A stretch of DNA of 60,467 nt, from NCBI GenBank assembly GCA_034431935.1, contig DAOUCU010000096.1, positions 1 to 60,467 on the forward strand, read 5' to 3'. A model generated the notes under the pieces. The model saw only the letters and a program-made list of their open reading frames with translations. It made no database searches and was not told the origin of the DNA. Shown here piece after piece: positions 1 to 60,467 of this stretch. The first letter of the stretch is position 1. Every line of letters begins with the position of its first letter. Made by a program: the position numbers and the translations under genes. This DNA is from Dehalococcoidia bacterium (GTDB taxonomy: Bacteria > Chloroflexota > Dehalococcoidia > GIF9 > JBFMDU01).

Positions 1-856
1 GCGGTGAGTTAACGTTGGCGAAACGGCAGGTGTTGAAATACGAGTGGGCACCGGCGCCAAGCCCGACATAGCTGTGGTTCTTCCAATACTTCACATTGTG
101 ACGGCATTCACGCCCCGGGATGGCCCAGTTGGATATTTCGTAGTGGTGGTATCCGGCGTTCCCCAGAGCCGCTTCAGCCAGCTGGTACATGTCGGCGGCG
201 AGGTCAGGGTCCGGTGCCGGTATCAGGCCATGCGCAATCATCTGCGCCAAAGGTGTCTGTGGCTCGAGGGTGAGGGAGTAGATTGAGAGGTGTTCTGGAT
301 GCAGGTCAAGGGCCTGTTCGATGGTAATGCGCCATTCGTGCAGCGTCTGACGGGGCAGGCCGTAAATGAGGTCAATGTTCACGTTTTCGAAGCCGGCTTC
401 GCGAGCAATACAAAAGGCTTGCCTGGCTTCCTCGGCTGAGTGCGGCCGCCCGAGCATCTTCAGCTCTGTGTCGCTGAAGCTCTGGACGCCGATGCTGAGG
501 CGGTTGACGCCAATATTGCGAAGAGAGCGGAGAAGCGGCTTACTGGTGCTTTCAGGGTTGGCTTCAACTGTGATTTCGGCCTGATGGCTAACGGTGAAAC
601 AATCGTAGATGATGTATATAAGGCGGGTCAGCTGTCGGCGGCTCAGCATGGTAGGAGTTCCGCCACCGATATAGAGCGTGGAAACATCGTGGTTGGCTAG
701 CAGGGACGACCAGAGATGTGCTTCCTGACTTAGTGCCGAGAGATATGATGGAATGTGGCGAGAGGCTCCGGCGTAGGAGTTGAAGTCGCAGTAGAGGCAC
801 TTGGAACGGCAGAATGGGATATGAACGTAGAGTCCGATGCCCGATGTGCTACTCAT
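1..856 (-). CDS. hemW: Radical-SAM heme chaperone / oxygen-independent coproporphyrinogen-III oxidase-like protein (HemW/HemN family); 3' end lies outside the window
   Basis: Absent from the ORF track because it runs off the left edge. Hand translation from ATG (856..854) gives MSSTSGIGLYVHIPFCRSKCLYCDFNSYAG... with the CxxxCxxC radical-SAM motif. The frame stays open to nt 1 (...IPGRECRHNVKYWKNHSYVGLGAGAHSYF...). Confidence 0.85.
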   Translation of the reverse strand, partial: MSSTSGIGLYVHIPFCRSKCLYCDFNSYAGASRHIPSYLSALSQEAHLWSSLLANHDVSTLYIGGGTPTMLSRRQLTRLIYIIYDCFTVSHQAEITVEANPESTSKPLLRSLRNIGVNRLSIGVQSFSDTELKMLGRPHSAEEARQAFCIAREAGFENVNIDLIYGLPRQTLHEWRITIEQALDLHPEHLSIYSLTLEPQTPLAQMIAHGLIPAPDPDLAADMYQLAEAALGNAGYHHYEISNWAIPGRECRHNVKYWKNHSYVGLGAGAHSYFNTCRFANVNSP

Positions 857-884
857 GAGTTTAAGGCCGGACGGTCCGGCCCGT

Positions 885-1802
885 TTACGATTTGCGCTTG
901 CCGATAGGAAGCCAGGAAAAGAAGCGTCCCCACTCGCCACGATCCCAGACAACGAGCAGCTGCGGCGCGATACAGGAAGCGCTGTACGTACCGACCAGAA
1001 CGCCTACCAGCAGTACCAGCATGAAGTTGCGTATGGTAATGCCGCCCAGAAGGTAAAGCGCCAGGATAACGAACAGAGTAGTCAGGCTGGTATTGAGAGA
1101 GCGGGTGAAGGTCTCGAGAACGCTGGAATTGACAACCGTGGCGAAGTCCCTGCTGATACCCCGGGTCATATTGTCCCTGATACGATCAAAGACGACGATG
1201 GTGTTGTTGATACTGTAGCCAACGACGGCAAGCACACCGGTGATGAACAGGGCATCGACTTCAACACCAAGTAGCCAGCCGAGAATGGAGAACACTGTCA
1301 GAACGATGAATACATCGTGAAGGATGGGTATGATGGCGCAGGTTCCCCATCGGAATGGCCTTGGCATCTTACGGAAGGCCCAGGCGATATAAGTCAGGAT
1401 GAAAACCGCAGCCACAATGATGGCGATACCGGCATCCCGCGCTGTCCTAGCCGCAATCACCGGCGAGACAGAGTAGAAGTCAAGGACGGTTACCTTCCCG
1501 AACTTGTCCTCAAGTCCCGCCGTCAGAGACTCCTTTTCGCCGGAGGATATTTCACGCACGCGAATGAAGAAATCACCATCGGGGGTCTTCTGGATGGTCG
1601 CCTGGTCATAGCCCAGGTTAAGCAATGCTGTGCGCAGGTCTCCCTGGTCAATCGGCTTGTCAAACCTGAGGGTTATGGCTGAACCGCTGGCGAAATCAAC
1701 CCCCGGCTGCAGTTTGAAGACCGCCAGAGAAATGATGCCGACAAGTATGAGTACTCCCGAGACGAGGAAAAACGTATATCTCTTTCCGACAAAATCAATC
1801 AT
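885..1802 (-). CDS. secF: Protein translocase subunit SecF
   Basis: 305 aa. N-terminal TM segment, then the periplasmic-type domain and C-terminal multi-TM region typical of SecF (IDFVGKRYTFFLVSG..., ...INNTIVVFDRIRDN...). Overlaps secD by 4 nt. Confidence 0.9.
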   Translation of the reverse strand: MIDFVGKRYTFFLVSGVLILVGIISLAVFKLQPGVDFASGSAITLRFDKPIDQGDLRTALLNLGYDQATIQKTPDGDFFIRVREISSGEKESLTAGLEDKFGKVTVLDFYSVSPVIAARTARDAGIAIIVAAVFILTYIAWAFRKMPRPFRWGTCAIIPILHDVFIVLTVFSILGWLLGVEVDALFITGVLAVVGYSINNTIVVFDRIRDNMTRGISRDFATVVNSSVLETFTRSLNTSLTTLFVILALYLLGGITIRNFMLVLLVGVLVGTYSASCIAPQLLVVWDRGEWGRFFSWLPIGKRKS

Positions 1803-3121
1803 CGCTTGACTCCGTAGGCCCTCAGGGAGGTGACCCAGTGGCTGGCGACCAGAAGCCTCAGGAAGGTGCGGCTGACGGCGATTGCGGTGAACATGCTCAG
1901 CAGGACGCCGATGAACAAAGTGACGGCAAAACCACGGACCATAAACGCGCCGAGCGTGCCGCCCAACCAGTAAAGGACGCCGCAGGCAATGAAGGTGGTG
2001 ATGTTGCTGTCGCGGATAGCCGACCAGGCGCGATTGAATCCGGCATCAACGGCGGCGCCGAGGGTCTTTCCTGACCGGAGTTCTTCTTTGATGCGCTCGA
2101 AGATGAGGACATTGGCATCGACCGCCATGCCGATTGATACGATGAATCCAGCCATGCCGGGTAACGTAAGCACCACCGGGATCATCTTGAAGACGGATAG
2201 TACGAGTGTTGCGTAAATTGCTAGTGCGATTGCGGCGATAACTCCTGGGACGCGGTAGTAGATAATCATGAACAGAATCACCAGGGTCAGGCCGATAAGC
2301 CCGGCAATGAGGCTTTTCTGAAGTGAATCGGCGCCTAGAGTGGCGTCGACATCCGAGCGCTGAATGATAGTTAATGGTACGTCGAGAGCGCCAGAATTCA
2401 ACTGGATGGCCAGTGTTTTAGCCTCGTTAATAGTGAGACCGGTGATGACGCCGCGGTCTTCGATGACCGCCTGAACAGTCGGCGCCGAGATAAGCTTGTC
2501 GTCGAGAAAGATTCCGAGCGGCTTCTGCAGATTACGTTCGGTTATCTGCTTGAAGAGGACAGCGCCTTCCGAGTTCCATTCGAAAGCGACTTCAGGCTCG
2601 TTTTTCTGCTGGCTGATGACGACCTGAGCGTTCGGCTTAAAGTATTTACCGGTGAGCTCTTTCTCTTGCCCATCGCTACCCTTGGCCTTGGCAACGACCC
2701 ATTCCTGCTCACCCTTGTCGTTCACTACCGGCTTACCATCCGGTCCAAGTTTCAGCTCGCGAAAATCGAGCTGTGCGGTCTGGCCGAGCAGGCGGATGGC
2801 CTCGTTGATATCACGAACCCCTGGCAGTTGGACCAGAATACGGTCGGTTCCGAGTTGCTGGATAAGCGGCTCGGTAACGCCATACTCGTTGACACGGCGT
2901 TCGATTTTCTGAATGACGCCGGCCATAGCATCAGCGTCGCTCTGAGAAGGGTCTTTCTTAGACAGGTCTGCCTCGTAGACGAGGTGACTGCCGCCCTTGA
3001 GGTCAAGACCCAGCTGCATGCCATGGCGTCCCAAACGCTCGCTGTCGATTGGTGTAATCATCCAGAGCGCTAGGCCGAACAGGACGATAATGAATATCAG
3101 CATCCAGAAGTCTTTTCTCAA
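1799..3121 (-). CDS. secD: Protein translocase subunit SecD
   Basis: 440 aa. LGLDLKGGSHLVYEADL motif, a large extracytoplasmic domain and a C-terminal 5-TM block (GMAVDANVLIFERIKEELRSGK). Sits directly upstream of secF. Confidence 0.9.
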   Translation of the reverse strand: MRKDFWMLIFIIVLFGLALWMITPIDSERLGRHGMQLGLDLKGGSHLVYEADLSKKDPSQSDADAMAGVIQKIERRVNEYGVTEPLIQQLGTDRILVQLPGVRDINEAIRLLGQTAQLDFRELKLGPDGKPVVNDKGEQEWVVAKAKGSDGQEKELTGKYFKPNAQVVISQQKNEPEVAFEWNSEGAVLFKQITERNLQKPLGIFLDDKLISAPTVQAVIEDRGVITGLTINEAKTLAIQLNSGALDVPLTIIQRSDVDATLGADSLQKSLIAGLIGLTLVILFMIIYYRVPGVIAAIALAIYATLVLSVFKMIPVVLTLPGMAGFIVSIGMAVDANVLIFERIKEELRSGKTLGAAVDAGFNRAWSAIRDSNITTFIACGVLYWLGGTLGAFMVRGFAVTLFIGVLLSMFTAIAVSRTFLRLLVASHWVTSLRAYGVKR

Positions 3122-3223
3122 TTTGTCCCAATCCCCTGGTCTTGTTGCTTGCGCTTCAGCAAGATGTCGACGTAAATATATCCTGTGAGCGTGGTAGCCA
3201 GTTCAAGCACAAAACAGGGCGTC

Positions 3224-3252
3224 ATTATAGACAAGGGGATTCCTATTGTAAA
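3224..3252 (-). promoter_or_regulatory. Sigma-70-like promoter candidate for secDF
   Basis: Minus strand reads TTTACA (3252..3247), a 17-nt spacer, then TATAAT (3229..3224). About 100 nt upstream of the secD start. Confidence 0.45.
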
Positions 3253-3324
3253 GGTGTGGGCCGAATGGTGGAGGCTGGTCTTACCGGGACTAGAGTCGGG
3301 CGTGTTGTATGCGGGTAAAGCGGT

Positions 3325-4476
3325 ATGCTAGTATGCTCCAAAACCAAGGACACAGGTGTAGATTTGAAAGCAGTCATTCTTGTTGGTGGAGAGGCGACGC
3401 GCCTGAGGCCGCTGACCTGTGACCTTCCAAAAGCGGTAGTCCCGGTGGCCAACGTGCCTTTTCTCGAGCGTTTTGTTGCCTATCTGCACAGTCACGGAGT
3501 TGGTGATGTTATTCTCGCAGTGGCCAGTGACCCGGCCCGGCTCGAACGGTATTTTGGCGATGGACGCCGGATGGGTGTTCATATTGTCTACTCGCCAGAA
3601 AGCAGGCCGCTCGGCACTGCCGGCGCAATCAAGAATGCTGAACGCTACATAGACGGGCGGTTTATCGCATGCAACGGGGACATGCTGACTGGTATTGACC
3701 TGACAGAGATGCTCAGACTCCACCATGAAAAGCAGGCGATGGTTACAATTGCGCTAACGCCAGTGGACAATCCGACTGCGTACGGGGTTGTCGAGACTGA
3801 CGGCGTACAGCGGGTGAAGCGGTTTGTAGAGAAGCCTCCTGCCGCGCAGGTAACTACGAACATGATTAATGCCGGAATCTATGTCATGGAGCCAGAGGTG
3901 CTCAGAGATATGCCGGCAAACAAGTTCTTGATGCTTGAGCGGGATGTCTTCCCACAATTGTTGGCCGCTGGCAAGCCAGTCTATGCCTACCAATCTCAGG
4001 CCTACTGGATTGACATCGGGACGCCGGAAAAGTACCTGGAGGCTAACAGTCTGCTTATCAGCGGGGAGGTGCCGGTCGGCATTTCTTACGCGTCAAGGGA
4101 GGGTGATGTCCTGATTCAGGGACCTGTTGCCATTCATGCCGGGGGCCGGTTGAAAGGCCGGATTCTGCTTGGGAAGGGGTGTGTGATTGGTGAGGGGGCA
4201 TTGGTGGTTGGTCCGGCAGTGATAGGTGATAATTGCCGCGTTGGTGAAGGTGCAACGTTAGAGGAGGTGGTGGTCTGGGATGGGGTGGAGATTGGCTCTG
4301 GAGCAGTGCTGCGCCGCTGTGTTGTAGCTTCGGAGAGTATTATTGGCGAAGGGTGTCAGGTCCTGGAAGGTTGTGTCGTTGGGAGCAGAGTGCATCTTGG
4401 CCGCGGTAATAAGTTGGACCGGGGCGTGCGCATCTGGCCAGGTCGGGTCATACCGCCTGAAACAATATCATTTTAG
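3325..4476 (+). CDS. NDP-sugar pyrophosphorylase (mannose-1-phosphate guanylyltransferase / glucose-1-phosphate nucleotidyltransferase-like) with C-terminal left-handed beta-helix
   Basis: KAVILVGGEATRLRPLTCDLPKAVVPV nucleotidyltransferase signature. The C-terminus has hexapeptide-repeat character (GEGALVVGPAVIGDNCRVGEGATLEEVVVWDGVEIGSGAVL). An alternative TTG start at 3364 (MKAVILVGG) is preceded by AGGTG. Confidence 0.8.
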   Translation: MLVCSKTKDTGVDLKAVILVGGEATRLRPLTCDLPKAVVPVANVPFLERFVAYLHSHGVGDVILAVASDPARLERYFGDGRRMGVHIVYSPESRPLGTAGAIKNAERYIDGRFIACNGDMLTGIDLTEMLRLHHEKQAMVTIALTPVDNPTAYGVVETDGVQRVKRFVEKPPAAQVTTNMINAGIYVMEPEVLRDMPANKFLMLERDVFPQLLAAGKPVYAYQSQAYWIDIGTPEKYLEANSLLISGEVPVGISYASREGDVLIQGPVAIHAGGRLKGRILLGKGCVIGEGALVVGPAVIGDNCRVGEGATLEEVVVWDGVEIGSGAVLRRCVVASESIIGEGCQVLEGCVVGSRVHLGRGNKLDRGVRIWPGRVIPPETISF

Positions 4477-4512
4477 GTTGCGTCCAGCAATGTGTCGGCC
4501 GCTGGTGCAGAT

Positions 4513-4541
4513 TTGACACACCTCCAGCTTTGAGGTAAACT
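4513..4541 (+). promoter_or_regulatory. Sigma-70-like promoter candidate upstream of the zinc-ribbon gene and rplY
   Basis: TTGACA (4513..4518), a 17-nt spacer, then TAAACT (4536..4541). 32 nt upstream of the ATG at 4573. Confidence 0.5.
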
Positions 4542-4572
4542 TTCCGCACTGTTTTCGGGTTGGTGGAGTACT

Positions 4573-4809
4573 ATGCCTATATATGAATATTCGTGTCCCG
4601 CAGGGCACGGCGTTTTTGAATTGATGCGTCCTTCTTCCAAAGCTGATGACAAAGCGCTTTGTCCCAAGTGCCAGAAACCTTCCCGCCGGGTATTCTCCAG
4701 GTTTGCCTGCGTTTCCAAAGGGGCTGATGGAGTTTCGACTCCGGTGGCGGGTACTGGCAGTTCCTGCGCTACCTGCGGTTCGTCCAGCTGTGCTACTTGC
4801 GGAGGATAG
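4573..4809 (+). CDS. FmdB-family zinc-ribbon putative regulatory protein
   Basis: 78 aa. MPIYEYSCPAGHGVFELM...CPKCQ is the characteristic CxxC_CxxC_SSSS ribbon N-terminus. Cys-rich tail SSCATCGSSSCATCGG. Confidence 0.75.
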   Translation: MPIYEYSCPAGHGVFELMRPSSKADDKALCPKCQKPSRRVFSRFACVSKGADGVSTPVAGTGSSCATCGSSSCATCGG

Positions 4810-4898
4810 GCGGACTTCCCCCGGCTCATCTGTGCGAGGTTTTCGCTCATGCCAGCCGCGCCGGCGCCACACGTCGGTGATCTCAGGAGAGTGTTGAT

Positions 4899-5633
4899 AT
4901 GAAGCAAATGGAAATTCGTGCCATTAGGCGGCAGGTGTTTGGTAAGCAAGTGCGAGCATTGCGGCGGGCCGGAGTGGTGCCGGCCCATCTGTTCGGTCGG
5001 GACATTGAGCCGGAAGCTCTTCAGGTAGAGGCGGCGGCGCTGGATAAAGTATTGGCCAGAGCCGGCACCAGCCGGCTGGTTTCGCTGGTGGTTGAAGGAG
5101 AGCGCGAACCGCGAAACGTACTTGTCAAGGAAGTCCAGCGTGATTGTATGGGCGACCAAGTCATTCATATCGATTTCTATCAGGTGAGGATGACGGACAA
5201 GATCAAGGTTGAGATACCCGTCGTTGCGGTCGGTGAGTCTCCAGCGGTGAAGGGCAAGCTCGGTGTGCTGATGCAGGCGATGCGCTCTCTGCCGATCGAG
5301 TGCTTGCCGGCGGAAATCCCGCAGTCAGTACAGGTTGACGTGTCCGGGCTGACCAAGCTTGATGACGGCATCTGTGTTAAGGATTTGAAGCTCAAAGACG
5401 GCATCACCGTTCTGGCTGACCCCGATGAGCTGGTTATTAAAATCAGCGTTGTTAAGGTGGCCAAGGAGGAGGTGGCTAAGCCGGTTGAGGCCGCCCCCGG
5501 GGAAGGTGCGGCTGTGGCCGGGGGTGGTGGGATTGCGGAGGGTGCCAAGGCCGAAGGTGGCGCTGAAGCTGGCGGTAAGGCTGAGAAGACCGAAAAAGCT
5601 GAGAAACCGGAGAAGGGACAGAAATCAGCTTAG
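4899..5633 (+). CDS. rplY: 50S ribosomal protein L25 / general stress protein Ctc (long form)
   Basis: 244 aa. N-terminus RRQVFGKQVRALRRAGVVPAHLFG and a two-domain Ctc-type layout. Low-complexity Ala/Gly/Glu/Lys tail. Confidence 0.85.
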   Translation: MKQMEIRAIRRQVFGKQVRALRRAGVVPAHLFGRDIEPEALQVEAAALDKVLARAGTSRLVSLVVEGEREPRNVLVKEVQRDCMGDQVIHIDFYQVRMTDKIKVEIPVVAVGESPAVKGKLGVLMQAMRSLPIECLPAEIPQSVQVDVSGLTKLDDGICVKDLKLKDGITVLADPDELVIKISVVKVAKEEVAKPVEAAPGEGAAVAGGGGIAEGAKAEGGAEAGGKAEKTEKAEKPEKGQKSA

Positions 5634-5661
5634 ACTTTCCTGGGGTAAATGGAATAGTAAA

Positions 5662-5702
5662 GGGCGCGCCTGTCCGTTTCGGCAGGGGCGCCCTGATTTT
5701 TT
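5662..5702 (+). terminator. Rho-independent terminator after rplY (between convergent genes, so possibly bidirectional)
   Basis: GGGCGCGCCTG (5662..5672) pairs with CAGGGGCGCCC (5683..5693): 11-bp stem with 1 mismatch. Followed by GATTTTTTC, with the T-run at 5697..5702. Confidence 0.65.
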
Positions 5703-5715
5703 CGGGGGGTGATGT

Positions 5716-6390
5716 CTAGGGATCGGATTGGCTGGCCGTTGAGGTTTCAGGCCTGGAGGTATCCGGACCCAGTCCTTTGCCTTCACCGGCACTGTCGCGT
5801 AACCATCGCTGAATGTCGTTGAGCGCCGGCGGAAAAACGATAAAGACGTCAATTGAGGCCGGGAAATGGATACGGTGGCCTTCCCTTACAAAGAGCACTC
5901 CAGCCTCCCCATCTTTAAGGGTCTGGTCGATGCGGGCGGCTATGTGTTCCCATCGCCTGCGAGATGCGTCACTGAAAAACTCGGAGACTTTAGAAGCTAC
6001 TTTCTCACTGACGAAGCCGAGCATGAGGCATCTTTCCCAGTCCATCGCTTCTTCAGCGATATCACGGTCTTCAATTAACTCGAAGCTGGCGCCCGCCTGA
6101 CGCCGTACCTTCGTGATCTCCCAGCCGGCCGGGTTGAATCTCTCCATCACCGCTATGCCCTCGTCGCCGCCGACAACAATCGACTCATGATAGATCCGGC
6201 GTATTGGCCCCAGCTTGGACTCAAGGTTGGAAAGATGTTCCATGACCTCGAGCCAGTAGCGGCGGCACTTCTCTTTGTATTCCTCGGGTGAGTTTTCATT
6301 GTACAGGACGAGCGGCACAAGGTAGATTTTCCTTGGGGATTTGAACTGGTCTGTGGAAGGCTTATCGATATGCCCGATTTCCGGCGTCAT
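5716..6390 (-). CDS. Hypothetical protein, no domain recognised
   Basis: 224-aa ORF with normal composition. Its ATG lies 3 nt after the stop of the upstream 121-aa ORF. Acidic/Ser-Thr tail. Confidence 0.6.
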   Translation of the reverse strand: MTPEIGHIDKPSTDQFKSPRKIYLVPLVLYNENSPEEYKEKCRRYWLEVMEHLSNLESKLGPIRRIYHESIVVGGDEGIAVMERFNPAGWEITKVRRQAGASFELIEDRDIAEEAMDWERCLMLGFVSEKVASKVSEFFSDASRRRWEHIAARIDQTLKDGEAGVLFVREGHRIHFPASIDVFIVFPPALNDIQRWLRDSAGEGKGLGPDTSRPETSTASQSDP

Positions 6391-6393
6391 GTG

Positions 6394-6759
6394 CTACCTC
6401 TTTTCCGGTGGTGGAGTTTCCGTTCCCCATGTCTGCATGATGTGTTTTAGGGTCTGTGCCAGCTTCGGACTGGAACGCAGGCGCGAGATAAAAACGGGGC
6501 ATCCTTCAAGGAGGACATTTTGAAGGGTCGCCGCGGCGCTTTCCAGGAAGAGCCGCATTTCGTCGCTTGCTGCATCCGGCGCTCCGGGCAAGCCCATCAT
6601 TGACTTAAGCTGTTTCTGCATGTCTTCGGGGCTGAGCCGCATTGGTGTCACGCAGTTTTTATACCAGGGACAGGCTTTACATTGGAGTATCGCCGAAGCT
6701 TCTTCAAGGATATCCGCCATGTGGTGTCTCCCAGTTTTGTTGTTGCGGGCCTGCCGCAT
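6394..6759 (-). CDS. Hypothetical small Cys-containing protein (CxxC-x5-C ... C)
   Basis: 121-aa ORF. A more likely start is the ATG at 6720 (MADILEE...), preceded by GGGAG plus 7 nt. Cys pattern: CKACPWYKNC ... EGCPVF. Confidence 0.55.
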   Translation of the reverse strand: MRQARNNKTGRHHMADILEEASAILQCKACPWYKNCVTPMRLSPEDMQKQLKSMMGLPGAPDAASDEMRLFLESAAATLQNVLLEGCPVFISRLRSSPKLAQTLKHIMQTWGTETPPPEKR

Positions 6760-6864
6760 ATTGTACCTGAATCCGGCGCGCGCGGCACTGTCTCCAGCGG
6801 ACGGAGAATTCAGCTATTCTGGGCACTGTTGGAAAGGGGCCGCCACGAAACTGGACTATAATGA

Positions 6865-8241
6865 GTGGTACGGAGGTATGATCTGGCAATGACAACGTTT
6901 AGCCTTTCTGCTGTAGTCTCACACATTGATGCCAACCGGACGGTGAAAGAGCTCATCATGGCATGGCTCAAACGGCCGAGCCAGCGTCAGAGAATATCCG
7001 TTACCGACCTGACTGGCCTGAGGCAAGCGTATTTCAAAAGGAAATTCCCGGATATCACGCCGTCTCTTGAGCGACAGCAATTGATGTGGTCGGGCACAGG
7101 GTTTCACCAGCTTTTTGGGGTAGCGGTTTCTCGTGAGGAGTATTTGGAGCAGTTCGTCGAGGTGGAAGGTGTGGTGGGCCGGATAGATATCTATGAGGAT
7201 ATGCCGACGGAAGTTAAGACGACGGGAAGCCCGTTGGATGAGAGCGACATCAAACGGAAACGGCCGTATTATCTTGAGCAGCTCGGGTTCTATTGTGCCA
7301 TGGTGAATAACAAGAAAGGCAGGGTGGTTGTCTACTGTAGGGACGCATCTCCTGAGCAGGCGCTGACGGCTTTCCGGGTAACATTTTCCGACCTCGGCGC
7401 TATCGTGGCCGAGATGAGGAAACGGCGGGACTTACTTCTTGAAGCGTTGGAGAAGGGTGACCCAAGCCGTCTGCCAGTATGCCCCTGGGGAAGCTGGCAG
7501 TGCGAATATGCCGGGGTCTGCGATTGCCGGACAGGTACGGTGCCGGTTTCGAAGGAAGTGGTGGGCCAGGTCTCAGCTATTGAGAGTGATGAAACGGCAG
7601 TTCGCTATCTGGTCGAAAGACTGAGGGCTGGAAGTGATAGAGTCAGGCCACCGCGTCTTAACGACCTTGTTTTCCCGAGGAAAGCCTATCTGGCCAGAAT
7701 GAAACAGCGGCACGCACGTGACGAAGATGCTATTGATACCGAGGATGAGGCGGCTGAGCGTCTGACTTCAATTGAACGCACCGGCTTTCTCAGCGTCATT
7801 CGGGATGCCGTCAGGTACGGTCTACCCGGGGCGACACTGCACGTGCCGGTTAGGGCTGGTTCTATGGAAGATATGGTACTGCTAAACGACGGGATACCGC
7901 TAGTTGTCCGCAGTGCCAGGCTGAACTCGGTGGTTGAGCGTGGCAATCTCCCGCGCGTCTTCTCCCACTACATCATGAGACTGGCCCTGGAGTGTGGCCT
8001 GACTGACCAGCGGCGTGGACGTCTGGTTATCTACTATGAAAAGGTTCCCCGGGAGGACGCAAAGCTGATGGTCTATGATATCAGCTTCAAAGACACAAAG
8101 GTGCTTAAGACCGAGGTTCTGCGGCGTATCAATCTGCTGGAAACGGTCAAGCAGGTTGATGAACTGCCGGCTTGCCCGGATTGGATGTGCCGCTACTGTG
8201 GTGAGCGTGTCCTATGCGGTGCCGGCACCGGCAGGATTTGA
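6865..8241 (+). CDS. Cas4-like PD-(D/E)XK nuclease family protein with an internal tandem duplication (intact N-terminal core, degenerate C-terminal copy), each half ending in a Cys cluster
   Basis: 458 aa. N-half motifs: GTGFHQLF, GRIDIYEDMPTEVKTT (D108, E116-x-K118), YYLEQLGFY, CPWGSWQCEYAGVCDC. The C-half repeats the same order of blocks but without D/ExK, and ends CPDWMCRYCGERVLC. The start could instead be the ATG at 6889. Confidence 0.6.
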   Translation: MVRRYDLAMTTFSLSAVVSHIDANRTVKELIMAWLKRPSQRQRISVTDLTGLRQAYFKRKFPDITPSLERQQLMWSGTGFHQLFGVAVSREEYLEQFVEVEGVVGRIDIYEDMPTEVKTTGSPLDESDIKRKRPYYLEQLGFYCAMVNNKKGRVVVYCRDASPEQALTAFRVTFSDLGAIVAEMRKRRDLLLEALEKGDPSRLPVCPWGSWQCEYAGVCDCRTGTVPVSKEVVGQVSAIESDETAVRYLVERLRAGSDRVRPPRLNDLVFPRKAYLARMKQRHARDEDAIDTEDEAAERLTSIERTGFLSVIRDAVRYGLPGATLHVPVRAGSMEDMVLLNDGIPLVVRSARLNSVVERGNLPRVFSHYIMRLALECGLTDQRRGRLVIYYEKVPREDAKLMVYDISFKDTKVLKTEVLRRINLLETVKQVDELPACPDWMCRYCGERVLCGAGTGRI

Positions 8242-8290
8242 CTGCCGTGGACAAAACGATGTATGAAACCCGGTCCGTTGGGTGAGTTAT

Positions 8291-8524
8291 CTAGTCTCGG
8301 CGGAGAAGTCGGCCTCTCGAGTTGCTCTGCATGCCCTCGATCTCACGCATCTTCTGGATTTCTTCCTCAGTCAACTCTTTCGAGGACACCAGGTCGCCGC
8401 CGGTGACCTTTATCCGGTACAGCTTGTGGCACTTCCAGCAGGAGAATGGGCCCTCGTAGTCGGCACTCAGAAGTGACATGGTACTTACGGTATTACACCC
8501 GGGGCAATTGATAGTAAAGAGCAT
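8291..8524 (-). CDS. Small zinc-ribbon protein (CPGC ... CWKC), unknown function
   Basis: 77 aa. AGGAGG sits 8 nt upstream of the ATG. Same strand as, and downstream of, the CDF transporter gene. Confidence 0.5.
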   Translation of the reverse strand: MLFTINCPGCNTVSTMSLLSADYEGPFSCWKCHKLYRIKVTGGDLVSSKELTEEEIQKMREIEGMQSNSRGRLLRRD

Positions 8525-8608
8525 CAGCTTGTCCTCCTAGCGGCAAAGAGTATACCACGCTGGTCTAGCGCGGGTTGGCGGTGATCTGGTTGGAGATGTA
8601 TGGCCGGG

Positions 8609-9565
8609 TTATGGGCCACCCTGCTGGAATGTTTTGGGTGGAGTGGGGCAGGTCTTTTTCGCCGAACACTCGGTCGGACAGGAACCGTCGGCATTGAGTT
8701 CACAGGGCTCGCAATGGATAATAACCTGGCTGTTTGGCAGGCGTCTGCTGATATCCTGCTCGATGAGGTCACATGTCCGGTGTGCTTCTTCTACGGTGAC
8801 TGATTTGGGGAAGACAATGTGCATGTCAATGAAGCGTTGATATCCGGACTTGCGGGTCCTGAGTTCATGGAAGCCGACGATTTGGCTGGTGTGGGCGGTG
8901 ATACAGGCGTTGATGGCTTTGAGCTCATGCTTGGGCAGGCGGGTGTCGAGCAGGGGGCGAAATGATTTGCGAGTGATGCCCCAGGCGGCCTTAACGATGA
9001 GTGCGGCTACACCAATGGCGATGAGCGGGTCTAGGATATGCCAGCCGGTCAGCCATACTGCTATCAGGCCGGCCATCACGCCGGCTGAGGTATAGACATC
9101 GGTAGTGAGATGCCAGGCATCAGCTTCAAGCGCCACAGAATCGGTCCGCCTGGCTACCCGGTGAAGATGCCGCGAGACGATGAAGTTGAATATCGCTGAC
9201 ACACTCATGATAGCAATGCCCAGGCCTAACAATTCAACTTCGGGAACGTGGATAATCTTCTCAATTGCCTCATAGATTATGAAGCCGGCGGCGCCGAAGA
9301 TGAGAATCCCCTCAACGGTGCCGGAGACATTCTCGACCTTGCCGTGGCCGAAATTGTGGGTGGAGTCGGCTGGCTTGGCCGCGACGCGGATACTGAAGAA
9401 GGCAATCAGAGCGGCAAGAAGGTCGACAGCGCTGTGGATTGCTTCAGCCATGACACTTACGCTTCCCATGGCAATGCCGATGACCAGTTTGAAAACAACC
9501 AGCAGGCTGTTCGAAAGAATAGACAGCCCGGCGGCACTGGTCTTGGTTGAAAATGGCTTCAACAT
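8609..9565 (-). CDS. Cation diffusion facilitator (CDF) family divalent-metal efflux transporter
   Basis: 318 aa. Six-TM N-terminal domain with HSAVDLL and HLTTDVYTS metal-site motifs, then a cytoplasmic C-terminal domain (HELRTRKSGYQRFIDMHI). Cys-rich tail. Confidence 0.85.
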   Translation of the reverse strand: MLKPFSTKTSAAGLSILSNSLLVVFKLVIGIAMGSVSVMAEAIHSAVDLLAALIAFFSIRVAAKPADSTHNFGHGKVENVSGTVEGILIFGAAGFIIYEAIEKIIHVPEVELLGLGIAIMSVSAIFNFIVSRHLHRVARRTDSVALEADAWHLTTDVYTSAGVMAGLIAVWLTGWHILDPLIAIGVAALIVKAAWGITRKSFRPLLDTRLPKHELKAINACITAHTSQIVGFHELRTRKSGYQRFIDMHIVFPKSVTVEEAHRTCDLIEQDISRRLPNSQVIIHCEPCELNADGSCPTECSAKKTCPTPPKTFQQGGP

Positions 9566-9684
9566 CTACTTAGAACCCGTTCTCGCCCGCATAATAACAC
9601 AACACCGTGATAGACTACCTGAATCATAATACGTAACGTCAGTACCCATTTTGGTCTAATGTTACCGGCGGGTAGATGCAGGAT

Positions 9685-9713
9685 TTGACAAGCAGGAAGC
9701 AGAATTCTACTAT
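9685..9713 (+). promoter_or_regulatory. Sigma-70-like promoter candidate for the response regulator / kinase operon
   Basis: TTGACA (9685..9690), a 17-nt spacer, then TACTAT (9708..9713). About 75 nt upstream of the TTG start at 9790. Confidence 0.5.
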
Positions 9714-9789
9714 TCTGATTCGGCGTGGTCAGGCTGTCCGGCTTATCATGCCAACCCGTTCCCCATTTTACCACGTGAGGCTGTAGGCG

Positions 9790-10494
9790 TTGAAGCAGAG
9801 TTTCCGAAGCGGCATCAGTCCGTCAGCCGGTGAGCCGTCGAGGAAGATACGCATATTGATTGCCGACGACCATCCGGCGTTCCGTGACGGTTTATGCCGG
9901 TTGCTTGAGGATGAGTCCGATATTCAAGTGGTCGCCCGCGCCGCCGACGGGGAAGAGGCAATCAGGTTGGTCAAAGAGCTTTCCCCCGAGTTAGCGGTGG
10001 TTGACGTCGCAATGCCGAAGCTTAATGGCATAGAGGTGACCAAACAAATCAGGGCCTGTTATCCCGGGACACAGGTCTTGATTGTCAGCGCCCATAATAT
10101 TGAAGCCTACATGCTGGCCGCGTTGAGGTCGGGAGCCGCGGGGTATCTGCTCAAGACTGCGCCGCTTGCAGAAATTGTTAATGCCATAAGGCTGGTCCAC
10201 TCTGGCGGTGGTGTCTTTGACCTTAAAGCTGGAAGCCGCATGATGAGTCGGCTTGCCAGTCAAAAGGGAGAAGGCCGTTCCGGCCAGACGCTTCATGCCA
10301 GGGAGCTTGAGGTACTGAAGCTTGTAGCTAAGGGTATGGGTAATAAAGAAGTCGCCAGGAACCTGGTGATCAGCGAGCGGACAGTACACACTCATCTGAT
10401 TAACATCTTCCGTAAGCTGAACGTTGGCTCACGCACTGAGGCCGTCCTTTACGCTCTCAGGGAGGGGTGGCTGGCACTGGAAGACCTGCCCTGA
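9790..10494 (+). CDS. NarL/FixJ-family response regulator (REC + LuxR-type HTH)
   Basis: RILIADDHPAFRDGL, acceptor region VVDVAMPKLNG, and C-terminal LHARELEVLKLVAKGMGNKEVARNLVISERTVHTHLINIFRKL. Confidence 0.85.
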   Translation: MKQSFRSGISPSAGEPSRKIRILIADDHPAFRDGLCRLLEDESDIQVVARAADGEEAIRLVKELSPELAVVDVAMPKLNGIEVTKQIRACYPGTQVLIVSAHNIEAYMLAALRSGAAGYLLKTAPLAEIVNAIRLVHSGGGVFDLKAGSRMMSRLASQKGEGRSGQTLHARELEVLKLVAKGMGNKEVARNLVISERTVHTHLINIFRKLNVGSRTEAVLYALREGWLALEDLP

Positions 10495-10506
10495 TCGGGT
10501 GTTCTA

Positions 10507-12471
10507 ATGGCTGACCGCGGGCAGATATTCGAAATGCGTCGGGCGTCGCATCGCCTCCTGAGGATAACGAGTGTTCACTCCAGCATGCACCCGCTGCTGC
10601 AGGCTTTTCTCAAGGAGACGCTGAAGTCGTTCAAGTTTGGAGCCGGCGGCATTAGACTACGTGACGACTCAGGGATTATGCCGTTCGCAGTTTATGAAGG
10701 TTTTAATCAACGTTTTCTTGATTGCGAGGCGGTTCTCTCACTGCGCTCTCATCGGAGCATGTGCCTACGTGTGATGGACAAGGCTGTCGACATCGGCCCG
10801 TCGAACTTTACCAAAGGAGGTACTTTTTATGCCGGAAGTATAAGCCGTTTTCTGGGCCGTCTTTCTGAAACGGATAGGCGAAAGTTGTGCAAACTATGCG
10901 GTCAGTTCGGGTACGAGTCAATCCTGCTGGCGCCGATCCAGCTCGGGCACCGCAACATCGGGTTACTCCATCTGACGAGCAATAACCGGGACTTGCTTTC
11001 ACGGCATGCCCTTGATGTTATTGACAGGGCTGTGATACAGCTCGGTACAGCTATCCAGCGAGTCAGAGCTGAGGAAGCGTTGCGGGAATCCGAAGCGCGC
11101 TACCGCGACCTGTTCGACAACGCCAGCGATGCAATCATTGTTCGCGATCTCAAAGGGAACATCATTGAGGTAAACCGCGCCGCGGTCGCACTCACCGGCT
11201 ACCAGGTCGAGGAGCTTCTGCAAACTAATATCTTTCAACTGTTGACGCCAATAGGCTTTCAAATCACCATGGCCAAGCAGAAATCTCTGCTCTTCGACGG
11301 GGTTCCCACGGAACGATTCGAATTGGAGCTTGTCCGTAAGGACGGGACCAGGGCGGTGATAGAGTCGGTCACCCGGCTCATTACTAAGGACGACCAACCT
11401 GTGGCCATCGAAGCGATGGTGCGCGATATTACCCAGCGCAAACGTATGGAGCTTGATCTTGCGGAGAGCGAGAAAAACTTCCGAGCGCTGGCTGAGCACT
11501 CAAGTGACGGTATTCTGGTGATGACGTTCAAGGGCCGCTATATCTACGCCAACCGGGCGGCGGCGGAGATTACCGGCTATCGTGTCGCCGAGCTGCTTAA
11601 GATGCATGTCAAAACGCTGACACATCCCGGGGAGCACCATAAAATAATCGAAAGAGCCAGACGCCGGCGCGAAGGCAAGCCGATAGAAAGACAATTTGAA
11701 ACCGTCTTCGTGCGTAAGGATGGCAAGAGTCTGCCGGTAGAGCTGGCGCTGACTAGGACGGTATGGTACGGCCAGCCGTCGGTAATCGTCATTTTCCGGG
11801 ATATTGTTGAGCGCAAGCGGCTGAGAAACTATGTCACTGAGGTTGTCAAGGCACAGGAGGAAGAGCGCAAGCGTATCGCTCGGGAACTGCATGATGAGAC
11901 CATTCAGTCACTGGCGGCTCTATCGCTCGATATTCAGGCCGCGACCAGAATCAGACCGCGGCCTCCCGAGGCAATTCTGCATCGTCTTGATGATTTGCGC
12001 CGCCGAACTAATGCAATTATTGACGGCGTAAGGCGCTTCAGCTATGAACTGAGGCCGGACGTGCTGGACCAGCTAGGACTGATTGCGGCGCTTGAGGTGT
12101 TGACTAATGACCTGAGGAAGGATGCCGGCATCCGGGCGCATGTGGAGGTTATCGGTGTAGAGAGACGTCTTGCCCCCGACCTCGAGGTGGCCCTGTTCCG
12201 GATTGTCCAAGAGGCTTTGCAGAACGTCAGGAAGCATTCTATGGCCACCAACGTAGTGGTGACCGTCGTCTTCGAGATGGATTCGGTAAGGCTGGAAGTG
12301 ACCGATAACGGCCAAGGATTTGAGGTCGTTGATAGTCTCAGCGAACTGGCGGCACACGGCAAGTTCGGGCTGGTTGGTATGGAGGAGAGGGTCAGGCTGT
12401 TCGACGGCAGGCTCAAGATACAGTCGCAGCCAAGCAAGGGTACGACCATATCGGCTGAAGTCGCAGGGTAG
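10507..12471 (+). CDS. Sensor histidine kinase: GAF-like N-terminus, two PAS domains, HisKA_3 dimerisation domain and HATPase
   Basis: 654 aa. Two PAS-like repeats (RYRDLFDNASDAIIVRDLKGNIIEVN..., FRALAEHSSDGILVMTFKGRYIYAN...). H-box ARELHDETIQSLAAL. ATPase boxes EALQNVRKHS, DNGQGF and GLVGMEERV. Confidence 0.85.
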   Translation: MADRGQIFEMRRASHRLLRITSVHSSMHPLLQAFLKETLKSFKFGAGGIRLRDDSGIMPFAVYEGFNQRFLDCEAVLSLRSHRSMCLRVMDKAVDIGPSNFTKGGTFYAGSISRFLGRLSETDRRKLCKLCGQFGYESILLAPIQLGHRNIGLLHLTSNNRDLLSRHALDVIDRAVIQLGTAIQRVRAEEALRESEARYRDLFDNASDAIIVRDLKGNIIEVNRAAVALTGYQVEELLQTNIFQLLTPIGFQITMAKQKSLLFDGVPTERFELELVRKDGTRAVIESVTRLITKDDQPVAIEAMVRDITQRKRMELDLAESEKNFRALAEHSSDGILVMTFKGRYIYANRAAAEITGYRVAELLKMHVKTLTHPGEHHKIIERARRRREGKPIERQFETVFVRKDGKSLPVELALTRTVWYGQPSVIVIFRDIVERKRLRNYVTEVVKAQEEERKRIARELHDETIQSLAALSLDIQAATRIRPRPPEAILHRLDDLRRRTNAIIDGVRRFSYELRPDVLDQLGLIAALEVLTNDLRKDAGIRAHVEVIGVERRLAPDLEVALFRIVQEALQNVRKHSMATNVVVTVVFEMDSVRLEVTDNGQGFEVVDSLSELAAHGKFGLVGMEERVRLFDGRLKIQSQPSKGTTISAEVAG

Positions 12472-12546
12472 CGGGGTCCAGTATCAGCCTGATGACAGGG
12501 GGCTGCCATTTTCGGCGTGTAAGACAGTGCGTCCGATTTGTGGAGT

Positions 12547-12572
12547 CGAAATCGACGGAATAGTCGATTTCG
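12547..12572. promoter_or_regulatory. Perfect 10-bp inverted repeat in the kinase-hemE intergenic region (operator or RNA hairpin candidate)
   Basis: CGAAATCGAC (12547..12556), 6 nt, GTCGATTTCG (12563..12572). A TATAAT hexamer follows at 12592..12597. No clear U-tract. Confidence 0.3.
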
Positions 12573-12722
12573 CGCCGTTTGGATAATAGACTATAATATT
12601 TACTGGAATCCTGCCTCGTCCTCGCAGTTCGTGCTCTTATGGTCGGCACTTGCCGGGCTCGGTTTCCCTGCCGATGCACTGTGTGACGCGGCTGGTGCAA
12701 ATATCCCGCCATCGGAGGAACG

Positions 12723-13763
12723 GTGAACGATACGATCCTGCGGGCCTGCCTCGGCGAAGAAGTGCCTTATACCCCGGTCTGGATACTGAGGCAGTCAGGG
12801 AGACATCTTCCGCAGTTCCGTAGACTGCTCAAGAAGTGGGGTTTTCTCAACCTTTGCAAGAAGCCTGAACTCATTGCCGAGGTCACCATGCTCCCGGTTG
12901 ACCTGCTTGGAGTGGATGCGGCTCAGGCTTTTTCTGACATACTGACCGCAGTCGAGCCTATGGGAATGGAGCTCGATTATTCCACCGAGGCGGTACCACG
13001 CTTCAAGAATCCGGTCAGAACCCAGCTGGATATTGACCACCTTGTCGTGCCCAGCGCCGAAGATGAGCTGAAGTACCGGATGGAGGCCATTAAAATACTT
13101 CGCCGTGAGCTCAGGGATAGGGTGCCTCTGCTCGGTTTCGCCGGCGGCCCGTTTACCGTAGCCGCATATATGATAGAGGGTGGCCCTTCAAGTCGTTTTA
13201 TCAACACCAAGCGTATGATGTTCCAGGGACCTGATCTGTTCCATCGCCTGATGCGGAAGGTGACATCTCTAACGGGCGACTACCTGCGCGCTCAGGTACG
13301 TGCCGGAGCCCAGGCAGTGACGGTTTTTGATACCTGGGCCGGAATGCTGTCCGAGCGCGATTTCGTCGAGTACGCTCTGCCGTACGTTCGGAGTATCGTC
13401 AGGACTGTATCCGTGGAGAAAGCGCCGGTTATGTATTTCACTAACGGGTGCGCTCATCTTATTGACCAGATACGCGAGTCCGGCGTCGATGTGCTGGGTA
13501 TAGACTGGCGGGTAAGCCTTGCTCAGGTTATTGCCAGGCTGGGTGGGAGAATGTCAGTTCAGGGCAATCTTGACCCTTTCGCTCTATTCCTGCCGGTTCG
13601 AAAGCTCGAAGAGCGTGTCAAGGAAATACTCGATGCCGGACGGAAGGCGAGAGGCCATATTTTTAACCTCGGCGATGGTATCTTTCCCGAGGTGCCGCTG
13701 GATAACGTGTTGGCAATGGTGGAAGCCGTCCATCGCCTGAGCCGGCGCCAGGCAATTCCATAA
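12723..13763 (+). CDS. hemE: Uroporphyrinogen decarboxylase paralogue 1
   Basis: 346 aa, GTG start. MNDTILRACLGEEVPYTPVWILRQSGRHLPQF..., FSDIL, GFAGGPFT and FNLGDGI blocks are colinear with classical HemE. Confidence 0.8.
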   Translation: MNDTILRACLGEEVPYTPVWILRQSGRHLPQFRRLLKKWGFLNLCKKPELIAEVTMLPVDLLGVDAAQAFSDILTAVEPMGMELDYSTEAVPRFKNPVRTQLDIDHLVVPSAEDELKYRMEAIKILRRELRDRVPLLGFAGGPFTVAAYMIEGGPSSRFINTKRMMFQGPDLFHRLMRKVTSLTGDYLRAQVRAGAQAVTVFDTWAGMLSERDFVEYALPYVRSIVRTVSVEKAPVMYFTNGCAHLIDQIRESGVDVLGIDWRVSLAQVIARLGGRMSVQGNLDPFALFLPVRKLEERVKEILDAGRKARGHIFNLGDGIFPEVPLDNVLAMVEAVHRLSRRQAIP

Positions 13764-13776
13764 TCAAGGAGATAAG

Positions 13777-14808
13777 ATGAACGACACTTTCCTGAAAGCA
13801 TGCCGCGGGGAGAAGGTACCTTACACTCCGGTCTGGATAATGAGGCAGGCCGGTCGGTTTCTGGCTGAGTACCGGAGGATACAGAAAAGAGCTGATTTTA
13901 TGACCATGTGCAAGACTCCGGAACTTGCGGCCGAGGTGACGCTACTGCCGGTAAATCTGCTGGGAGTCGATGCCGCGATATTCTTCTCGGATATTCTGAC
14001 CACGGTCGAGCCAATGGGTATGGAACTGAAGTTTTTTCCTGATAAAGGTCCATTGTTCGTGAATCCGATACGAACGGTGGCAGATATTGACCGGCTGGTG
14101 GTGTTCGACCCTGAAGACAAACTCGCCTTTGTCCCGCAGGCGGTGAAGATACTGGTGAAAGAACTCAAGAACAAGGTGCCGCTGATAGGGTTTGCCGGGG
14201 CGCCGTTCACTATGGCCGCGTTTATGGTCGAAGGCGCAGGTTCACCGAGGTACTTGATAACCAAGCGAATGTTGTTTGAAGAGCCAAAGGCATTCCACAA
14301 ATTGCTGGATAAGATAAGCAGGCTGACGACGGCATATATGAAGTCGCAAATAAACGCCGGGGCGTCGGCGGTAATGCTTTTCGACACCTGCGCCGGACAA
14401 CTCGGTCCGGCCGACTACACCGAGTTCAACCTGCCCTACGTTCAGAAGATAGTCAAGGCCTTGAAACCAACAGGCGTACCGGTAATTTACTACGCTAACG
14501 GATGCGGTGGCTTAGCGGAACTGGTTGGCAAATCAGGCGCCGATGTTATTGGTGTTGACTGGCGCATCTCTCTGGACCAGGCGGTTAAACGCCTCGGTAA
14601 GGGTATTTCGGTTCAGGGCAATCTTGAGCCGCAGGTGCTATTTGCCAGTAAAAAGAAGATTGAAGAGCGAGTTAAAGATGTCCTCGATGGTGGGTCCAGA
14701 GCCAGGGGTCATATTTTTAACCTTGGCGATGGCATACTGCCGGACACTCCGGTAGAGAACGTCAGGTTCTTAATCGATGCAGTCCATCGTCTCAGCCGGC
14801 GGAGGTAA
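13777..14808 (+). CDS. hemE: Uroporphyrinogen decarboxylase paralogue 2
   Basis: 343 aa. MNDTFLKACRGEKVPYTPVWIMRQAGRFLAEYRR is the canonical HemE N-terminus. FSDILT, GFAGAPFT and FNLGDGI present. Starts 13 nt after paralogue 1. Confidence 0.85.
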   Translation: MNDTFLKACRGEKVPYTPVWIMRQAGRFLAEYRRIQKRADFMTMCKTPELAAEVTLLPVNLLGVDAAIFFSDILTTVEPMGMELKFFPDKGPLFVNPIRTVADIDRLVVFDPEDKLAFVPQAVKILVKELKNKVPLIGFAGAPFTMAAFMVEGAGSPRYLITKRMLFEEPKAFHKLLDKISRLTTAYMKSQINAGASAVMLFDTCAGQLGPADYTEFNLPYVQKIVKALKPTGVPVIYYANGCGGLAELVGKSGADVIGVDWRISLDQAVKRLGKGISVQGNLEPQVLFASKKKIEERVKDVLDGGSRARGHIFNLGDGILPDTPVENVRFLIDAVHRLSRRR

Positions 14809-14842
14809 TCCGGGATAGGGTCGGGACGAGTATTACTCAGTA

Positions 14843-16072
14843 ATGACAATCAAAAAAATTTTCCCCATCATCGGGCTGGCCACCTTCGCCAGCATGCTGG
14901 GGATTGGAATAGTCGCGCCATTCATACCGCTGTATGCCAGGAGCCTTGGCGCCAGCGGGTTCATGATTGGCGTCGTCCTTGCCGGGTATTCTATCTCGAA
15001 AGCCGTGGTTATGCCGTTTATCGGGAATTATTCCGACCGTAAGGGCCGGAAGCTCTTTTTGATGGTGGGCCTGGGTTGCTACGCTCTGCTTTCTCTCGCC
15101 TATATTTGGGGGACTAATGTTTACCTGCTGGCTTTGATTCGCATTGTGCATGGTATGGCTGGCGGCATGGTCCTTCCGGTTGCCCGGGCGTGGATAGGTG
15201 ATGTTACGCCGGGAGGTGAAGAGGGGACCTGGCAGGGCTACTTCAATACGGTCTGGTTTGGTGGCATGGGATTCGGGCCTGTCATGGGTGGCATATTGAA
15301 CGATCACTTCGGCATGTCGGCCGCTTTTATCGCCATGGGGGGATTAAGCCTGTTGGCGTTTATTGGTGTTGTCGTATTCCTCCCTGAAGTGCAGCAATTG
15401 AAGTCCAGACAGCGTCCGAAGGTGTCATTTAAGAAGATGGGGGCCAGCGGTGTCTTTCGCGGCGTTTTTAGCCTTAAGGTGCTGGAGAGTATCGGACGGC
15501 GCAGTTTCTTCGCCTTTCTGCCTATCTTTGCTGGTGTCTATCTCGGTCTCAGTACCACTCAGATAGGACTTCTGATTACAGCAGACACCGTTGTCACCTC
15601 GCTTCTCCAGGCGCCGGCAGGTAAACTGAGCGATATAATCAACAGGCGAGCGCTTATTGTCATAGCCAGTTTCCTTGGTGGGTTATACATGGCTCTGACA
15701 CCCATGACAACTAATTTTTGGTGGTTGCTGAGCGTCATCGTAATCGCTGGCCTCAGGGCGGCGATAACCTCCGGGGGAACATCAGCGCTGATGGTCGAAG
15801 AAGGGCGCAAGTTTGGAATGGGCTCGACTATGGCGATGTTATCCATGGCGATATCCATCGGTGAGGGTATTGGGCCGCTGTTCGGTGGGGTTGTTGTCGA
15901 CCAGATTGGTGTTACCGGTAATTTCTATGTGTCCGCCGGGATGATGGTGCTGGCCGGAGCTATTTTTTTGTGGTTTACCCGCTCGAAGAAGCACGCTGTT
16001 CCGGCGGAAGCTGGCGCGATGGGAAAAGGAGGGCCGAAATCTGTTGTTATCGGGGAGGAGGATGTAGGCTAG
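14843..16072 (+). CDS. MFS transporter
   Basis: 409 aa, about 12 predicted TM segments. MFS loop motif GNYSDRKGRK between TM2 and TM3. Confidence 0.8.
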   Translation: MTIKKIFPIIGLATFASMLGIGIVAPFIPLYARSLGASGFMIGVVLAGYSISKAVVMPFIGNYSDRKGRKLFLMVGLGCYALLSLAYIWGTNVYLLALIRIVHGMAGGMVLPVARAWIGDVTPGGEEGTWQGYFNTVWFGGMGFGPVMGGILNDHFGMSAAFIAMGGLSLLAFIGVVVFLPEVQQLKSRQRPKVSFKKMGASGVFRGVFSLKVLESIGRRSFFAFLPIFAGVYLGLSTTQIGLLITADTVVTSLLQAPAGKLSDIINRRALIVIASFLGGLYMALTPMTTNFWWLLSVIVIAGLRAAITSGGTSALMVEEGRKFGMGSTMAMLSMAISIGEGIGPLFGGVVVDQIGVTGNFYVSAGMMVLAGAIFLWFTRSKKHAVPAEAGAMGKGGPKSVVIGEEDVG

Positions 16073-16079
16073 CCCTGAG

Positions 16080-16862
16080 CTACTTTAACCTCGCCAGTGT
16101 CCAGTCGATAGATTCTGCCCAGATGTTCATGACTGCCTGGTTACTGCCCAGACCGCCCTCCGCACTTGCGGGCAGGCCGAGCTGGCTCTTATAGGTATTG
16201 GGGCCGTCGCCCATAATATCTCTGGTGATGTGTTCGCCGGATACAATCAGCATCGGGATGAACTTCACTCTCTTGAAGCCGGACTTCTTGATCTGGGCAA
16301 AGGCCGCTTCCGTTCCCGGCGGGCCTTCAAGAGTTACCAGAAAAACTCCCCGGTAGTGCTTGCGCACGTACTTTTCCATAAGCAGAAGCTGGGCATTGTA
16401 GCCCGGATGCTTAGCGTTGCCATGACTGCATAGTACCGTAGCCGTTTCACTATCACCGAATTTCGGCTCAAGTGCGCGAGCGACTCTTTCGATGTTGTCC
16501 GGGGGGGCCAGAAGTGGATAGCCGTACTCGATGTCCAGTCCCTCGGCAGGTGTAGTGAGGGCATCGCTGTACTCGCTTCCCGTCATGACCAGCAAGCTCT
16601 GGACTGAGGCCTTTGATACCCCTTCACGGCGGAGGTCGTCGTAGACTTCTTCCAGATTCTGTACCGGGACTTTTCGCTCGAACATTGTGTTGCGGCCGGA
16701 CTCTCTCAGCTTCTTAAGAATGAATTCTGAGGTAAGGGCCCACCTGACGTCGTGGGCCGGGTAGCGTTGGCGGACCAAAGTGTCAACGTCTTCGAGGTTC
16801 TTCTGACCTTCGGGTGAGGTGCTGCCGAAGATGGTGATAACGATGACCGGGGGTTTGTTCAT
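16080..16862 (-). CDS. cbiK: Sirohydrochlorin cobaltochelatase, CbiK type (class II chelatase)
   Basis: 260 aa. Colinear with CbiK: VIVITIFGSTSPEG..., CSHGNAKHPG (His site), VTLEG, and IPMLIVSGEHITRDIMGD (second His site). Starts 18 nt after the upstream TAXI-like gene. Confidence 0.8.
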   Translation of the reverse strand: MNKPPVIVITIFGSTSPEGQKNLEDVDTLVRQRYPAHDVRWALTSEFILKKLRESGRNTMFERKVPVQNLEEVYDDLRREGVSKASVQSLLVMTGSEYSDALTTPAEGLDIEYGYPLLAPPDNIERVARALEPKFGDSETATVLCSHGNAKHPGYNAQLLLMEKYVRKHYRGVFLVTLEGPPGTEAAFAQIKKSGFKRVKFIPMLIVSGEHITRDIMGDGPNTYKSQLGLPASAEGGLGSNQAVMNIWAESIDWTLARLK

Positions 16863-16880
16863 TGTTGATTGGCTCCCTTG

Positions 16881-18035
16881 CTAATTAAGACTTTGAAAAA
16901 CACGGAACGGAGGCAGATCGAGCTTCTTTTTGTAGCTCTCCCAGAGTTCGACCCATGCTGGATTCTTCGGCTCGATGGAGATACCTTTTCTGTCAGCCAT
17001 GGCGATGGCTTCATCGTAAGCGGTGCAGTAGCGGCTGACGAGTTCGATATTGGCTTTCTGGCGGCGGTCGTGTGCCGATGTCCATAGCCCCAGTTCTTTC
17101 AAATACAAGACCAGTCCTTCGTGGCAGGGAACGAAAGTCCGTTTCAGTTCCTCGAGTAGAATATCGCGCCTCATGAACTCGTTCCAGGGATGGAGATTCT
17201 TGAACCGGTGGTAGTTCTCATCGAGCCACCTGGCCAGATGATAAACGAAGCTGGCATCGGTCTGCTCCCGGGTAAAGTATAAACTGGTACCGCATGTTCC
17301 CCAGTGCCCGATGGAGGACGGCACGCCGCTGAAGATAGGTCCAAAGGTTATCAGCGGCTTGACGGCCCAGAAGCGCTTGGCGCCTTCCGGGTCGGTCTCC
17401 GGATTAAGGTCTATCCAGCGGATGCCGTGGGGATTAAGCTCGGCTTTCTTGATTGACTCGGCAGTCGGGATGGCGAAGGCGATATCAGCTTTGCCTTGAA
17501 CGACCAGTTCCGCTTTGTGCGTGGCGTTTTTGGCTGGAACCCAGACGACATCTTCTTCCCCGATCCCGGCCCAGGCGAGCAGGGCATCGACTATTGGCTG
17601 GTCTTCGATATAGGTACGCATATCAGGCATCCGAATGCCGGGCTTGATATCGTAGATAGTCCGGACTGGCGAATCTCCTCTGACGAAGAAGCCGGAGTTG
17701 GAGCGTGACTGTACCCAGACGACTCTGAGGGGAAACGGTCCCGTTTCGCGGCCGGCGTAGCGCTGTTTGGCTTCGAGCATGCGGGCAAGTTCACCGGCAC
17801 CGCCAGCAGTGATATGGGCTTGGCCGTTGTGTATCGCTCGAAATCTGGTGACCGTATCGGGTGTGCCAATCACCGTTACTTTGATGCCGGTCTCGGCGGA
17901 GAGCAGGTTGGCCCAGGATTTAAGTATGTCTTCTCCCAGGCCGGTCCAGCCCATAGCTTTCAATTCTTCGGGCCATTTATAGTCATGTATGGATGTGATT
18001 TGTACCATGAATGCGTCCAAGCTCACAGAAGTCAA
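16881..18035 (-). CDS. TAXI-family TRAP solute-binding-protein homologue without signal peptide
   Basis: 384 aa. Paralogous along its full length to the lipoprotein SBP at 27101..28330 (RVVWVQSRSNSGFFVRGDSPVRTIYDIKPGIR..., PCHEGLVLYLKELGLW). The N-terminus MTSVSLDAFMVQITSIHDYKWPEE has no hydrophobic segment. An in-frame TGA lies 3 codons upstream of the first possible start. Confidence 0.75.
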   Translation of the reverse strand: MTSVSLDAFMVQITSIHDYKWPEELKAMGWTGLGEDILKSWANLLSAETGIKVTVIGTPDTVTRFRAIHNGQAHITAGGAGELARMLEAKQRYAGRETGPFPLRVVWVQSRSNSGFFVRGDSPVRTIYDIKPGIRMPDMRTYIEDQPIVDALLAWAGIGEEDVVWVPAKNATHKAELVVQGKADIAFAIPTAESIKKAELNPHGIRWIDLNPETDPEGAKRFWAVKPLITFGPIFSGVPSSIGHWGTCGTSLYFTREQTDASFVYHLARWLDENYHRFKNLHPWNEFMRRDILLEELKRTFVPCHEGLVLYLKELGLWTSAHDRRQKANIELVSRYCTAYDEAIAMADRKGISIEPKNPAWVELWESYKKKLDLPPFRVFQSLN

Positions 18036-18123
18036 GAACAGTCAGCGTTTACCGCGCTGTCATATTAGCGCTACCTCCGGTGACCGGTTTAATTCCCGTT
18101 TTGAATTAAATAGCTGGCGAAAC

Positions 18124-18156
18124 GGCCAGCCTTCGAATAGTTCGCAAAGGCTGGCC
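18124..18156 (-). terminator. Strong stem-loop downstream of the 160-aa lipoprotein gene (terminator or processing site candidate)
   Basis: GGCCAGCCTT (18124..18133) pairs with AAGGCTGGCC (18147..18156): perfect 10-bp stem. The loop can add 4 more bp. On the minus-strand RNA it is followed by GUUUCGCC, so only a weak U-tract. Confidence 0.4.
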
Positions 18157-18176
18157 GGGATCATCCGTTGGAGACC

Positions 18177-18659
18177 CTAGTAGTCGCTTACCGTGATCCT
18201 GTAGACAACTGTCTTGGTTACCGTCTGGCCATCCTTGGTAGCGGTGACTTCAATGGTGCCATCACCCTTGGCTACCTGACGTGGAATCTTCCATTCCCAG
18301 ACAACTTTACCACTGGCATCGGCGGTCTTGGTCTTCTCGGTGGGGTAGGCACTGACGGTTCCGGTCTTGGGATTGGTCACTTTGATGGTGCAGACAGCTC
18401 CCGGGACAGTTGTTACTGTGACTTGAGTTGGAGCGTTAGCTTGGCCGTCAAGGACCGGTGTTACATCCAGCGGGAAGGCCCCGCCGCTTGGCGCGGCCGG
18501 TGCCGGTGACGCTGCTGGTGCCGGGGTCGGGCTCGCCGCCGGCTTGGGTGCTGGCGATGGTGATGCGGTTGGAGCTGCGGCTCCGCCGCAGGCTGAGGCG
18601 AGGACGAAGGAGAGAATCATGATTCCGATGATGGTTGCGACTCTAATCATCCTTGACAT
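18177..18659 (-). CDS. Secreted protein or lipoprotein with Pro/Ala-rich linker and a C-terminal beta-rich domain
   Basis: 160 aa. Signal peptide MSRMIRVATIIGIMILSFVLASAC, then a PAPKPAASPTPAPAASPAPA linker. The C-terminal domain is shared with the neighbouring gene (GKVVWEWKIPRQVAKGDGTIEVTAT). Confidence 0.65.
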   Translation of the reverse strand: MSRMIRVATIIGIMILSFVLASACGGAAAPTASPSPAPKPAASPTPAPAASPAPAAPSGGAFPLDVTPVLDGQANAPTQVTVTTVPGAVCTIKVTNPKTGTVSAYPTEKTKTADASGKVVWEWKIPRQVAKGDGTIEVTATKDGQTVTKTVVYRITVSDY

Positions 18660-18718
18660 GTGTTCTTTGCCTCCTTTCTATTGCGTCTACATGACGTAAC
18701 GGTGCTAATGTCGTTATT

Positions 18719-19681
18719 TTAGCTCAGGGTGTACTTTGCCTCCTTCTTTACTGTCTGGTCCCCAAGAACTGCGGTAAACTCCATTGTGCCTTCGCCAGTC
18801 CGGGCCCTGTCGGTTATGGTCCACTCCCAAACTACCCTACCGTTAGCATCCGCTGGCTTATTGTCTTTGTCGTCAGGGTATCGGCTTACAGTGCCGGTGC
18901 CCGGTAAGGTGCTGAAGATACTGACCTTAGCACCCGGCAGAGTCTTGACTTCAACTCTTATGCGGCCGCCTGGCTTCGCCGGGCTGATTGAGACGATATC
19001 AAGGAACAGTTTTTCTGTGGTTGTCGATGTTGCCGGGGAAGGAGTGGGTGTCGGAGATGGTTTCGGCGGCGCAACTTTAAGCGGCCGGTCGCCCTGAGTT
19101 ACGTCAAGTTTCATAACCGCCTCTATTTTGGCGGTGCCTAAAGCGCTTACCTTAACAAACTTGTCCGCGTCGAAATCAAGAGTGAGGATAGTCTTCTGCC
19201 CCGCCTTGATCTCCCACGGTTGAACAACCTTTAGTTTATCACTGGGAAGGTCAGCGTTTATATCCTGGCCACGGAACGTTACCACACATTTAGCCACATC
19301 AAATCGTATCTGTGTGTATTTTCCCTCGGGGATGTCCTTCGTGCCAAGGAGGATTTCAGCACCCTCAATTGCTACTAAATCGAATGTCTGCTCTTTATCT
19401 ACCAGCGTTATCCATTTGTCGTCGGGGTCGGTGGCACTGTGTACCTGGATGTTATTGACTGTAACCAGGATCTTGGTGACGCCAGTTGGTGGCGCATCGG
19501 TTGCTCTGACCTCTGCGGTACCCGTAGCTGTTGGTGATGGTATTGGCTTGGGAGCCGGAGCTGGTGTTGAAGTTGGAGCCGGTGGTGACGCCGGTGCAGG
19601 CGCGCCGCAGGCAGCTAGAAACACGCCGGCTGCGAAGATGAGTACCAGCAATAGTAATGATGCTTTGCCCGGTGTTCTCAT
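18719..19681 (-). CDS. Lipoprotein with a DUF4382-like domain plus the same C-terminal domain as the 160-aa neighbour
   Basis: 320 aa. Lipobox FLAAC. DUF4382-like block (EVRATDAPP...ILVTVNNIQVHS...WITL...QTFDLVAIEG...IPEGKYTQIRFDV...LTLDFDADK). C-terminus GRVVWEWTITDRARTGEGTMEFTAV. Confidence 0.65.
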   Translation of the reverse strand: MRTPGKASLLLLVLIFAAGVFLAACGAPAPASPPAPTSTPAPAPKPIPSPTATGTAEVRATDAPPTGVTKILVTVNNIQVHSATDPDDKWITLVDKEQTFDLVAIEGAEILLGTKDIPEGKYTQIRFDVAKCVVTFRGQDINADLPSDKLKVVQPWEIKAGQKTILTLDFDADKFVKVSALGTAKIEAVMKLDVTQGDRPLKVAPPKPSPTPTPSPATSTTTEKLFLDIVSISPAKPGGRIRVEVKTLPGAKVSIFSTLPGTGTVSRYPDDKDNKPADANGRVVWEWTITDRARTGEGTMEFTAVLGDQTVKKEAKYTLS

Positions 19682-19735
19682 TTCGACCTCCTCTGCTTCC
19701 TTTAACTTTCCTTGAACTAATGTGGATTGACTTAA

Positions 19736-20617
19736 TTAACTGTGACAGCCGTGCTGATACTGTTCGGCAATCTCCCACAGTTGTTTCAGCAAATCGGGGC
19801 GTACATCCCGGATGTTGCGCCACTGGCCACGGGCGGCGTAGACATCTTCGGGCGTTATTTCATACTCGATTGCCTCCTCCACGGCTTCTCTGCCGGCCGA
19901 GGCCATCTTCTTGATGCCTTGGGAACCCACGATGACGCAGGTGCCGCCGCGGTACCACGTTCCAGCCTGGTCTCCGACTATATTAACGTAGGCATCAGCC
20001 ATCTGTGTTTCTATGCCGCGGCCCAGGTCCAGATAGCTGATTTCTGGTTGGTTTGGCCGCCAGGGGCCGGCGGAAGGCCGAACCTTAAGCCAGCAGCCGG
20101 CGATAGCTTGAGCGTAGGCGATCTCCGGGTGGCGGTTATCGAGGCATATCAGTACGCCGATACGCCCGAACTCGGTATCGAAAATGCCAATGCGTTCGCC
20201 GGCTTTGAAAAATGCCGCCTCGTCGTGAAGTTTGCCCGAAGTTCTGGCCAGCAGATGGACGAGGTAGAGCTTACGTGCGGAGCCGATGACGCCGTTGGGC
20301 CCCACCAGCGCCGCAGCGTTGTAAACGTCGCCCCGGGAGCGCTCGGCCATACCGACTATAACCAGACAGTGCTTACCTTTCAGCCTGGCAGAAATCTGTT
20401 CGGTCGCCGGTCCGGGTATAGTCTCCGCCTGGTCTTCATAGTTGACCTTGCCGGTAGTGTCATACCCGTTCAGGACGCATTCACCGAAGGCGATGAGGTT
20501 GGCTCCGGCGGCCAACCCGCGGTCGGTCCATTCCAGGACCTTCTTGAGGTTGGCTGCCTTGTTATTCAGTTCCGGGTGCATCTGTACCAGAAAGAGTTTC
20601 ACACAAGCCCCCCGCAA
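19736..20617 (-). CDS. Carbon-nitrogen hydrolase family protein (nitrilase/amidase superfamily)
   Basis: 293 aa. Candidate Glu-Lys-Cys triad in LIAFGECVLNGYD, ARKLYLVHL and GVLICLDNRHPE. The likely true start is the GTG at 20602 (MKLFLVQMHPEL). Confidence 0.8.
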   Translation of the reverse strand: MRGACVKLFLVQMHPELNNKAANLKKVLEWTDRGLAAGANLIAFGECVLNGYDTTGKVNYEDQAETIPGPATEQISARLKGKHCLVIVGMAERSRGDVYNAAALVGPNGVIGSARKLYLVHLLARTSGKLHDEAAFFKAGERIGIFDTEFGRIGVLICLDNRHPEIAYAQAIAGCWLKVRPSAGPWRPNQPEISYLDLGRGIETQMADAYVNIVGDQAGTWYRGGTCVIVGSQGIKKMASAGREAVEEAIEYEITPEDVYAARGQWRNIRDVRPDLLKQLWEIAEQYQHGCHS

Positions 20618-20635
20618 AAGTCCTATTAACCTTAA

Positions 20636-22933
20636 CTAGTCATTGCCGTTGAGGTCGTTGAAAAGCTTGAACGGCGGTAAACCCTTCTCTTTCTTGTACT
20701 CTTCCCACAGCTTGACCCACTCGGGATTATCAGCGACGACCGAAAGTCCCCTGCTGTCGGCGAGTCGGATTGCCTCCTGATAGGCTTCACAGTACCGTGT
20801 GACGAGCTCGAGGTTCTGTTTTTGACGCCGCTCGTGGGCTGGTGTCCACAGCTTGAGCTCCTTTAGGTATTTTATCAACCCTTCATGGCAGGGCACAAAC
20901 GTGTGCTTCAGTCCCTCGAGAAGTACCTCCCGGGTGCGGAAGCGGTTCTCGGGATGGCTGGAGGCGAAGCGGGCGTAGTTCTCATCAAACCACTTGGCCA
21001 GGTGATAGACAAGTTCCGCCGAAGTCCTTTCGGCGGTAAGCTCAAGGTTGATGCCCTCGGTGCACCAGACTCCGACCGCTGACTTGACGCCGCCCTCGGG
21101 GCAGATGCCGAAGTTGACCAGCGGGTCTACCTGCTTGAAGCGTCTGGCGCCTTCAGGGTCTTTCTCGGCATTAAGTTCAATCCATTTCAGGCCATAGGGG
21201 TTTTTCTCTGCCTCAGCCATGGTCGGTGAGGTTGGGAAGCTGAATCCGAGGTCGGCTCGCCCTTCGATGACGGCTTTATAGTTCTCGACCGAATTGTTGC
21301 AGTCGACCCAGACAATGTCCTTTTTATCCACCTGGGCCCAGGCGAGCAGGGCTTCGACAATGCGGGTGCTGGCAACGTAGGTCATGTTAACGATGCGGGT
21401 GCCCGGCTTGATGTCGTGCGGTGTCCTTATCCTGGAGTCGCCGCGCACAAAGAACCCGGCATTGCCCTTGGAGTGAGACCAGACCACCCTGACCTGGAAG
21501 GGACCGCCGTCGCGGACGGCGTAGCGGCGATCAGCCATTAACATCTGGCTGGTCTCGCTCGGTGCGCCCGCCGATAGGTCGAAGAGCCCGAGGTGGCCAA
21601 GCCAGCGGAAGCGGTTCACGGTATCGAATTCCGGTGCCACATGGATGCGCATCTGGGCGTCCTCTTCCAGGTACTTTGCCCAGCCCCTGGTGCAGTCGAC
21701 GCCGACACCGGCCCAGCTGACCACGGAAAGCTTGCTCGGCCAGACCCAGCCTTTGCTGCCCATCTTGTGTCCCGGCAGGTCATCTTCGAGGTTGCGGAAC
21801 ATCTTGATGCGGGGTATACCGGCATCCTTCTTATAATTCTCCCAGAGCTCAATCCACTCCGGGTTCTTGGGGTCAACCTTGATGTTCTTGCGGTCGGCCA
21901 TCTCGATAGCCGCCTGATTGGCCGCAACATAGCGGGAGATAAGATCCACATTCGTCCGATGGCGGCGTTCGTGTGCCGGTGTCCACAACTTTAGCTCTTT
22001 GAGGTAAGCGACCAGGCCGTCGTGACACGGGATAAACGTATGCTGTAGTTCCTGCATGAGGGTATCACGGGTCATGTACTCGTTCCAGGGATGGAGTTTG
22101 CGGTATTTCTCGTAGTTCTCGTCGAACCATTTGGCCAGGTTGTAGACGAACTCGGCATCGGTCTGCTCGCGGGTGCAGTAAAGGCTGATGCCAACCGTGC
22201 CCCAGTGCCCTATTGCCGAAGGCGGGCCGTTAAACATCGGGCCGAAGCTGACGAGCGGGTCGACCGTCTGAAATCTGGCCAGGCCCTCCGGGTCCTTTTC
22301 CGGATTGCAGTCAATCCATCGGATGCCGTAAGGGTTCTTTTCGGCGGCGAGGATGGATGGCGACGAAGGTACGGCGAAGGCGACATCGGCCTTGCCCTCA
22401 ACAACCAGTTGCGCTTTGTGGTCCGAGCTGGTGGCCGGCACCCAGACGACGTCCTTTTCCGGGTCGAGTTTGGCCCAGAGCAAGAAACCTTCCAGAATGC
22501 GCTGGCTGGCGAGGTAGCCTCTCATGTCTACCACGCGAACGCCTGGCTTCAGGTCATATATGTCTTTGATGGGCGAATCGCCCCGGACGAAGTAGCCTGA
22601 GTTCGACTTTGACTGGGCCCACACCGCCCGTATCTGGAAGGGACCGGTGTCGCGGGCGGCGTAGCGGCGATCGCCTTCAATCATCTGGCTGGTCTCGGTC
22701 GTGCCGCCGGCGGTAAGCTGGAAAAGGCCGAACCGGGTCCATTTGAAACGCTGAACTGTGTCCTGAGTGTGGGCAACGCGGCATTTCATGCCGGTATCAG
22801 CCTGAAGCACCTTGGTCCAACTGCCGAGTATTTGCTGGCCGAGACCGGTCCAGCCAACGACAGCGAACTCTTCAGGCCATTTGTAAGAGGACTTTGCCCT
22901 GGTTGCGTTTGCTTTTGCTGGTGTCATGTTCAT
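20636..22933 (-). CDS. Tandem double TAXI-family solute-binding-protein homologue (two complete modules in one ORF) without signal peptide
   Basis: 765 aa. Module 1 is about aa 15-385 and module 2 about aa 395-765. Each is colinear with the 384-aa and 409-aa paralogues. N-terminus MNMTPAKANATRAKSSYKWPEE is hydrophilic. Good SD (AAAGGAA) before the ATG. Junction: ...IKMFRNLEDDLPGHKMGSKGWVWPSKL... Confidence 0.75.
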   Translation of the reverse strand: MNMTPAKANATRAKSSYKWPEEFAVVGWTGLGQQILGSWTKVLQADTGMKCRVAHTQDTVQRFKWTRFGLFQLTAGGTTETSQMIEGDRRYAARDTGPFQIRAVWAQSKSNSGYFVRGDSPIKDIYDLKPGVRVVDMRGYLASQRILEGFLLWAKLDPEKDVVWVPATSSDHKAQLVVEGKADVAFAVPSSPSILAAEKNPYGIRWIDCNPEKDPEGLARFQTVDPLVSFGPMFNGPPSAIGHWGTVGISLYCTREQTDAEFVYNLAKWFDENYEKYRKLHPWNEYMTRDTLMQELQHTFIPCHDGLVAYLKELKLWTPAHERRHRTNVDLISRYVAANQAAIEMADRKNIKVDPKNPEWIELWENYKKDAGIPRIKMFRNLEDDLPGHKMGSKGWVWPSKLSVVSWAGVGVDCTRGWAKYLEEDAQMRIHVAPEFDTVNRFRWLGHLGLFDLSAGAPSETSQMLMADRRYAVRDGGPFQVRVVWSHSKGNAGFFVRGDSRIRTPHDIKPGTRIVNMTYVASTRIVEALLAWAQVDKKDIVWVDCNNSVENYKAVIEGRADLGFSFPTSPTMAEAEKNPYGLKWIELNAEKDPEGARRFKQVDPLVNFGICPEGGVKSAVGVWCTEGINLELTAERTSAELVYHLAKWFDENYARFASSHPENRFRTREVLLEGLKHTFVPCHEGLIKYLKELKLWTPAHERRQKQNLELVTRYCEAYQEAIRLADSRGLSVVADNPEWVKLWEEYKKEKGLPPFKLFNDLNGND

Positions 22934-22968
22934 GGTTCCTTTCTAAAGTCGGTAATATGGACTTTCGC

Positions 22969-22991
22969 CGCGTGGCGTTTTTCGCCGCGCG
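22969..22991 (-). other. Intercistronic stem-loop between the permease and the double-SBP gene
   Basis: CGCGTGGCG (22969..22977), TTTTT loop, CGCCGCGCG (22983..22991): 9-bp stem with 1 mismatch. Confidence 0.35.
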
Positions 22992-23003
22992 CCGTGTACC
23001 TGC

Positions 23004-24974
23004 CTATGTTGCTGTTCTTAACGCCGCCGCTCGTCTCATAAGCTCAGCAATCGCGATTACCACGGCCGCCATTCCGAAACCGATGAGCGTCGTTCTTGGC
23101 TCAGGGAGGGCGATTAGGAAACCGCCGGTGCCGATTACGGCTCTTTGCCACCACGAGAGCCGTCCGACCCGCACCATGTAACCTTCAATCGCCGAAGCCA
23201 GGATGAGGATGCCAAGTAAAGCGATAAACAGGTGGTAAATGATGTCGCCCGGCGTTCCCTGCATGACCAGCGCCGGTTGCAGTATGAAGAAGAAAGGCAT
23301 GAAGAAAAGTACAATAGCCTGTCGGAAGGCAATCCAGGCCGTTTTCATCGGGTTTGCGCCGCCGACGCTGGCGGCGATAAAGGCGCCGACGGCGACCGGC
23401 GGGGTGACATCGCCCAGTACCGAGTAGCATATAAGGAAAAGGTGACAGGCGACCAGAGGCACGTCTCCGATGGCCGCCACCGCCGGGGCCATGGTGACGG
23501 AGAGGAAGATGAATGCTGACGTATCCAGGCCGACCATACCCATCATAATGTTGAAGGCGGCGGCGATAGCCAGGATAAGGTAAAGGTTGTTAGCCCCGAG
23601 TCCGACAACCCAGGCGGTGATGGCGGCGGCAACGCCGGTCTTGAACAGACCGACCAGTATCAGGCTCATTGACAGAAAGATGCCGACACCGAAATTAATC
23701 AAGCTGGCGGTCTGGGAGAGCGCCTTCTCGATCTTCGCCCAGCTCATGCGTGTCCTCCTGCTGGTGAAAGTGAGCAGGAACATCAGGAAAGCGGCGTAGA
23801 TTGGCGTTATAGCGCCCCATCTGAAGTAAATGAGGCCAACGATAAGGAAGAGTATGGCCACTATATATATCCATCCGTCGCGCAGCACCGGTAGAACCGG
23901 CGGCACCTCTTCCTTTGGGAGTCCCCTCATTCCAATTTTTGCGGCGTGGGCATCTATCTGCATTAGCAGGCAGGTGAAGTACAATACCGCGGGTATCACG
24001 GCGGCAATCATGATGGTGGTGTACTCATAGCCGCCGATGATGGCGGCGAGAAATGCCAGACCGCCCATGATTGGCGGCATGATGGGACCTCCACAGGAAC
24101 TGCAGGCTTCGACTGCGGCGGCACGTTCCGGAGAGAAGCCCATCCTTTTCATAGCGGGGATGGTATAAGTACCGGTACCGACAATATTGGCGATGATGGA
24201 ACCGCTGAGTGTGCCAAATAAAGCGCTGGAAAGCACTGATACCTTGGCCGGGCCGCCGCGGAAGCGGCCAAGTATGGACGTTGCCAGCTTGAGGAAGAAA
24301 TCAGCGGCGCCAAGACCGCTGATGACACCGGCAAACAGGTAGAAGCCGAGAATGAGACTGCCGAACATGGCCGCAGGCAGTCCCAGCATGCCGTTGGCCC
24401 CATAGGCGAAATCACCAACGAGTTCCGAGAAGGTGATGGGGTAGCCGGCCAGAACGCCGGGGAGCCTGTCAGCGAACATGGGATAGACTATGGAAATGCC
24501 AAGGAGAGTCAGATAGCCCCATCCGCCGATTCTCCGGCCGGCTTCAAGGCCGAGCCCCAGTACGATGACCGCGGCGGCAAAGGTGATGAAGTTCGGCGGC
24601 GGCTCCCACATTCTTAGTGATATTGGCTCGGAATTGATGAGAAAGAAAAGCACACAGGCCAGGAGCACCGAAGCCATTACATAGTCGTACCATGGCGGTG
24701 CCCGCTTTTTCTGTTTCTGGGTTGCTGGCAGTCCCATAAAGACGTTGAATACCATAACGGTGTAGAGAAGGTAGAAGTAGAAGGTCCCGCTGAGCACATT
24801 ACCGAAAATAGCGATGCCCTTGAAGTGGATGATGAACAGGGCCATGGCAATCATAGTTGAAACGATGAACCAGAGCTTGATGGGCTTTGGCATGAGGTGG
24901 TAACGGCCGATGGCGCCGGTTGGCTCTATGGTCTTTGTAACGGTGCTCTCAGGCACTCTTACAGGGCCTCCCAT
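23004..24974 (-). CDS. TRAP transporter fused permease subunit (4TM/12TM DctQM-type fusion typical of TAXI systems), paralogue 1
   Basis: 656 aa, highly hydrophobic and multi-TM. Colinear with the adjacent 654-aa paralogue (RYxLMPKP, FRGGPAKVSxLSSA, GSxIANIVGTGxxTIPAMK, EACSSxGGxIMPPIMG). Confidence 0.85.
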   Translation of the reverse strand: MGGPVRVPESTVTKTIEPTGAIGRYHLMPKPIKLWFIVSTMIAMALFIIHFKGIAIFGNVLSGTFYFYLLYTVMVFNVFMGLPATQKQKKRAPPWYDYVMASVLLACVLFFLINSEPISLRMWEPPPNFITFAAAVIVLGLGLEAGRRIGGWGYLTLLGISIVYPMFADRLPGVLAGYPITFSELVGDFAYGANGMLGLPAAMFGSLILGFYLFAGVISGLGAADFFLKLATSILGRFRGGPAKVSVLSSALFGTLSGSIIANIVGTGTYTIPAMKRMGFSPERAAAVEACSSCGGPIMPPIMGGLAFLAAIIGGYEYTTIMIAAVIPAVLYFTCLLMQIDAHAAKIGMRGLPKEEVPPVLPVLRDGWIYIVAILFLIVGLIYFRWGAITPIYAAFLMFLLTFTSRRTRMSWAKIEKALSQTASLINFGVGIFLSMSLILVGLFKTGVAAAITAWVVGLGANNLYLILAIAAAFNIMMGMVGLDTSAFIFLSVTMAPAVAAIGDVPLVACHLFLICYSVLGDVTPPVAVGAFIAASVGGANPMKTAWIAFRQAIVLFFMPFFFILQPALVMQGTPGDIIYHLFIALLGILILASAIEGYMVRVGRLSWWQRAVIGTGGFLIALPEPRTTLIGFGMAAVVIAIAELMRRAAALRTAT

Positions 24975-25043
24975 TAATCAAGTGAATATATCTCTGCGGG
25001 CGTTGGGCCATCGCAAATAACAGGTCAGATCGTGTTGAGTAAG

Positions 25044-27008
25044 TTAACCGCCGCCAGCTATCGCAGGATTTTCTTTGCCCTTGCGGCCCTCCATCATTTT
25101 CCTGATCAGGACGAGTACGATGCCGATAACTGACAGAATCCCTCCGGCAAACGTTGTGAAAAGCTCGGGAAAAGCAATCAGAAAGCCTCCAGATATGAAG
25201 AATGCGCGCTCCCATGGTTTAATAGAGCCTAGACCGGTGAAGTAGCCTCCCGTACCGCAGACCATGATGAATATCCCGACCATGGCCATGATTAGATGGT
25301 AGAAGATGCTCCACGGTGTACCAACCATGGCTAGTGCCGGCTGGAAAACAAAGAAGAAGGGCACCAGCAGTAGCGGGACGAGCATGCGGGAGGCTGTGTA
25401 GGAAGTTTTTATCGGATTGGCACCGGCGATGCTGGCGGCAACATAGGCGTCAATGGCGACCGGTGGTGTTACGGTGCCGTATCCTGCCTGATAGATTATG
25501 AAAAGGAGGATAACGTAAATAGGGATATCCAGGACTTTGGCTATAGCCGGGGCGGCGGTGACCGATAAGAAGAGAAAAGCGGCGCGCTGGAGACCGACCA
25601 TGCCCATTACAACAGAGAAGCCGGTGGCAATAAAAAGGACGAAGTAAGCATTGCCCGCACCCAGCGAGACAATCCAGCTGGTAATAGCGGCGGCGACGCC
25701 GGTCTTGAACAGGCCGACCAGGATAAAGCCCATGGAGAAGGTGACGCCGACGGCGAAGTTTATCAGCCCGGCCATATGGGCAAGGGCCTCCTCCATTTTT
25801 TTCCACGTCGGGCGCATCTTCTTGTTGGTGAAGGCGAGAAGTATCGCCAAAATAGTGGCGTAAACGGGTACAATGGCCCCCCACCGCATATAGATCAACC
25901 CGAAGGCGAGAAAGGCGATGACAACGATATAAATCCAGCCTTCTTTGAGGGTAGGAATCAGCGGGGGACATTCGGAGCGGGTTAGTCCCTTCAGTCCGGC
26001 TTTGGCGGCGTAGGCGTCAATTTGTATCTGCATTGCAAATACATACAGGAATGCGGGTATCACTGCGGCAATGATAAACTGAGCATACTCTACGCCAGCG
26101 ATGACGCAGGCCAGAAATACCATGCCGCCCATTATCGGCGGCATGGTATCGCCGATGTTAGAGGAGCAGGCCTCGATGGCGGCGGCGTATTCAGGTGGGT
26201 AGCCAGTTTTCTTCATCGCCGGAATGGTAAAAGAGCCAGTGCCGACAATATTGGCGATGGTACTGCCGCTCATGGTGCCGAAGAAGGCACTGGCCAGTGA
26301 TGAGACCTTGGCAGGCCCTCCGCGGAACTGGCCGACCACTGAAGTGGCCAGCTTGACAAAGAAGTCGCCCCCGCCCATGCCCATGACTACGCCGGCGAAT
26401 AGATAGAAGCCCAGGACAAGTTCGGCAATCATCATCGCCGGGATGCCGAGAAGGCCGTTGGCTCCGAAAGCGAAATCTGAGAAAATATCGTTGAATGACT
26501 GCTTGACGCCCCAGAAAATGCCGGGCATGTAGTCGGCGACCAGCGGGTAAACGATCGAGACCAGTAATAGAGTGAGATACCCCCAACCGCCGATGCGCCG
26601 TCCGGCTTCCAGGGAAATGAGGCCTATTATGACCGCCAGCACCAGCTGGGGCCAGCCGGGCGCCGGTGTCCACATCCTCATGGCGATGATGCCGGAGTTG
26701 AAAGTGAAATAGATGAGAATAGTCACCAGAATGGTTGCAAGTACGTAGTCGTACCAGGGAGGCGGTCTGTGTCTGGCATAATGGTGGACAGCCAACCCCA
26801 TGAAGACGTTGAAACCGAGACAGGAGAACAGGATGTAGTAGTAAGGAACACCGCTGAGCACGTAGCCGAAGATAGGGATGCCCATGTAATGGAAACAGAA
26901 TAGCCCGATGGCAATAACCGTAGTCGATAAGAAGATGGCCTTGACCGGTTTGGGCATCAGGTCGTAGCGGGAAAGGGCACCTTTTCTTTGCTTGGGGGCC
27001 TCAGACAT
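25044..27008 (-). CDS. TRAP transporter fused permease subunit (4TM/12TM fusion), paralogue 2
   Basis: 654 aa. Same conserved blocks as paralogue 1 (QFRGGPAKVSSLASAFFGTMSGSTIANIVGTGSFTIPAMKKTGY). Confidence 0.85.
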   Translation of the reverse strand: MSEAPKQRKGALSRYDLMPKPVKAIFLSTTVIAIGLFCFHYMGIPIFGYVLSGVPYYYILFSCLGFNVFMGLAVHHYARHRPPPWYDYVLATILVTILIYFTFNSGIIAMRMWTPAPGWPQLVLAVIIGLISLEAGRRIGGWGYLTLLLVSIVYPLVADYMPGIFWGVKQSFNDIFSDFAFGANGLLGIPAMMIAELVLGFYLFAGVVMGMGGGDFFVKLATSVVGQFRGGPAKVSSLASAFFGTMSGSTIANIVGTGSFTIPAMKKTGYPPEYAAAIEACSSNIGDTMPPIMGGMVFLACVIAGVEYAQFIIAAVIPAFLYVFAMQIQIDAYAAKAGLKGLTRSECPPLIPTLKEGWIYIVVIAFLAFGLIYMRWGAIVPVYATILAILLAFTNKKMRPTWKKMEEALAHMAGLINFAVGVTFSMGFILVGLFKTGVAAAITSWIVSLGAGNAYFVLFIATGFSVVMGMVGLQRAAFLFLSVTAAPAIAKVLDIPIYVILLFIIYQAGYGTVTPPVAIDAYVAASIAGANPIKTSYTASRMLVPLLLVPFFFVFQPALAMVGTPWSIFYHLIMAMVGIFIMVCGTGGYFTGLGSIKPWERAFFISGGFLIAFPELFTTFAGGILSVIGIVLVLIRKMMEGRKGKENPAIAGGG

Positions 27009-27055
27009 TCAGCTTTCTCCCTAATTTTGCTCCGGTGGCCGTCGTGCTTGTGAAC

Positions 27056-27080
27056 GGGGGGCGTCGAGTAGACGCCCCCC
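27056..27080 (-). other. Perfect GC-rich intercistronic hairpin between the SBP gene and the first permease gene
   Basis: GGGGGGCGTC (27056..27065), 5-nt loop, GACGCCCCCC (27071..27080): 10 Watson-Crick pairs. No U-tract on either strand. Confidence 0.5.
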
Positions 27081-27100
27081 GTGATAAAAGACACTATGAA

Positions 27101-28330
27101 TCAGTAGTTATCAACGTAGTCCACAGTCAAACTCTGATGAAGGCCAATCTTGGGCAGGTGCTTCTCTTTCTGGTAGTTCTGCCAGAAGTTCATCCAGGCC
27201 TCATTGGTCGGGTCGATTTTGATTCCCTTAGAATCGGCCAGCTTGATTGCCTCAGGGTAGGCATTACACCAGGCCGTGACCGCGGCGATGTTGGTGGCCT
27301 GTCTCTTATCATGGGCGGGCGTCCAGAGGTTCTTTTCCTTGAGATACCTGATCAAGCCATCGTGCACCGGGATCATCGACCTTTCCAGAGCATTCATAAG
27401 CGCATCAATACTCATGTGCTCATTGGTGTCGAAAGCATTCTTGTACCGCTCGTAGTTCGTGTCCAGCCATTTGGCAAAATTATAGACAAGCTCGGGGTCA
27501 GACTTATCAAGGGTGACTTCAAGCGTGGCACCTGAGGTGCCCCATACGCCGCGGGCTTCGGGAACGCCGCTCAGAATTGGACCGAAGGCGTAAGCCGGGT
27601 CATTGGCGCGGAATCTGGCCGCGCCCTCCGGGTCTTTGTCCGAGTTTAGATCAAGGAATCGAATGCCACCTGGTGCAGCTGCCGCTTCGTATATCGCCGG
27701 TGAGGTCGGGAAGCCGAACATGATGTCGGCCCGGCCTTCGGCTACCGCCCTGGCGCATCCGTCATAGCTACCGGTATTTACCCATACTATCTGGTCATGG
27801 GGCAATTGAATCCAGTCCGCTATGGCCTTGGGCACTTTAAGTACCGTCGGCTGCATTGACCACACTGCCCAGCGTATACCCGGCTTGATGTCATAAATTG
27901 TCTTAATCGGAGAGTCGCCGCGGACAAAAATGCCGGAGTTGGAAATGGCGTGTATCCATACCACCCGCATCTGCCAGGGTCCGCCATCCCTTACCGCATG
28001 ACCTTCGGTGGCCTCAATAACGTTGCCCAGTTCACGCTTGCCGCCTTTGACCAGGAAGGCCTTGCCGGTCTGGACACTCATAAAACGCTGGATGCTGTTT
28101 TCCTCGGGAACAACCCTTATGGACATTCCCGTGTCCTTTTCCATGATTGTTGTCCAGCTCACATACTTGGCCAGGCCGGAGCCTCCCCCCGAAGATATTA
28201 TGAGAGTTCGTGGCCACTGCCAGCCGCTGGCTGTAGTCTGGGTTCCCCCGCCACAACCGCTGAAGAGCAGGGCAAGCACCACCACAGAAACGAATGCTAC
28301 CAGTACCAGATTTGCCTGTCTTCCTTTCAT
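27101..28330 (-). CDS. TAXI-family TRAP transporter solute-binding lipoprotein
   Basis: Start placed at ATG 28330 (MKGRQANLVLVAFVSVVVLALLFSGCGGG), preceded by AGGAGGAGG. Has a signal peptide and lipobox Cys. The mature part is a TAXI-type SBP (IPVHDGLIRYLKEKNLW near the end). Confidence 0.8.
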   Translation of the reverse strand: MKGRQANLVLVAFVSVVVLALLFSGCGGGTQTTASGWQWPRTLIISSGGGSGLAKYVSWTTIMEKDTGMSIRVVPEENSIQRFMSVQTGKAFLVKGGKRELGNVIEATEGHAVRDGGPWQMRVVWIHAISNSGIFVRGDSPIKTIYDIKPGIRWAVWSMQPTVLKVPKAIADWIQLPHDQIVWVNTGSYDGCARAVAEGRADIMFGFPTSPAIYEAAAAPGGIRFLDLNSDKDPEGAARFRANDPAYAFGPILSGVPEARGVWGTSGATLEVTLDKSDPELVYNFAKWLDTNYERYKNAFDTNEHMSIDALMNALERSMIPVHDGLIRYLKEKNLWTPAHDKRQATNIAAVTAWCNAYPEAIKLADSKGIKIDPTNEAWMNFWQNYQKEKHLPKIGLHQSLTVDYVDNY

Positions 28331-28682
28331 CTGACCTCCTCCTGAGTCTGTCCTTAACATTTTAAACGTTCCGGGCGGCTTGCAGGTAAAAGTACAACCG
28401 TCAGGTATAGCCATCCCCAGGTGCGAAATACTCCAGCGCGGCAGGTCAATTCTGGTGGGAACAAATGCGGGAGGTTGGCTGGAGAAACTTCACCTTGCCA
28501 CAAGACCCATTATAGTAGCGGCGGGCGGAATTGGGAATCCACCATTTCATTCATTATTAGGACGCAAAAGACGCCGATTGTGTAGTCCTTATGGTTTATG
28601 GTGGATGAACGGTGCAAACTACGTGGATTCGGGCGTCCGGTCGGTTCTGTGGTACCATGACCGCCAACTGCGGAGGTGAGCA

Positions 28683-28885
28683 ATGCGGCGCAACGTTACC
28701 ATGTGGAAAGCTAACCTTATTGCTCTTATCAGCAGTTTCTGCGTCATGGTCATCGAGCTGATAGCGGCGCGGATTCTGGCGCCCCATATCGGCGTTTCAC
28801 TATATACCTGGACTAGCGCCAACCGATCCTGCTGATTGATGACCATGTGCCTACGGATAGCCTGCTGGCCGAGATCTTACGCTAA
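28683..28885 (+). pseudogene. Collapsed remnant of a spermidine-synthase-like / fused-MFS family gene (N-terminal about 45 codons joined out of frame to the last about 20 codons)
   Basis: Hand translation gives MRRNVTMWKANLIALISSFCVMVIELIAARILAPHIGVSLYTWTS, then a stop at 28833..28835. In the +2 frame, RQPILLIDDHVPTDSLLAEILR* ends at 28885. Both pieces look like the two termini of that family with the catalytic body missing. Confidence 0.45.
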
Positions 28886-29006
28886 TATTTAACCAATAGA
28901 AGCTATAGGGGGCATACGGATCCCGACTAAGGTGAAGTAGGAATCAGGAGAGCAGAATGGCTGGGGAAAGAGTGGGGGAAGAAATGGGCAACTATCACAA
29001 TAGCAT

Positions 29007-30647
29007 TCAGACGAGCATTATGTGCATGGTTCTGGCTTTTTGTGTGCTGAGCGTTGAGGGACCGTCGATAGCCAGCGCACGGCTGAATATGGATTTGAAT
29101 TGGGGAAACTGCGCCAATTCGATATGTCGAACGCTGGATGCCAGCCGCTGGATCGATTCATGTCTGTCCGCGATTAACATCGCCATCCGGGCTCCGACGA
29201 CCGCAGCGTTGCCCACCTGAGTTATCAGCGTCTCCGGTATTCCCGGTAGCAGGCCTATGCCGACCGCGCTCTTACTGTTGATGTATGTTCCGAAACTTCC
29301 GGCAATGATTACCTGGTCAATCTGTTCATGGCTCAAACCGCACGTGGCCATCAGGACTTCAATTCCGGTCCTGATTGCGGCTTTGCCCAGCTGAACCTTT
29401 CCGATATCTTCCTGCGTTATCGTTATTTCTTCCCCGGTACCGCTGTCCCGACGGCTGACAAGGATAAACTCCGGACCGTGCCGTCCGAGTCGTACCCTGT
29501 TGCCTTGCCTCAGGCGCCCGCGACGGTCGATTATGCCCCGTTGGCGCATATGGTAGAGAGCGTCGATAATGCCGGAACCGCATATGCCCAGCGGCCTGAT
29601 ATTGCCAATGACCCCAACTTTAAGGCCGTGACTTCCGATAGCAACACTTTCGATGGCGCCATCGGTGGCGAACATGCCGTGTTGCAACGCGGCGCCCTCA
29701 AAAGCAGGGCCGGAAGCGCACGAGACACACCGAATCGTACCTTTTACTGCTAACGAGACTTCGGTGTTGGTACCGATATCCAGAAGAAGGATGTTACCTG
29801 CCGCATAGTTCATTCCCGTTGCCAGTAACGCGGCGGTGTGGTCACCGCCGACAAAGCCACCAATGAGGGGCATCAGGTAGACGTCGGACTCAGGTGCTGC
29901 AGTGAGGCCTAAATCGGTGGCAGTCACAGTTATGGCCTGTTTGGTATATGGCAGGTAAGGCGCGCGCCCCAGCTGGGTTACTGGCAATCCCAGCAGGAGA
30001 TGGTGCATGACGGTATTGCTCGCGATGCAGATATTGGATATCTCATGGCCGCGAGCAAGGCCGGAAATAAGCCTGTTTAAGGCCTCGGTAATACAGCGCC
30101 TCAGGTTTTCCGCGCTGCCGTGCTCGGCCAGCGTCAGGCGTGTCATCACGTCATCGCCATACTGGCGCTGTGGGTTCGGCAGCCACTCTTTTGCCAGTAT
30201 TAGGCCGCTGGCCAGGTCGACAAGTTGCGCCGTCACGGTGCTGGTCCCAAGGTCAATCGCGATGCCGTAGCCCTTCCTGCGAAGGGCATCACGATACACG
30301 GGGGTTAACGGCGGCTGACTCCGGGGTTCCTTGAAGAGGCTGTAACCGATTGCTGAGCGTGACCGTGCCGGTATATTGAGTCTGATATCGCTGAGAGGGT
30401 AGGTGCGGCAGGCCAGCCGGATGCCATTCTTTAAGTTCTTAGCGCCGAGGCGCTCCTTTTCATCCTTATCGGGTGGGGCGACATTGCCAGACAAAACTCT
30501 GATATGGCACTTGCCGCAAGTGCCATGACCGCCGCAGGGCGAGACCAGGAGCGGCAGGCCTGCCTGAAGGGCAGCTGTCAGTATGGTTTCCCCGGACTGG
30601 GCGGGAAAGACTACTCCGGCCGGCTCCAGGCAGACTTCGAAGGTCAT
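29007..30647 (-). CDS. Reductive activator of corrinoid enzymes (RACo-type: N-terminal [2Fe-2S] ferredoxin domain + ASKHA ATPase domain)
   Basis: 546 aa. CGGHGTCGKCHIRV ... LACRT is a plant-type 2Fe-2S Cys pattern. The remainder has actin/sugar-kinase-fold blocks (GIAIDLGTSTV, LLLDIGTNTE, GPAFEG, GICGSG). Last gene of the corrinoid operon. Confidence 0.8.
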   Translation of the reverse strand: MTFEVCLEPAGVVFPAQSGETILTAALQAGLPLLVSPCGGHGTCGKCHIRVLSGNVAPPDKDEKERLGAKNLKNGIRLACRTYPLSDIRLNIPARSRSAIGYSLFKEPRSQPPLTPVYRDALRRKGYGIAIDLGTSTVTAQLVDLASGLILAKEWLPNPQRQYGDDVMTRLTLAEHGSAENLRRCITEALNRLISGLARGHEISNICIASNTVMHHLLLGLPVTQLGRAPYLPYTKQAITVTATDLGLTAAPESDVYLMPLIGGFVGGDHTAALLATGMNYAAGNILLLDIGTNTEVSLAVKGTIRCVSCASGPAFEGAALQHGMFATDGAIESVAIGSHGLKVGVIGNIRPLGICGSGIIDALYHMRQRGIIDRRGRLRQGNRVRLGRHGPEFILVSRRDSGTGEEITITQEDIGKVQLGKAAIRTGIEVLMATCGLSHEQIDQVIIAGSFGTYINSKSAVGIGLLPGIPETLITQVGNAAVVGARMAMLIADRHESIQRLASSVRHIELAQFPQFKSIFSRALAIDGPSTLSTQKARTMHIMLV

Positions 30648-30653
30648 GCCGAA

Positions 30654-31562
30654 TTATAGCATCCTGGATAACGGGTGGTCGGGTATTTTTGGCCGGTGAC
30701 CGGTGAAGCGGCCCCCGTATCCGCTCAACGCGTCAGCGGTGGCGACGGCCGGGAAGAGCCATGGTGCCAGCGCCAGCGATCCGTAGAAGATGAAATCGGC
30801 TCCGTTGGCTACCAGGACAGTCATAATTGCGGCCGCTACCGAGCGGTAGGCGTGCTCATCCCAACCGGCACCTCTGTCCTGGCGCCATGTATAGAGCGCG
30901 TTTGCCGGGGCGCAACCGGCGGGATACCCCAGCTTCTCCTTGATTTCACGCACAGCAATCGCCGCCGGGGCAATGCTGGCAATGTCCAGCACCCCGGTAT
31001 CGACGATGAAATTCTCAATACCGGCACGTGCCGCCACCGGCAGAAGCGTCTCGGTGAGATAGTTAATCCTGGAAGCTGGCCGTATGTTCCTGGCAGTGAA
31101 GGACAGCAAGACTGCGTTCCTGATTCCGCACTCACGCAGGGTGTCAATCTCGGCTTCGGTATGGTCGTCCGCAATGGCATTGTAGATCAGCCTTGGCACG
31201 ATCTCGGTGCCAGCGAAGTGGCGGAGGGCCTCCATCCGGACCGTTTGTGACGGCGAATCCAGGAGCAACGGGGCACTGGTACGCGCCGCCACAAATTCAA
31301 GATGAGTTATCAGTGACTTCGAGGTCTCTCCGATGACATCGATGCAGTACGGCAGATTCGTGGCCGTGGCGGATTCTGCCTGGCGCTCCAGCAGTGCCTC
31401 CGCCATGTCCCGGTCAAATTCTCCGCTGGCAGCGTCGCGTAAGAGGCTCTGACCGGCGAAGAAAATACTGCCTACCATTACGGTGGGGTATTCACCGGGT
31501 TGCCCGCCGAAATTGACACCGCCGACATTGACGACGCGCTGTTCTTTACTGAAGCTGAACAT
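30654..31562 (-). CDS. MtrH-family methyltransferase (methyl-corrinoid:pterin methyltransferase)
   Basis: 302 aa. MFSFSKEQRVVNVGGVNFGGQPGEYPTVMVGSIFF... and LPYCIDVIGETSKSL are colinear with methanogen MtrH. Confidence 0.85.
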   Translation of the reverse strand: MFSFSKEQRVVNVGGVNFGGQPGEYPTVMVGSIFFAGQSLLRDAASGEFDRDMAEALLERQAESATATNLPYCIDVIGETSKSLITHLEFVAARTSAPLLLDSPSQTVRMEALRHFAGTEIVPRLIYNAIADDHTEAEIDTLRECGIRNAVLLSFTARNIRPASRINYLTETLLPVAARAGIENFIVDTGVLDIASIAPAAIAVREIKEKLGYPAGCAPANALYTWRQDRGAGWDEHAYRSVAAAIMTVLVANGADFIFYGSLALAPWLFPAVATADALSGYGGRFTGHRPKIPDHPLSRML

Positions 31563-32707
31563 CAGTTTGCCTGACGACGCCTACGCCATTCCTGGAACGA
31601 TTCCCTCTGCGGCGGCGTGAATTCCACCTGGCTCAAATCCTTGGGGACTGGCTTGCGGCCAAACGTGTGTATTGCGGCTACGGCTGCGTGTACGTGGTCC
31701 GTAGGCGTGTCCGCCGGGATGTTGGCTATGGTTATCTGTAGCTGGTAATCGCGTCCGAAGGCATCCACAAAGCGTTTTACCGAGTCTACGATACGGGAGA
31801 CCGGCCCGTCACGCATTAACCTGGCGTTCAGTGCGGCAGCAATAGCGAGAGTTTTGCCTTGTTCGCGATAGGATGCCAGGAAATCCACTACCGGTTCCAG
31901 CGGTAGTTCATGCCAGGGGCCCATGCCGAGGAATATTGATGGCATTCCGGAAATGGCCATCTGTGCCCGGAAACACTCGTACAGGATTTCGGCATTGAAT
32001 TTCTCCTTGCGTTCTTCGCAATAATCGGCACCCCCGGAAGTAGCCATTATGCCGAATTCTGCAGCCTTTTCCCTCAAACGTTTCCCGTACGGTATTACCC
32101 ACTCTTTCAGAAGTTCAACAGAGATATTTGGTACCATTGCCCAGGCATCGACAGCTGCCACGGCGGTTATACCGGCGTATTCCCGCTGAACCTTGATGTA
32201 GGGCAGCTGTATTTCCTCTAATATAAATGTCATCAGGTCACGCGCAAAAGCGGGATCATTCCGCATGGCACGTATCAGCCTGGGGTAGCCACACATCCCT
32301 ACTGCCATACTGAAAGTGCCGCAAATGAATCCCATCTTGCGGCCCCGGGGATATTCGCCGCTGAGCCTGATGCATTCCAGTGCGTAGGGTAAGCGCCCGT
32401 CACGGCGGAAGTTCGGCGGCCGGAGCTTCAGGAGGTCGGTTGGCTCCTTGATCAGCGGGTCGCGGAAGTCAATGGTCGGCATAGTGTGTTCCCCGTAGAT
32501 AAGTTTGCCGCCCATTGCCTCGATCTCGTAATTGTAGACATCAGTGGCCGCTAGAAACAAATCCATTTGATAGTAATCCGTCACCTCGGCGAAGGCGGCT
32601 ACTGCCGGTGCCGCCTCCCAAAAGAACACACGAGCCGGAATGCCAGTGAGTCTCATCACGTGGTCATGCATCTGTGCTGAAACGGGTATAGTCGCTTGCG
32701 TCGTCAT
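31562..32707 (-). CDS. Uroporphyrinogen-decarboxylase (URO-D/MtaA) superfamily methyltransferase, probable substrate:corrinoid methyltransferase
   Basis: 381 aa. URO-D-like N-terminal layout (DLFLAATDVYNYEIEAMGGKLIYGEHTMPTI). Lacks the HemE RQAGR motif. Its stop overlaps the mtrH-like start by 1 nt, and its start overlaps the corrinoid-protein stop by 4 nt. Confidence 0.75.
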   Translation of the reverse strand: MTTQATIPVSAQMHDHVMRLTGIPARVFFWEAAPAVAAFAEVTDYYQMDLFLAATDVYNYEIEAMGGKLIYGEHTMPTIDFRDPLIKEPTDLLKLRPPNFRRDGRLPYALECIRLSGEYPRGRKMGFICGTFSMAVGMCGYPRLIRAMRNDPAFARDLMTFILEEIQLPYIKVQREYAGITAVAAVDAWAMVPNISVELLKEWVIPYGKRLREKAAEFGIMATSGGADYCEERKEKFNAEILYECFRAQMAISGMPSIFLGMGPWHELPLEPVVDFLASYREQGKTLAIAAALNARLMRDGPVSRIVDSVKRFVDAFGRDYQLQITIANIPADTPTDHVHAAVAAIHTFGRKPVPKDLSQVEFTPPQRESFQEWRRRRQAN

Positions 32708-33342
32708 TTCATCTTCATCAGTGCCCTTGCCTTATTTACGGCATCGAGGGCATCCTTTCCCCAGGCGTCGGCACCGATCTGGTCGGCGAAGCTCTGGCTG
32801 GTAGGCACGCCACCCACCATCACCGCCAGCTTGTTTCTAAGGTCTCCGGACTTAACGCGGTGTACGATCGCGGCGACCTCGTCCATGGTAGTCGTCATAT
32901 AACAGCCCAGCCCCAGAATGTCAGGGTGAAGTTCTCTCCCCTTTTCAAGAAAAGTCTCCCTCGGCACGTCCTCGCCCAGGTCTATGACCTCGAACCCGGC
33001 ACCACGCAGCATCGCCACCACAATCATCTTGCCCAGGTCATGCATGTCCCCGGCTACGGTGCCAATCAGGTAGCGACCGGTATAGCTCTGTTCTCCTTTA
33101 GACAGCAGTGGTTCCAGCAATGTCAGCGCCTTGCGGAAAGCCTCAGCGCTCATCACCATATCCGGCAGGAAGTATTCATTTCTTTGCCAGAACTCGCCGG
33201 CGTCCTGGATGCCACCCATCACCCCATGTTGCAGAATCTCGTTAACCGGCAGCTGCGCTTCAATTGCCTGCCGGGCGAGTCTCTCGGCGGCGATGTCATC
33301 ACCTTCAGTGACCGCTCGTCGAAGGGAGGCAACTATATCCAT
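32704..33342 (-). CDS. Corrinoid (cobalamin-binding) protein, MtaC/MtbC-like
   Basis: 212 aa. N-terminal helical cap domain, then a B12-binding Rossmann domain with the DxHxxG motif (GDMHDLGKMIV) and SGDL...GG. AGGAGG 4 nt before the ATG. Confidence 0.85.
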   Translation of the reverse strand: MDIVASLRRAVTEGDDIAAERLARQAIEAQLPVNEILQHGVMGGIQDAGEFWQRNEYFLPDMVMSAEAFRKALTLLEPLLSKGEQSYTGRYLIGTVAGDMHDLGKMIVVAMLRGAGFEVIDLGEDVPRETFLEKGRELHPDILGLGCYMTTTMDEVAAIVHRVKSGDLRNKLAVMVGGVPTSQSFADQIGADAWGKDALDAVNKARALMKMK

Positions 33343-33413
33343 AATTCCTCCTGCGTACCGAATTATTGATATCGCCAGTTCCAGTTGTTGATTATAAGTA
33401 ATTATACATGATT

Positions 33414-33428
33414 TGGTATGAAATACCA
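33414..33428. promoter_or_regulatory. Palindrome in the AT-rich region about 75 nt upstream of the corrinoid operon (operator candidate)
   Basis: TGGTAT-GAA-ATACCA: 6-bp perfect arms with a 3-nt spacer. Two TATAAT hexamers (minus strand) lie just downstream of it. Confidence 0.25.
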
Positions 33429-33735
33429 GAAATATTCAGCAATCTCCTGGGTCCTAAAGCATGATTCTTAACCGGGTGTGTCTGTGTACTGTTTTCGTAC
33501 CAGGCACAGCATGGGAGTGACTGGTGCATCAGCCGGTTGTTGTCGTCATTGGTTACACATGGCTGTGCGGCGGCAAGCCTCAGGTAAGTGGCTGTGGCAA
33601 GGTCTTGCCGGACTATCGAATCATCCGGTCACAGTTACAATGAGGACATCCAATGGAATGGTGCGTCAGCTATTTTTATCGCGGAAGACCTTCACGGTAC
33701 CCGAACTGGCTGCACGAACGGTGTACGAAGCGGTT

Positions 33736-33812
33736 TGGTAGCGCATAGGGGATTCGAACCCCTGATCTCGTCCTTGAGAGGGACGCGTCCTAGGCCGCTA
33801 GACGAATGCGCC
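33736..33812 (-). tRNA. tRNA-Glu (anticodon CUC), CCA encoded
   Basis: Hand-folded cloverleaf: GGCGCAT / GTCT-AGCGGCCTA-GGAC / CGTCC-CTCTCAA-GGACG / AGATC / AGGGG-TTCGAAT-CCCCT / ATGCGCT-A-CCA. 77 nt. Confidence 0.9.
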
Positions 33813-33822
33813 AGGAAGAAAA

Positions 33823-33896
33823 TGGCTGGGGATCCAGGATTCGAACCTGGCCAAGCAGATCCAGAGTCTGCTGTCCTACCGCTAGACGAATCCCCA
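33823..33896 (-). tRNA. tRNA-Gln (anticodon CUG), CCA encoded
   Basis: Hand-folded: TGGGGAT ... GCAGA-CTCTGGA-TCTGC ... CCAGG-TTCGAAT-CCTGG-ATCCCCA-G-CCA. 74 nt. U1-A72 and discriminator G as in bacterial tRNA-Gln. Confidence 0.9.
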
Positions 33897-33907
33897 GCGT
33901 GTGCGAA

Positions 33908-33937
33908 AGGATAGCATACAGCTTGGACAATCGTCAA
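33908..33937 (-). promoter_or_regulatory. Promoter candidate for the tRNA-Gln/tRNA-Glu pair
   Basis: Minus strand: TTGACG (33937..33932), an 18-nt spacer, then TATCCT (33913..33908), 11 nt before the mature tRNA-Gln 5' end. The -35 lies inside the palindrome CAATCGT-CA-ACGATTG (33928..33943). Confidence 0.35.
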
Positions 33938-33958
33938 CGATTGATAGCTGTCCGGCGC

Positions 33959-33987
33959 TTTACAGTAAGGTACGGAAATGGTAGCAT
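33959..33987 (+). promoter_or_regulatory. Promoter candidate for the MFS gene
   Basis: TTTACA (33959..33964), a 17-nt spacer, then TAGCAT (33982..33987). Confidence 0.4.
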
Positions 33988-34035
33988 GGCGTCCTTTGTC
34001 CGTGTTTATGGACGGGCAGAGCACGGGAGCGTTTG

Positions 34036-35268
34036 ATGAAACCCGCCACCGCTATGGCCTGGCTTGGAAATCTGGGGACATTTTCCGCCCTCAAAGTCAA
34101 GGGTTTCCGCAGCTTCTGGCTGGGGTTGCTGGCTATATACTTTGGTGTCCAGTTGCAGTCACTGGCCGCAGCCTGGCTGGCTTATGAATTGACGCACTCA
34201 CCGTTCAAACTGGGAGTGGTGGCGACAGCGTGGGCAGGGCCGGTGGTGCTTTTTTCGATTTTTGGCGGTGTTGCCGCCGACCGTATGTCTAAGAGGGCGG
34301 TTCTCATCTGGAGCCGGCTATGGATAAGCCTGATTACCTTCGCGGTAGCAACTCTGATTGCCACAGGACTGATTGAGTACTGGCACCTTGTGGCTGCCGG
34401 TGTGCTCCTCGGGTTCGGATATGCTTTCAGCATATCGGCTAACCTGGCGATTATCCCCGAGCTGGTGCCGTCAGAGTTGATGCTTAACGCCATCGCGCTG
34501 AACAACGGTGGGTTCAACCTCAGCCGCGTCGCCGGGCCGGCGCTGGCGGGAATTATGATAGGAACGGTGGGGACTGCCGGGGTCTACTACGCGGCGGCAG
34601 CGTGCTACTTCATCGCCATCGGCGTGTTGTGGACCCTGCCGAAGACGGGGTATAAAACGACCGGGCGAGGCCCGCTGTGGGAGTTCATGGCCGAAGGACT
34701 CAGATACGTCTGGGAGAACCGTCCGGTCATGATTCTCATCGCCCTTGAGTTTGTGCTTCTGTTCATCGCCATGCCTTTCCAGAACTTCATGCCGGCTTTT
34801 GCCGAGCGGCTGGGAGTCGAGGCGATGGGCTACGGTTTCCTGGTGGCGATGCTCGGAATTGGTGCTATGGCAGGTTCCCTGGGTGTGGCATCACTGGGCA
34901 ACTTCAGGAAGAAGGGACTGCTCCTCCTTCTGGCGGGCATGGGCTACGGCGTGACTCTGGCGGTCTTCGCCAGTCTGCAATCGTTCGGAGCGGCACTCGG
35001 CTTTCTGGTGCTGGTGGGTATTTCCAGCGCCTCGTATCTGGCGACGAGCAGCACCCTCATCCAGATGAACGTCACCGACGCCATCAGGGGCAGGGTCATG
35101 AGCGTCTATATAACGATTAGCGGTTTCCAGCCGCTTGGTATATTGCCAGTCGGCGCGCTCTCCGAGGTTATAGGAGTATCCACCGCCGTGGCCATCAGCG
35201 GCGGTATCGTTTTTCTCATCATGCTGGCCGGTGTCTTAACCCTGGGCAGCGTCCGACGGCTTCAATAG
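34036..35268 (+). CDS. MFS transporter (EntS/MFS_3-like)
   Basis: 410 aa, about 12 TM segments. GGVAADRMSKR loop motif. ATG at 34036 preferred over the TTG at 34033 (GGGAG 6 nt upstream). Confidence 0.8.
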   Translation: MKPATAMAWLGNLGTFSALKVKGFRSFWLGLLAIYFGVQLQSLAAAWLAYELTHSPFKLGVVATAWAGPVVLFSIFGGVAADRMSKRAVLIWSRLWISLITFAVATLIATGLIEYWHLVAAGVLLGFGYAFSISANLAIIPELVPSELMLNAIALNNGGFNLSRVAGPALAGIMIGTVGTAGVYYAAAACYFIAIGVLWTLPKTGYKTTGRGPLWEFMAEGLRYVWENRPVMILIALEFVLLFIAMPFQNFMPAFAERLGVEAMGYGFLVAMLGIGAMAGSLGVASLGNFRKKGLLLLLAGMGYGVTLAVFASLQSFGAALGFLVLVGISSASYLATSSTLIQMNVTDAIRGRVMSVYITISGFQPLGILPVGALSEVIGVSTAVAISGGIVFLIMLAGVLTLGSVRRLQ

Positions 35269-35276
35269 GCGGGCTA

Positions 35277-35531
35277 CTACTCGGCGGCCCTCTCCAGCTC
35301 GAAGCGGAAGTTCTCGATAACTGTGTTTGCCAGCAGCTTGCGGCACATTTCAGTTACCTGCTCCCGCGCTCGGGCCTCATCGTTCTCCTGAAGGCGTACC
35401 TCGATGTATTTACCGGCGCGGACGCTGGTCACGGTCTGGAAGCCGAGGTTGTGCAGGGCGCCTCTGATGGTGAGGCCTTGAGGGTCGTTCACGGTCGGCT
35501 TGAGGGTGATGTAGCACCTGGCAAGAAACAT
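35277..35531 (-). CDS. purS: Phosphoribosylformylglycinamidine synthase subunit PurS
   Basis: 84 aa. ITLKPTVNDPQGLTIRGALHNLGF is the PurS signature. Confidence 0.85.
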   Translation of the reverse strand: MFLARCYITLKPTVNDPQGLTIRGALHNLGFQTVTSVRAGKYIEVRLQENDEARAREQVTEMCRKLLANTVIENFRFELERAAE

Positions 35532-35532
35532 T

Positions 35533-36435
35533 TTAAGTCACCAGTTCCTTTCCGGTCAGCCGGCGGAAGGCCTCACGGTATCTCTGCGTGGTGGCCTTGA
35601 CTACGTCCGGTGGCAGCGTGGGGGCGGGGGGCTCCTTGTTCCAGCCGGAGGCGACGAGCCAGTCGCGCACCGGCTGTTTGTCGAAGCTGGGCGGTGATAT
35701 TCCGACCCTGTACTGGGCAACGTCCCAGAAACGGCTGGAATCGGGTGTCAGAAGTTCGTCAATCAGGCTTAGTCTGCCGTCGATAAGGCCAAACTCGAAC
35801 TTGGTATCGGCGATGATAATGCCGCGCTGTCTGGCGTAGTTGAGGGCAAATTCATAGACAGAGATAGCTGCTTTCTTGAGGTCGGCCGCAAGCTTTTTGC
35901 CGACCAGTTTATCCATCTGCTCCGGCGTAAGTGGCTCGTCGTGTCCAGCATCAGCCTTGGTGGTCGGTGTGAATAGTGGCTGGGCTAACTGCTGGCTCTC
36001 TTTGAGGTCTGGCGGCATGGCCATGCCTGACACGGTCCCCTTGGATTTGTACTCGGCCCAGGCCGAGCCGGAAATGTAACCGCGGACAACACATTCAACG
36101 GGAATGCGCTCCGCTTTTCTGACAATCATGGCGCGGCCGATTAGGTAATTAGGAGAGGGTGTCTCCGATGGCGCCAGTTCCGCCAGCATTGAGGGGCTGG
36201 TGACGACTTTGACCACGTGATTGGGTATGATATGTGCCGTCTTTTCGAACCAGAAGGCGGAAAGCTGGTTGAGTACGGCGCCTTTATCGGGGATGCCGTT
36301 GGGCAGGACGAAATCGAAGGCTGAAATACGGTCAGTGGCGATAATCAGCAGTCTGTCGCCGAGGTCGTAGGTATCGCGCACCTTGCCGCGGCCGAATAAA
36401 GGAAGGCTTAGATTTGTTTCGACAATAACAGTCAT
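35533..36435 (-). CDS. purC: Phosphoribosylaminoimidazole-succinocarboxamide (SAICAR) synthase
   Basis: 300 aa. GKVRDTYDLGDRLLIIATDRISAFD and IIADTKFEFG motifs. Confidence 0.9.
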   Translation of the reverse strand: MTVIVETNLSLPLFGRGKVRDTYDLGDRLLIIATDRISAFDFVLPNGIPDKGAVLNQLSAFWFEKTAHIIPNHVVKVVTSPSMLAELAPSETPSPNYLIGRAMIVRKAERIPVECVVRGYISGSAWAEYKSKGTVSGMAMPPDLKESQQLAQPLFTPTTKADAGHDEPLTPEQMDKLVGKKLAADLKKAAISVYEFALNYARQRGIIIADTKFEFGLIDGRLSLIDELLTPDSSRFWDVAQYRVGISPPSFDKQPVRDWLVASGWNKEPPAPTLPPDVVKATTQRYREAFRRLTGKELVT

Positions 36436-37742
36436 TTCCGGCCTTTGTTCTCGCCCAGGCCAAGCCGGGCAAAGATTTCATCAATGTGCTTGAGGTAGAA
36501 ATTATAGTCGAAAAGGGCTTCAAGCTCCTTTGCTTTAAGGCGGGCGGTGACATCGTGGTCAGCCTTGAGGAGACCGAGAAATGGCACCCGCTCCTTCCAG
36601 GCTTTCATGGCGTTGCGCTGGACAAGCTCATAAGCCTGTTCTCGTTTGAGTCCCTTCTCGACAAGCGCCAGAAGCACTCTCTGTGAAAAGACGAGGCCCT
36701 GGGTGATTTCCAGATTACGCCGCATGTTTTCAGGATAGACGTTGAGTCCCTTTATGACGCCGGTGAAGATAGAGAGAGCATAGTCAAGAACGAGGCAGGC
36801 ATCGGCCAGGATAACGCGCTCCGTGGAAGAATGGCTGATGTCTCGTTCGTGCCATAGGGCGACGTTTTCCATGGCTGTAACGGCATAGCCCCGGAGGAGC
36901 CGGGCCAGGCCGCAGATGCGCTCGCATAGCTCCGGGTTGCGCTTGTGCGGCATAGCCGATGAGCCGGTCTGCCCGGGGTCGAACGGTTCTTCAGCCTCGA
37001 GAACCTCGGTCTTCTGAAGGGCGCGGATTTCGGTAGCGAACTTTTCGAGGGAGGCGCCGATAATGGCCAGGGTGGTGACGAACTGGGCGTGGCGGTCACG
37101 CTGGATGACCTGGTTGGAGACGGGTGCCGGCGTAAGACCCAGGCGGGCGCAGGCTTTTTCCTCGATTTCAGGCGGCACCGTGGCATAGGTGCCGACGGCG
37201 CCGGATATTTTGCCGACGCTGATAACCTTCGTCGCCTCGGCCAGACGCGCCGCATTGCGCTTCATTTCCTCGACCCAGATGGCCAGCTTGAGCCCGAAGG
37301 TGATCGGCTCGGCATGGACGCCGTGGGTTCGGCCCATCATGATGGTCCTCTTATGCGTGATGGCTTTCTCTTTGAGAGCGGTCAGCAGGTCTTCAATGTC
37401 GGCGGCCAGGATAACTGAGGCCTCTTTCATTTGTAGACTGGTGGCGGTGTCCATGATATCTGATGAGGTCAGACCGAGGTGGATCCACCGTGACTCTTCA
37501 CCGAGGCTTTCGCCCACCGAGCGGAGGAAGGCGGTGACATCGTGGTGGGTTATTTTGAAATATCTAGCATAGAGCTCCGGCGAGAATTTCGCCTTACGGA
37601 GTTTGACCATATCGTCCCCAGGTATGACGCCGAGCTCGGCCCATGCTTCGCAGACGGCGAGTTCGATACGGAGCCATTGCTGGAATTTGTTGTCTTCCGA
37701 CCATACCTGCTTCATGGCCGGTCGGCTGTAGCGCTCGATCAC
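36432..37742 (-). CDS. purB: Adenylosuccinate lyase
   Basis: 436 aa. MIERYSRPAMKQVWSE..., HLGLTSSD, and GSSAMPHKRNP (fumarase/lyase signature). Confidence 0.9.
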   Translation of the reverse strand: MIERYSRPAMKQVWSEDNKFQQWLRIELAVCEAWAELGVIPGDDMVKLRKAKFSPELYARYFKITHHDVTAFLRSVGESLGEESRWIHLGLTSSDIMDTATSLQMKEASVILAADIEDLLTALKEKAITHKRTIMMGRTHGVHAEPITFGLKLAIWVEEMKRNAARLAEATKVISVGKISGAVGTYATVPPEIEEKACARLGLTPAPVSNQVIQRDRHAQFVTTLAIIGASLEKFATEIRALQKTEVLEAEEPFDPGQTGSSAMPHKRNPELCERICGLARLLRGYAVTAMENVALWHERDISHSSTERVILADACLVLDYALSIFTGVIKGLNVYPENMRRNLEITQGLVFSQRVLLALVEKGLKREQAYELVQRNAMKAWKERVPFLGLLKADHDVTARLKAKELEALFDYNFYLKHIDEIFARLGLGENKGRK

Positions 37743-37743
37743 C

Positions 37744-38196
37744 TTAACTTGCCTCCAGTTCCCTCAGGTATTTCTCCTGAGCTTCGGCTATGGATGGGTG
37801 CTTGATCGACAGTATCCGGGCGGCGAGGAGGGCGGCGTTCTTCGAGTTGTTGATGCCTACCGAGCCGACAGGGACACCCGACGGCATCTGAACTATGGAG
37901 TAGAGAGCATCAACTCCTTTGAGCTCGCTGGTGGCCAGGGGTACGCCGATTACGGGTAAATCGGTCCAGCTGGCGATAACACCGGGGAGGTGTGCCGCAC
38001 CACCGGCACCTGCGATAATGACCTCGATTCCCTTGCGTCGGGCGCCCGAGGCGTACTCTTTCACTTTGCCCGGGGTGCGGTGTGCCGACATGATTGACAT
38101 TTCACACTCGATACCTAACTGCTCCAGCATCTTCAGCGCTGGCTGCATGAGCGGTTCATCGGTCTTGCTTCCCATGACTATGCTAACTAGCGGCAT
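37744..38196 (-). CDS. purE: N5-carboxyaminoimidazole ribonucleotide mutase
   Basis: 150 aa. VSIVMGSKTDEP..., SAHRTP, and AGGAAHLPGV motifs. Confidence 0.9.
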   Translation of the reverse strand: MPLVSIVMGSKTDEPLMQPALKMLEQLGIECEMSIMSAHRTPGKVKEYASGARRKGIEVIIAGAGGAAHLPGVIASWTDLPVIGVPLATSELKGVDALYSIVQMPSGVPVGSVGINNSKNAALLAARILSIKHPSIAEAQEKYLRELEAS

Positions 38197-39465
38197 CTAT
38201 TTCACCTCCCTTATGGCAATATCCTTGCGGTAATGGCAACCCTCGAATTGAATGCGGCCGATATTTGAGTATACTTTATCCCTGGCCTGAGCCATACTGT
38301 GTCCGGTGGCAGTTACGGTAAGAACGCGGCCGCCATCGGTGAGTACCTGGTCAGGGCTGTTCCCCACCTTTGTTCCGGCGTGGAAGACCAGTACGTCTCT
38401 GTCAATCGTATCCAGGCCGTTGATCGGCAGGCCGGTGCGGTAATGGCCGGGATAGCCGCCGGAGGCCATGACGACACCGACACAGGCGTCGGATGTCCAG
38501 TCCAGCTTGACTCTGTTCAGCCTGCCTTCTATCACGGCCATGAAGGCGTCAACGATATCGCTCTTCATTCGCGGCAGAATGGCTTGCGTCTCGGGGTCGC
38601 CGAAGCGGGCATTGAATTCAAGGACTCGCATGCCTTTCGGGGTGATCATCAGACCGGCATAGAGCACACCCTTGTAGGGGATGCCTTCTCTGACCAGAGC
38701 TCTGACCGCGGGCTTGAGAATCTTTTCGGTGGCCTCTTCTGCCTCGGCAGTGCCGAAAAAACCGGGCGGGCTGTAACTGCCCATGCCCCCGGTGTTGGGC
38801 CCCTGGTCGCTGTCAAAAACGCGCTTGTAGTCGCAGGCCGGGACGAGCGGAAGTACCGTCTCGCCATCGCTGAAGGCGAGTAAGCTTACCTCGGGGCCAG
38901 TGAGGCACTCTTCGATGATGACCTTCTTGCCGGCATCGCCGAAGACCCTGTCTACCATCGCTTCATAGAGCGCCTTTTGGGCTTCGTCTCTGGTCCGGGC
39001 TACGGTCACCCCTTTGCCGGCGGCAAGTCCGTCAGCCTTGATAACTACCGGGACGGGTTGCGCTTCAAGATACCTTGAGGCCTCGGTGAAGGAGTCGAAG
39101 CTGGCGCCGATGGCGCACGGGATGCCGTACTTCGTCATCACGTTCCTGGAGAAGACCTTGCTGGACTCCATCTGGGCGGCGGCTTTGCTCGGCCCAAAGA
39201 TGGGCAGGCCGTGGCTGTTGAAGAGGTCGACGATGCCGGCGGCCAGGGGGGCTTCCGGCCCGACCACGGTCAGGTCGACCTTATTCTCTCCGGCAAATGT
39301 CAACAGTGATTGGATATCGCCGGCCTTGATAGGTACGTTGGTACCAAGGCGTGCGGTGCCGGCGTTGCCGGGAGCGATGAACACCTGCCCGGCCCTGGGG
39401 CTCTGTGCTATTTTCCAAGCGAGGGCGTGTTCGCGGGCGCCGCCGCCGATGACGAGTATTTTCAA
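38197..39465 (-). CDS. purD: Phosphoribosylamine-glycine ligase
   Basis: 422 aa. MKILVIGGGAREHALAWK N-terminus, ATP-grasp blocks. Confidence 0.9.
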   Translation of the reverse strand: MKILVIGGGAREHALAWKIAQSPRAGQVFIAPGNAGTARLGTNVPIKAGDIQSLLTFAGENKVDLTVVGPEAPLAAGIVDLFNSHGLPIFGPSKAAAQMESSKVFSRNVMTKYGIPCAIGASFDSFTEASRYLEAQPVPVVIKADGLAAGKGVTVARTRDEAQKALYEAMVDRVFGDAGKKVIIEECLTGPEVSLLAFSDGETVLPLVPACDYKRVFDSDQGPNTGGMGSYSPPGFFGTAEAEEATEKILKPAVRALVREGIPYKGVLYAGLMITPKGMRVLEFNARFGDPETQAILPRMKSDIVDAFMAVIEGRLNRVKLDWTSDACVGVVMASGGYPGHYRTGLPINGLDTIDRDVLVFHAGTKVGNSPDQVLTDGGRVLTVTATGHSMAQARDKVYSNIGRIQFEGCHYRKDIAIREVK

Positions 39466-39478
39466 CTGAAGCGCTCCG

Positions 39479-41137
39479 TTACTCCCACTCTATGGTGGAA
39501 GGCGGTTTGCTGGTGATGTCGTAGACGACCCGGTTGACGCCGGGGACTTCGTTGACGATGCGGTTGGAGATGCGGCCGAGGAGTTCGTAAGGCAAGTGCG
39601 CCCAGTCGGCAGTCATGGCGTCCTCGCTAGTGACGGCACGGACGCCGACAAGGTAGCCGTAAGTGCGGGAGTCGCCCATAACGCCGACACTCTTGACGTC
39701 GGTAAGAACGGCGAAGCTTTGCCAGAGCTGGCGGTAGAGCTTGGCCTTCTTGATTTCGTTCATGACAATCCAGTCGGCAGCGCGCAGGATTTCCAGCTTA
39801 TCTTTGGTGACCTCGCCGATGATGCGGATAGCAAGACCGGGACCGGGGAAAGGCTGGCGCCATACCATTTCTTCGGGCAGACCGAGGGCGAGGCCCACCT
39901 CGCGTACCTCGTCCTTGAAAAGGTAGCGGAGAGGCTCAATCAGAGTGAGCTTCATCTGGGCGGGAAGACCGCCAACGTTATGGTGTGTCTTGATTTTGGC
40001 GGCGGCCTTGTTTTCGGTGGTGGCGCTTTCGATGACATCCGGGTAAAGAGTGCCCTGCGCAAGGAAATCGACCCTGCCCAGCTTCAGGGCTTCTTCTTCA
40101 AAAACGCGGATGAATTCGTTGCCGACCTGACGGCGCTTGACCTCGGGGTCGGTGATGCCTTTTAGCTGGCGGAGGAAGCGCTCGGTAGCATCGGTGTAGA
40201 CGATATTCATTTTGAGGTTGTTCCGGAAGGTATTCAGGACGCGCTCCGCTTCGTCACGGCGAAGCAGGCCATTGTTGACGAAGATGCAGGTGAGTTGGTC
40301 GCCGACTGCCTGATGGATGATGGTCGCGGTTACGGAAGAGTCAACGCCGCCCGACAGGGCGCATACAACCTTGCCGTTCTTGACCTGCTCGCGGATGCGG
40401 GTGATGCTTTCCTGGACGAAGTTAGCCGGCGTCCAGTTGCCTCTGCAACCGCAGACTCTATAGAGGAAATTCTGAATTATGTTCTTACCCAGCGGCGTAT
40501 GGACAACTTCGGGGTGGAACTGAATGCCGAAGATGCGGTTGTCTTTACCCATTACGGCGATCGGTGAGTTGTCGGTGTGACCGAGCGACTGGAATCCCGG
40601 CGGCATACGGGTAACAAGGTCGCCGTGGCTCATCCAGACGAGCATCGATGGCGGCAACCCGGCGAACAGAGGCGAATCGGTGTTCAGGTGGAGCATAGCC
40701 TGGCCGTATTCGTGCTTGGCCCCCGGGGCTACCTGCCCGCCCAGTTGCTGGGCAAGAAGCTGGTTGCCATAGCAGATGCCGAGGATGGGCAGGCCGCTTT
40801 CGTAGATTTTGAGCGGTGCCAGAGGCGCGCCCTCAGCATAGACGCTGGCGGGGCCGCCGGACAGGATGAAGCCGCGCGGCTTAAGGGCCATGACCTGTTC
40901 CCAGGGTGTTTCCGGAGGGAGTAGTTCGCAGTACACGTGGCACTCACGGACACGCCGCGCAATCAGCATGGCGTATTGCGAACCGAAGTTGTAGACGATG
41001 ACGGTCTCTTTTTCGGTCGGGTGGATTGGTTGAGTGACCGGCCGTTCGCCGCGGCGCTCCTTGGCTATCTCAAGGTACGCCGACACTTCGATGTCATCAC
41101 TGGTAGCAATACGGCGGGTATCCGGCTGGTTGGTCAT
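39479..41137 (-). CDS. guaA: GMP synthase (glutamine-hydrolysing), with an N-terminal extension of about 45 aa
   Basis: 552 aa. GATase domain ([13 protein letters not shown]), ATP-PPase SGGVDSS, C-terminal PPSTIEWE. No alternative start codon lies near the conserved [10 protein letters not shown] block. Confidence 0.9.
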
Positions 41138-41225
41138 GGGAACGCTCCTGTGAAGGTATACTAAAATGTATCACGTGGGGTGTCTTTTGCCAAGGGGATG
41201 GCAGGCTAGAAGGCGCTGGTCCGTA

Positions 41226-41476
41226 CTAGGTCTTTCCGGCATCCCAAATTTGCTTGACGGCATAGCCGCGGTTAAGCAGGCTAAGGTCGCGGAACTCAAT
41301 CTTGGAAGGTGTGACTTTAATAATGGTCTCCGCTCCATTGGCATTTTGTCTGTGGGGCGGCCCAGCGCTTTGTAGTAGGGTTTCCAGTCGCAGGCGTCGA
41401 GGGCATCGAGATACTTTGTGTGACCACTGGTGACCAACTCGGCGCGGCCGGTCATCTGGATACCTTTGACGTCTTT
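41226..41476 (-). pseudogene. Possible truncated and frameshifted remnant of a pyridoxamine-5'-phosphate-oxidase-like (split-barrel flavoprotein) gene
   Basis: Frame 1: (stop)KDVKGIQMTGRAELVTSGHTKYLDALDACDWKPYYKALG. Frame 2 continues ...NANGAETIIKVTPSKIEFRDLSLLNRGYAVKQIWDAGKT*. Together they resemble the C-terminal half of that fold. The N-terminal half is missing. Confidence 0.3.
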
Positions 41477-41548
41477 TTACATAGTTCAGGCAATAACTTG
41501 AGTTGCCGCTGTGACACACTATCAGGCTGTGTTATACTTGCCCCTACG

Positions 41549-42172
41549 ATGGGAGGTCAGCTGGAAAAGGCCATCGCCATTCTTTGCCGGGGCGGTGTTA
41601 TCGTTTTTCCGACGGACACCGTTTACGGACTTGGCGCTGACCCGCGTAGTGAAAAGGCCGTGGGCCGTATCTACGAGATAAAAGGCCGACCCGCAGGCAT
41701 GGCTTTGCCACTACTGGCCTGTGGTATCCGGCAGGCTTCGGCAGTGGCGGTCATGACTGACCTGGGACGGCGGCTGGCAAAAAGCTTCTGGCCAGGCGCG
41801 CTGACGCTTGTATTGCCTCGGGCTTCGGGTTTTCCCGGATATGTTAGCGCTGGCCGGGATACGGTGGCGGTGCGCGTGCCCCGGCATCGGATACCGGCGG
41901 CTCTGGCGAGGGGGCTGGGGGTGCCGGTGATAGGCACTAGCGCCAACCTCAGCGGACAGCCGAGTGCCAGGACCGCCGATGAGGCTATCCGGCAACTGGC
42001 GGGACTGGTTGATGGGATAATCGATCTTGGTCCATGCCCCGGCGGCATCGAGTCCACTGTGGTGGATGCGACCGGTGACAGGCCGGTCGTTCTAAGGCGT
42101 GGGGCGGTATCCGATGAGGCGATTGATTTGGTTCTAGAAGACAGAGGTGGGAGGCAAAAGACATGCGCGTAG
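41549..42172 (+). CDS. tsaC: L-threonylcarbamoyladenylate synthase (Sua5/YrdC/YwlC family, short form)
   Basis: Start taken at ATG 41549 (MGGQLEKAIAILCRGGVIVFPTDTVYGLGADP...). GTSANLSGQPS motif. Confidence 0.8.
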   Translation: MGGQLEKAIAILCRGGVIVFPTDTVYGLGADPRSEKAVGRIYEIKGRPAGMALPLLACGIRQASAVAVMTDLGRRLAKSFWPGALTLVLPRASGFPGYVSAGRDTVAVRVPRHRIPAALARGLGVPVIGTSANLSGQPSARTADEAIRQLAGLVDGIIDLGPCPGGIESTVVDATGDRPVVLRRGAVSDEAIDLVLEDRGGRQKTCA

Positions 42173-42618
42173 CGCTTGGATGCGACCACAGGGGACTGGT
42201 GTTGAAACAGGCGGTGATCAGGCTTCTTGGCGAGATGGGGTATGAGTTCAAAGATTATGGGTCTTTTGACACAGTTTCAGTGGACTATCCGGACATAGCT
42301 GTTCAGGTGGGCCGCGCCGTGGTATCCGGCCTGGCTGATTATGGGGTATTGGTATGCAGTAGCGGGATCGGGATGAGTATTGCCGCCAACAAGGTAAAGG
42401 GAGTGCGGGCGGCCTTGTGCGGCGATATGCTCAGCGCCCGGCGTGCCCGTCTGCATAACGATGCCAACGTGTTGTGCCTTGGTCAGGACATAATCGGGGA
42501 GGGGCTGGCCATGGAGATAGTGAAGACTTTCCTCTCCACCAGTTTTGAGGGGGGACGGCACGCGCGGCGTCTGGGTAAAGTGCAGGAAATCGAAGCCAGT
42601 TTCCTTGACACGGCATAG
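42163..42618 (+). CDS. rpiB: Ribose-5-phosphate isomerase B
   Basis: 151 aa. MRVALGCDHRG..., VLVCSSGIGMSIAANKVKGVRAA. Confidence 0.85.
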   Translation: MRVALGCDHRGLVLKQAVIRLLGEMGYEFKDYGSFDTVSVDYPDIAVQVGRAVVSGLADYGVLVCSSGIGMSIAANKVKGVRAALCGDMLSARRARLHNDANVLCLGQDIIGEGLAMEIVKTFLSTSFEGGRHARRLGKVQEIEASFLDTA

Positions 42619-42690
42619 GTGCTATGTTACATTTGAGTTTCAGCTTTGCATAGCTACGGGCGCGAACGTGTTTTATGGGGCTGATTAATA

Positions 42691-44346
42691 GTGAGAAGCG
42701 ACGTTATTAAGAAAGGCCTGGAAAGGGCGCCGCACCGCAGTCTTCTGCACGCGTTGGGCTGTGCCCGGCAGGACTTCTCACGGCCATTTATCGGTATTGT
42801 CAGCAGTTACAGTGAGATTGTCCCCGGGCATATACATCTGGACACAGTGTCTAATGCCGTGAAAGAAGGCGTCAGGGAAGCTGGCGGTGTTCCTTTTGTT
42901 GTGAACACCATCGCGATATGCGATGGTATTGCCATGGGCCATGCCGGAATGAAGTTCAGCCTGCCAAGCCGGGAGCTCATCGCCGATTCAGTTGAGGTGG
43001 TAGTATCGGCGCATGCCTTCGACGGTCTGGTCTTTATCCCGAACTGCGACAAGGTGATACCGGGTATGCTAATGGCGGCGGCGCGGCTGAATATTCCTGC
43101 TATCTTTGTCAGCGGTGGTCCCATGCTGGCCGGACGTCTCGGGGACGGCTCGGTGGTTGACCTTAATTCGGTGTTTGTAGCCGTCGGCAAGGTCAACAAG
43201 GGCGAAATGGATGCTGCGCAGCTGGGTGAGCTGGAAGAGGTGGCCTGCCCCGGCTGCGGCAGTTGCTCCGGCATGTTTACGGCCAATACTATGAACTGCC
43301 TTTCAGAGGTGCTGGGTATGGCATTGCCGGGTAATGGGACGATACCGGCAACCACGTCGAGACGCCTGAAGCTGGCGCACGATGCCGGCAAAAGAATACT
43401 GGACCTGGTGAAGGGCAACATCCGTCCCAGAGACATCATCACACCTGAGGCAATACACAATGCTTTTGTGGTTGATATGGCGCTGGGAGGGAGTACCAAC
43501 TCGGTCCTGCATCTTATTGCCATCGGAAACGAGGCCGGCTTTGCGTTTCCGCTATCAGAAATAAACAAGATAAGTGCTCAGACACCGTACCTGAGCAAGA
43601 TAGCGCCGGCGGGTGAGTATCATGTTGAAGACCTCGACCTGGCTGGTGGTATCCCAGCATTAATGGCTGAGGTGCGGGACCTGTTGAATACCGGTGTCAG
43701 GACAGTTACTGGAACTCTGGCGGATACAATTGGTAATGCGAAAGTGCGTAACCAGCGTGTCATACGTCCTAGGTCGGCCCCGCATTCGAAGACCGGAGGC
43801 CTGGCCATTTTATTCGGCAACCTGGCGCCGGAAGGCGCTGTGGTCAAGGCCGGAGCGGTTGACCAGCGCATGCTCAAACATCGGGGACCGGCGCGGGTTT
43901 TCGACAGTGAAGAAGCGGCCACATCGGCCATAATGAAGGAGAAAATCAAGCCTGGTGATGTGGTGGTCATACGATATGAAGGGCCGAGAGGTGGTCCCGG
44001 TATGAGGGAGATGCTGACCCCGACCTCTCTTTTGACCGGTATGGGTCTTGACAGCACGGTTGCTCTGATAACCGACGGCCGTTTTTCCGGTGCGAGTAAA
44101 GGTGCGGCTATCGGCCACGTGTCTCCTGAAGCCGCGGCTAGCGGGCCGATTGCCGCTCTGCGCGAGGGCGATACTGTGGATATCAACATACCGGAGCGCA
44201 GGCTGGAAGTGGACTTGACCGGGCCGGAGATTAAGAAGCGGCTGGCGGCGATTCCGCCGTTCAAGCCGAAAGTGAAGATGGGATATCTGAAGCGATATGC
44301 GGAGAAAGTGACCTCTGCCAGCACCGGGGCCATTTTCTCGAAGTAA
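42691..44346 (+). CDS. ilvD: Dihydroxy-acid dehydratase
   Basis: 551 aa, GTG start. [35 protein letters not shown], and TDGRFSG motifs. Confidence 0.9.
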
Positions 44347-44357
44347 GGTTCGAATGC

Positions 44358-46055
44358 ATGAAAAAGACTGGCGCGGAAATACTGTGTGAAAGCTTGGTAA
44401 GGGAGGGTGTGGAAGTCATCTTCGGCTTTCCCGGTGGGGTGCTCTTGCCGCTTTACGATACGCTCCCGAAATATCCGCAGTTGCGGCATATTCTGGTGCG
44501 TCATGAGCAGGGCGCGGCCCACGCCGCGGATGGATATGCCAGAGTTGCCGGTAAGCCAGGCGTGTGCGTGGCAACTTCGGGCCCCGGTGCAACCAATCTG
44601 GTTACCGGTATTGCCAACGCGTGCCTGGACTCTTCGCCGGTCATTGCCATCACCGGTCAGGTGGCCAGGGCATTTATCGGCAAGGATGCCTTTCAGGAAG
44701 TTGACATTACGGGAATAACCCTGCCGATTACGAAGCACAACTATTCGGTCAGGAAGGCGTCGGATATCGCACGGGTAGTGAAAGAATCGTTTTTTATAGC
44801 CAGAACCGGCCGGCCAGGCCCGGTATTGATAGATATTCCGCGAGATGTCTTTACCGAGAGTGCCGAAGCTCATTACCCGGATAAGGTTAATTTGCCCAGC
44901 TATAAGCCGGTGCTTTATGGCCATCCTACCCAGATTAAGCGTGCGGCGGAGTTGATTAACGGGGCCAGGAAGCCGTTAATCGTGGCCGGGCGCGGCGTCA
45001 TCATTTCGGAGGCATATCAGGAGGTCAGGGAACTGGCGGAGAAAGCCCAGATACCGGTGGTAACGACCCTGCTGGGTATTGGCTGCTTCCCGGAAACACA
45101 CGTCCTGTCTTATGGCATGATCGGCATGCATGGCATGGCATATGCCAATACCGCGGTTGATCAGGCAGATGTGGTGATTGCCATCGGTATGAGATTTGAC
45201 GACCGGGCCACCGGTAAGGTGAGCTCGTTCGCGCCGCGAGCCAGCATCATTCATATTGATATTGACCCGGCCGAGATTGGCAAAAATGTGCGTGTCGACG
45301 TCCCGATTGTTGGCGATGCTAAGAACGTTTTGCAGGCGCTCAACAAGCAGATATCTTCAAGTGATCATGTGGACTGGCTGAAGGAGCTGGACGAATATCG
45401 CACATGCCATCCGTCGATGGACATCCGTGAGACCGATAAGCTTTTGCCGCAGTATGTGATCAGGCAAATATTCGAGGCAACACAGGGTGAAGCCAGAATA
45501 GTGACCGGCGTCGGCCAGCATCAGATGTGGTCGGCCCAGCACTTCTATTACATTAAGCCGAACAGCTTGATATCGTCGGGCGGTCTGGGGACGATGGGTT
45601 TTGAGCTGCCGGCGTCTATGGGTGTCAAGGTCGCGTGTCCTAATGAAACGGTCTGGTGTATCGCCGGCGATGGCGGTTTCCAGATGACGCTTCATGAACT
45701 TGCTACCATCGCCTGCGAAAGAATAGCTGTAAAGATTGCCATAATCAATAACGGTTTCCTGGGCATGGTCAGGCAGTGGCAGGAGCTGTTTTACGGCAAG
45801 CGTTATGTGGCGACACCTCTCTACGGGCCGGACTTTGTCAAGCTGGCCGATGCCTATGGGATTGCTGGCGTGAGGGTCACCGATAAGAAACAGGTATCTG
45901 CGGCGATACATAAGGCTATGGCGCATGATGGGCCGTTTGTCATTGATTTCAGGGTAGAGCCTGAAGAAAACGTTTACCCGATGGTCCCCCCGGGTGCATC
46001 CATCGTCGAATGTATTGAGATGCCCAGGTCGGAAACGGTCGATACCCGCAGATAG
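44358..46055 (+). CDS. ilvB: Acetolactate synthase large (catalytic) subunit
   Basis: 565 aa. ThDP enzyme blocks: VRHEQGAAHAADGYARV, GPGATNLVTG, GGLGTMGFELPASMG, and GDGGFQM. Confidence 0.9.
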   Translation: MKKTGAEILCESLVREGVEVIFGFPGGVLLPLYDTLPKYPQLRHILVRHEQGAAHAADGYARVAGKPGVCVATSGPGATNLVTGIANACLDSSPVIAITGQVARAFIGKDAFQEVDITGITLPITKHNYSVRKASDIARVVKESFFIARTGRPGPVLIDIPRDVFTESAEAHYPDKVNLPSYKPVLYGHPTQIKRAAELINGARKPLIVAGRGVIISEAYQEVRELAEKAQIPVVTTLLGIGCFPETHVLSYGMIGMHGMAYANTAVDQADVVIAIGMRFDDRATGKVSSFAPRASIIHIDIDPAEIGKNVRVDVPIVGDAKNVLQALNKQISSSDHVDWLKELDEYRTCHPSMDIRETDKLLPQYVIRQIFEATQGEARIVTGVGQHQMWSAQHFYYIKPNSLISSGGLGTMGFELPASMGVKVACPNETVWCIAGDGGFQMTLHELATIACERIAVKIAIINNGFLGMVRQWQELFYGKRYVATPLYGPDFVKLADAYGIAGVRVTDKKQVSAAIHKAMAHDGPFVIDFRVEPEENVYPMVPPGASIVECIEMPRSETVDTRR

Positions 46056-46083
46056 AGCACGGGACGCCAGGAGGATTTTGCAA

Positions 46084-46653
46084 ATGAACGGTCCGTATCA
46101 TACGCTGGTGGCACTGGTCGAAGACCGTCCCGGGGTGCTCAACCGCGTTTCCAGCGTGCTGCGGCGCCGTGATTTCAATATCGAGAGTATCGCCGTGGGG
46201 CGGACTGACCAGCCAGAACTTTCACGTATGACAATCGTGGTTGATGCGGAGTCAGCCAATGTCGAACAGGTAAGGAAGCAACTGTCCAAGCTAATCGATG
46301 TTGTGAAGATCTTCGACATAACCGAGGAGAGCAAGGTTGAGCGCGAGCTGGCTTTGATAAAAGTCAAGACCACACCTGCCACACGGGGCGAAATCATCCA
46401 TATCGTCAATATCTTCCGCGCCAACATCGTTGACGTGGCACCCGATTCGATGATTGTGGAGGTGACCGGTGACGAAGATAAGATTTCGTCTCTTCTGGCG
46501 CTTCTTCAGGGTTTTGGAATCAAAGAGATGGCCAGGACCGGGCGAATAGCAATTACTCGTGGCGGGACAGGCCCGCTTATCGTCGACGAGGAGCCGAAGT
46601 TAATCAGACAGGTAAGAAAGCCGCCGGTTCCGGAGAGTCCGGCGAACTGGTAG
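46084..46653 (+). CDS. ilvN: Acetolactate synthase small (regulatory) subunit
   Basis: Start at ATG 46084 (MNGPYHTLVALVEDRPGVLNRVSSVLRRRDFNIESIAVG). ACT domain plus C-terminal domain. Confidence 0.85.
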   Translation: MNGPYHTLVALVEDRPGVLNRVSSVLRRRDFNIESIAVGRTDQPELSRMTIVVDAESANVEQVRKQLSKLIDVVKIFDITEESKVERELALIKVKTTPATRGEIIHIVNIFRANIVDVAPDSMIVEVTGDEDKISSLLALLQGFGIKEMARTGRIAITRGGTGPLIVDEEPKLIRQVRKPPVPESPANW

Positions 46654-46760
46654 CACTCAGTCGGGACTGTGTATGACAGGCCGTCTTTCTGCCGCAGCAT
46701 GAGTACAAGACTACCGCTCGCGTGGCGGTTTGCTTGTAAGAATACTGTGAGAGGGTTCAA

Positions 46761-47756
46761 ATGGCTAAAGTTTACTATGACAATGATGCTGACCTGAGCT
46801 TACTTAGAGGCAGGACGGTGGGCATTATCGGGTTCGGAAGCCAGGGGCACGCTCATGCCCAGAACCTGAGGGACAGTGGCTGTCAGGTGCTGGTCGCTGA
46901 AGCGCCGGGGACCGATGGCTGGAAGAACGCCCAGACAGCGGGATTTAAGGTGGCTACTGCGGCTGATACAGCCAGAGAGGCATCGATTATCGTGATGCTT
47001 GTCCCGGATAATCTCCAGCCGGTTATCTACCGTGAGGCGATTGAGAAATCGCTGACTTCGGGGAAGATGTTAATGTTCGCCCACGGCTTCAACATCCACT
47101 TCGGGCAAATTGTGCCGCCGCCGGTGGTGGATGTCACTATGATTGCCCCCAAAGCGCCGGGACGGATGGTTCGAGAGCTTTATACCCAGGGATCGGGAGT
47201 GCCGGCGCTGGTGGCGGTGGAGCGGGATGCTTCGGGCAATGCGAAGGCAATAGCTCTGGCTTATGCCAAAGGTATCGGTACGACACGGGCCGGCGTCATT
47301 GAGACGACCTTCGCTGAGGAAACCGAGACTGACCTCTTTGGAGAACAGGCAGTACTTTGCGGAGGTATTTCGCACCTCATCAGGGCTGGCTTCGATACGC
47401 TGGTTAAAGCCGGCTATCAGCCGGAGATTGCCTACTTTGAGTGCCTGCACGAATGCAAGCTGATTGTTGATCTTATTTATCAGGGCGGCATCAGCTATAT
47501 GCGGGACGTGGTCAGCGATACCGCCGAATACGGTGACTACAGCCGCGGCCCGAGGGTTATTAACGATGAGGTCAAGGCCGAGATGGCCCGGATACTATCG
47601 GAAGTACAGAACGGGACCTTCGCCAGGGAGTGGATACTTGAGAACCAGGCAGGCCGGCCAAATTTCAACATTACCAAGCGTCGGGAAGCGCAGGCTGAGA
47701 TTGAGACTGTCGGCAAGAGACTGAGGGAAATGATGCCCTGGCTGAAAAAAGCTTGA
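46761..47756 (+). CDS. ilvC: Ketol-acid reductoisomerase (class I)
   Basis: 331 aa. [15 protein letters not shown]..., [17 protein letters not shown]. Confidence 0.9.
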
Positions 47757-47773
47757 GGTGCCTTCGGAGCTGG

Positions 47774-49351
47774 GTGAGACCCTTGGAAAGAGTCATTATC
47801 TTCGACACCACGCTCAGGGATGGAGAGCAGGCGGCGGGCGCCACGCTTAACATCCAGGAGAAACTGGATATCGCCCGTCAGCTTGAGCGTCTTGGCGTGG
47901 ATGTTATCGAAGCGGGTTTTCCCGCTAGTTCTCCCGGGGACTTCGAAGCAGTACGAGCGATCGCGAAAACGGTACGGAAGCCCGTAATCTGCGCGCTTAC
48001 TCATGCCAATGTCAAAGCGATTGAGCGTGCATGGGAGGCGGTTGCGGAAGCAGAGCGTTCACGTATTCATGTGTTCCTTTCATCTTCGGATATCCACATG
48101 AATTACCAGCTCCGCCGGAGCCGGGATGAGGTCCTCGAAATGACGCGGACGGCGGTCGCTCATGCAAAGCGCTATTGCCGTGACGTCGAGTTCTCGCCGA
48201 TGGATGCTACCCGGACCGAGCCGTTGTTCCTGTACAAGGTGGTGGAGGTGGCCATCAGCGCCGGGGCTACCACAGTAAACATACCGGACACGGTCGGATA
48301 CGCCATCCCTGTGGAGTTCGGTAAGTTGATACGCGGCATCATCAAAAACGTGCCGAACGCTCACCGGGCAATAATAAGCGTCCACTGTCATAACGACCTC
48401 GGCATGGCAGTGGCCAACAGTCTGGAGGCGGTACGTCAGGGTGCGAGGCAGGTGGAGTGCACAGTTAACGGCATTGGCGAGCGGGCCGGCAACGCATCGC
48501 TGGAAGAAATCGTCATGGCGATAAAGACGCGGAATGACCTGCTGAGGTTCACTACCGGGGTGAACACCACCGAGATTTACCGTTCCAGCCGCCTTGTCAG
48601 CGACCTTACCGGTTTTGCCGTACAGCCAAACAAGGCGATTGTTGGTGCGAATGCCTTCCGGCATCAGTCCGGCATTCACCAGGACGGTGTCATTAAGAAG
48701 TCCATTACCTACGAGATAATGGACCCCCGCTCAGTCGGTATCCCGGCCAGCAGTCTGGTGCTGGGTAAGCTCAGCGGTCGGCATGCATTCCGCGAGCGGC
48801 TGGCAGAGCTGGGCTACACTCTGCCGGAAGCCGAGTTTGACCGTGCCTTCGACGCCTTCAAACAACTGGCGGACAAGAAGAGGGAAGTCACCGACCGCGA
48901 CATTGAATCTCTGGTGGCCGAAGAGCGGCGTACCTTCACCGAGGTCTACCACCTTGACCATGTCGGAGTTACGTGCGGCAACGCCGCTATTCCGACGGCT
49001 ACGGTCCGACTGATCGGGCCGGGTGGCAAAGTGCTGGCTGACGCCGCGCTGGGTACTGGCCCGGTGGATGCTGTATACAAGGCTATTAATCGCATCGTTG
49101 GGGTTTCCAACAAACTGACAGAATTCAGCGTGAATTCTGTTACGGAAGGTATTGATGCGATTGGCGAGGTGCTGATACGGATTGAGAGCGACGGGGTGAC
49201 ATATACCGGCCGCGGCGCCGCTACGGACATCATTGTGGCCAGCGCCAAGGCCTACATGAACGCGCTCAATCGCCTGCTGGCGGCAAGAAAACTGACAGAG
49301 CAGACGTCGAGGGACAGGTCTGAACGCAAGACCGCGAGGGCCAGAAAGTGA
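47774..49351 (+). CDS. leuA: 2-isopropylmalate synthase
   Basis: [29 protein letters not shown], and a C-terminal LeuA dimerisation/regulatory domain. Start is uncertain: GTG 47774 chosen, but TTG 47753 and TTG 47783 are also possible. Confidence 0.85.
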
Positions 49352-49749
49352 ACGCCACCGTGGAAGCAGTCTTGCGGTTGGTGCTGGCTGCGGCCCTCGG
49401 AGCGCTGGTAGGGTTCCAGCGGGAGCATGGGCATAAGCCGGCCGGTTTGCGTACGCACACTGTGGTGAGCGTCGGCGCCTGTCTTTTTTGCCTGGTCTCG
49501 ATCTATGGCTTTGGTGGGTCATCAGACCCATCGCGAGTTGCGGCACAGGTTGTTACCGGTATTGGTTTTATCGGTGCCGGTACGATTCTTTTCCTCAGTC
49601 GACAGCGTACCGTTATCGGGTTGACGACGGCGGCGACGATATGGGCGGTGGCGGCGGTGGGGTTGGCGGTGGGAGCTGGATTGTATGTGCTGGCTGCGGT
49701 CGGAGCGCTCATTGTCTTTGGTGCTCTGTATATTCCTCACCGGTTTTGA
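49348..49749 (+). CDS. MgtC/SapB-family small membrane protein
   Basis: 133 aa. [40 protein letters not shown] is the MgtC N-terminal signature. 4 TM segments. Start overlaps the leuA stop by 4 nt. Confidence 0.7.
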
Positions 49750-49779
49750 GTTCGTTGATAGCACGCAAGGAGGCGGCTT

Positions 49780-51036
49780 TTGAATCTGGGCGAGAAGATA
49801 CTGGCAGCGCACAGCGGCAAGGCAAAAGTCTCTGCGGGCGATTTTGTTGACGTCCGCGTTGACTTGGTGCTTGCCAATGATATTACGGCGCCGCTGGCAA
49901 TACAGGAGTTTGCGAAGCTGGGGGTGAATAAGGTCTTTGACCCAGACCGCGTGGTGCTGGTACCGGATCACTTCTGCCCAAATAAGGATATCCTCGCGGC
50001 GGAGCAGGCTAAAATGATGCGGGAGTTCGCGCGGAGGCAGGGAGTTCGCTACTACGAAGTGGGCAGGATGGGGATTGAGCACGTTCTTCTGCCGGAGCAG
50101 GGACTGGTGCTGCCCGGTGAAGTAATCGTGGGTGCGGATTCTCACACCTGTACTTATGGTGCGCTCGGGGCTTTTGCTACGGGCATGGGTTCAACCGATA
50201 TCGCCGTAGCAATGGCTACTGGGGAAATCTGGATGAGGGTGCCGCCGGCCATCAAGTTTGTCTATCACGGCAGGCTCAAGAAGTGGGTTGGTGGCAAGGA
50301 CCTGATACTATTCACCATCGGCCAGATTGGTGTTGAGGGCGCAAACTATTCGTCCATGGAATTCGCTGGCGAAGCGGTGGACATGCTCGGAATGGACGGC
50401 CGCTTTACTATGGCTAACATGGCTATCGAGGCCGGGGGCAAAGCCGGTCTTTTCGCCGTAGATGCCAGGACGCTGGAGTACGTTAAGCCGCGGGCGGAGC
50501 GACCGTACAGGGTCTACAAGAGTGATAAGAATGCGGCATATGCGCGGATACTGGAGTGGGATGTTTCGAAACTGGAGCCGCAGGTGGCCTTGCCGCACCT
50601 GCCGTCCAACGTACGGCCGGTCAGCGAGGTGAAAAATGTCGAGGTTGACCAGGTGGTGATTGGGAGCTGTACCAACGGGCGGCTTGATGACCTGCGGGTG
50701 GCGGCGGCGTTGCTGAAAGGTAAACAGGTGAGTCCCAGGGTGCGATGTATCGTGATACCCGGGTCCCAGCAGGTTTACATGCAGGCAATGAAAGAGGGTC
50801 TCCTGGAGATATTCGTTCAGGCTGGCGCGGCGGTGAGCACGCCGACCTGCGGCCCGTGTCTTGGCGGGCATATGGGCATTCTGGCGGCGGGGGAGCGGTG
50901 CTGTTCGACGACCAACCGCAATTTCGTCGGGCGTATGGGGAGTACCAAGTCGGAGGTGTTTCTGGCCGGACCGGCGGTGGTCGCGGCGACCGCGGTGGTT
51001 GGCCGGATTGCCAGCCCGGTGGAGATAGCCAGATGA
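49780..51036 (+). CDS. leuC: 3-isopropylmalate dehydratase large subunit
   Basis: 418 aa, TTG start. Aconitase-family motifs GADSHT, GSCTNGR, and CGPCLG. Confidence 0.9.
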
Positions 51037-51533
51037 AGTTGAAAGGGACCGTCCATAAGTATGGGGACCACATCAATACCGATGTCATCATCCCGGCGCG
51101 TTACCTCAGTTTGAGTGAGGGCTCCGACCTGGCGCGTCATTGCATGGAGGATATCGACGCCGAGTTTGTCAAGCGGGTAAAACCAGGCGACATCATAGTA
51201 GCGGCGGTCAACTTTGGGTGCGGGTCCTCTCGGGAGCATGCGCCGCTGGCAATCAAGGCGTCAGGTATATCGTGTGTTATCGCCGAAAGTTTCGCACGCA
51301 TCTTTTTCCGTAACAGCATTAATACCGGACTGCCTTTGCTGGAGTCGCCGGAGGCAGTAAAGGGGACCAAAAGTGGCGATGTGCTTGAAGTGGAGCTGGA
51401 GACCGGCGAAATCAAGAACCTGACGACCGGCGAGACCTATCACGCCGCTCCATATCCGCCGTTCCTGCTTGACATAATTTCTGCAGGTGGTCTGGTAGAG
51501 TACACCAAGCGTAGACTGGAGAAAAAGAAATGA
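51033..51533 (+). CDS. leuD: 3-isopropylmalate dehydratase small subunit
   Basis: 166 aa from ATG 51033 (ATGA overlap with the leuC stop). [25 protein letters not shown] and GCGSSREHA. Confidence 0.9.
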
Positions 51534-52630
51534 AGTTCGAACTGGCAGTCCTGCCCGGTGACGGGGTTGGGCCTGAGGTTGTTGCCGAAGCAGTCAAGGT
51601 ACTGAACGCTACTGGTGATAGGTATGGACATAGCCTTAAGTATCGGTACGATCTTATTGGTGGGGCAGCCATTGACAGGTATGGTGTAGCCCTGACGGAC
51701 GAGTGTCTGGCTATGTGTAAGGCCAGCGATGCCGTGCTTCATGGTGCGGTCGGTGGGCCCAAGTGGGATGATCCGAAGGCGAAGGTGCGCCCTGAGGATG
51801 GACTGCTCGGTCTGAGGAAGGGCCTGGGGACTTTTGCCAATCTGCGACCGGTGAAGCTGTATCCAATGCTCATCGATGCTGTGGCACTAAAACCCGAGGT
51901 GGTGCGTGGAGTTGACCTGATGGTGGTGCGTGAGCTTACCGGTGGGCTGTACTTTGGCAAGCCGAAACGGCAGTGGCTGAGCAAGAGCGGCCGCCACGCA
52001 GTTGACACCATGAAGTATTCGGAAAAAGAAATCAGGCGGATTGTAAAAGTGGGTTTCGAACTGGCACGGACGCGCCGCAAGAAATTGGCGTCAGTTGATA
52101 AGGCGAACGTGCTGGAGACTTCACGCCTCTGGCGACAAATTGCCATGGAAGTGGGAGTTGACTATCCGGATGTCCAGCTTGAGCACGTTCTGGTTGATTC
52201 CTGTTCGATGCGGCTTATTCAGCGGCCGGCTGATTTTGATGTCATCGTCACCGAGAACACTTTTGGCGATATCCTTACCGATGAAGCTTCAATGCTGGCC
52301 GGCTCGATGGGCATGCTGCCTTCGGCCAGTCTGGCGGGCATTCCCACGGAAGGCGGGCGCGCCTTTGGCCTTTACGAGCCGATTCACGGTAGTGCGCCGA
52401 AGCGCGCCGGGCAGAATCTGGCGAACCCTATTGCCACGATACTCAGTGCGGCTATGATGCTGAGGTACTCGTTAGGGCTGAGCGCCGAGGCTGATGCCGT
52501 GGAGGCGGCAATACTCAAGGTGCTTGAAGAGGGATACCGTACTTACGATATTATGGAAGCGGGGAAAGTTAAGGTCAGCACCAGCCGGATGGGTGATCTG
52601 ATAGCCGAGAGGGTGCTGGCGAGGAAATAG
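51530..52630 (+). CDS. leuB: 3-isopropylmalate dehydrogenase
   Basis: 366 aa. [21 protein letters not shown], and NLFGDILSD-like block [26 protein letters not shown]. Confidence 0.9.
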
Positions 52631-52646
52631 TACAGAAGATACTCTG

Positions 52647-54236
52647 ATGAAGTCAGTACAGATATACGATACTACCCTGCGTGACGGTGCTCAACGCGAG
52701 GGTATATCGTTTTCGGTTGAGGACAAGCTTAAGATCGCCCGTAAGCTGGACGAACTGGGTATCCATTTTATTGAGGGAGGGTGGCCGGGTTCTAACCCCA
52801 AGGACAGCAAGTTCTTCGCACGGGCGCGTCGGATGAAGTTCAAGCAGGCAACTCTTGTGGCTTTTGGTAGCACCAAGCGTCACGACGTTAAGGCGAAGGA
52901 CGACCTGAATTTGAAGGCGCTGGTAGATTCAGGTGTGAGGGTGGTTACCATTGTTGGAAAAAGCTCGCGGATGCAGGTCATTGATGTCCTGGAAGTCAGC
53001 CTTGAGACTAATCTGGAGATGATATACGAGTCGGTTGCCTATCTGGTAGGCAGGGGACTAAGGGTATTCTTTGACGCCGAGCACTTTTTCGATGGCTACA
53101 GGATGGACCCGGATTATTCACTTAAGACGCTTAAGGCGGCGGACGATGCCGGTGCCGAGTGTCTGGTCTTATGTGATACTAACGGAGGAAGCCTACCGTC
53201 TCAAATTGGAGAGGCGGTCCGTGCCGCATGCCGAGTTTCACGCGCTTCGATTGGCATCCACGCTCACAACGATGCCGAGCTAGCTGTGGCCAATTCTCTG
53301 GCGGCGGTTGAGGCTGGGGCCAGCCAGGTTCAGGGCACCATCAATGGCTATGGAGAAAGGTGCGGCAACGCCAACCTGTGCTCCGTTATCCCGAACCTCA
53401 AGCTCAAGATGGGCATTAACTGTATATCCAATGCGAATCTGTCAAGGCTGGCGGAGGTCGCCCATTTTGTGGCCGGCGTTGCCAACCTGACGCTTGACCG
53501 TCATCTTCCGTACGTCGGTGATAGCGCCTTCACACACAAAGGCGGACTTCATGTCTCAGGTCTGATGAAATGTGATATCAGCTATCATCACGTTGACCCG
53601 TTGCTGGTAGGCAATACTCACCGCGTGGTTGTCTCAGAGCTTTCCGGTAAAAGCAACATTATCTATAAGGCTAAGGAGCTGGGTATTAACCTCTCGCCGA
53701 GAGAAGAGGAAACACGGCGTGTGCTTGACCAGATTAAACTTCTGGAGAGCCGGGGCTTCCAGTATGAGGACGCCGACGCCTCTTTTGAGCTTCTCCTGCG
53801 GCGGGCGCAACCCGGCTACAAGCCGCCGTTCGAACTGGTGGACTTCATGGTGGTGGTGGAGAGACACCGCCGCCTGCCGACCTCAAATACCCATGAAGAG
53901 ACACTGGCTGAGGCGACGGTCAAGGTGCGGGTTGGCAAGAGGGTTATCCACACTGCGGCGGAGGGTAATGGCCCGGTCAATGCTCTCGATGCGGCCCTGC
54001 GTAAGGCGCTGGTTCAGTTCTATCCGAGTTTGGCCGATATCAAGCTGGTTGACTACAAAGTGCGCATCCTTGAGGAGGCGTCCGGCACTGGCTCACAGGT
54101 GCGGGTGTTGATTGAGTCTACCGATGGTAAAGATACATGGCGCACCGTTGGGGGGTCGAGCAACATTATCGAAGCCAGCTGGTTGGCTTTGGCTGACAGC
54201 CTTGAGTACTGGCTGATCAGGCACAGCGGCAGTTAG
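52647..54236 (+). CDS. cimA: (R)-citramalate synthase (CimA-type LeuA homologue)
   Basis: 529 aa. MKSVQIYDTTLRDGAQREGISFSVEDKLKIARKLDELGIHFIEGGWPGSNPKD and the C-terminal AAEGNGPVNALDAALRKAL block are characteristic of the citramalate-synthase clade. Confidence 0.8.
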   Translation: MKSVQIYDTTLRDGAQREGISFSVEDKLKIARKLDELGIHFIEGGWPGSNPKDSKFFARARRMKFKQATLVAFGSTKRHDVKAKDDLNLKALVDSGVRVVTIVGKSSRMQVIDVLEVSLETNLEMIYESVAYLVGRGLRVFFDAEHFFDGYRMDPDYSLKTLKAADDAGAECLVLCDTNGGSLPSQIGEAVRAACRVSRASIGIHAHNDAELAVANSLAAVEAGASQVQGTINGYGERCGNANLCSVIPNLKLKMGINCISNANLSRLAEVAHFVAGVANLTLDRHLPYVGDSAFTHKGGLHVSGLMKCDISYHHVDPLLVGNTHRVVVSELSGKSNIIYKAKELGINLSPREEETRRVLDQIKLLESRGFQYEDADASFELLLRRAQPGYKPPFELVDFMVVVERHRRLPTSNTHEETLAEATVKVRVGKRVIHTAAEGNGPVNALDAALRKALVQFYPSLADIKLVDYKVRILEEASGTGSQVRVLIESTDGKDTWRTVGGSSNIIEASWLALADSLEYWLIRHSGS

Positions 54237-54874
54237 CCTGGGTATTCTCCGGCCGGTTTCCCGACGGGCATGATATAAAGCGGTCTTATCGTCTCGTCCA
54301 GCCCGAGCAGATTTCTCACAGCCTCGTCGTCGAAGGCCCCGACCATTACTGTGCCGAGACCCAGAGCAGTCGCCTGCAAATGGATATCTTGGCCAATGTG
54401 CCCGGCCTCCATGTTGACGTAGCGCTGGGCGCGTGCCCCGTAGCGGAAGGCGGTTCGGGAGAAGATGGCGCAGGCAATCAGCACGGCCGGTGCGCTGGCC
54501 ACGGATTGCTGGCCGAGCGCGACTTCGGATAGGGAAGAGCGGATATCGCCCGGCTTTTCCATGGTCAGTGAATGACTGTCTGGAGCGTAATGGTAGACTC
54601 CGGCATTGATACCGGCTACGGTTTGCTCTCCGGTTGCTACTACGATTTCAAGTGGGTAGGTCGCGCCAGCACTCGGTACGGCGCGAAATCTTCCATGGGT
54701 GATGCCCTGGGCTGCCCAGAGGAGTTGGGCTAGCTGTTCAAGGGTCAGCGCTGACTTTTCGTACCGTCGTACCGACTTGCGGCGGGAGATGGCTTCCTCA
54801 ACCGAGACTTGCCCTCTGGTGCTCGGCGGCGGCAGTCGGACTACGGGAGCCGGCATCTTGCGGTTCTGTTTCAT
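54233..54874 (-). CDS. SagB/ThcOx-type nitroreductase-superfamily dehydrogenase
   Basis: 213 aa. RRKSVRRY..., LLWAAQGIT, PSAGATYPLE, and YVNMEAGHIGQDIHLQATALGLG. Start overlaps the rtcB stop by 4 nt. Confidence 0.7.
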   Translation of the reverse strand: MKQNRKMPAPVVRLPPPSTRGQVSVEEAISRRKSVRRYEKSALTLEQLAQLLWAAQGITHGRFRAVPSAGATYPLEIVVATGEQTVAGINAGVYHYAPDSHSLTMEKPGDIRSSLSEVALGQQSVASAPAVLIACAIFSRTAFRYGARAQRYVNMEAGHIGQDIHLQATALGLGTVMVGAFDDEAVRNLLGLDETIRPLYIMPVGKPAGEYPG

Positions 54875-56331
54875 CCCTTTACCACCCCCAGCGGCTCTGC
54901 CATGAGCACCTTGCGTGATATTCCGGCTTGGTGTGTTATCTCAATTACCTTGCTGACGTCTTTGTAGGCTTCCGAGGCTTCCTCCGCCAGTGAATGCGGA
55001 CTGGCGGCTTTGACGATGATGCCGCGGGAGGCAAGTTCCTGAGTGATGTTGACGCCCTTGAGACTGCGCATAGCCGCGCCGCGGCTCTGAACACGTCCGG
55101 CCCCGTGACAGGTAGAGCCGAAAGTCTCCTGCAGTGCCCGGTCGGTGCCGACGGCCACGTACGAACGCCGTCCCATGTCGCCCGGGATGAGCACCGGCTG
55201 GCCGATAGATGCGTATTTCTTCGGGACATCTTTGTGCCCGGCGGGGAATGCCCTGGTAGCGCCCTTGCGGTGGACGCAGACGGTGACCGGCCTGCCATCT
55301 ACCATGTGCTGTTCTATTTTGGCGATGTTGTGGGCGACGTCATAGATTTGAGCCATGCCCAACTGGTCGGGCGTTCGGCCAAAGACCCTGGAGAAAGCCT
55401 CTCGTGACCAGTGGGCGATGCACTGACGGTTGGCCCAGGCGTAGTTGGCGGCACAGGCCATGGCGGCGAGGTAATCTCTGGCTTCTGGAGAGTCAAGCGG
55501 CGCGCATGCCAGTTCGCGGTCAGGCAGGCTGATAGCATAGCGACGTACTGCGCCCCCCATGACCCGCAGGTAGTCGTCGCAGACCTGGTAGCCCAATCCT
55601 CTGGAGCCGGTGTGTATCAGCAGGAGCACCTGCCCGATACCTTCTATACCCATGGTTCTGGCAGCGGCCTCGTCATATATCTCCCGAACCACCTGGACTT
55701 CAAGAAAATGGTTGCCGGAACCAAGGGTGCCTGATTGGGGAATGCCGCGTTTTCTGGCGCGGTCGCTTACCTTGTCAGGGTTGGCGCCTTTCATAGCGCC
55801 GCCTTCTTCAGTAACTTCGAGGTCATCAGACAGGCCGTAACCGTGGCTCACTGCCCATTGGGCGCCTTTCTCGAGGACATCGCGCAGGTCGCGGTCGCTC
55901 AGGCGTATCTTGCCTTCAGAGCCTAAACCGGATGGTACGTGATTAAAGAGTGCATTCACCAGGGCGCTAATGCGTGGCTTGACCTCGGCTTCTGTAAGGT
56001 TGGTGCGGAGGAGCCTGACACCGCAGTTGATGTCGTAGCCGACGCCTCCGGGTGAGACAACCCCATCCTTAATGCTGGTGGCGGCAACGCCGCCGATGGG
56101 GAAACCGTAACCCCAGTGGATGTCGGGCATGGCCATGGAACGGCCGATGATTCCAGGTAGAAAAGCGACATTGGCCACCTGTTCCGGCGCCTGTTCCTCG
56201 CGTATCAACGCCAACATGGCCTGGTCAGCATAGATCAGTCCGGGTACCCGCATCCCGGCCTTGTAGCTCCGGGGGATTTCCCAGCGGTAGTCGTCTATGC
56301 GATTCAGCGGTCCGTCCCATCCGGTCATCAA
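54871..56331 (-). CDS. rtcB: RNA-splicing ligase RtcB
   Basis: 486 aa. MPDIHWGYGFPIGGV, GYDINCGVR, GSGNHF, HTGSRGLG, and CHGAGR motifs. Confidence 0.9.
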   Translation of the reverse strand: MMTGWDGPLNRIDDYRWEIPRSYKAGMRVPGLIYADQAMLALIREEQAPEQVANVAFLPGIIGRSMAMPDIHWGYGFPIGGVAATSIKDGVVSPGGVGYDINCGVRLLRTNLTEAEVKPRISALVNALFNHVPSGLGSEGKIRLSDRDLRDVLEKGAQWAVSHGYGLSDDLEVTEEGGAMKGANPDKVSDRARKRGIPQSGTLGSGNHFLEVQVVREIYDEAAARTMGIEGIGQVLLLIHTGSRGLGYQVCDDYLRVMGGAVRRYAISLPDRELACAPLDSPEARDYLAAMACAANYAWANRQCIAHWSREAFSRVFGRTPDQLGMAQIYDVAHNIAKIEQHMVDGRPVTVCVHRKGATRAFPAGHKDVPKKYASIGQPVLIPGDMGRRSYVAVGTDRALQETFGSTCHGAGRVQSRGAAMRSLKGVNITQELASRGIIVKAASPHSLAEEASEAYKDVSKVIEITHQAGISRKVLMAEPLGVVKG

Positions 56332-56340
56332 TATGTCCCT

Positions 56341-56760
56341 TCAGATATCGAAAATGATGCGAGCGTGGTACCCCTGAGTGTCCCTGCTAATTTGAAGCAT
56401 ATGGTATGTGGCCGCCTTGACGTCACGGTGAACGTTGTGTCTGGAGGGGTCGAGCCTTTCGCCGGAGCATTCGGCATCAAGGTATTTGGAAGTGAGCCGC
56501 GCTATTGTGAAGCGGCTGAAAAGCAGGTGTTCGGTGTCCCAGAGGTAAATAAGCTCGTTAAGCCAGCGGATGAGCAGACTTTCGCGGTCGTACGCACTTG
56601 CTGAAACAGTTCGAGTCTCGGTTGTCTTCACCTTTTCCGGGTCAGAGATAAGACTGAAAAGGGCGAATGCGGCGCTGGAAAAGAGTTCCTTAAGATTCCT
56701 GCCGTACACTTCGATTCCGATGTCAGCAGTGTGGTCGATAATCTTAAACGGTCTGGTCAA
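56341..56760 (-). CDS. Archease (RtcB activator)
   Basis: 139 aa. FKIIDHTADIGIEVYGRNLKELF N-terminus and VKAATYHML C-terminal motif. Directly upstream of rtcB. Confidence 0.8.
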   Translation of the reverse strand: MTRPFKIIDHTADIGIEVYGRNLKELFSSAAFALFSLISDPEKVKTTETRTVSASAYDRESLLIRWLNELIYLWDTEHLLFSRFTIARLTSKYLDAECSGERLDPSRHNVHRDVKAATYHMLQISRDTQGYHARIIFDI

Positions 56761-56844
56761 GTCCGTGGCCTCCGCCGCGTCTCCTCCGGGTTAGCGGTCA
56801 GTTGAACGTGTAAGTATGGCAATTATACCCAAAGCTAACGCACC

Positions 56845-56874
56845 TTGACAAAGGGCTCGTTTCGACTTTACACT
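56845..56874 (+). promoter_or_regulatory. Promoter candidate for the DAK2-domain gene
   Basis: TTGACA (56845..56850), an 18-nt spacer, then TACACT (56869..56874). Confidence 0.4.
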
Positions 56875-56915
56875 GATTGCCTGAGGAAGTCACATACGGC
56901 AGGAGTGAAACGACC

Positions 56916-57902
56916 ATGTCTAACATTGTGGGCAAGATGGCCCAGGAAATGTTTGATGGTTCGGCTCTAAGGAAAGCCTTTCGTACCGCCCTAGCACGGG
57001 TGGAGAGCCACGTTGATGAACTCAACCGTCTTAATGTTTTCCCCGTGCCCGACGGAGACACCGGTGTTAATATGATGCTGACTCTGCGTGCTGCTAACCG
57101 CGCTATTGCCGATCTGGCTTCGAACTCGGCGGCGGTGGTGGCCGCCACAGCGGCCCGCGGCGCTCTGCTCGGGGCGAGCGGAAACTCCGGAGTGATTCTG
57201 TCCCAGATACTTCGCGGCATCGCCCGTGGTCTGGAGATGAAGGACCGGTTTTCGCCATCTCATTTCGCTCAGGCGCTTCACGCGGCGGCAGAGAACGCCT
57301 ATCGGGCGGTGACCAATCCGGCCGAGGGTACGATATTGACGGTGAGCAAGGACGTCGCACGGACTGCTTTGAGTATGGCCGAGCGTGGTGCCGGGTTCAG
57401 TGAGATGATGAGCGCCGTAGTGACGCAGGCGGGTCGTACGGTAAAGAAGACGCCTGAAATGCTCCCTCAATTGAAGGAAGCTGGTGTTGAAGATGCCGGT
57501 GCCAGAGGACTTCTTTATGTTCTTCAGGGTATCAAGGATGCTATTTCGGGCCGGGTAGGGAGGGTGGGGATGGGGCGCTCGGCGAAGCAGGCGGCGCCCG
57601 CGGCGGCGAAGGCCAAACATGTGGAAAGGCGCTATGGCTTCGATGTCCAGTTCCTGCTGCGCGGCAACCATCTGGCCGTAGCCGAAATAAGACACCGTAT
57701 TGAGACTATGGGCGAGTCGGTACTGGTTGTGGGTGATGAGGAAATAGTCAGGGTGCACATTCATACCTTCAAACCCGAGGCTGTGCTTGACTATGCTCGC
57801 GGTGTTGGCGATGTGAGTGATGTAGAAGTTCAGGATATGGACGAGCAGGTGGCCGGGCGTGGCAAACGCGGTTCGGCGAAGCACGGTACTCACCCGGAGT
57901 AG
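56916..57902 (+). CDS. DAK2 (DhaL-like) domain protein, short YloV-like
   Basis: Start at ATG 56916 (AGGAGTG 8 nt upstream). LNVFPVPDGDTGVNMMLTL and GASGNSGVILSQ are Dak2/DhaL motifs. The C-terminal part resembles the YloV middle domain. Confidence 0.75.
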   Translation: MSNIVGKMAQEMFDGSALRKAFRTALARVESHVDELNRLNVFPVPDGDTGVNMMLTLRAANRAIADLASNSAAVVAATAARGALLGASGNSGVILSQILRGIARGLEMKDRFSPSHFAQALHAAAENAYRAVTNPAEGTILTVSKDVARTALSMAERGAGFSEMMSAVVTQAGRTVKKTPEMLPQLKEAGVEDAGARGLLYVLQGIKDAISGRVGRVGMGRSAKQAAPAAAKAKHVERRYGFDVQFLLRGNHLAVAEIRHRIETMGESVLVVGDEEIVRVHIHTFKPEAVLDYARGVGDVSDVEVQDMDEQVAGRGKRGSAKHGTHPE

Positions 57903-58030
57903 ATGCGGATTACCCGGGCGGAAAGTAAGGACTGAGAATCTGCGTCAGGTTCATGACCGCTGGCACTCTAAGGCTTCAAATCTGAACGGCTCTGGTAGAT
58001 GCTTTTCTGCCCAGCTACCAGGAGGAAAAC

Positions 58031-59221
58031 CTGGACTTCGAGTTCACCCCGGAGCAAGAGAACTTTCGCAGGGAACTTCGTGAGTTCTGCGAACGCGAAC
58101 TTCCTGTCGGGTGGATATGGCGCGTGGGTACCTCGCGCTATGAGGAGGAGGTGGCAACACCGGAGGAGGAAGCCTTCTACCGGTCTTTCCAGCGTAAACT
58201 GGGCGCGAAAGGCCTTCTCTCAACTTGGTGGCCAGCTGAATATGGTGGCCGGGGGCATTCCAAGATAGAGTCAGCTATTCTGAGGGAGGAGCTGGCTTAC
58301 TACGGTGCACCCGGACTCTTCGGGCCGACCTATGAGCTTTTTGTACCGATGATGCTGGCTTTTGGTACAGAGGAGCAAAAGCGTCGCTTCTTACCGCCAC
58401 TGGCCAGAGGCGAATGGATATTCTGTCAGGGCTTCAGCGAGCCGGATGCCGGCTCTGATCTGGCTTCACTAAAATCGCGTGCGGTGGAGAAAGAGGGCGG
58501 CTACGTGCTTGATGGGCATAAAGTCTGGGTCAGCGCGGCAAGGATCTGCGACTGGGGTTTCTTCCTGTTTCGTACGGACCAGAAAGCGACACGGCATCGC
58601 GGCCTCAGCATGTTCCTGGTTGAGCTATCAGCGCCGGGCATCACACGTAGGACGGTAAATGACTACGCCGGTCTGCCAGCATGGCAGGAGATATTCTTCG
58701 ATGGGGTGCGTGTGCCCAAGGAGAACCTGCTTGGCGGCAAGAATAATGGCTGGCAGGTAGCCATGTATGCCCTTAATCATGAACGGTCGGGGCTGGTCTG
58801 GTTGGGTACCTGCCGCCGTGCGCTCGATCGGCTGGTGGCCTACGTAAAAGAGCATAAAACTCTGGCTGAGGATTCATCTATCCGTGAGAAACTGGCGGCG
58901 TTGGCGGTTGAGGTCGAAACGGCGAGGCTGGCCTGTTACTACGTGGCCTCTATGCAGGACCGTGGTGTGATTCCGGTGTATGAGGCAAGTATGGCCAAAA
59001 TACTGACGTGTCACTCAAGCATCCATCTGGCTGAGGCCGGTCTGGAGATAATGGGTGAATACGGTTTGCTTGACACGGGCTCGCCGCGGGCGCCGTTTGA
59101 CGGAGGTGTCGCGCGTACGTATTTGAGCTACCCGATGTGGGTGCTGGGTGGGGGATCGCTTGAAATACAGAAAGAGGTAATCGCCCGTCTTGGGCTGGGA
59201 TTGCCGAAACTGTCAGATTGA
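58031..59221 (+). CDS. Acyl-CoA dehydrogenase family protein (probable CTG-initiated or start-codon-mutated)
   Basis: The track ORF starts at GTG 58124, but the in-frame upstream sequence LDFEFTPEQENFRRELREFCERELP is the conserved ACAD N-terminus. AGGAGG (58020..58025) lies 5 nt before the CTG at 58031. No ATG/GTG/TTG occurs in frame between the stop at 57983 and 58124. Confidence 0.7.
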   Translation: MDFEFTPEQENFRRELREFCERELPVGWIWRVGTSRYEEEVATPEEEAFYRSFQRKLGAKGLLSTWWPAEYGGRGHSKIESAILREELAYYGAPGLFGPTYELFVPMMLAFGTEEQKRRFLPPLARGEWIFCQGFSEPDAGSDLASLKSRAVEKEGGYVLDGHKVWVSAARICDWGFFLFRTDQKATRHRGLSMFLVELSAPGITRRTVNDYAGLPAWQEIFFDGVRVPKENLLGGKNNGWQVAMYALNHERSGLVWLGTCRRALDRLVAYVKEHKTLAEDSSIREKLAALAVEVETARLACYYVASMQDRGVIPVYEASMAKILTCHSSIHLAEAGLEIMGEYGLLDTGSPRAPFDGGVARTYLSYPMWVLGGGSLEIQKEVIARLGLGLPKLSD

Positions 59222-59236
59222 AATCCGGGGTTTCAG

Positions 59237-60352
59237 GTGGACTATTCGTTCAGTGAGAAGCAGGAAATGATAAGGGCATCAGCCCGGGACTTTCTGGCCC
59301 GTGAGTGCCCGTTGAAAATGGTGCGTCAGGTTGAGACCGGACGGGACAGTCTTCCGGCATCGCTGTGGAAAAAGCTTGCAAACCTTGGCTGGCCGGGTCT
59401 GCTGATACCGGAGGAATACGGTGGTAGTGGTGGTACTCTGCTTGACATGGTGGTAGTCCTTGAGGAGGCGGGGCGTGTTCTGTTGCCGGGGCCGCTCATC
59501 CAGACGGTTGTGGGGGGCGTGGCAATTCTGTGGGGTGGCTCTGAAGATCTCAAGAGAAGGCTTCTGCCGCAGATTGCGGGCGGCGAGTCAATAGTCACTC
59601 TGGCTGTTGTAGAGACTGAGGCCGGCGGAGGGGCGTACTTTCGGGTGGTGCGTGATGGTAATGATTTTCGCGTTACCGGTAGCAAGATTTTTGTTCCCGA
59701 CGCCGCGGCGGCACAGTACATTGTCTGCACATTTAAGACCGGTGATGGGGCGGATGACGTCAATTTACTATTGATTGAGACAGGGACGCCAGGCATGACG
59801 CTGAAGCCTTTGAAAGCCATCTCAGGTGCCAGACTATATGAAGTCGCTTTCAATGATGTGCGCGTGCCTGCTGAAAGCATGTTGGGGAAACGCGAAGATA
59901 GCAGGGGTTCTGGAGTCGGTAGAGTACTTCGGTATGCAGTGGTGGCGCAGTGTGCCTGGATGGTTGGGGCGGCAGGCCGGGTATTTGAGATGGCGGTAGA
60001 GTACGTCAAGACCAGATTGCAGTATGGACGGCCGATTGCCGCCTTTCAAAGTGTCCAGCACCAGTGCGCTGACATGGCCGTTGATTTGTGGGCGGCTGAG
60101 TACGTTACCCATTATGCCGGGTGGAAGCTCGGCAAGTATCCTGACTCTTCGTGGGAGGTTTCTGTTGCCAGAGCCTGGGTCAATGATGCCTGCCTGCGCG
60201 TTGCCTCACGCGCCTGCTACCTCCACGGAGCGCTCGGTTACAGCGAGGAGTATGATGCCCAGCTCTACCTCCGGCGCATTGCCGGGGTGGCGTCGGCCTT
60301 CAGTGGTACCAGGCATCATCTGGAGATGGTAGCACGGGGATTGCTTGGTTAG
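59237..60352 (+). CDS. Acyl-CoA dehydrogenase family protein
   Basis: 371 aa, GTG start. MDYSFSEKQEMIRASARDFLAREC N-terminus with middle beta-domain and C-terminal helical domain blocks. Confidence 0.8.
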   Translation: MDYSFSEKQEMIRASARDFLARECPLKMVRQVETGRDSLPASLWKKLANLGWPGLLIPEEYGGSGGTLLDMVVVLEEAGRVLLPGPLIQTVVGGVAILWGGSEDLKRRLLPQIAGGESIVTLAVVETEAGGGAYFRVVRDGNDFRVTGSKIFVPDAAAAQYIVCTFKTGDGADDVNLLLIETGTPGMTLKPLKAISGARLYEVAFNDVRVPAESMLGKREDSRGSGVGRVLRYAVVAQCAWMVGAAGRVFEMAVEYVKTRLQYGRPIAAFQSVQHQCADMAVDLWAAEYVTHYAGWKLGKYPDSSWEVSVARAWVNDACLRVASRACYLHGALGYSEEYDAQLYLRRIAGVASAFSGTRHHLEMVARGLLG

Positions 60353-60358
60353 ACCTCA

Positions 60359-60387
60359 TTGACTTTTGCGGTACATGGGCCTAGACT
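60359..60387 (+). promoter_or_regulatory. Promoter candidate for the gene beginning at the right edge (ATG at 60459)
   Basis: TTGACT (60359..60364), a 17-nt spacer, then TAGACT (60382..60387). Confidence 0.3.
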
Positions 60388-60467
60388 AATTTCCGCCTGT
60401 GCCCGCTGAGCTTTAGCATTGGGGGCACGGCGTAACGTGAAGACAAACGGGGGTAAGCATGGACCAG

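Follow-up and report, generated by a model that had tools for sequence, protein, structure and literature searches.

The array at positions 16080 to 28330 of a 60,467-nt stretch of Dehalococcoidia DNA (the window, by which we mean that whole stretch) appears from its gene content to be a composite, in which a TAXI-TRAP importer is joined to a cytoplasmic module that is conserved in Dehalococcoidia and has not been described before; we found no prior description of this gene set in the searchable literature. The putative core of the module is a pair of TAXI proteins, one N-type and one C-type, accompanied by a carbon-nitrogen (C-N) hydrolase and a CbiK-type chelatase. The wider set takes in HemE paralogues whose active-site motif is altered, a flavodoxin, exporters of the MFS and CDF (metal) types, and a regulatory pair made up of a soluble PAS kinase and a LuxR-type protein. 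The reading that we favor, to which we assign a probability of roughly 45%, is that heterodimeric cytoplasmic binding proteins receive an imported ligand and pass it to tetrapyrrole-type enzymes.

Open reading frames together with Pfam and NCBIfam matches confirm nine co-directional minus-strand genes, in the order and with the short gaps reported in the initial annotation of this sequence. The array encodes one lipoprotein TAXI solute-binding protein (SBP), two fused TRAP permeases, and three signal-less TAXI modules, as follows.

27101..28330, minus strand: exported TAXI-family solute-binding lipoprotein, 409 aa (PF16868, 41.7 bits)
25044..27008, minus strand: fused TRAP DctQM permease A (TIGR02123, 404 bits against a cut-off of 321)
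23004..24974, minus strand: fused TRAP DctQM permease B (TIGR02123, 458 bits against a cut-off of 321)
20636-22933, minus strand: double TAXI protein, 765 aa, N-type half then C-type half
21764..22933, minus strand: predicted cytoplasmic TAXI module of the N-type subclade, residues 1-390 of the 765-aa fusion, no leader
20636..21763, minus strand: predicted cytoplasmic TAXI module of the C-type subclade, residues 391-765 of the 765-aa fusion
19736..20617, minus strand: C-N hydrolase of the nitrilase superfamily (PF00795, 107 bits)
18719..19681, minus strand: DUF4382 lipoprotein, leader present (PF14321, 78.9 bits)
18177..18659, minus strand: small lipoprotein, sharing its C-terminal domain with the DUF4382 lipoprotein
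16881..18008, minus strand: third predicted cytoplasmic TAXI module, N-type, 375 aa, identical to P0001; the ORF extends to 18035
16080..16862, minus strand: CbiK-family class II chelatase, cytoplasmic (PF06180, 112 bits)

From the exported SBP gene to cbiK, the intergenic gaps are 92, 69, 70, 18, 54, 59, 141, and 18 nt, and starting the single signal-less TAXI gene at the ATG at 18008 would widen the 141-nt gap to 168 nt. The paralogy noted in the same annotation also holds: the exported TAXI protein is 42-43% identical to the signal-less modules, the signal-less modules are 52-59% identical to one another, and the two permeases are 55% identical.

The exported SBP and the permeases form a normal TAXI-TRAP uptake unit, as had been proposed. 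The ATG of the exported SBP is preceded by a ribosome-binding site, GGAGGAGG, and its leader, MKGRQANLVLVAFVSVVVLALLFSGC, has the lipobox LFSGC. Permeases A and B have 16 TM-like segments each, are old paralogues rather than recent tandem copies, and are kept as a pair in loci L006 and L045. With the syntenic L006 locus (85-93% identical) as the reference, dN/dS lies between 0.04 and 0.09 for 13 of 14 genes, which places them under purifying selection. The values are 0.055 for the exported SBP, 0.089 for permease A, 0.069 for permease B, 0.053 for the 765-aa double TAXI protein, 0.090 for the single signal-less TAXI protein, and 0.056 for CbiK; the small lipoprotein gives 0.26.

As in the characterized TAXI-TRAP systems (TtGluBP of T. 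thermophilus and VC0430/VcGluP of V. cholerae, with fused DctQM permeases), the exported SBP and both permeases match the family models. Likewise, the signal-less module is predicted to adopt the TAXI fold, with 9ibo, 1us4, 8s4j, and 8u79 as the best Foldseek matches. The window differs from these systems in that identity to characterized TAXI SBPs is only 15-18%, two further helices extend the C terminus, the one exported SBP is accompanied by two permeases, and three of the four SBP modules lack an export signal and fall in a separate clade that mostly has no neighboring permease.

The two surface lipoproteins probably belong with the importer unit. The C-terminal 94 aa of the DUF4382 lipoprotein are 44% identical to the small lipoprotein, homologues of which lie just upstream of an exported SBP and permease in L001, L009, L028, and L078. 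Two candidate control elements are found in the region.

~18112/18124..18156, minus strand: conserved hairpin, terminator-like or a processing stem, 3' of the small lipoprotein gene
28509..28537, minus strand: promoter-like site 5' of the exported SBP gene, TTCCCA-17-TATAAT, 10/12 matches, a consensus match only

The hairpin has a folding z-score of -3.1, is overlapped by a terminator-like match at 18112-18131, and is kept in two relatives, L006 and L044, through compensatory changes. The nine genes and their order are real, but the array is probably divided at this hairpin into one unit of seven genes and one of two. Promoter-like matches in the region are no more numerous than in shuffled sequence. 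The region has no known RNA element, cobalamin riboswitches included, which speaks against the tetrapyrrole reading.

Selection and phylogeny indicate that the signal-less TAXI copies are functional cytoplasmic proteins. In both signal-less ORFs the start is the first possible codon after an in-frame stop, and neither contains a hidden leader or a TM-like segment. All 53 signal-less homologues sampled form one clade (SH-aLRT of 100 for the branch), restricted in this sample to Dehalococcoidia/Chloroflexota, with an N-type subclade of 38 members and a C-type subclade of 11; the exported SBP of the window, 91% identical to P0053, is placed in the leadered clade. The initial annotation took the signal-less copies to be intracellular proteins and named relaxed selection as the mark of decaying copies; dN/dS of 0.05-0.09 shows no such relaxation.

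The cytoplasmic clade has almost no conserved residue that exported members do not conserve as well, the common core including W12, P13, R95, R110, D112, D120, W146, D175, R212, H296, R316, and N320, among others. The few positions specific to the cytoplasmic clade cluster at residues 130-138, 164-165, and 191-192, and no residue, catalytic-looking or otherwise, is both invariant among cytoplasmic members and absent among exported ones. For the third module, the AF2 model (pLDDT 94.7) has TAXI SBPs as its best Foldseek matches, with VC0430 and TtGluBP on top. These proteins are thus best read as binding proteins rather than new enzymes. They had been suggested to replace enzymes, but they instead accompany CbiK, HemE, HemD, the C-N hydrolase, and flavodoxin, and they retain nearly every residue that exported members conserve. 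A cytoplasmic role for a protein of binding-protein fold is known from porphobilinogen deaminase, HemC.

At least nine distinct other loci encode an N-type and then a C-type protein as separate adjacent genes, with gaps of approximately 0-4 nt in L001, L003, L007, L009, L011, L016, L020, L047, L078, and L126; in L004 and L014 the two genes lie wider apart and an extra C-type copy is present. The 765-aa double protein, whose halves follow the same N-then-C order, is a gene fusion of this conserved adjacent pair. Its AF2 model (pLDDT 88, whole-protein pTM 0.75) shows a well-modelled N-type half and a disordered linker at residues 385-395. The best reading is that N-type and C-type cytoplasmic TAXI proteins function as a pair, and we propose that they form a heterodimer.

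We surveyed the genes within 6 kb of 30 cytoplasmic-TAXI loci and 22 exported-only loci. A permease is found in 5 of the former versus 18 of the latter (Fisher p = 3e-6) and a C-N hydrolase in nine versus none (Fisher p = 0.007), the compared loci being related, so that these counts are not independent events. CbiK, HemE, or HemD is encoded within 6 kb of 13 of the 30 cytoplasmic-TAXI loci, and the difference from the exported loci is weak (p = 0.08). The C-N hydrolase belongs with the array, as the initial annotation had it. Rather than the single expanded transporter locus envisaged there, we see a separate conserved cytoplasmic module, mostly without a permease, that is joined to an importer in the window. 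The cytoplasmic pair lies directly downstream of a permease in the window, L006, L045, L009, and L078.

The module recurs in compact form. The order CDF-TAXI_N-TAXI_C-C-N hydrolase-CbiK is found in L047 and L126, and TAXI_N-TAXI_C-C-N hydrolase-flavodoxin-CbiK in L007 and L011. Flavodoxin is fused to TAXI_N in L001, L004, L014, L015, and L066, and to CbiK in L004, L014, and L122. L053 encodes a HemD-TAXI_C fusion, known from this single metagenomic contig, beside a stand-alone HemD. In L098, L035, L096, and L010, a HemD-like gene comes after a TAXI-TRAP unit or is found close to one.

The C-N hydrolase has the Nit2 omega-amidase as its best solved relative, with Glu, Lys, and Cys aligned; that this relative acts on small molecules runs counter to a tetrapyrrole substrate. 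The window's CbiK keeps the residues aligned to what we take to be His145, Glu175, and His207 of S. enterica CbiK, and a relative with 48% identity sits in a complete anaerobic cbi operon; the window's protein scores 69 bits, far below the NCBIfam equivalog cut-off of 400. It resembles the anaerobic cobaltochelatases of S. enterica (1qgo) and D. vulgaris (2xvx) and the haem-binding relative FetB (9b86) in its Pfam match and its aligned His/Glu/His. Unlike the cobaltochelatase genes, it lies beside genes for cytoplasmic TAXI proteins, C-N hydrolase, and flavodoxin rather than cbi genes, and it is fused to a flavodoxin domain in some TAXI-linked loci. Further candidate members of the module flank the array.

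14843..16072, plus strand: MFS transporter, efflux type, convergent with cbiK (MFS_1, 200 bits)
12723-13763 and 13777-14808, plus strand: two tandem HemE paralogues (TIGR01464)
9790..12471, plus strand: LuxR-type response regulator and soluble PAS/HisKA_3 histidine kinase (domain matches)
8609..9565, minus strand: CDF (Cation_efflux) metal exporter (domain match)

The MFS gene recurs beside CbiK and cytoplasmic TAXI genes in L001, L004, L005, L006, L009, and L122. A CDF gene immediately precedes TAXI_N-TAXI_C-C-N hydrolase-CbiK in L047 and L126, and L006 and L044 each have one too. The HemE paralogues score 379 and 406 bits against the TIGR01464 hemE cut-off of 303, and the second aligns to HemE 3cyv with 331 bits (E 7e-98) and keeps the RQAGR and FSDI motifs. 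NLGHG is changed to NLGDG in both paralogues and in most other TAXI-linked copies (NLG[D/E]G overall). Synteny between the LuxR/PAS kinase pair and the module extends to L006, L044, L126, and the contig of P0020. The initial annotation was correct that no regulator is encoded inside the array, but this conserved pair adjoins the module.

A decarboxylase, a chelatase, and an FAD oxidase are arranged together in the B. subtilis-type hemEHY cluster. The module likewise brings a decarboxylase of the HemE type together with a class II chelatase, and in L001, L009, and L087 an FAD oxidoreductase joins them. The likeness is partial: the FAD enzyme does not specifically resemble the coproporphyrinogen oxidase CgoX/HemY, the TAXI-linked chelatase is of the CbiK type, HemE carries NLG[D/E]G, and the TAXI-linked module is multi-copy and transporter-linked.

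In the mechanism that we propose, the exported SBP would capture a carboxylated ligand and the permeases would bring it in. The cytoplasmic pair, in which the conserved core of the exported clade is retained, would bind the same ligand class inside the cell. It would hold this ligand for, or present it to, three kinds of enzyme: the amidase, the chelatase (or dechelatase), and the decarboxylases. Flavodoxin would provide electrons, and the MFS and CDF transporters would clear product or metal. The pathway may run toward synthesis or breakdown. The most likely ligand is a polycarboxylated compound of the tetrapyrrole type, or a precursor of one, such as uroporphyrinogen, sirohydrochlorin, or a corrinoid-like molecule; given the His-to-Asp change in HemE, the substrate may not be uroporphyrinogen. 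This suggestion draws not on the C-N hydrolase alone but on the tetrapyrrole-family partners and domain fusions. To our knowledge, TRAP permeases are known for small organic acids only, and import of a whole tetrapyrrole (>650 Da) would be unprecedented.

A simpler model, in the spirit of the initial annotation, is one expanded uptake-and-catabolism locus whose substrate is a small carboxylate containing N, such as an amino-acid-like compound or the monoamide of a C5 dicarboxylate. The C-N hydrolase would deamidate it, the cytoplasmic TAXI proteins would serve as its buffers or carriers, and the relatives of HemE, HemD, and CbiK would have been recruited to carboxylates other than tetrapyrroles. 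TRAP systems transport small acids, and glutamate is the ligand of the characterized TAXI SBPs with a matching fold; both points are consistent with this model, as are the omega-amidase likeness and the consistent active-site change in HemE. At least ten TAXI-family loci are present in the SURF_40 genome and at least six in MAG227, exported and cytoplasmic counted together, and every copy comes with a MarR or two-component regulator of its own. Such multi-copy, individually regulated modules look more like an inducible catabolic family than one cofactor pathway, and the genes for aldehyde:ferredoxin oxidoreductase, CoA-transferase, and acyl-CoA ligase that recur near them fit organic-acid catabolism. 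However, the HemE paralogues exceed the hemE equivalog cut-off and the second keeps two HemE motifs, CbiK keeps its aligned catalytic residues and has a 48% identical relative in a genuine cbi operon, and chance recruitment is hard to credit when HemD, HemE, CbiK, and a metal exporter converge on one module. We therefore consider this model unlikely, if a serious contender.

It is considerably more doubtful that the cytoplasmic TAXI pair is itself enzymatic, which would make it the first catalyst on the TAXI fold, either as a porphobilinogen-deaminase analogue acting just before HemD or as a flavodoxin-dependent oxidoreductase or decarboxylase of the bound ligand. The HemD-TAXI_C fusion does look like a fusion of consecutive pathway steps, and the flavodoxin-TAXI_N fusions put a redox cofactor on the module. 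Thi5 HMP-P synthase, an enzyme with a periplasmic-binding-protein-type fold inside the cell, is among the Foldseek matches, but that relation is at the level of fold, with no sequence kinship, and no catalytic residues specific to cytoplasmic TAXI proteins were found. The Cys of a P-C-H-E-G motif is present in 73% of cytoplasmic members, and in exported members the three residues seen most often at this site do not include it; it is not invariant, however, and Cys enrichment is expected for cytoplasmic over exported proteins. The conserved core, moreover, is common to bona fide exported SBPs beside permeases.

Lower still we place a sensory role, in which the cytoplasmic TAXI proteins would detect the imported ligand and signal its presence to MarR regulators or the soluble PAS kinase, much as extracytoplasmic SBPs do for some sensor kinases. 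The adjacent kinase lacks a TM segment, so that its signal must come from the cytoplasm, and approximately half of the modules have nearby either a MarR regulator or a kinase with a LuxR-type response regulator. The type of regulator differs between loci, though, while the enzyme partners are constant, the fusions are to flavodoxin and HemD rather than to signalling or DNA-binding domains, and three modules per locus would be excessive for a sensor.

That the signal-less genes, paralogous as they are to the exported SBP of the same array, might be decaying duplicates or start-codon artefacts has a negligible chance in view of their dN/dS values, the in-frame stops just 5' of their first possible starts, their monophyly, and the conservation of pair order, fusions, and partner genes; non-functional copies are refuted by the selection and phylogeny results.

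An operon upstream of the array is given as context.

29007..33342, minus strand: four-gene corrinoid methyltransferase operon (B12-binding protein, URO-D-like methyltransferase, MtrH/MtgA-like methyltransferase, RACo activator)

This operon adjoins the array only in the window and in L045, which is approximately 95-98% identical.

The initial annotation had described nine co-directional minus-strand genes with short gaps (18-141 nt), and open reading frame calls together with Pfam and NCBIfam searches confirm that observation as a whole: the genes are present in the order it gave, and the gaps we measured agree with it. The genes of the array and its flank are listed below.

Genes of the array and of the flank of its cytoplasmic module, with the supporting family matches
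27101-28330, minus strand, exported TAXI solute-binding protein (SBP; Pfam/NCBIfam)
25044-27008, minus strand, fused TRAP permease PermA (TIGR02123, 404 bits, cut-off 321)
23004-24974, minus strand, fused TRAP permease PermB (TIGR02123, 458 bits, cut-off 321)
20636-22933, minus strand, 765-aa protein with two TAXI modules (Pfam/NCBIfam)
19736-20617, minus strand, C-N hydrolase (Pfam PF00795)
18719-19681, minus strand, DUF4382 lipoprotein (Pfam)
18177-18659, minus strand, small lipoprotein of 160 aa (matches no family)
16881-18035, minus strand, single TAXI module (Pfam)
16080-16862, minus strand, CbiK-family protein (Pfam)
14843-16072, flank, MFS transporter
12723-14808, flank, two HemE genes (HemE1, 12723-13763; HemE2, 13777-14808)
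9790-12471, flank, regulator pair (LuxR response regulator and PAS kinase)
8609-9565, flank, CDF metal exporter

The exported SBP starts at an ATG at 28330, preceded by GGAGGAGG, and its lipoprotein leader ends in LFSGC. For the single signal-less protein, the most likely start is the ATG at 18008, which gives a protein of 375 aa that is identical to the database protein P0001. PF16868 (cut-off 27) scores 41.7 bits for the exported SBP, 67.7 bits in two stretches for the double protein and 36.7 bits for the single one, and the corresponding scores for TIGR02122 (cut-off 84.35) are 72.6, 97.1 and 55.7 bits. The exported and signal-less modules share 42-43% identity, while the signal-less modules share 52-59% among themselves. 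PermA and PermB are 55% identical, and each has 16 TM-like segments, as expected for the 4+12 TM architecture of fused permeases. A recent tandem duplication of the permeases is rejected by the clustering of PermA with single permeases of other loci, apart from PermB, and the two are best read as old paralogues. Except for its two permeases, the importer part of the array is a typical TAXI-TRAP system. The DUF4382 and small lipoproteins have a common 94-aa C-terminal domain with 44% identity.

A signal peptide or lipoprotein anchor is found on the product of 27101-28330 only; the double protein, the 375-aa protein and all members of a 53-member clade to which their modules belong have neither. 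Hidden leaders and wrong start codons are excluded, since both proteins begin at the first start codon past a close in-frame stop, so that no leader can hide upstream, and no hydrophobic or TM segment was found in either. With the single module as query, 5.8 billion proteins yielded 136 matches, and those with a named source come from Dehalococcoidia or Chloroflexota assemblies. The approximately 50 closest full-length matches (43-84% identity) all lack a leader, and in each the conserved W-P motif lies 6-19 residues in from the N-terminus; no lipoprotein form appears above 44% identity. The TAXI subfamily is small: 1.84 billion representatives, searched exhaustively, gave only 855 relatives at E <= 1e-3. 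A maximum-likelihood tree sets the 53 signal-less sequences apart by a branch with SH-aLRT support of 100. Among them, a 38-member subclade (N-type) takes in both the single protein and the N half of the double protein, and an 11-member subclade (C-type) takes in the C half of the double protein; the exported SBP lies among the lipoproteins.

The initial annotation had also raised relaxed selection as a sign that the leaderless paralogues are decaying copies. For the dN/dS comparison we used locus L006 of Chloroflexota MAG227, where synteny with the window extends between the response regulator and the exported SBP and the proteins are 73-93% identical. Of the 14 genes compared, 13 have ratios of 0.04-0.09, with the double TAXI gene at 0.053 and the single one at 0.090; the small lipoprotein gene is the exception at 0.26. 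These low ratios, together with the conservation of the clade, refute the view that the signal-less genes are decaying.

Modelled with AF2 (pLDDT 94.7), the single module has the two-lobe TAXI fold, and the top seven Foldseek matches in the PDB are all TAXI SBPs (VC0430, TtGluBP, VCA0144 and an Ehrlichia immunogenic protein; E 6e-18 to 7e-16). Sequence identity to VC0430, TtGluBP and VCA0144 is 15-18%, and the window module differs from these by an additional two-helix C-terminal extension. When 52 cytoplasmic members were compared with 55 exported ones, nearly all residues with at least 85% conservation among the cytoplasmic members matched the exported-clade consensus. The few clade-specific positions group at 130-138, 164-165 and 191-192, a Cys precedes an invariant His in 73% of the cytoplasmic members, and no catalytic residue specific to the cytoplasmic clade is invariant across this comparison. 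We infer that the signal-less proteins have retained ligand binding and changed their surfaces with no gain of catalysis. They have the fold and signature of TAXI SBPs but are not extracytoplasmic and mostly lack a permease partner; they probably act "like a binding protein" and should not be filed as transporter subunits.

An N-type gene is followed by a C-type gene with a gap or overlap of 0-4 nt in ten loci (L001, L003, L007, L009, L011, L016, L020, L047, L078 and L126), and L004 and L014 keep this order but space the genes more widely and have an additional C-type copy. The fused 765-aa form occurs in the window, in L006, in L045 (a relative with approximately 95-98% identity) and in two database proteins, with its modules in the order of the separate genes. 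By a Rosetta-stone argument, this arrangement points to an N-C heterodimer, and the 765-aa protein is most readily explained as a fusion of the conserved gene pair. At L007 9980-12244, L009 9989-12286, L078 4170-6467 and L020 7255-9534, the two genes share a reading frame that is interrupted only by one stop codon (TAG alone in L020, TAA with one sense codon in the other three). The 765-aa form could therefore stem from the loss of one stop codon, and occasional read-through at unfused loci is conceivable. For the AF2 model of the fusion, an alignment with paired rows, built from the in-frame N-C gene pairs read through the single stop codon, replaced a MAFFT alignment that stacked all single modules onto the N half. 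Both modules of the model are well folded (pLDDT 88), the linker at 385-395 is disordered, and the pTM of 0.75 is above that expected for two halves placed independently.

To compare neighbourhoods, we annotated 126 fetched loci against reference proteins of the window and related loci, and counted genes within a 6 kb radius for loci with enough flanking DNA after removal of near-copies. A permease lies within this radius at 5 of 30 loci with cytoplasmic TAXI genes, compared with 18 of 22 loci with exported TAXI genes only (Fisher p 3e-6), and a C-N hydrolase at 9/30 and 0/22, respectively (p 0.007); these counts are lower bounds owing to short contigs, and the loci are related and so are not independent events. 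A flavodoxin-type protein is near 8 of 30 cytoplasmic-TAXI loci and none of the 22 exported-only loci, while CbiK, HemE or HemD is found at 13/30 and 4/22, a weak contrast (p 0.08). Signal-less TAXI and fused DctQM permease genes are nevertheless adjacent in the window, which the initial annotation had interpreted as a single expanded locus. That interpretation is supported in part: the signal-less copies are not decaying, but the single locus does not hold up, given how seldom a permease accompanies the cytoplasmic genes.

Compact gene sets recur at these loci. L047 and L126 have the order CDF-TAXI_N-TAXI_C-C-N hydrolase-CbiK, with a LuxR response regulator and PAS kinase also present in L126, and L007 and L011 have the order TAXI_N-TAXI_C-C-N hydrolase-flavodoxin-CbiK with HemE nearby. 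The contig of the database protein P0020 carries a regulator pair, a permease, two TAXI genes, a C-N hydrolase and CbiK, and a second set of URO-D, TAXI, C-N hydrolase and TAXI genes. These recurring sets identify in the window an archetypal cytoplasmic module with its flanking MFS, HemE, regulator and CDF genes, and we regard the importer (exported SBP, two permeases and two lipoproteins) as an addition to it. The small lipoprotein is probably part of the importer, since a homologue precedes the SBP-permease pair in L001, L009, L028 and L078. Where the window has one CDF gene, its close relative L044 has two tandem Cation_efflux genes at 9773-11753. Family-5 ABC solute-binding lipoproteins of approximately 575 aa with the motif TPNPVE(T/E)S(M/L)PIYGG recur beside cytoplasmic TAXI genes in one MAG (SURF_40; L013, L015, L017, L019, L020 and L037).

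A strong hairpin (z = -3.1) follows the small lipoprotein gene, and compensatory changes preserve it in L006 and L044. Together with an overlapping terminator-like match, it suggests two transcription units, 28330-18177 and 18008-16080. Approximately 180 nt upstream of the SBP start is a promoter-like site, with such matches being no commoner in this region than in shuffled sequence. Riboswitch control is not supported, as neither a cobalamin riboswitch nor any other Rfam element was found in the window at the gathering threshold or at 15900-34000 at E <= 1. The kinase of the regulator pair has no membrane segment and thus would sense something cytoplasmic.

Both HemE copies pass the TIGR01464 hemE equivalog cut-off of 303 (379 bits for HemE1 and 406 bits for HemE2), and HemE2 matches the HemE structure 3cyv at 331 bits (E 7e-98). 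The FSDI motif is present in both, and a search for the RQAGR motif matched HemE2 only. The conserved NLGHG reads NLGDG in the window copies and mostly NLG[D/E]G in other TAXI-linked HemE proteins with a locatable motif, which suggests that these paralogues form a distinct HemE subfamily; the change may indicate a different substrate. The HemE copies of L005, L006, L007, L011, L020 and L044 also pass the equivalog cut-off, with NLGDG in all except L005, which has NLGEG, and the motif search gave no match in the copies of L009, L048 and L078. The CbiK-family protein scores 112 bits with Pfam and 69 bits against an NCBIfam equivalog cut-off of 400, and its gene context is the TAXI module rather than cbi genes. 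It keeps all three residues that align with the His/Glu/His of S. enterica CbiK, which we take to be His145, Glu175 and His207; among solved structures, its best relatives are the haem-binding FetB and D. vulgaris CbiK. All of the 45 relatives that could be detected appear to come from Chloroflexota-type sources, and one of them (48% identity) lies within a full anaerobic cbi operon with CbiA, C, D and G, several methylases and a BtuF-like ABC system.

At L053 3645-6397, the gene for a HemD-TAXI_C fusion (649 aa; HEM4 E = 1.5e-36) comes after a stand-alone HemD gene and overlaps it by 4 nt. This fusion was found on one contig only, and an SBP_bac_5 lipoprotein gene lies upstream. A HemD-like gene follows a TAXI-permease pair in L098, and others are near TAXI-TRAP units in L035, L096 and L010. 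At L035 2744-9405, on the MAG227 contig of L006, the HemD-like gene lies between two divergent C-N hydrolase genes, next to which are genes for two 525-aa Amino_oxidase flavoproteins, just upstream of an exported TAXI and permease; the arrangement looks like a further variant of this theme. N-type TAXI modules of L001, L004, L014, L015 and L066 carry a fused flavodoxin domain with an S-x-S/T-G-H-T loop, and such domains are fused to CbiK in L004, L014 and L122. The C-N hydrolase (PF00795, 107 bits) keeps the Glu-Lys-Cys triad, and FGE-C, RKLYL and ICLD align with LPE-C, RKIHL and ICYD of Nit2 (2w1v). The Nit2 omega-amidase is its closest solved relative, at only E = 6e-20, and it reaches no NCBIfam equivalog cut-off. 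No informative solved relative was found for a 340-aa FMN_red protein, and assignment of an L001 FAD oxidoreductase as a coproporphyrinogen oxidase was rejected, its matches being to the generic FAD motif only.

Taken together, we read the array as an importer joined to a conserved cytoplasmic module of TAXI heterodimer, C-N hydrolase and CbiK, which would handle a tetrapyrrole-type ligand, and we give this reading as a whole a probability of roughly 0.45. Its structural and evolutionary parts are much more secure, and we hold these with high confidence. Enzymes of three tetrapyrrole families converge on the TAXI pair, as do flavodoxins and a metal exporter, and the simplest common factor would be a tetrapyrrole-type ligand, polycarboxylated and metal-binding, or a precursor of one. 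The pathway could lead to synthesis, salvage or disassembly. Against such a ligand, TRAP systems are to our knowledge known for small acids only. The modules are also multi-copy, individually regulated and often near AFOR, CoA-transferase and acyl-CoA ligase genes, a pattern that looks catabolic. Furthermore, the HemD fusion comes from a single contig, the contrast in tetrapyrrole genes between cytoplasmic and exported loci is weak, and the HemE motif change may imply another substrate.

A more specific proposal, which we regard as unlikely, is a Dehalococcoidia cytoplasmic tetrapyrrole-handling pathway in which the signal-less heterodimer carries, or even transforms, polycarboxylated intermediates during salvage or disassembly of haem or corrinoid precursors. 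The heterodimer would pass intermediates among HemD-like and HemE-like enzymes, a CbiK-type chelatase or dechelatase, the amidase and flavodoxin; the CDF pump would dispose of freed metal, the MFS pump would export the product, and in some loci the TAXI-TRAP importer would feed the route. If true, this would be the first non-transport role for the TAXI fold.

We know of TAXI proteins only as extracytoplasmic receptors of TRAP transporters, and full-text searches on TAXI-TRAP proteins and on uroporphyrinogen, its decarboxylase and CbiK in Dehalococcoidia found no literature on cytoplasmic TAXI proteins or on this gene set. An ancient, selected and repeatedly duplicated cytoplasmic clade with a fixed heterodimer partner, flavodoxin and HemD fusions and constant enzyme neighbours indicates that the fold has acquired a second use, inside the cell. 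This would bear on how Dehalococcoidia, which are abundant, mostly uncultured and corrinoid-dependent subsurface bacteria, obtain their tetrapyrroles. The pipeline labels "TRAP transporter solute-binding subunit", "sirohydrochlorin cobaltochelatase" and "uroporphyrinogen decarboxylase" probably misdescribe the pathway, and the 765-aa fused protein is a ready construct for ligand screening and structure work.

Directly upstream of the array and on the same strand, 29007-33342 holds a four-gene corrinoid methyltransferase operon that encodes an MtgC-like corrinoid protein, a weakly URO-D-like methyltransferase, an MtgA/MtrH-like methyltransferase and a RACo activator. A general link between this operon and the array is not supported, as they are adjacent only in the window and in L045, at approximately 95-98% identity. 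Three ORFs at 4473-5168, 5716-6390 and 6865-8241 (231, 224 and 458 aa) lie between housekeeping genes and the CDF/regulator block, and none has a Pfam match at E <= 1e-5. The accessory block (approximately 8.6-33.3 kb) has no island signature in its GC content. Just past the corrinoid operon, tRNA-Glu(CTC) and tRNA-Gln(CTG) at 33736-33896 mark its border with housekeeping purine and branched-chain amino-acid genes.

Follow-up and report, generated by a model that had tools for sequence, protein, structure and literature searches.

Gene array around a tandem TAXI gene

The window, by which we mean the whole 60,467-nt stretch of Dehalococcoidia bacterium DNA that was analysed, contains a minus-strand gene array that opens with an exported TAXI-type TRAP binding protein (SBP) and includes a single ORF with two TAXI modules, termed di-TAXI. 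The array, the parts of the di-TAXI ORF and the neighbouring plus-strand genes are listed below; alpha and beta denote types of leaderless TAXI module.

27101..28330, minus strand: exported lipoprotein TAXI binding protein, the first gene of the array, with a leader and the lipobox FSGC
25044..27008, minus strand: fused TRAP permease 1, 654 aa (TIGR02123, 404 bits)
23004..24974, minus strand: fused TRAP permease 2, 656 aa (TIGR02123, 458 bits)
20636..22933, minus strand: fused alpha'-beta' di-TAXI ORF of 765 aa, or 763 aa if translated from the second ATG
21770..22933, minus strand: N module of di-TAXI, alpha' type, residues 1-388 (folded core ~22-375)
21734..21808, minus strand: inter-module linker, residues 376-400 (pLDDT 54-63; <50 at 389-394)
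20639..21769, minus strand: C module of di-TAXI, beta type, residues 389-765
19736..20617, minus strand: CN-hydrolase of the amidase/nitrilase superfamily (PF00795), 18 nt downstream of di-TAXI
18177..19681, minus strand: two lipoproteins inside the array (160 aa; 320 aa with DUF4382) with a common C-terminal Ig-like module
16881..18035, minus strand: a third TAXI-like paralogue without a leader (384 aa), arising from a lineage-specific duplication of the N module
16080..16862, minus strand: cytoplasmic CbiK-like class II chelatase (PF06180), 18 nt downstream of the 384-aa paralogue
14843..16072, plus strand: MFS transporter, convergent with the CbiK gene and 46% identical to the MFS protein of related locus L001
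12723..14808, plus strand: two tandem HemE (uroporphyrinogen decarboxylase) genes (TIGR01464, 379 and 406 bits; cut-off 303)
9790..12471, plus strand: genes for a LuxR-type response regulator and a PAS histidine kinase, located upstream of HemE

Permease 2 is 55% identical to permease 1 and lies immediately upstream of the di-TAXI gene, 70 nt away on the same strand. Against these two permease paralogues the window has one exported SBP, which is 42-43% identical to either half of di-TAXI. The original prediction had missed that the di-TAXI gene is on the minus strand, as well as the 384-aa leaderless paralogue, which groups with the fused N modules as their sister (98/100 bootstraps). The best solved relative of the CN-hydrolase is Nit2 omega-amidase, and orthologues of this enzyme come after beta or CbiK in L003, L010, L012, L013 and L028. 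The His/Glu/His residues of the CbiK-like protein align with CbiK structures; its best solved match is the haem-binding protein FetB, and it scored 69 bits against the CbiK equivalog model (cut-off 400). The L001 MFS gene sits between beta and CbiK, and homologues of the LuxR/PAS regulators flank the clusters in L003 and L004.

Rfam scans of the window and 10 related loci at gathering thresholds returned two tRNAs and an unrelated T-box, and no cobalamin or other riboswitch. A promoter/terminator scan yielded nothing above shuffled expectation. The only hints, both weak, were a promoter-like site 5' of the gene for the exported SBP and a hairpin in the gap that separates the 384-aa paralogue from the 160-aa lipoprotein gene. 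A tie to the adjacent corrinoid methyltransferase operon was taken as lineage-specific, being conserved solely in a 98% relative.

Fusion, fold and missing leader of the di-TAXI protein

The di-TAXI ORF starts with ATG, with an AGGAA ribosome-binding site 4-5 nt 5' of it, and is listed from the first start codon following an upstream stop; public gene calls begin at the second ATG. The claim, made from sequence alone, that this uninterrupted ORF encodes two TAXI modules held. Thus, di-TAXI matched Pfam NMT1_3 (PF16868) in two stretches (67.7 bits, cut-off 27; E 1.7e-18) and NCBIfam TIGR02122 (TRAP_TAXI), also in two (97.1 bits, cut-off 84.35). Single modules of the leaderless subfamily fell below the TIGR02122 cut-off, at 55.7 and 72.6 bits, and this subfamily is therefore divergent. 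The two halves are 52.6% identical over 369 aa, and the 30 of 48 identities counted by hand in the original prediction, in blocks at residues 90 and 470, were exactly reproduced.

AlphaFold2 likewise yielded two confidently folded modules (mean pLDDT 90.2), with pLDDT below 50 solely at residues 1-13 and 389-394. In Foldseek searches, each module superposed on solved TAXI binding proteins with TM 0.70-0.80, and the top matches were all TAXI SBPs. The modules are thus predicted to have a two-lobed class II binding-protein fold. By contrast, the pTM of just 0.58 means that neither the alpha-beta interface nor the inter-module geometry is defined.

The solved proteins that share the fold of each half include VcGluP/VC0430, TtGluBP of T. 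thermophilus and Ehrlichia 4ddd. Like di-TAXI, characterised TAXI-TRAP binding proteins match NMT1_3/TIGR02122 and are encoded next to a fused TRAP permease; the DctQM-type permease lies alongside in the same order in L011 and L015. However, sequence identity to di-TAXI is just 16-19%. Unlike the characterised proteins, di-TAXI has two modules per chain, no leader or lipid anchor, and an extra C-terminal helical hairpin of ~70 aa in each module (helices 319-348 and 358-370). Their glutamate-contacting residues correspond to small residues in di-TAXI. In both clefts, the positions mapped onto VcGluP ligand contacts are conserved within type, mostly small, and differ among the alpha, beta and gamma types. 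Judged from this conservation, both clefts appear functional, an inference for which there are no binding data.

In eight related loci (L001, L003, L004, L011, L012, L015, L016 and L019), alpha and beta are separate but adjacent genes, with a stop-to-start distance of 7 nt or less, as in ...NLEED*MVTKKN of L016. Read-through at exactly that junction was found in the window, L009, L008 and P0002. The junction quoted in the original prediction begins at residue 376, and its suspected former initiator Met is supported: Met391, in the linker, is a relic start Met at the position where unfused orthologues have a stop followed by ATG. For the N module, identity is 62% with the alpha' gene located after the TRAP permease in L011/L015 and 50-55% with the TAXI part of flavodoxin-TAXI proteins. 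The C module is 63-64% identical to a 371-373-aa gene directly 3' of flavodoxin-TAXI in L001, L003 and L004. Per-half orthology and bootstrapped clades agree that di-TAXI is a Rosetta-stone fusion of alpha' and beta' genes. The original prediction had missed this joining of two neighbouring paralogous genes, as opposed to a simple internal duplication.

The fused ORF is intact in L009 (98% identity), L008/P0001 (93%) and P0002 (73%), with a different junction sequence in each. Overall, independent assemblies supplied no fewer than 12 distinct sequences of the fused ORF, 73-98% identical, including 11 distinct 763-aa members from NCBI, JGI, ENA and Logan assemblies. A scan of genome contigs with the single protein matched only the near-identical MAG227 locus. 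Comparison with the 93% orthologue gave dN/dS values of 0.054 (N half) and 0.053 (C half). This recurrence, together with a dN/dS of ~0.05, demonstrates that the fusion is genuine and kept under selection; an assembly artefact, raised as a possible refutation in the original prediction, is itself largely refuted.

As originally claimed, di-TAXI lacks an N-terminal h-region and lipobox. Before the WxWP motif, no lipobox, twin-arginine (RR) motif or hydrophobic stretch was found, and the maximum 12-residue Kyte-Doolittle hydropathy was -0.77. The corresponding value in the exported paralogue was 3.37. A longer N-terminus or hidden leader is excluded by the upstream stop codon. The di-TAXI orthologues likewise have no leader, and a hydrophobic leader was absent from 111/111 further clade members identified by profile search; exported TAXI relatives all have a leader, and most also have a lipobox. 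Finally, the nearest single-module relatives begin with either a flavodoxin whose FMN phosphate loop is intact or a HemD-like domain. Both domains are incompatible with Sec or lipoprotein export. Several independent sequence lines thus make it very likely that di-TAXI is cytoplasmic, in agreement with the original inference; there are no localisation data.

An alternative is that di-TAXI is exported non-classically, that its fused ORF arose through an error of assembly or sequencing, or that the gene is decaying into a pseudogene. Nothing positive favours this, and it is all but excluded by the absence of any export signal, the flavodoxin-fused relatives and the recurrence of intact sequences under a low dN/dS, with the reservation that localisation is inferred from sequence. 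Hitch-hiking through Tat with the exported paralogue was rejected as unlikely, as the leader of the latter is of the Sec/lipoprotein type without a twin-arginine motif. Delivery of solute to the periplasmic face of the permease would be incompatible with the inferred location. Nor does di-TAXI correspond to the exported, translocator-tethered SBDs of GlnPQ, having neither a leader nor a fused membrane domain.

The leaderless clade and its gene neighbourhoods

The common view of TRAP/TAXI binding proteins is that they are receptors with a single module and act strictly outside the cytoplasm. The leaderless modules group into one clade (99/100 bootstraps) nested among the exported lipoprotein TAXI binding proteins. 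This clade comprises over 110 clusters at 90% identity, of types alpha, beta (100/100) and gamma (79/100), and its named members are from Dehalococcoidia or Chloroflexota. A profile search added 111 clusters, three of which have a separate N-terminal domain sized like the flavodoxin fusions. These counts omit ~38 'N-truncated' representatives that start inside the first strand and are either leaderless or have mis-called starts. Paralogues within the family are 45-60% identical to each other, and the conserved cleft carries clade-specific motifs, among them DTVNRF, ETSQM and SKSNSG, that are missing from most exported members. In relatives, alpha often carries an N-terminal flavodoxin (at least eight clusters, phosphate-binding loop intact) and once a HemD-like domain. 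No catalytic motif was identifiable in the alpha, beta or gamma proteins. A clade-enriched Cys in the PCHEGL motif was considered as a catalytic or cofactor-attachment residue and dropped, as just 50/111 members carry it.

The literature searched contained no account of cytoplasmic or tandem TAXI proteins, nor of a link between TRAP systems and porphyrins. The clade, which the original prediction had missed along with its flavodoxin, chelatase and HemE partners, thus appears to be undescribed, as does a leaderless di-domain TAXI protein.

The order exported SBP, permease, alpha, beta is conserved in the window, L008, L009, L011 and L015, and partly in L017. An intracellular carrier, scaffold or enzyme role for the imported ligand, as originally proposed, is consistent with this order and remains an inference. 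Placement of alpha'-beta' directly after the permease gene in at least five loci, and the two permease paralogues for a single exported SBP in the window, could also suggest docking of the leaderless pair to the TRAP permease from the cytoplasmic side, where the pair would receive substrate, gate the transporter or permit it to run outward. The SBP reportedly imposes directionality on TRAP transport (SiaPQM work, Mulligan and co-workers). We consider docking very unlikely: flavodoxin-alpha/beta pairs in L001 and L027 lie beside CbiK, MFS and FAD genes, away from any permease, the HEM4 and flavodoxin fusions suggest metabolism, no precedent is known to us, and interaction data are nonexistent.

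Enzymes of haem and tetrapyrrole metabolism are the most frequent neighbours of the family. A CbiK/CbiX-type chelatase is present in nine lineages. In the window lineage, L001, L003, L004, L006, L020, L027 and L028, a CbiK-like gene with His/Glu/His adjoins leaderless TAXI; in L024, CbiX comes after the permease. Directly upstream of this SBP-permease-CbiX set is an AhbD-like radical SAM enzyme (457 bits, under the 500-bit equivalog cut-off). HemE at the equivalog threshold occurs in the window (two copies), in L015, directly 3' of the beta gene on the same strand, and in L020, as a partial copy beside CbiK. L007 encodes a HEM4-TAXI fusion plus a stand-alone HEM4. These data demonstrate genomic linkage of the family to tetrapyrrole enzymes; that its members bind tetrapyrroles is inferred. 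Against the link are the lack of a riboswitch in the scanned loci and the paralogues located away from any chelatase (L025, L026 and L029/L030).

Other recurrent partners are a small ferredoxin, the CN-hydrolase, the TRAP permease and its exported TAXI protein. Several loci also encode MarR regulators, MFS efflux-type transporters, family III CoA-transferases, an aldehyde:ferredoxin oxidoreductase and an FAD protein, FAD436, that is geranylgeranyl-reductase-like and also resembles aromatic hydroxylases. Identification of FAD436 as CgoX/CgoN was rejected because of these resemblances and because CgoN is YtpQ.

Possibly, the imported and processed compound is a non-tetrapyrrole carboxylate, such as a dicarboxylate mono-amide, an aromatic acid or a metal-carboxylate chelate. 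Di-TAXI would then bind this compound inside the cell, and the neighbours of tetrapyrrole type would have evolved towards other functions. In favour of this are the affinity of the CN-hydrolase to Nit2, the MarR, MFS, FAD, CoA-transferase and oxidoreductase genes, the low score of the CbiK-like protein against its equivalog model, and the small size of known TAXI ligands, namely glutamate and glutamine, i.e. amino or keto acids (PMC11574862). By contrast, four tetrapyrrole-specific families (class II chelatase, equivalog-level HemE, HemD and AhbD-like) recur in independent lineages, and the CbiK-like protein retains His/Glu/His. Class II chelatases are not known to have an established non-tetrapyrrole function, which also counts against this alternative.

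Possible roles of the alpha-beta pair

In the model that we favour, with doubt and confidence evenly matched, di-TAXI would be a single-chain alpha-beta intracellular receptor or carrier for a TRAP-imported polycarboxylate, probably a carboxylated tetrapyrrole. The fusion, the leader absence, the family, the gene neighbourhoods and the fold underlying this model are established above; the heterodimer, carrier role, ligand and mechanism are inferred. According to the model, alpha' and beta' would be cytoplasmic paralogues, without a leader, of the exported TAXI lipoprotein encoded in the same operon; in relatives they come from separate, translationally coupled genes. Alpha-type and beta-type proteins are always paired, and a heterodimer is therefore inferred to be most likely. 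In the window protein, a flexible linker of ~25 residues would join the two into one chain. The TAXI-TRAP importer would bring in the polycarboxylate, and the alpha-beta pair would take it inside the cell and present it to the CbiK/CbiX-type class II chelatase, HemE, the CN-hydrolase and flavodoxin/ferredoxin electron donors. The favoured ligand is uro- or coproporphyrin(ogen), coprohaem or a related species, and the whole system would be a tetrapyrrole salvage or processing route.

Several points weigh against this carrier model. Data on binding, localisation and expression are nonexistent, and the CN-hydrolase, FAD436, MFS and MarR proteins have no role in the textbook haem route. A tetrapyrrole would also lack precedent as a TAXI ligand, as the characterised ligands are small. 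Finally, the fusion of flavodoxin to alpha hints at chemistry and not carriage alone.

It is possible that alpha, beta and, where present, gamma are not passive carriers but assemble into a cytoplasmic redox enzyme with a binding-protein fold. They could form an oxygen-independent porphyrinogen dehydrogenase analogous to HemG/CgoN, or a reverse porphyrin reductase; alternatively, they could be the substrate-holding part of a reductive (de)chelatase with the CbiK-like protein. Electrons would be donated or accepted by flavodoxin and ferredoxin. Consistent with this are the flavodoxins on alpha with intact phosphate loops, a further flavodoxin fusion, to the CbiK-like protein, seen in L004 and L028 beside a small 2x[4Fe-4S] ferredoxin, and the paralogue identities and clade motifs noted above. 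Moreover, X in the sequence HemE, X, chelatase, AhbD (pathway per PMC13564367) is the place for a coproporphyrinogen oxidase, and enzymes with a binding-protein fold exist, Thi5 being among the fold matches of di-TAXI. By contrast, flavodoxin domains are entirely absent from the window lineage, the PCHEGL Cys is not a universal catalytic residue and no catalytic motif was identified, and the hypothesis leaves the exported paralogue and permease of the same operon unexplained.

We regard a bolder reading only as a possibility. The exported binding protein would have been duplicated into an intracellular alpha/beta/gamma receptor complex, of which di-TAXI is the alpha-beta core in single-chain form. 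TAXI-TRAP would import free or metallated porphyrin, and the complex, with a flavodoxin/ferredoxin-fed CbiK-type enzyme, would catalyse novel reactions, either removing or inserting metal reductively or interconverting porphyrinogen and porphyrin without oxygen, with products feeding HemE and AhbD. If true, TRAP transport of tetrapyrroles would be documented for the first time, as part of a so far unrecognised tetrapyrrole machine in Dehalococcoidia/Chloroflexota.

Returning to the carrier model, a tetrapyrrole link, if true, would bear on the acquisition and processing of haem-type cofactors in strictly anaerobic Chloroflexota and on the ability of TRAP systems to move tetrapyrroles. Independently of the ligand, a sizeable TAXI clade appears to reside inside the cell in fixed alpha/beta(/gamma) sets, fused to flavodoxin, HemD or each other, and still accompanies its exported parent and permease. 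It offers a concrete, testable example of a transporter receptor recruited to intracellular substrate handling, and the natural fusion is a ready-made single-chain construct suited to expression and ligand screening.

Known systems resemble di-TAXI in part. The three-domain dimeric lipoprotein BP0403 and TAXI-GltS fusions indicate that TAXI domains recombine and act as dimers (PMC12344293). Unlike di-TAXI, they are exported or membrane-fused, have one glutamate-binding TAXI domain paired with GltS, and include no cytoplasmic or tandem TAXI protein. GlnPQ SBD1-SBD2 (6h30) and the transferrins are whole-chain analogues with two binding-protein-fold modules per polypeptide; however, they match weakly (TM 0.2-0.3), belong to other SBP classes and are extracytoplasmic, and the GlnPQ domains are translocator-fused. 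For a possible function of a TAXI-like module next to HemE and a chelatase, whether or not flavodoxin is present, analogies are provided by HemC, which holds polycarboxylated pyrroles in a binding-protein-like fold, GUN4, the porphyrin presenter for Mg-chelatase, HemG, a flavodoxin-type protoporphyrinogen dehydrogenase, and CgoN (YtpQ, unrelated; PMC10965808). None of these has a sequence relationship to TAXI-like modules, and the analogy comes from gene neighbourhood alone. ThiY and THI5 (NMT1), of the same broad NMT1-like superfamily, are an exported SBP and an intracellular homologue with chemically related ligands. In contrast to di-TAXI, THI5 is a homodimeric suicide enzyme without an alpha/beta/gamma set, flavodoxin fusion or TRAP linkage. 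The structures of both ThiY and THI5 were among the structural matches of di-TAXI.

Modules, fold and predicted location of di-TAXI

The fused protein, di-TAXI, is encoded by a single ORF.

20636..22933, minus strand: di-TAXI ORF, 765 aa, ATG start, AGGAA ribosome-binding site

The original prediction of one ORF containing two TAXI modules held, the strand being minus. Pfam NMT1_3 matched two stretches of the protein, as did NCBIfam TIGR02122 (TRAP_TAXI). The N and C halves share 52.6% identity across 369 aa; the earlier hand count of 30 identities in 48 residues was exact, and the junction quoted with it starts at residue 376. AlphaFold2 predicted two confidently folded modules (mean pLDDT 90.2), with pLDDT values below 50 limited to residues 1–13 and the linker, residues 389–394. 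The pTM was 0.58, so the mutual orientation of the modules is undefined. According to Foldseek, each module matches solved TAXI binding proteins (4ddd, 9ibo/8s4j and 8u79/1us4; TM 0.70–0.80, 16–19% identity), and the entire chain weakly resembles tandem binding-domain proteins (GlnPQ SBD1-2, transferrins). By sequence and predicted fold, each half is a member of the TAXI superfamily. At the start of the gene (22927..22933, minus strand), public gene calls use the second ATG, yielding 763 aa, and the first Met is replaced by Leu in the related locus L009.

The di-TAXI ORF opens at the first start codon past an upstream stop (ORF list), and a longer N-terminus therefore cannot exist. In those exported relatives that carry it, a conserved [WFY]x[WF]P motif indicates where the mature domain begins; in di-TAXI, this motif lies just 16 residues from the N-terminus. 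Across the segment preceding it, the 12-residue hydropathy peaks at −0.77 and there is no lipobox. The exported paralogue, a TAXI lipoprotein encoded at 27101..28330 (minus strand), has a hydropathy maximum of 3.37 and the lipobox FSGC. It does not contain a twin-arginine motif, so Tat hitch-hiking of di-TAXI with this partner is unlikely. The original inference that di-TAXI is cytoplasmic is thus supported by sequence evidence; there are no experimental data. The longest ORF for the exported protein (437 aa, 27101..28414, minus strand) over-extends, and the MKGRQ start at 28330 yields a normal lipoprotein leader.

Compared with a TRAP binding subunit, di-TAXI fails the defining localisation criterion and is therefore not classed as a functioning extracytoplasmic solute-binding protein (SBP). 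The non-canonical TAXI proteins described to date, the dimeric lipoprotein BP0403 and TAXI-GltS fusions, contain only one TAXI domain each and without exception are exported (PMC12344293). In the literature searched, we found nothing on cytoplasmic or tandem TAXI proteins, TAXI proteins in Dehalococcoidia or links between TRAP systems and porphyrins. The nearest conceptual precedent is the recruitment of a binding-protein fold to the cytoplasm, as in THI5 versus ThiY; GUN4 and other porphyrin presenters provide a second.

Fusion of two neighbouring genes

Intact fused ORFs also occur in L009 (98% identity, JGI metagenome), L008/P0001 (93% identity, NCBI Chloroflexota MAG227) and the related protein P0002 (73% identity), and the junctions vary among them (EDDLPGHKMGSKGWVWP, EDDTRGHKMGSKGWVWP, EDDSAGFKDRRGRWQWP). 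The 90% cluster of di-TAXI contains 11 distinct 763-aa sequences from independent assemblies. Between di-TAXI and its 93% orthologue, dS was ∼0.78 and dN/dS was 0.054 and 0.053 for the N and C halves, respectively. The intact fused ORFs in independent assemblies and the low dN/dS rule out an artefact.

Separate, adjacent genes encode the two halves in eight related loci (L001, L003, L004, L011, L012, L015, L016 and L019), with the stop codon at most 7 nt from the following start; in L016, the junction reads ...NLEED*MVTKKN.... The N half of di-TAXI shares 62% identity with the upstream (alpha') gene of L011/L015, and the C half shares 63–64% identity with the downstream (beta) gene. Di-TAXI is a fusion of two neighbouring genes, i.e., a Rosetta-stone fusion. 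Because the halves match separate genes and the unfused homologues have a stop and a start at the junction, Met391 is plausibly a relic initiator, as originally guessed for the Met of the second module. Its counterpart has already been lost in P0002. Among the best 150 matches from a search of 1.84 billion representative proteins, just one two-module 50%-identity cluster was found. On the strength of these matches, the fusion is rare and confined to one lineage.

The family of leaderless TAXI-like proteins

The nearest single-module relatives of di-TAXI (50–55% identity) are proteins of ∼530 aa with an N-terminal short-chain flavodoxin domain, in which the S/T-x-T-G-x-T phosphate loop is intact (flavodoxin model E-value 5e-16). 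In one 649-aa relative, a HemD-like (HEM4) domain replaces the flavodoxin. None of these flavodoxin- or HEM4-bearing relatives has a leader. Remoter relatives (30–45% identity) are lipoproteins of 420–560 aa and carry the same C-terminal helical extension of ∼70 aa.

In a neighbour-joining tree with 100 bootstraps, the leaderless modules formed one clade nested among exported ones (99/100). Within it, support was 100/100 for beta, 79/100 for gamma and 89/100 for beta plus gamma. The alpha type was recovered as a single clade in 24/100 bootstraps and is therefore a grade. The original prediction had omitted a further leaderless paralogue in the window.

16881..18035, minus strand: third leaderless TAXI-like paralogue, 384 aa, TTG start

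This protein shares 59% identity with the N half of di-TAXI and grouped as the sister of the fused N modules with 98/100 bootstrap support. Searching with a profile built from 14 leaderless modules yielded 237 proteins (E ≤ 1e-20). None of the 111 new members examined had a hydrophobic leader; 50 were alpha-like, 48 beta-like and 13 gamma-like. Those among them with a name were from Dehalococcoidia, Dehalococcoidales or Chloroflexota MAGs. The Dehalococcoidia MAG containing L027 encodes several leaderless paralogues, with at least four distinct clusters bearing its locus-tag prefix and further copies at the same loci.

Cleft positions were mapped by alignment to the ligand contacts of VcGluP (PMC11574862); at ∼19% identity, this mapping is indicative only. 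In the leaderless clade, the contact positions are mostly small (T59, G77, S108, S110, A187). They are conserved inside each type and differ between types:

alpha: G77/Q107
beta: A77/H107/G110/F188
gamma: F77, Y/W107

Given this pattern, neither half of di-TAXI is likely to be degenerate, within the limits of the alignment. In size, the clefts may exceed those of glutamate binders; there are no binding data.

Gene neighbourhoods and putative role

Di-TAXI lies in a co-directional minus-strand array with intergenic gaps of 18–141 nt, ordered exported SBP, permease, permease, di-TAXI, CN-hydrolase, DUF4382 lipoprotein, 160-aa lipoprotein, 384-aa paralogue and CbiK-like chelatase, the last two separated by 18 nt. 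Convergent with this array is a plus-strand unit, HemE–HemE–MFS transporter.

23004..24974 and 25044..27008, minus strand: tandem fused TRAP permeases, 55% identity to each other
12723..13763 and 13777..14808, plus strand: tandem HemE genes, 56% identity, both above the hemE equivalog cut-off

Only one exported SBP serves the two permeases; in most related loci, there is just one permease. A 295-aa ORF antisense to the CN-hydrolase gene (19742..20629, plus strand) has no family match and is almost certainly a shadow ORF. A complete corrinoid-dependent methyl-transfer operon (29007..33342, minus strand) immediately precedes the gene for the exported SBP, encoding an MtgC-like corrinoid protein, a very divergent URO-D-like methyltransferase (381 aa), an MtrH/MtgA-like methyl-corrinoid:pterin methyltransferase and a RACo reductive activase. 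Only the 98% relative, L009, retains the operon at this position. Two neighbouring tRNA genes (33739..33896, minus strand) separate this operon from a divergently transcribed EntS-like MFS gene (34033..35268).

Across lineages, an alpha'–beta' pair directly follows the fused TRAP permease and accompanies an exported SBP in the window and in L008, L009, L011 and L015; L017 shows part of this arrangement. Flavodoxin-alpha directly precedes beta and gamma in L003, L004 and L028; in L001, only beta comes after it. Based on the constant pairing, tight gene spacing and natural fusion, alpha and beta probably act together, as one chain in the window lineage, although no interaction data exist.

A CbiK-like class II chelatase occurs in the window lineage, L001, L003, L004, L006, L020, L027 and L028. 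It retains the His/Glu/His aligned with structures 1qgo and 2xvx; in CbiK, these are metal-site residues. Its closest solved relative is haem-binding FetB (9b86). In L004 and L028, the chelatase is fused to a flavodoxin, and its gene is followed by that of a small 2x[4Fe-4S] ferredoxin.

L004 16097..17284 and L028 12923..14221: flavodoxin-fused CbiK-like chelatases
L027 6294..7505: CbiK-like chelatase, 403 aa, N-terminus of the same kind as in the L004/L028 proteins
L024 6854..12137: AhbD-like radical SAM enzyme, TAXI SBP, TRAP permease, small CbiX

To our knowledge, no flavodoxin-type redox module has been known on a class II chelatase. The AhbD-like enzyme scored 457 bits against a cut-off of 500, by far the top match for that protein. 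The TAXI relative in L024 is exported-only, and the gene order hints that the exported branch may also be tied to tetrapyrrole enzymes. By chance, a chelatase gene is expected in ∼1% of 20-kb stretches (an estimate, from 1–2 copies per few-Mb genome); its presence in nine lineages therefore represents a strong association. Beside the L027 flavodoxin-TAXI/CbiK cluster are three tandem PNPOx-like FMN-binding proteins and a Flavodoxin_2/FMN_red protein (1346..4373).

The window HemE pair scored 379 and 406 bits against the NCBIfam equivalog cut-off of 303. The L015 HemE, encoded on the same strand immediately after the beta gene, scored 373 bits, also above 303. The canonical WxMRQAGR motif is present in the second window HemE and in that of L015. 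The second window protein reads PVWIMRQAGR and the first has the variant PVWILRQSGR. A partial HemE copy adjoins CbiK in L020, and in L007 a stand-alone HEM4 gene precedes a HEM4-TAXI fusion. Other recurring neighbours are a CN-hydrolase (window lineage, L003, L010, L012, L013 and L028), an MFS transporter and MarR- or LuxR-type regulators. Overall, di-TAXI is best seen as a Rosetta-stone fusion inside a new and sizeable clade of TAXI-like proteins, intracellular as inferred from sequence, which is tied to chelatase, flavodoxin and HemE genes.

The leaderless clade is derived from the exported SBP encoded in these operons and remains associated with it. On this basis, the simplest mechanism would be an intracellular receptor that receives the imported compound and hands it to enzymes encoded alongside. 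Around the clade are four tetrapyrrole-specific enzyme families (class II chelatase, HemE, HemD and AhbD-like), which between them account for the conversion of uroporphyrinogen to haem b by an anaerobic coproporphyrin-type pathway (PMC13564367). Because of this coverage, the favoured ligand would be a carboxylated tetrapyrrole, an inference from gene neighbourhood without binding data. However, known TAXI ligands are small. Moreover, the CN-hydrolase (nearest solved relative, Nit2 omega-amidase), FAD436 protein, MFS transporter and MarR misfit the textbook haem pathway, and several paralogues are dispersed with no chelatase near. No riboswitch was found in the window or in 10 related loci. 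Alternatively, the complex could be a dehydrogenase, reductase or reductive (de)chelatase. Alpha and the chelatase carry flavodoxin and ferredoxin modules, which suggests the involvement of low-potential electrons and leaves this enzymatic reading viable.

The small lipoproteins of these loci (window 18177..18659 and 18719..19681, minus strand; L001 17219..17461; L015 229..705) have a common Ig-like C-terminal module of ∼80 aa. In other lineages, the module is also C-terminal on the exported TAXI SBPs P0013, P0015 and P0030 and on the SBPs of L003 (543 aa), L004 (577 aa) and L006 (549 aa), and L007 has it appended to an SBP_bac_5 protein. The module may be an extracellular accessory domain used repeatedly by these transport systems.
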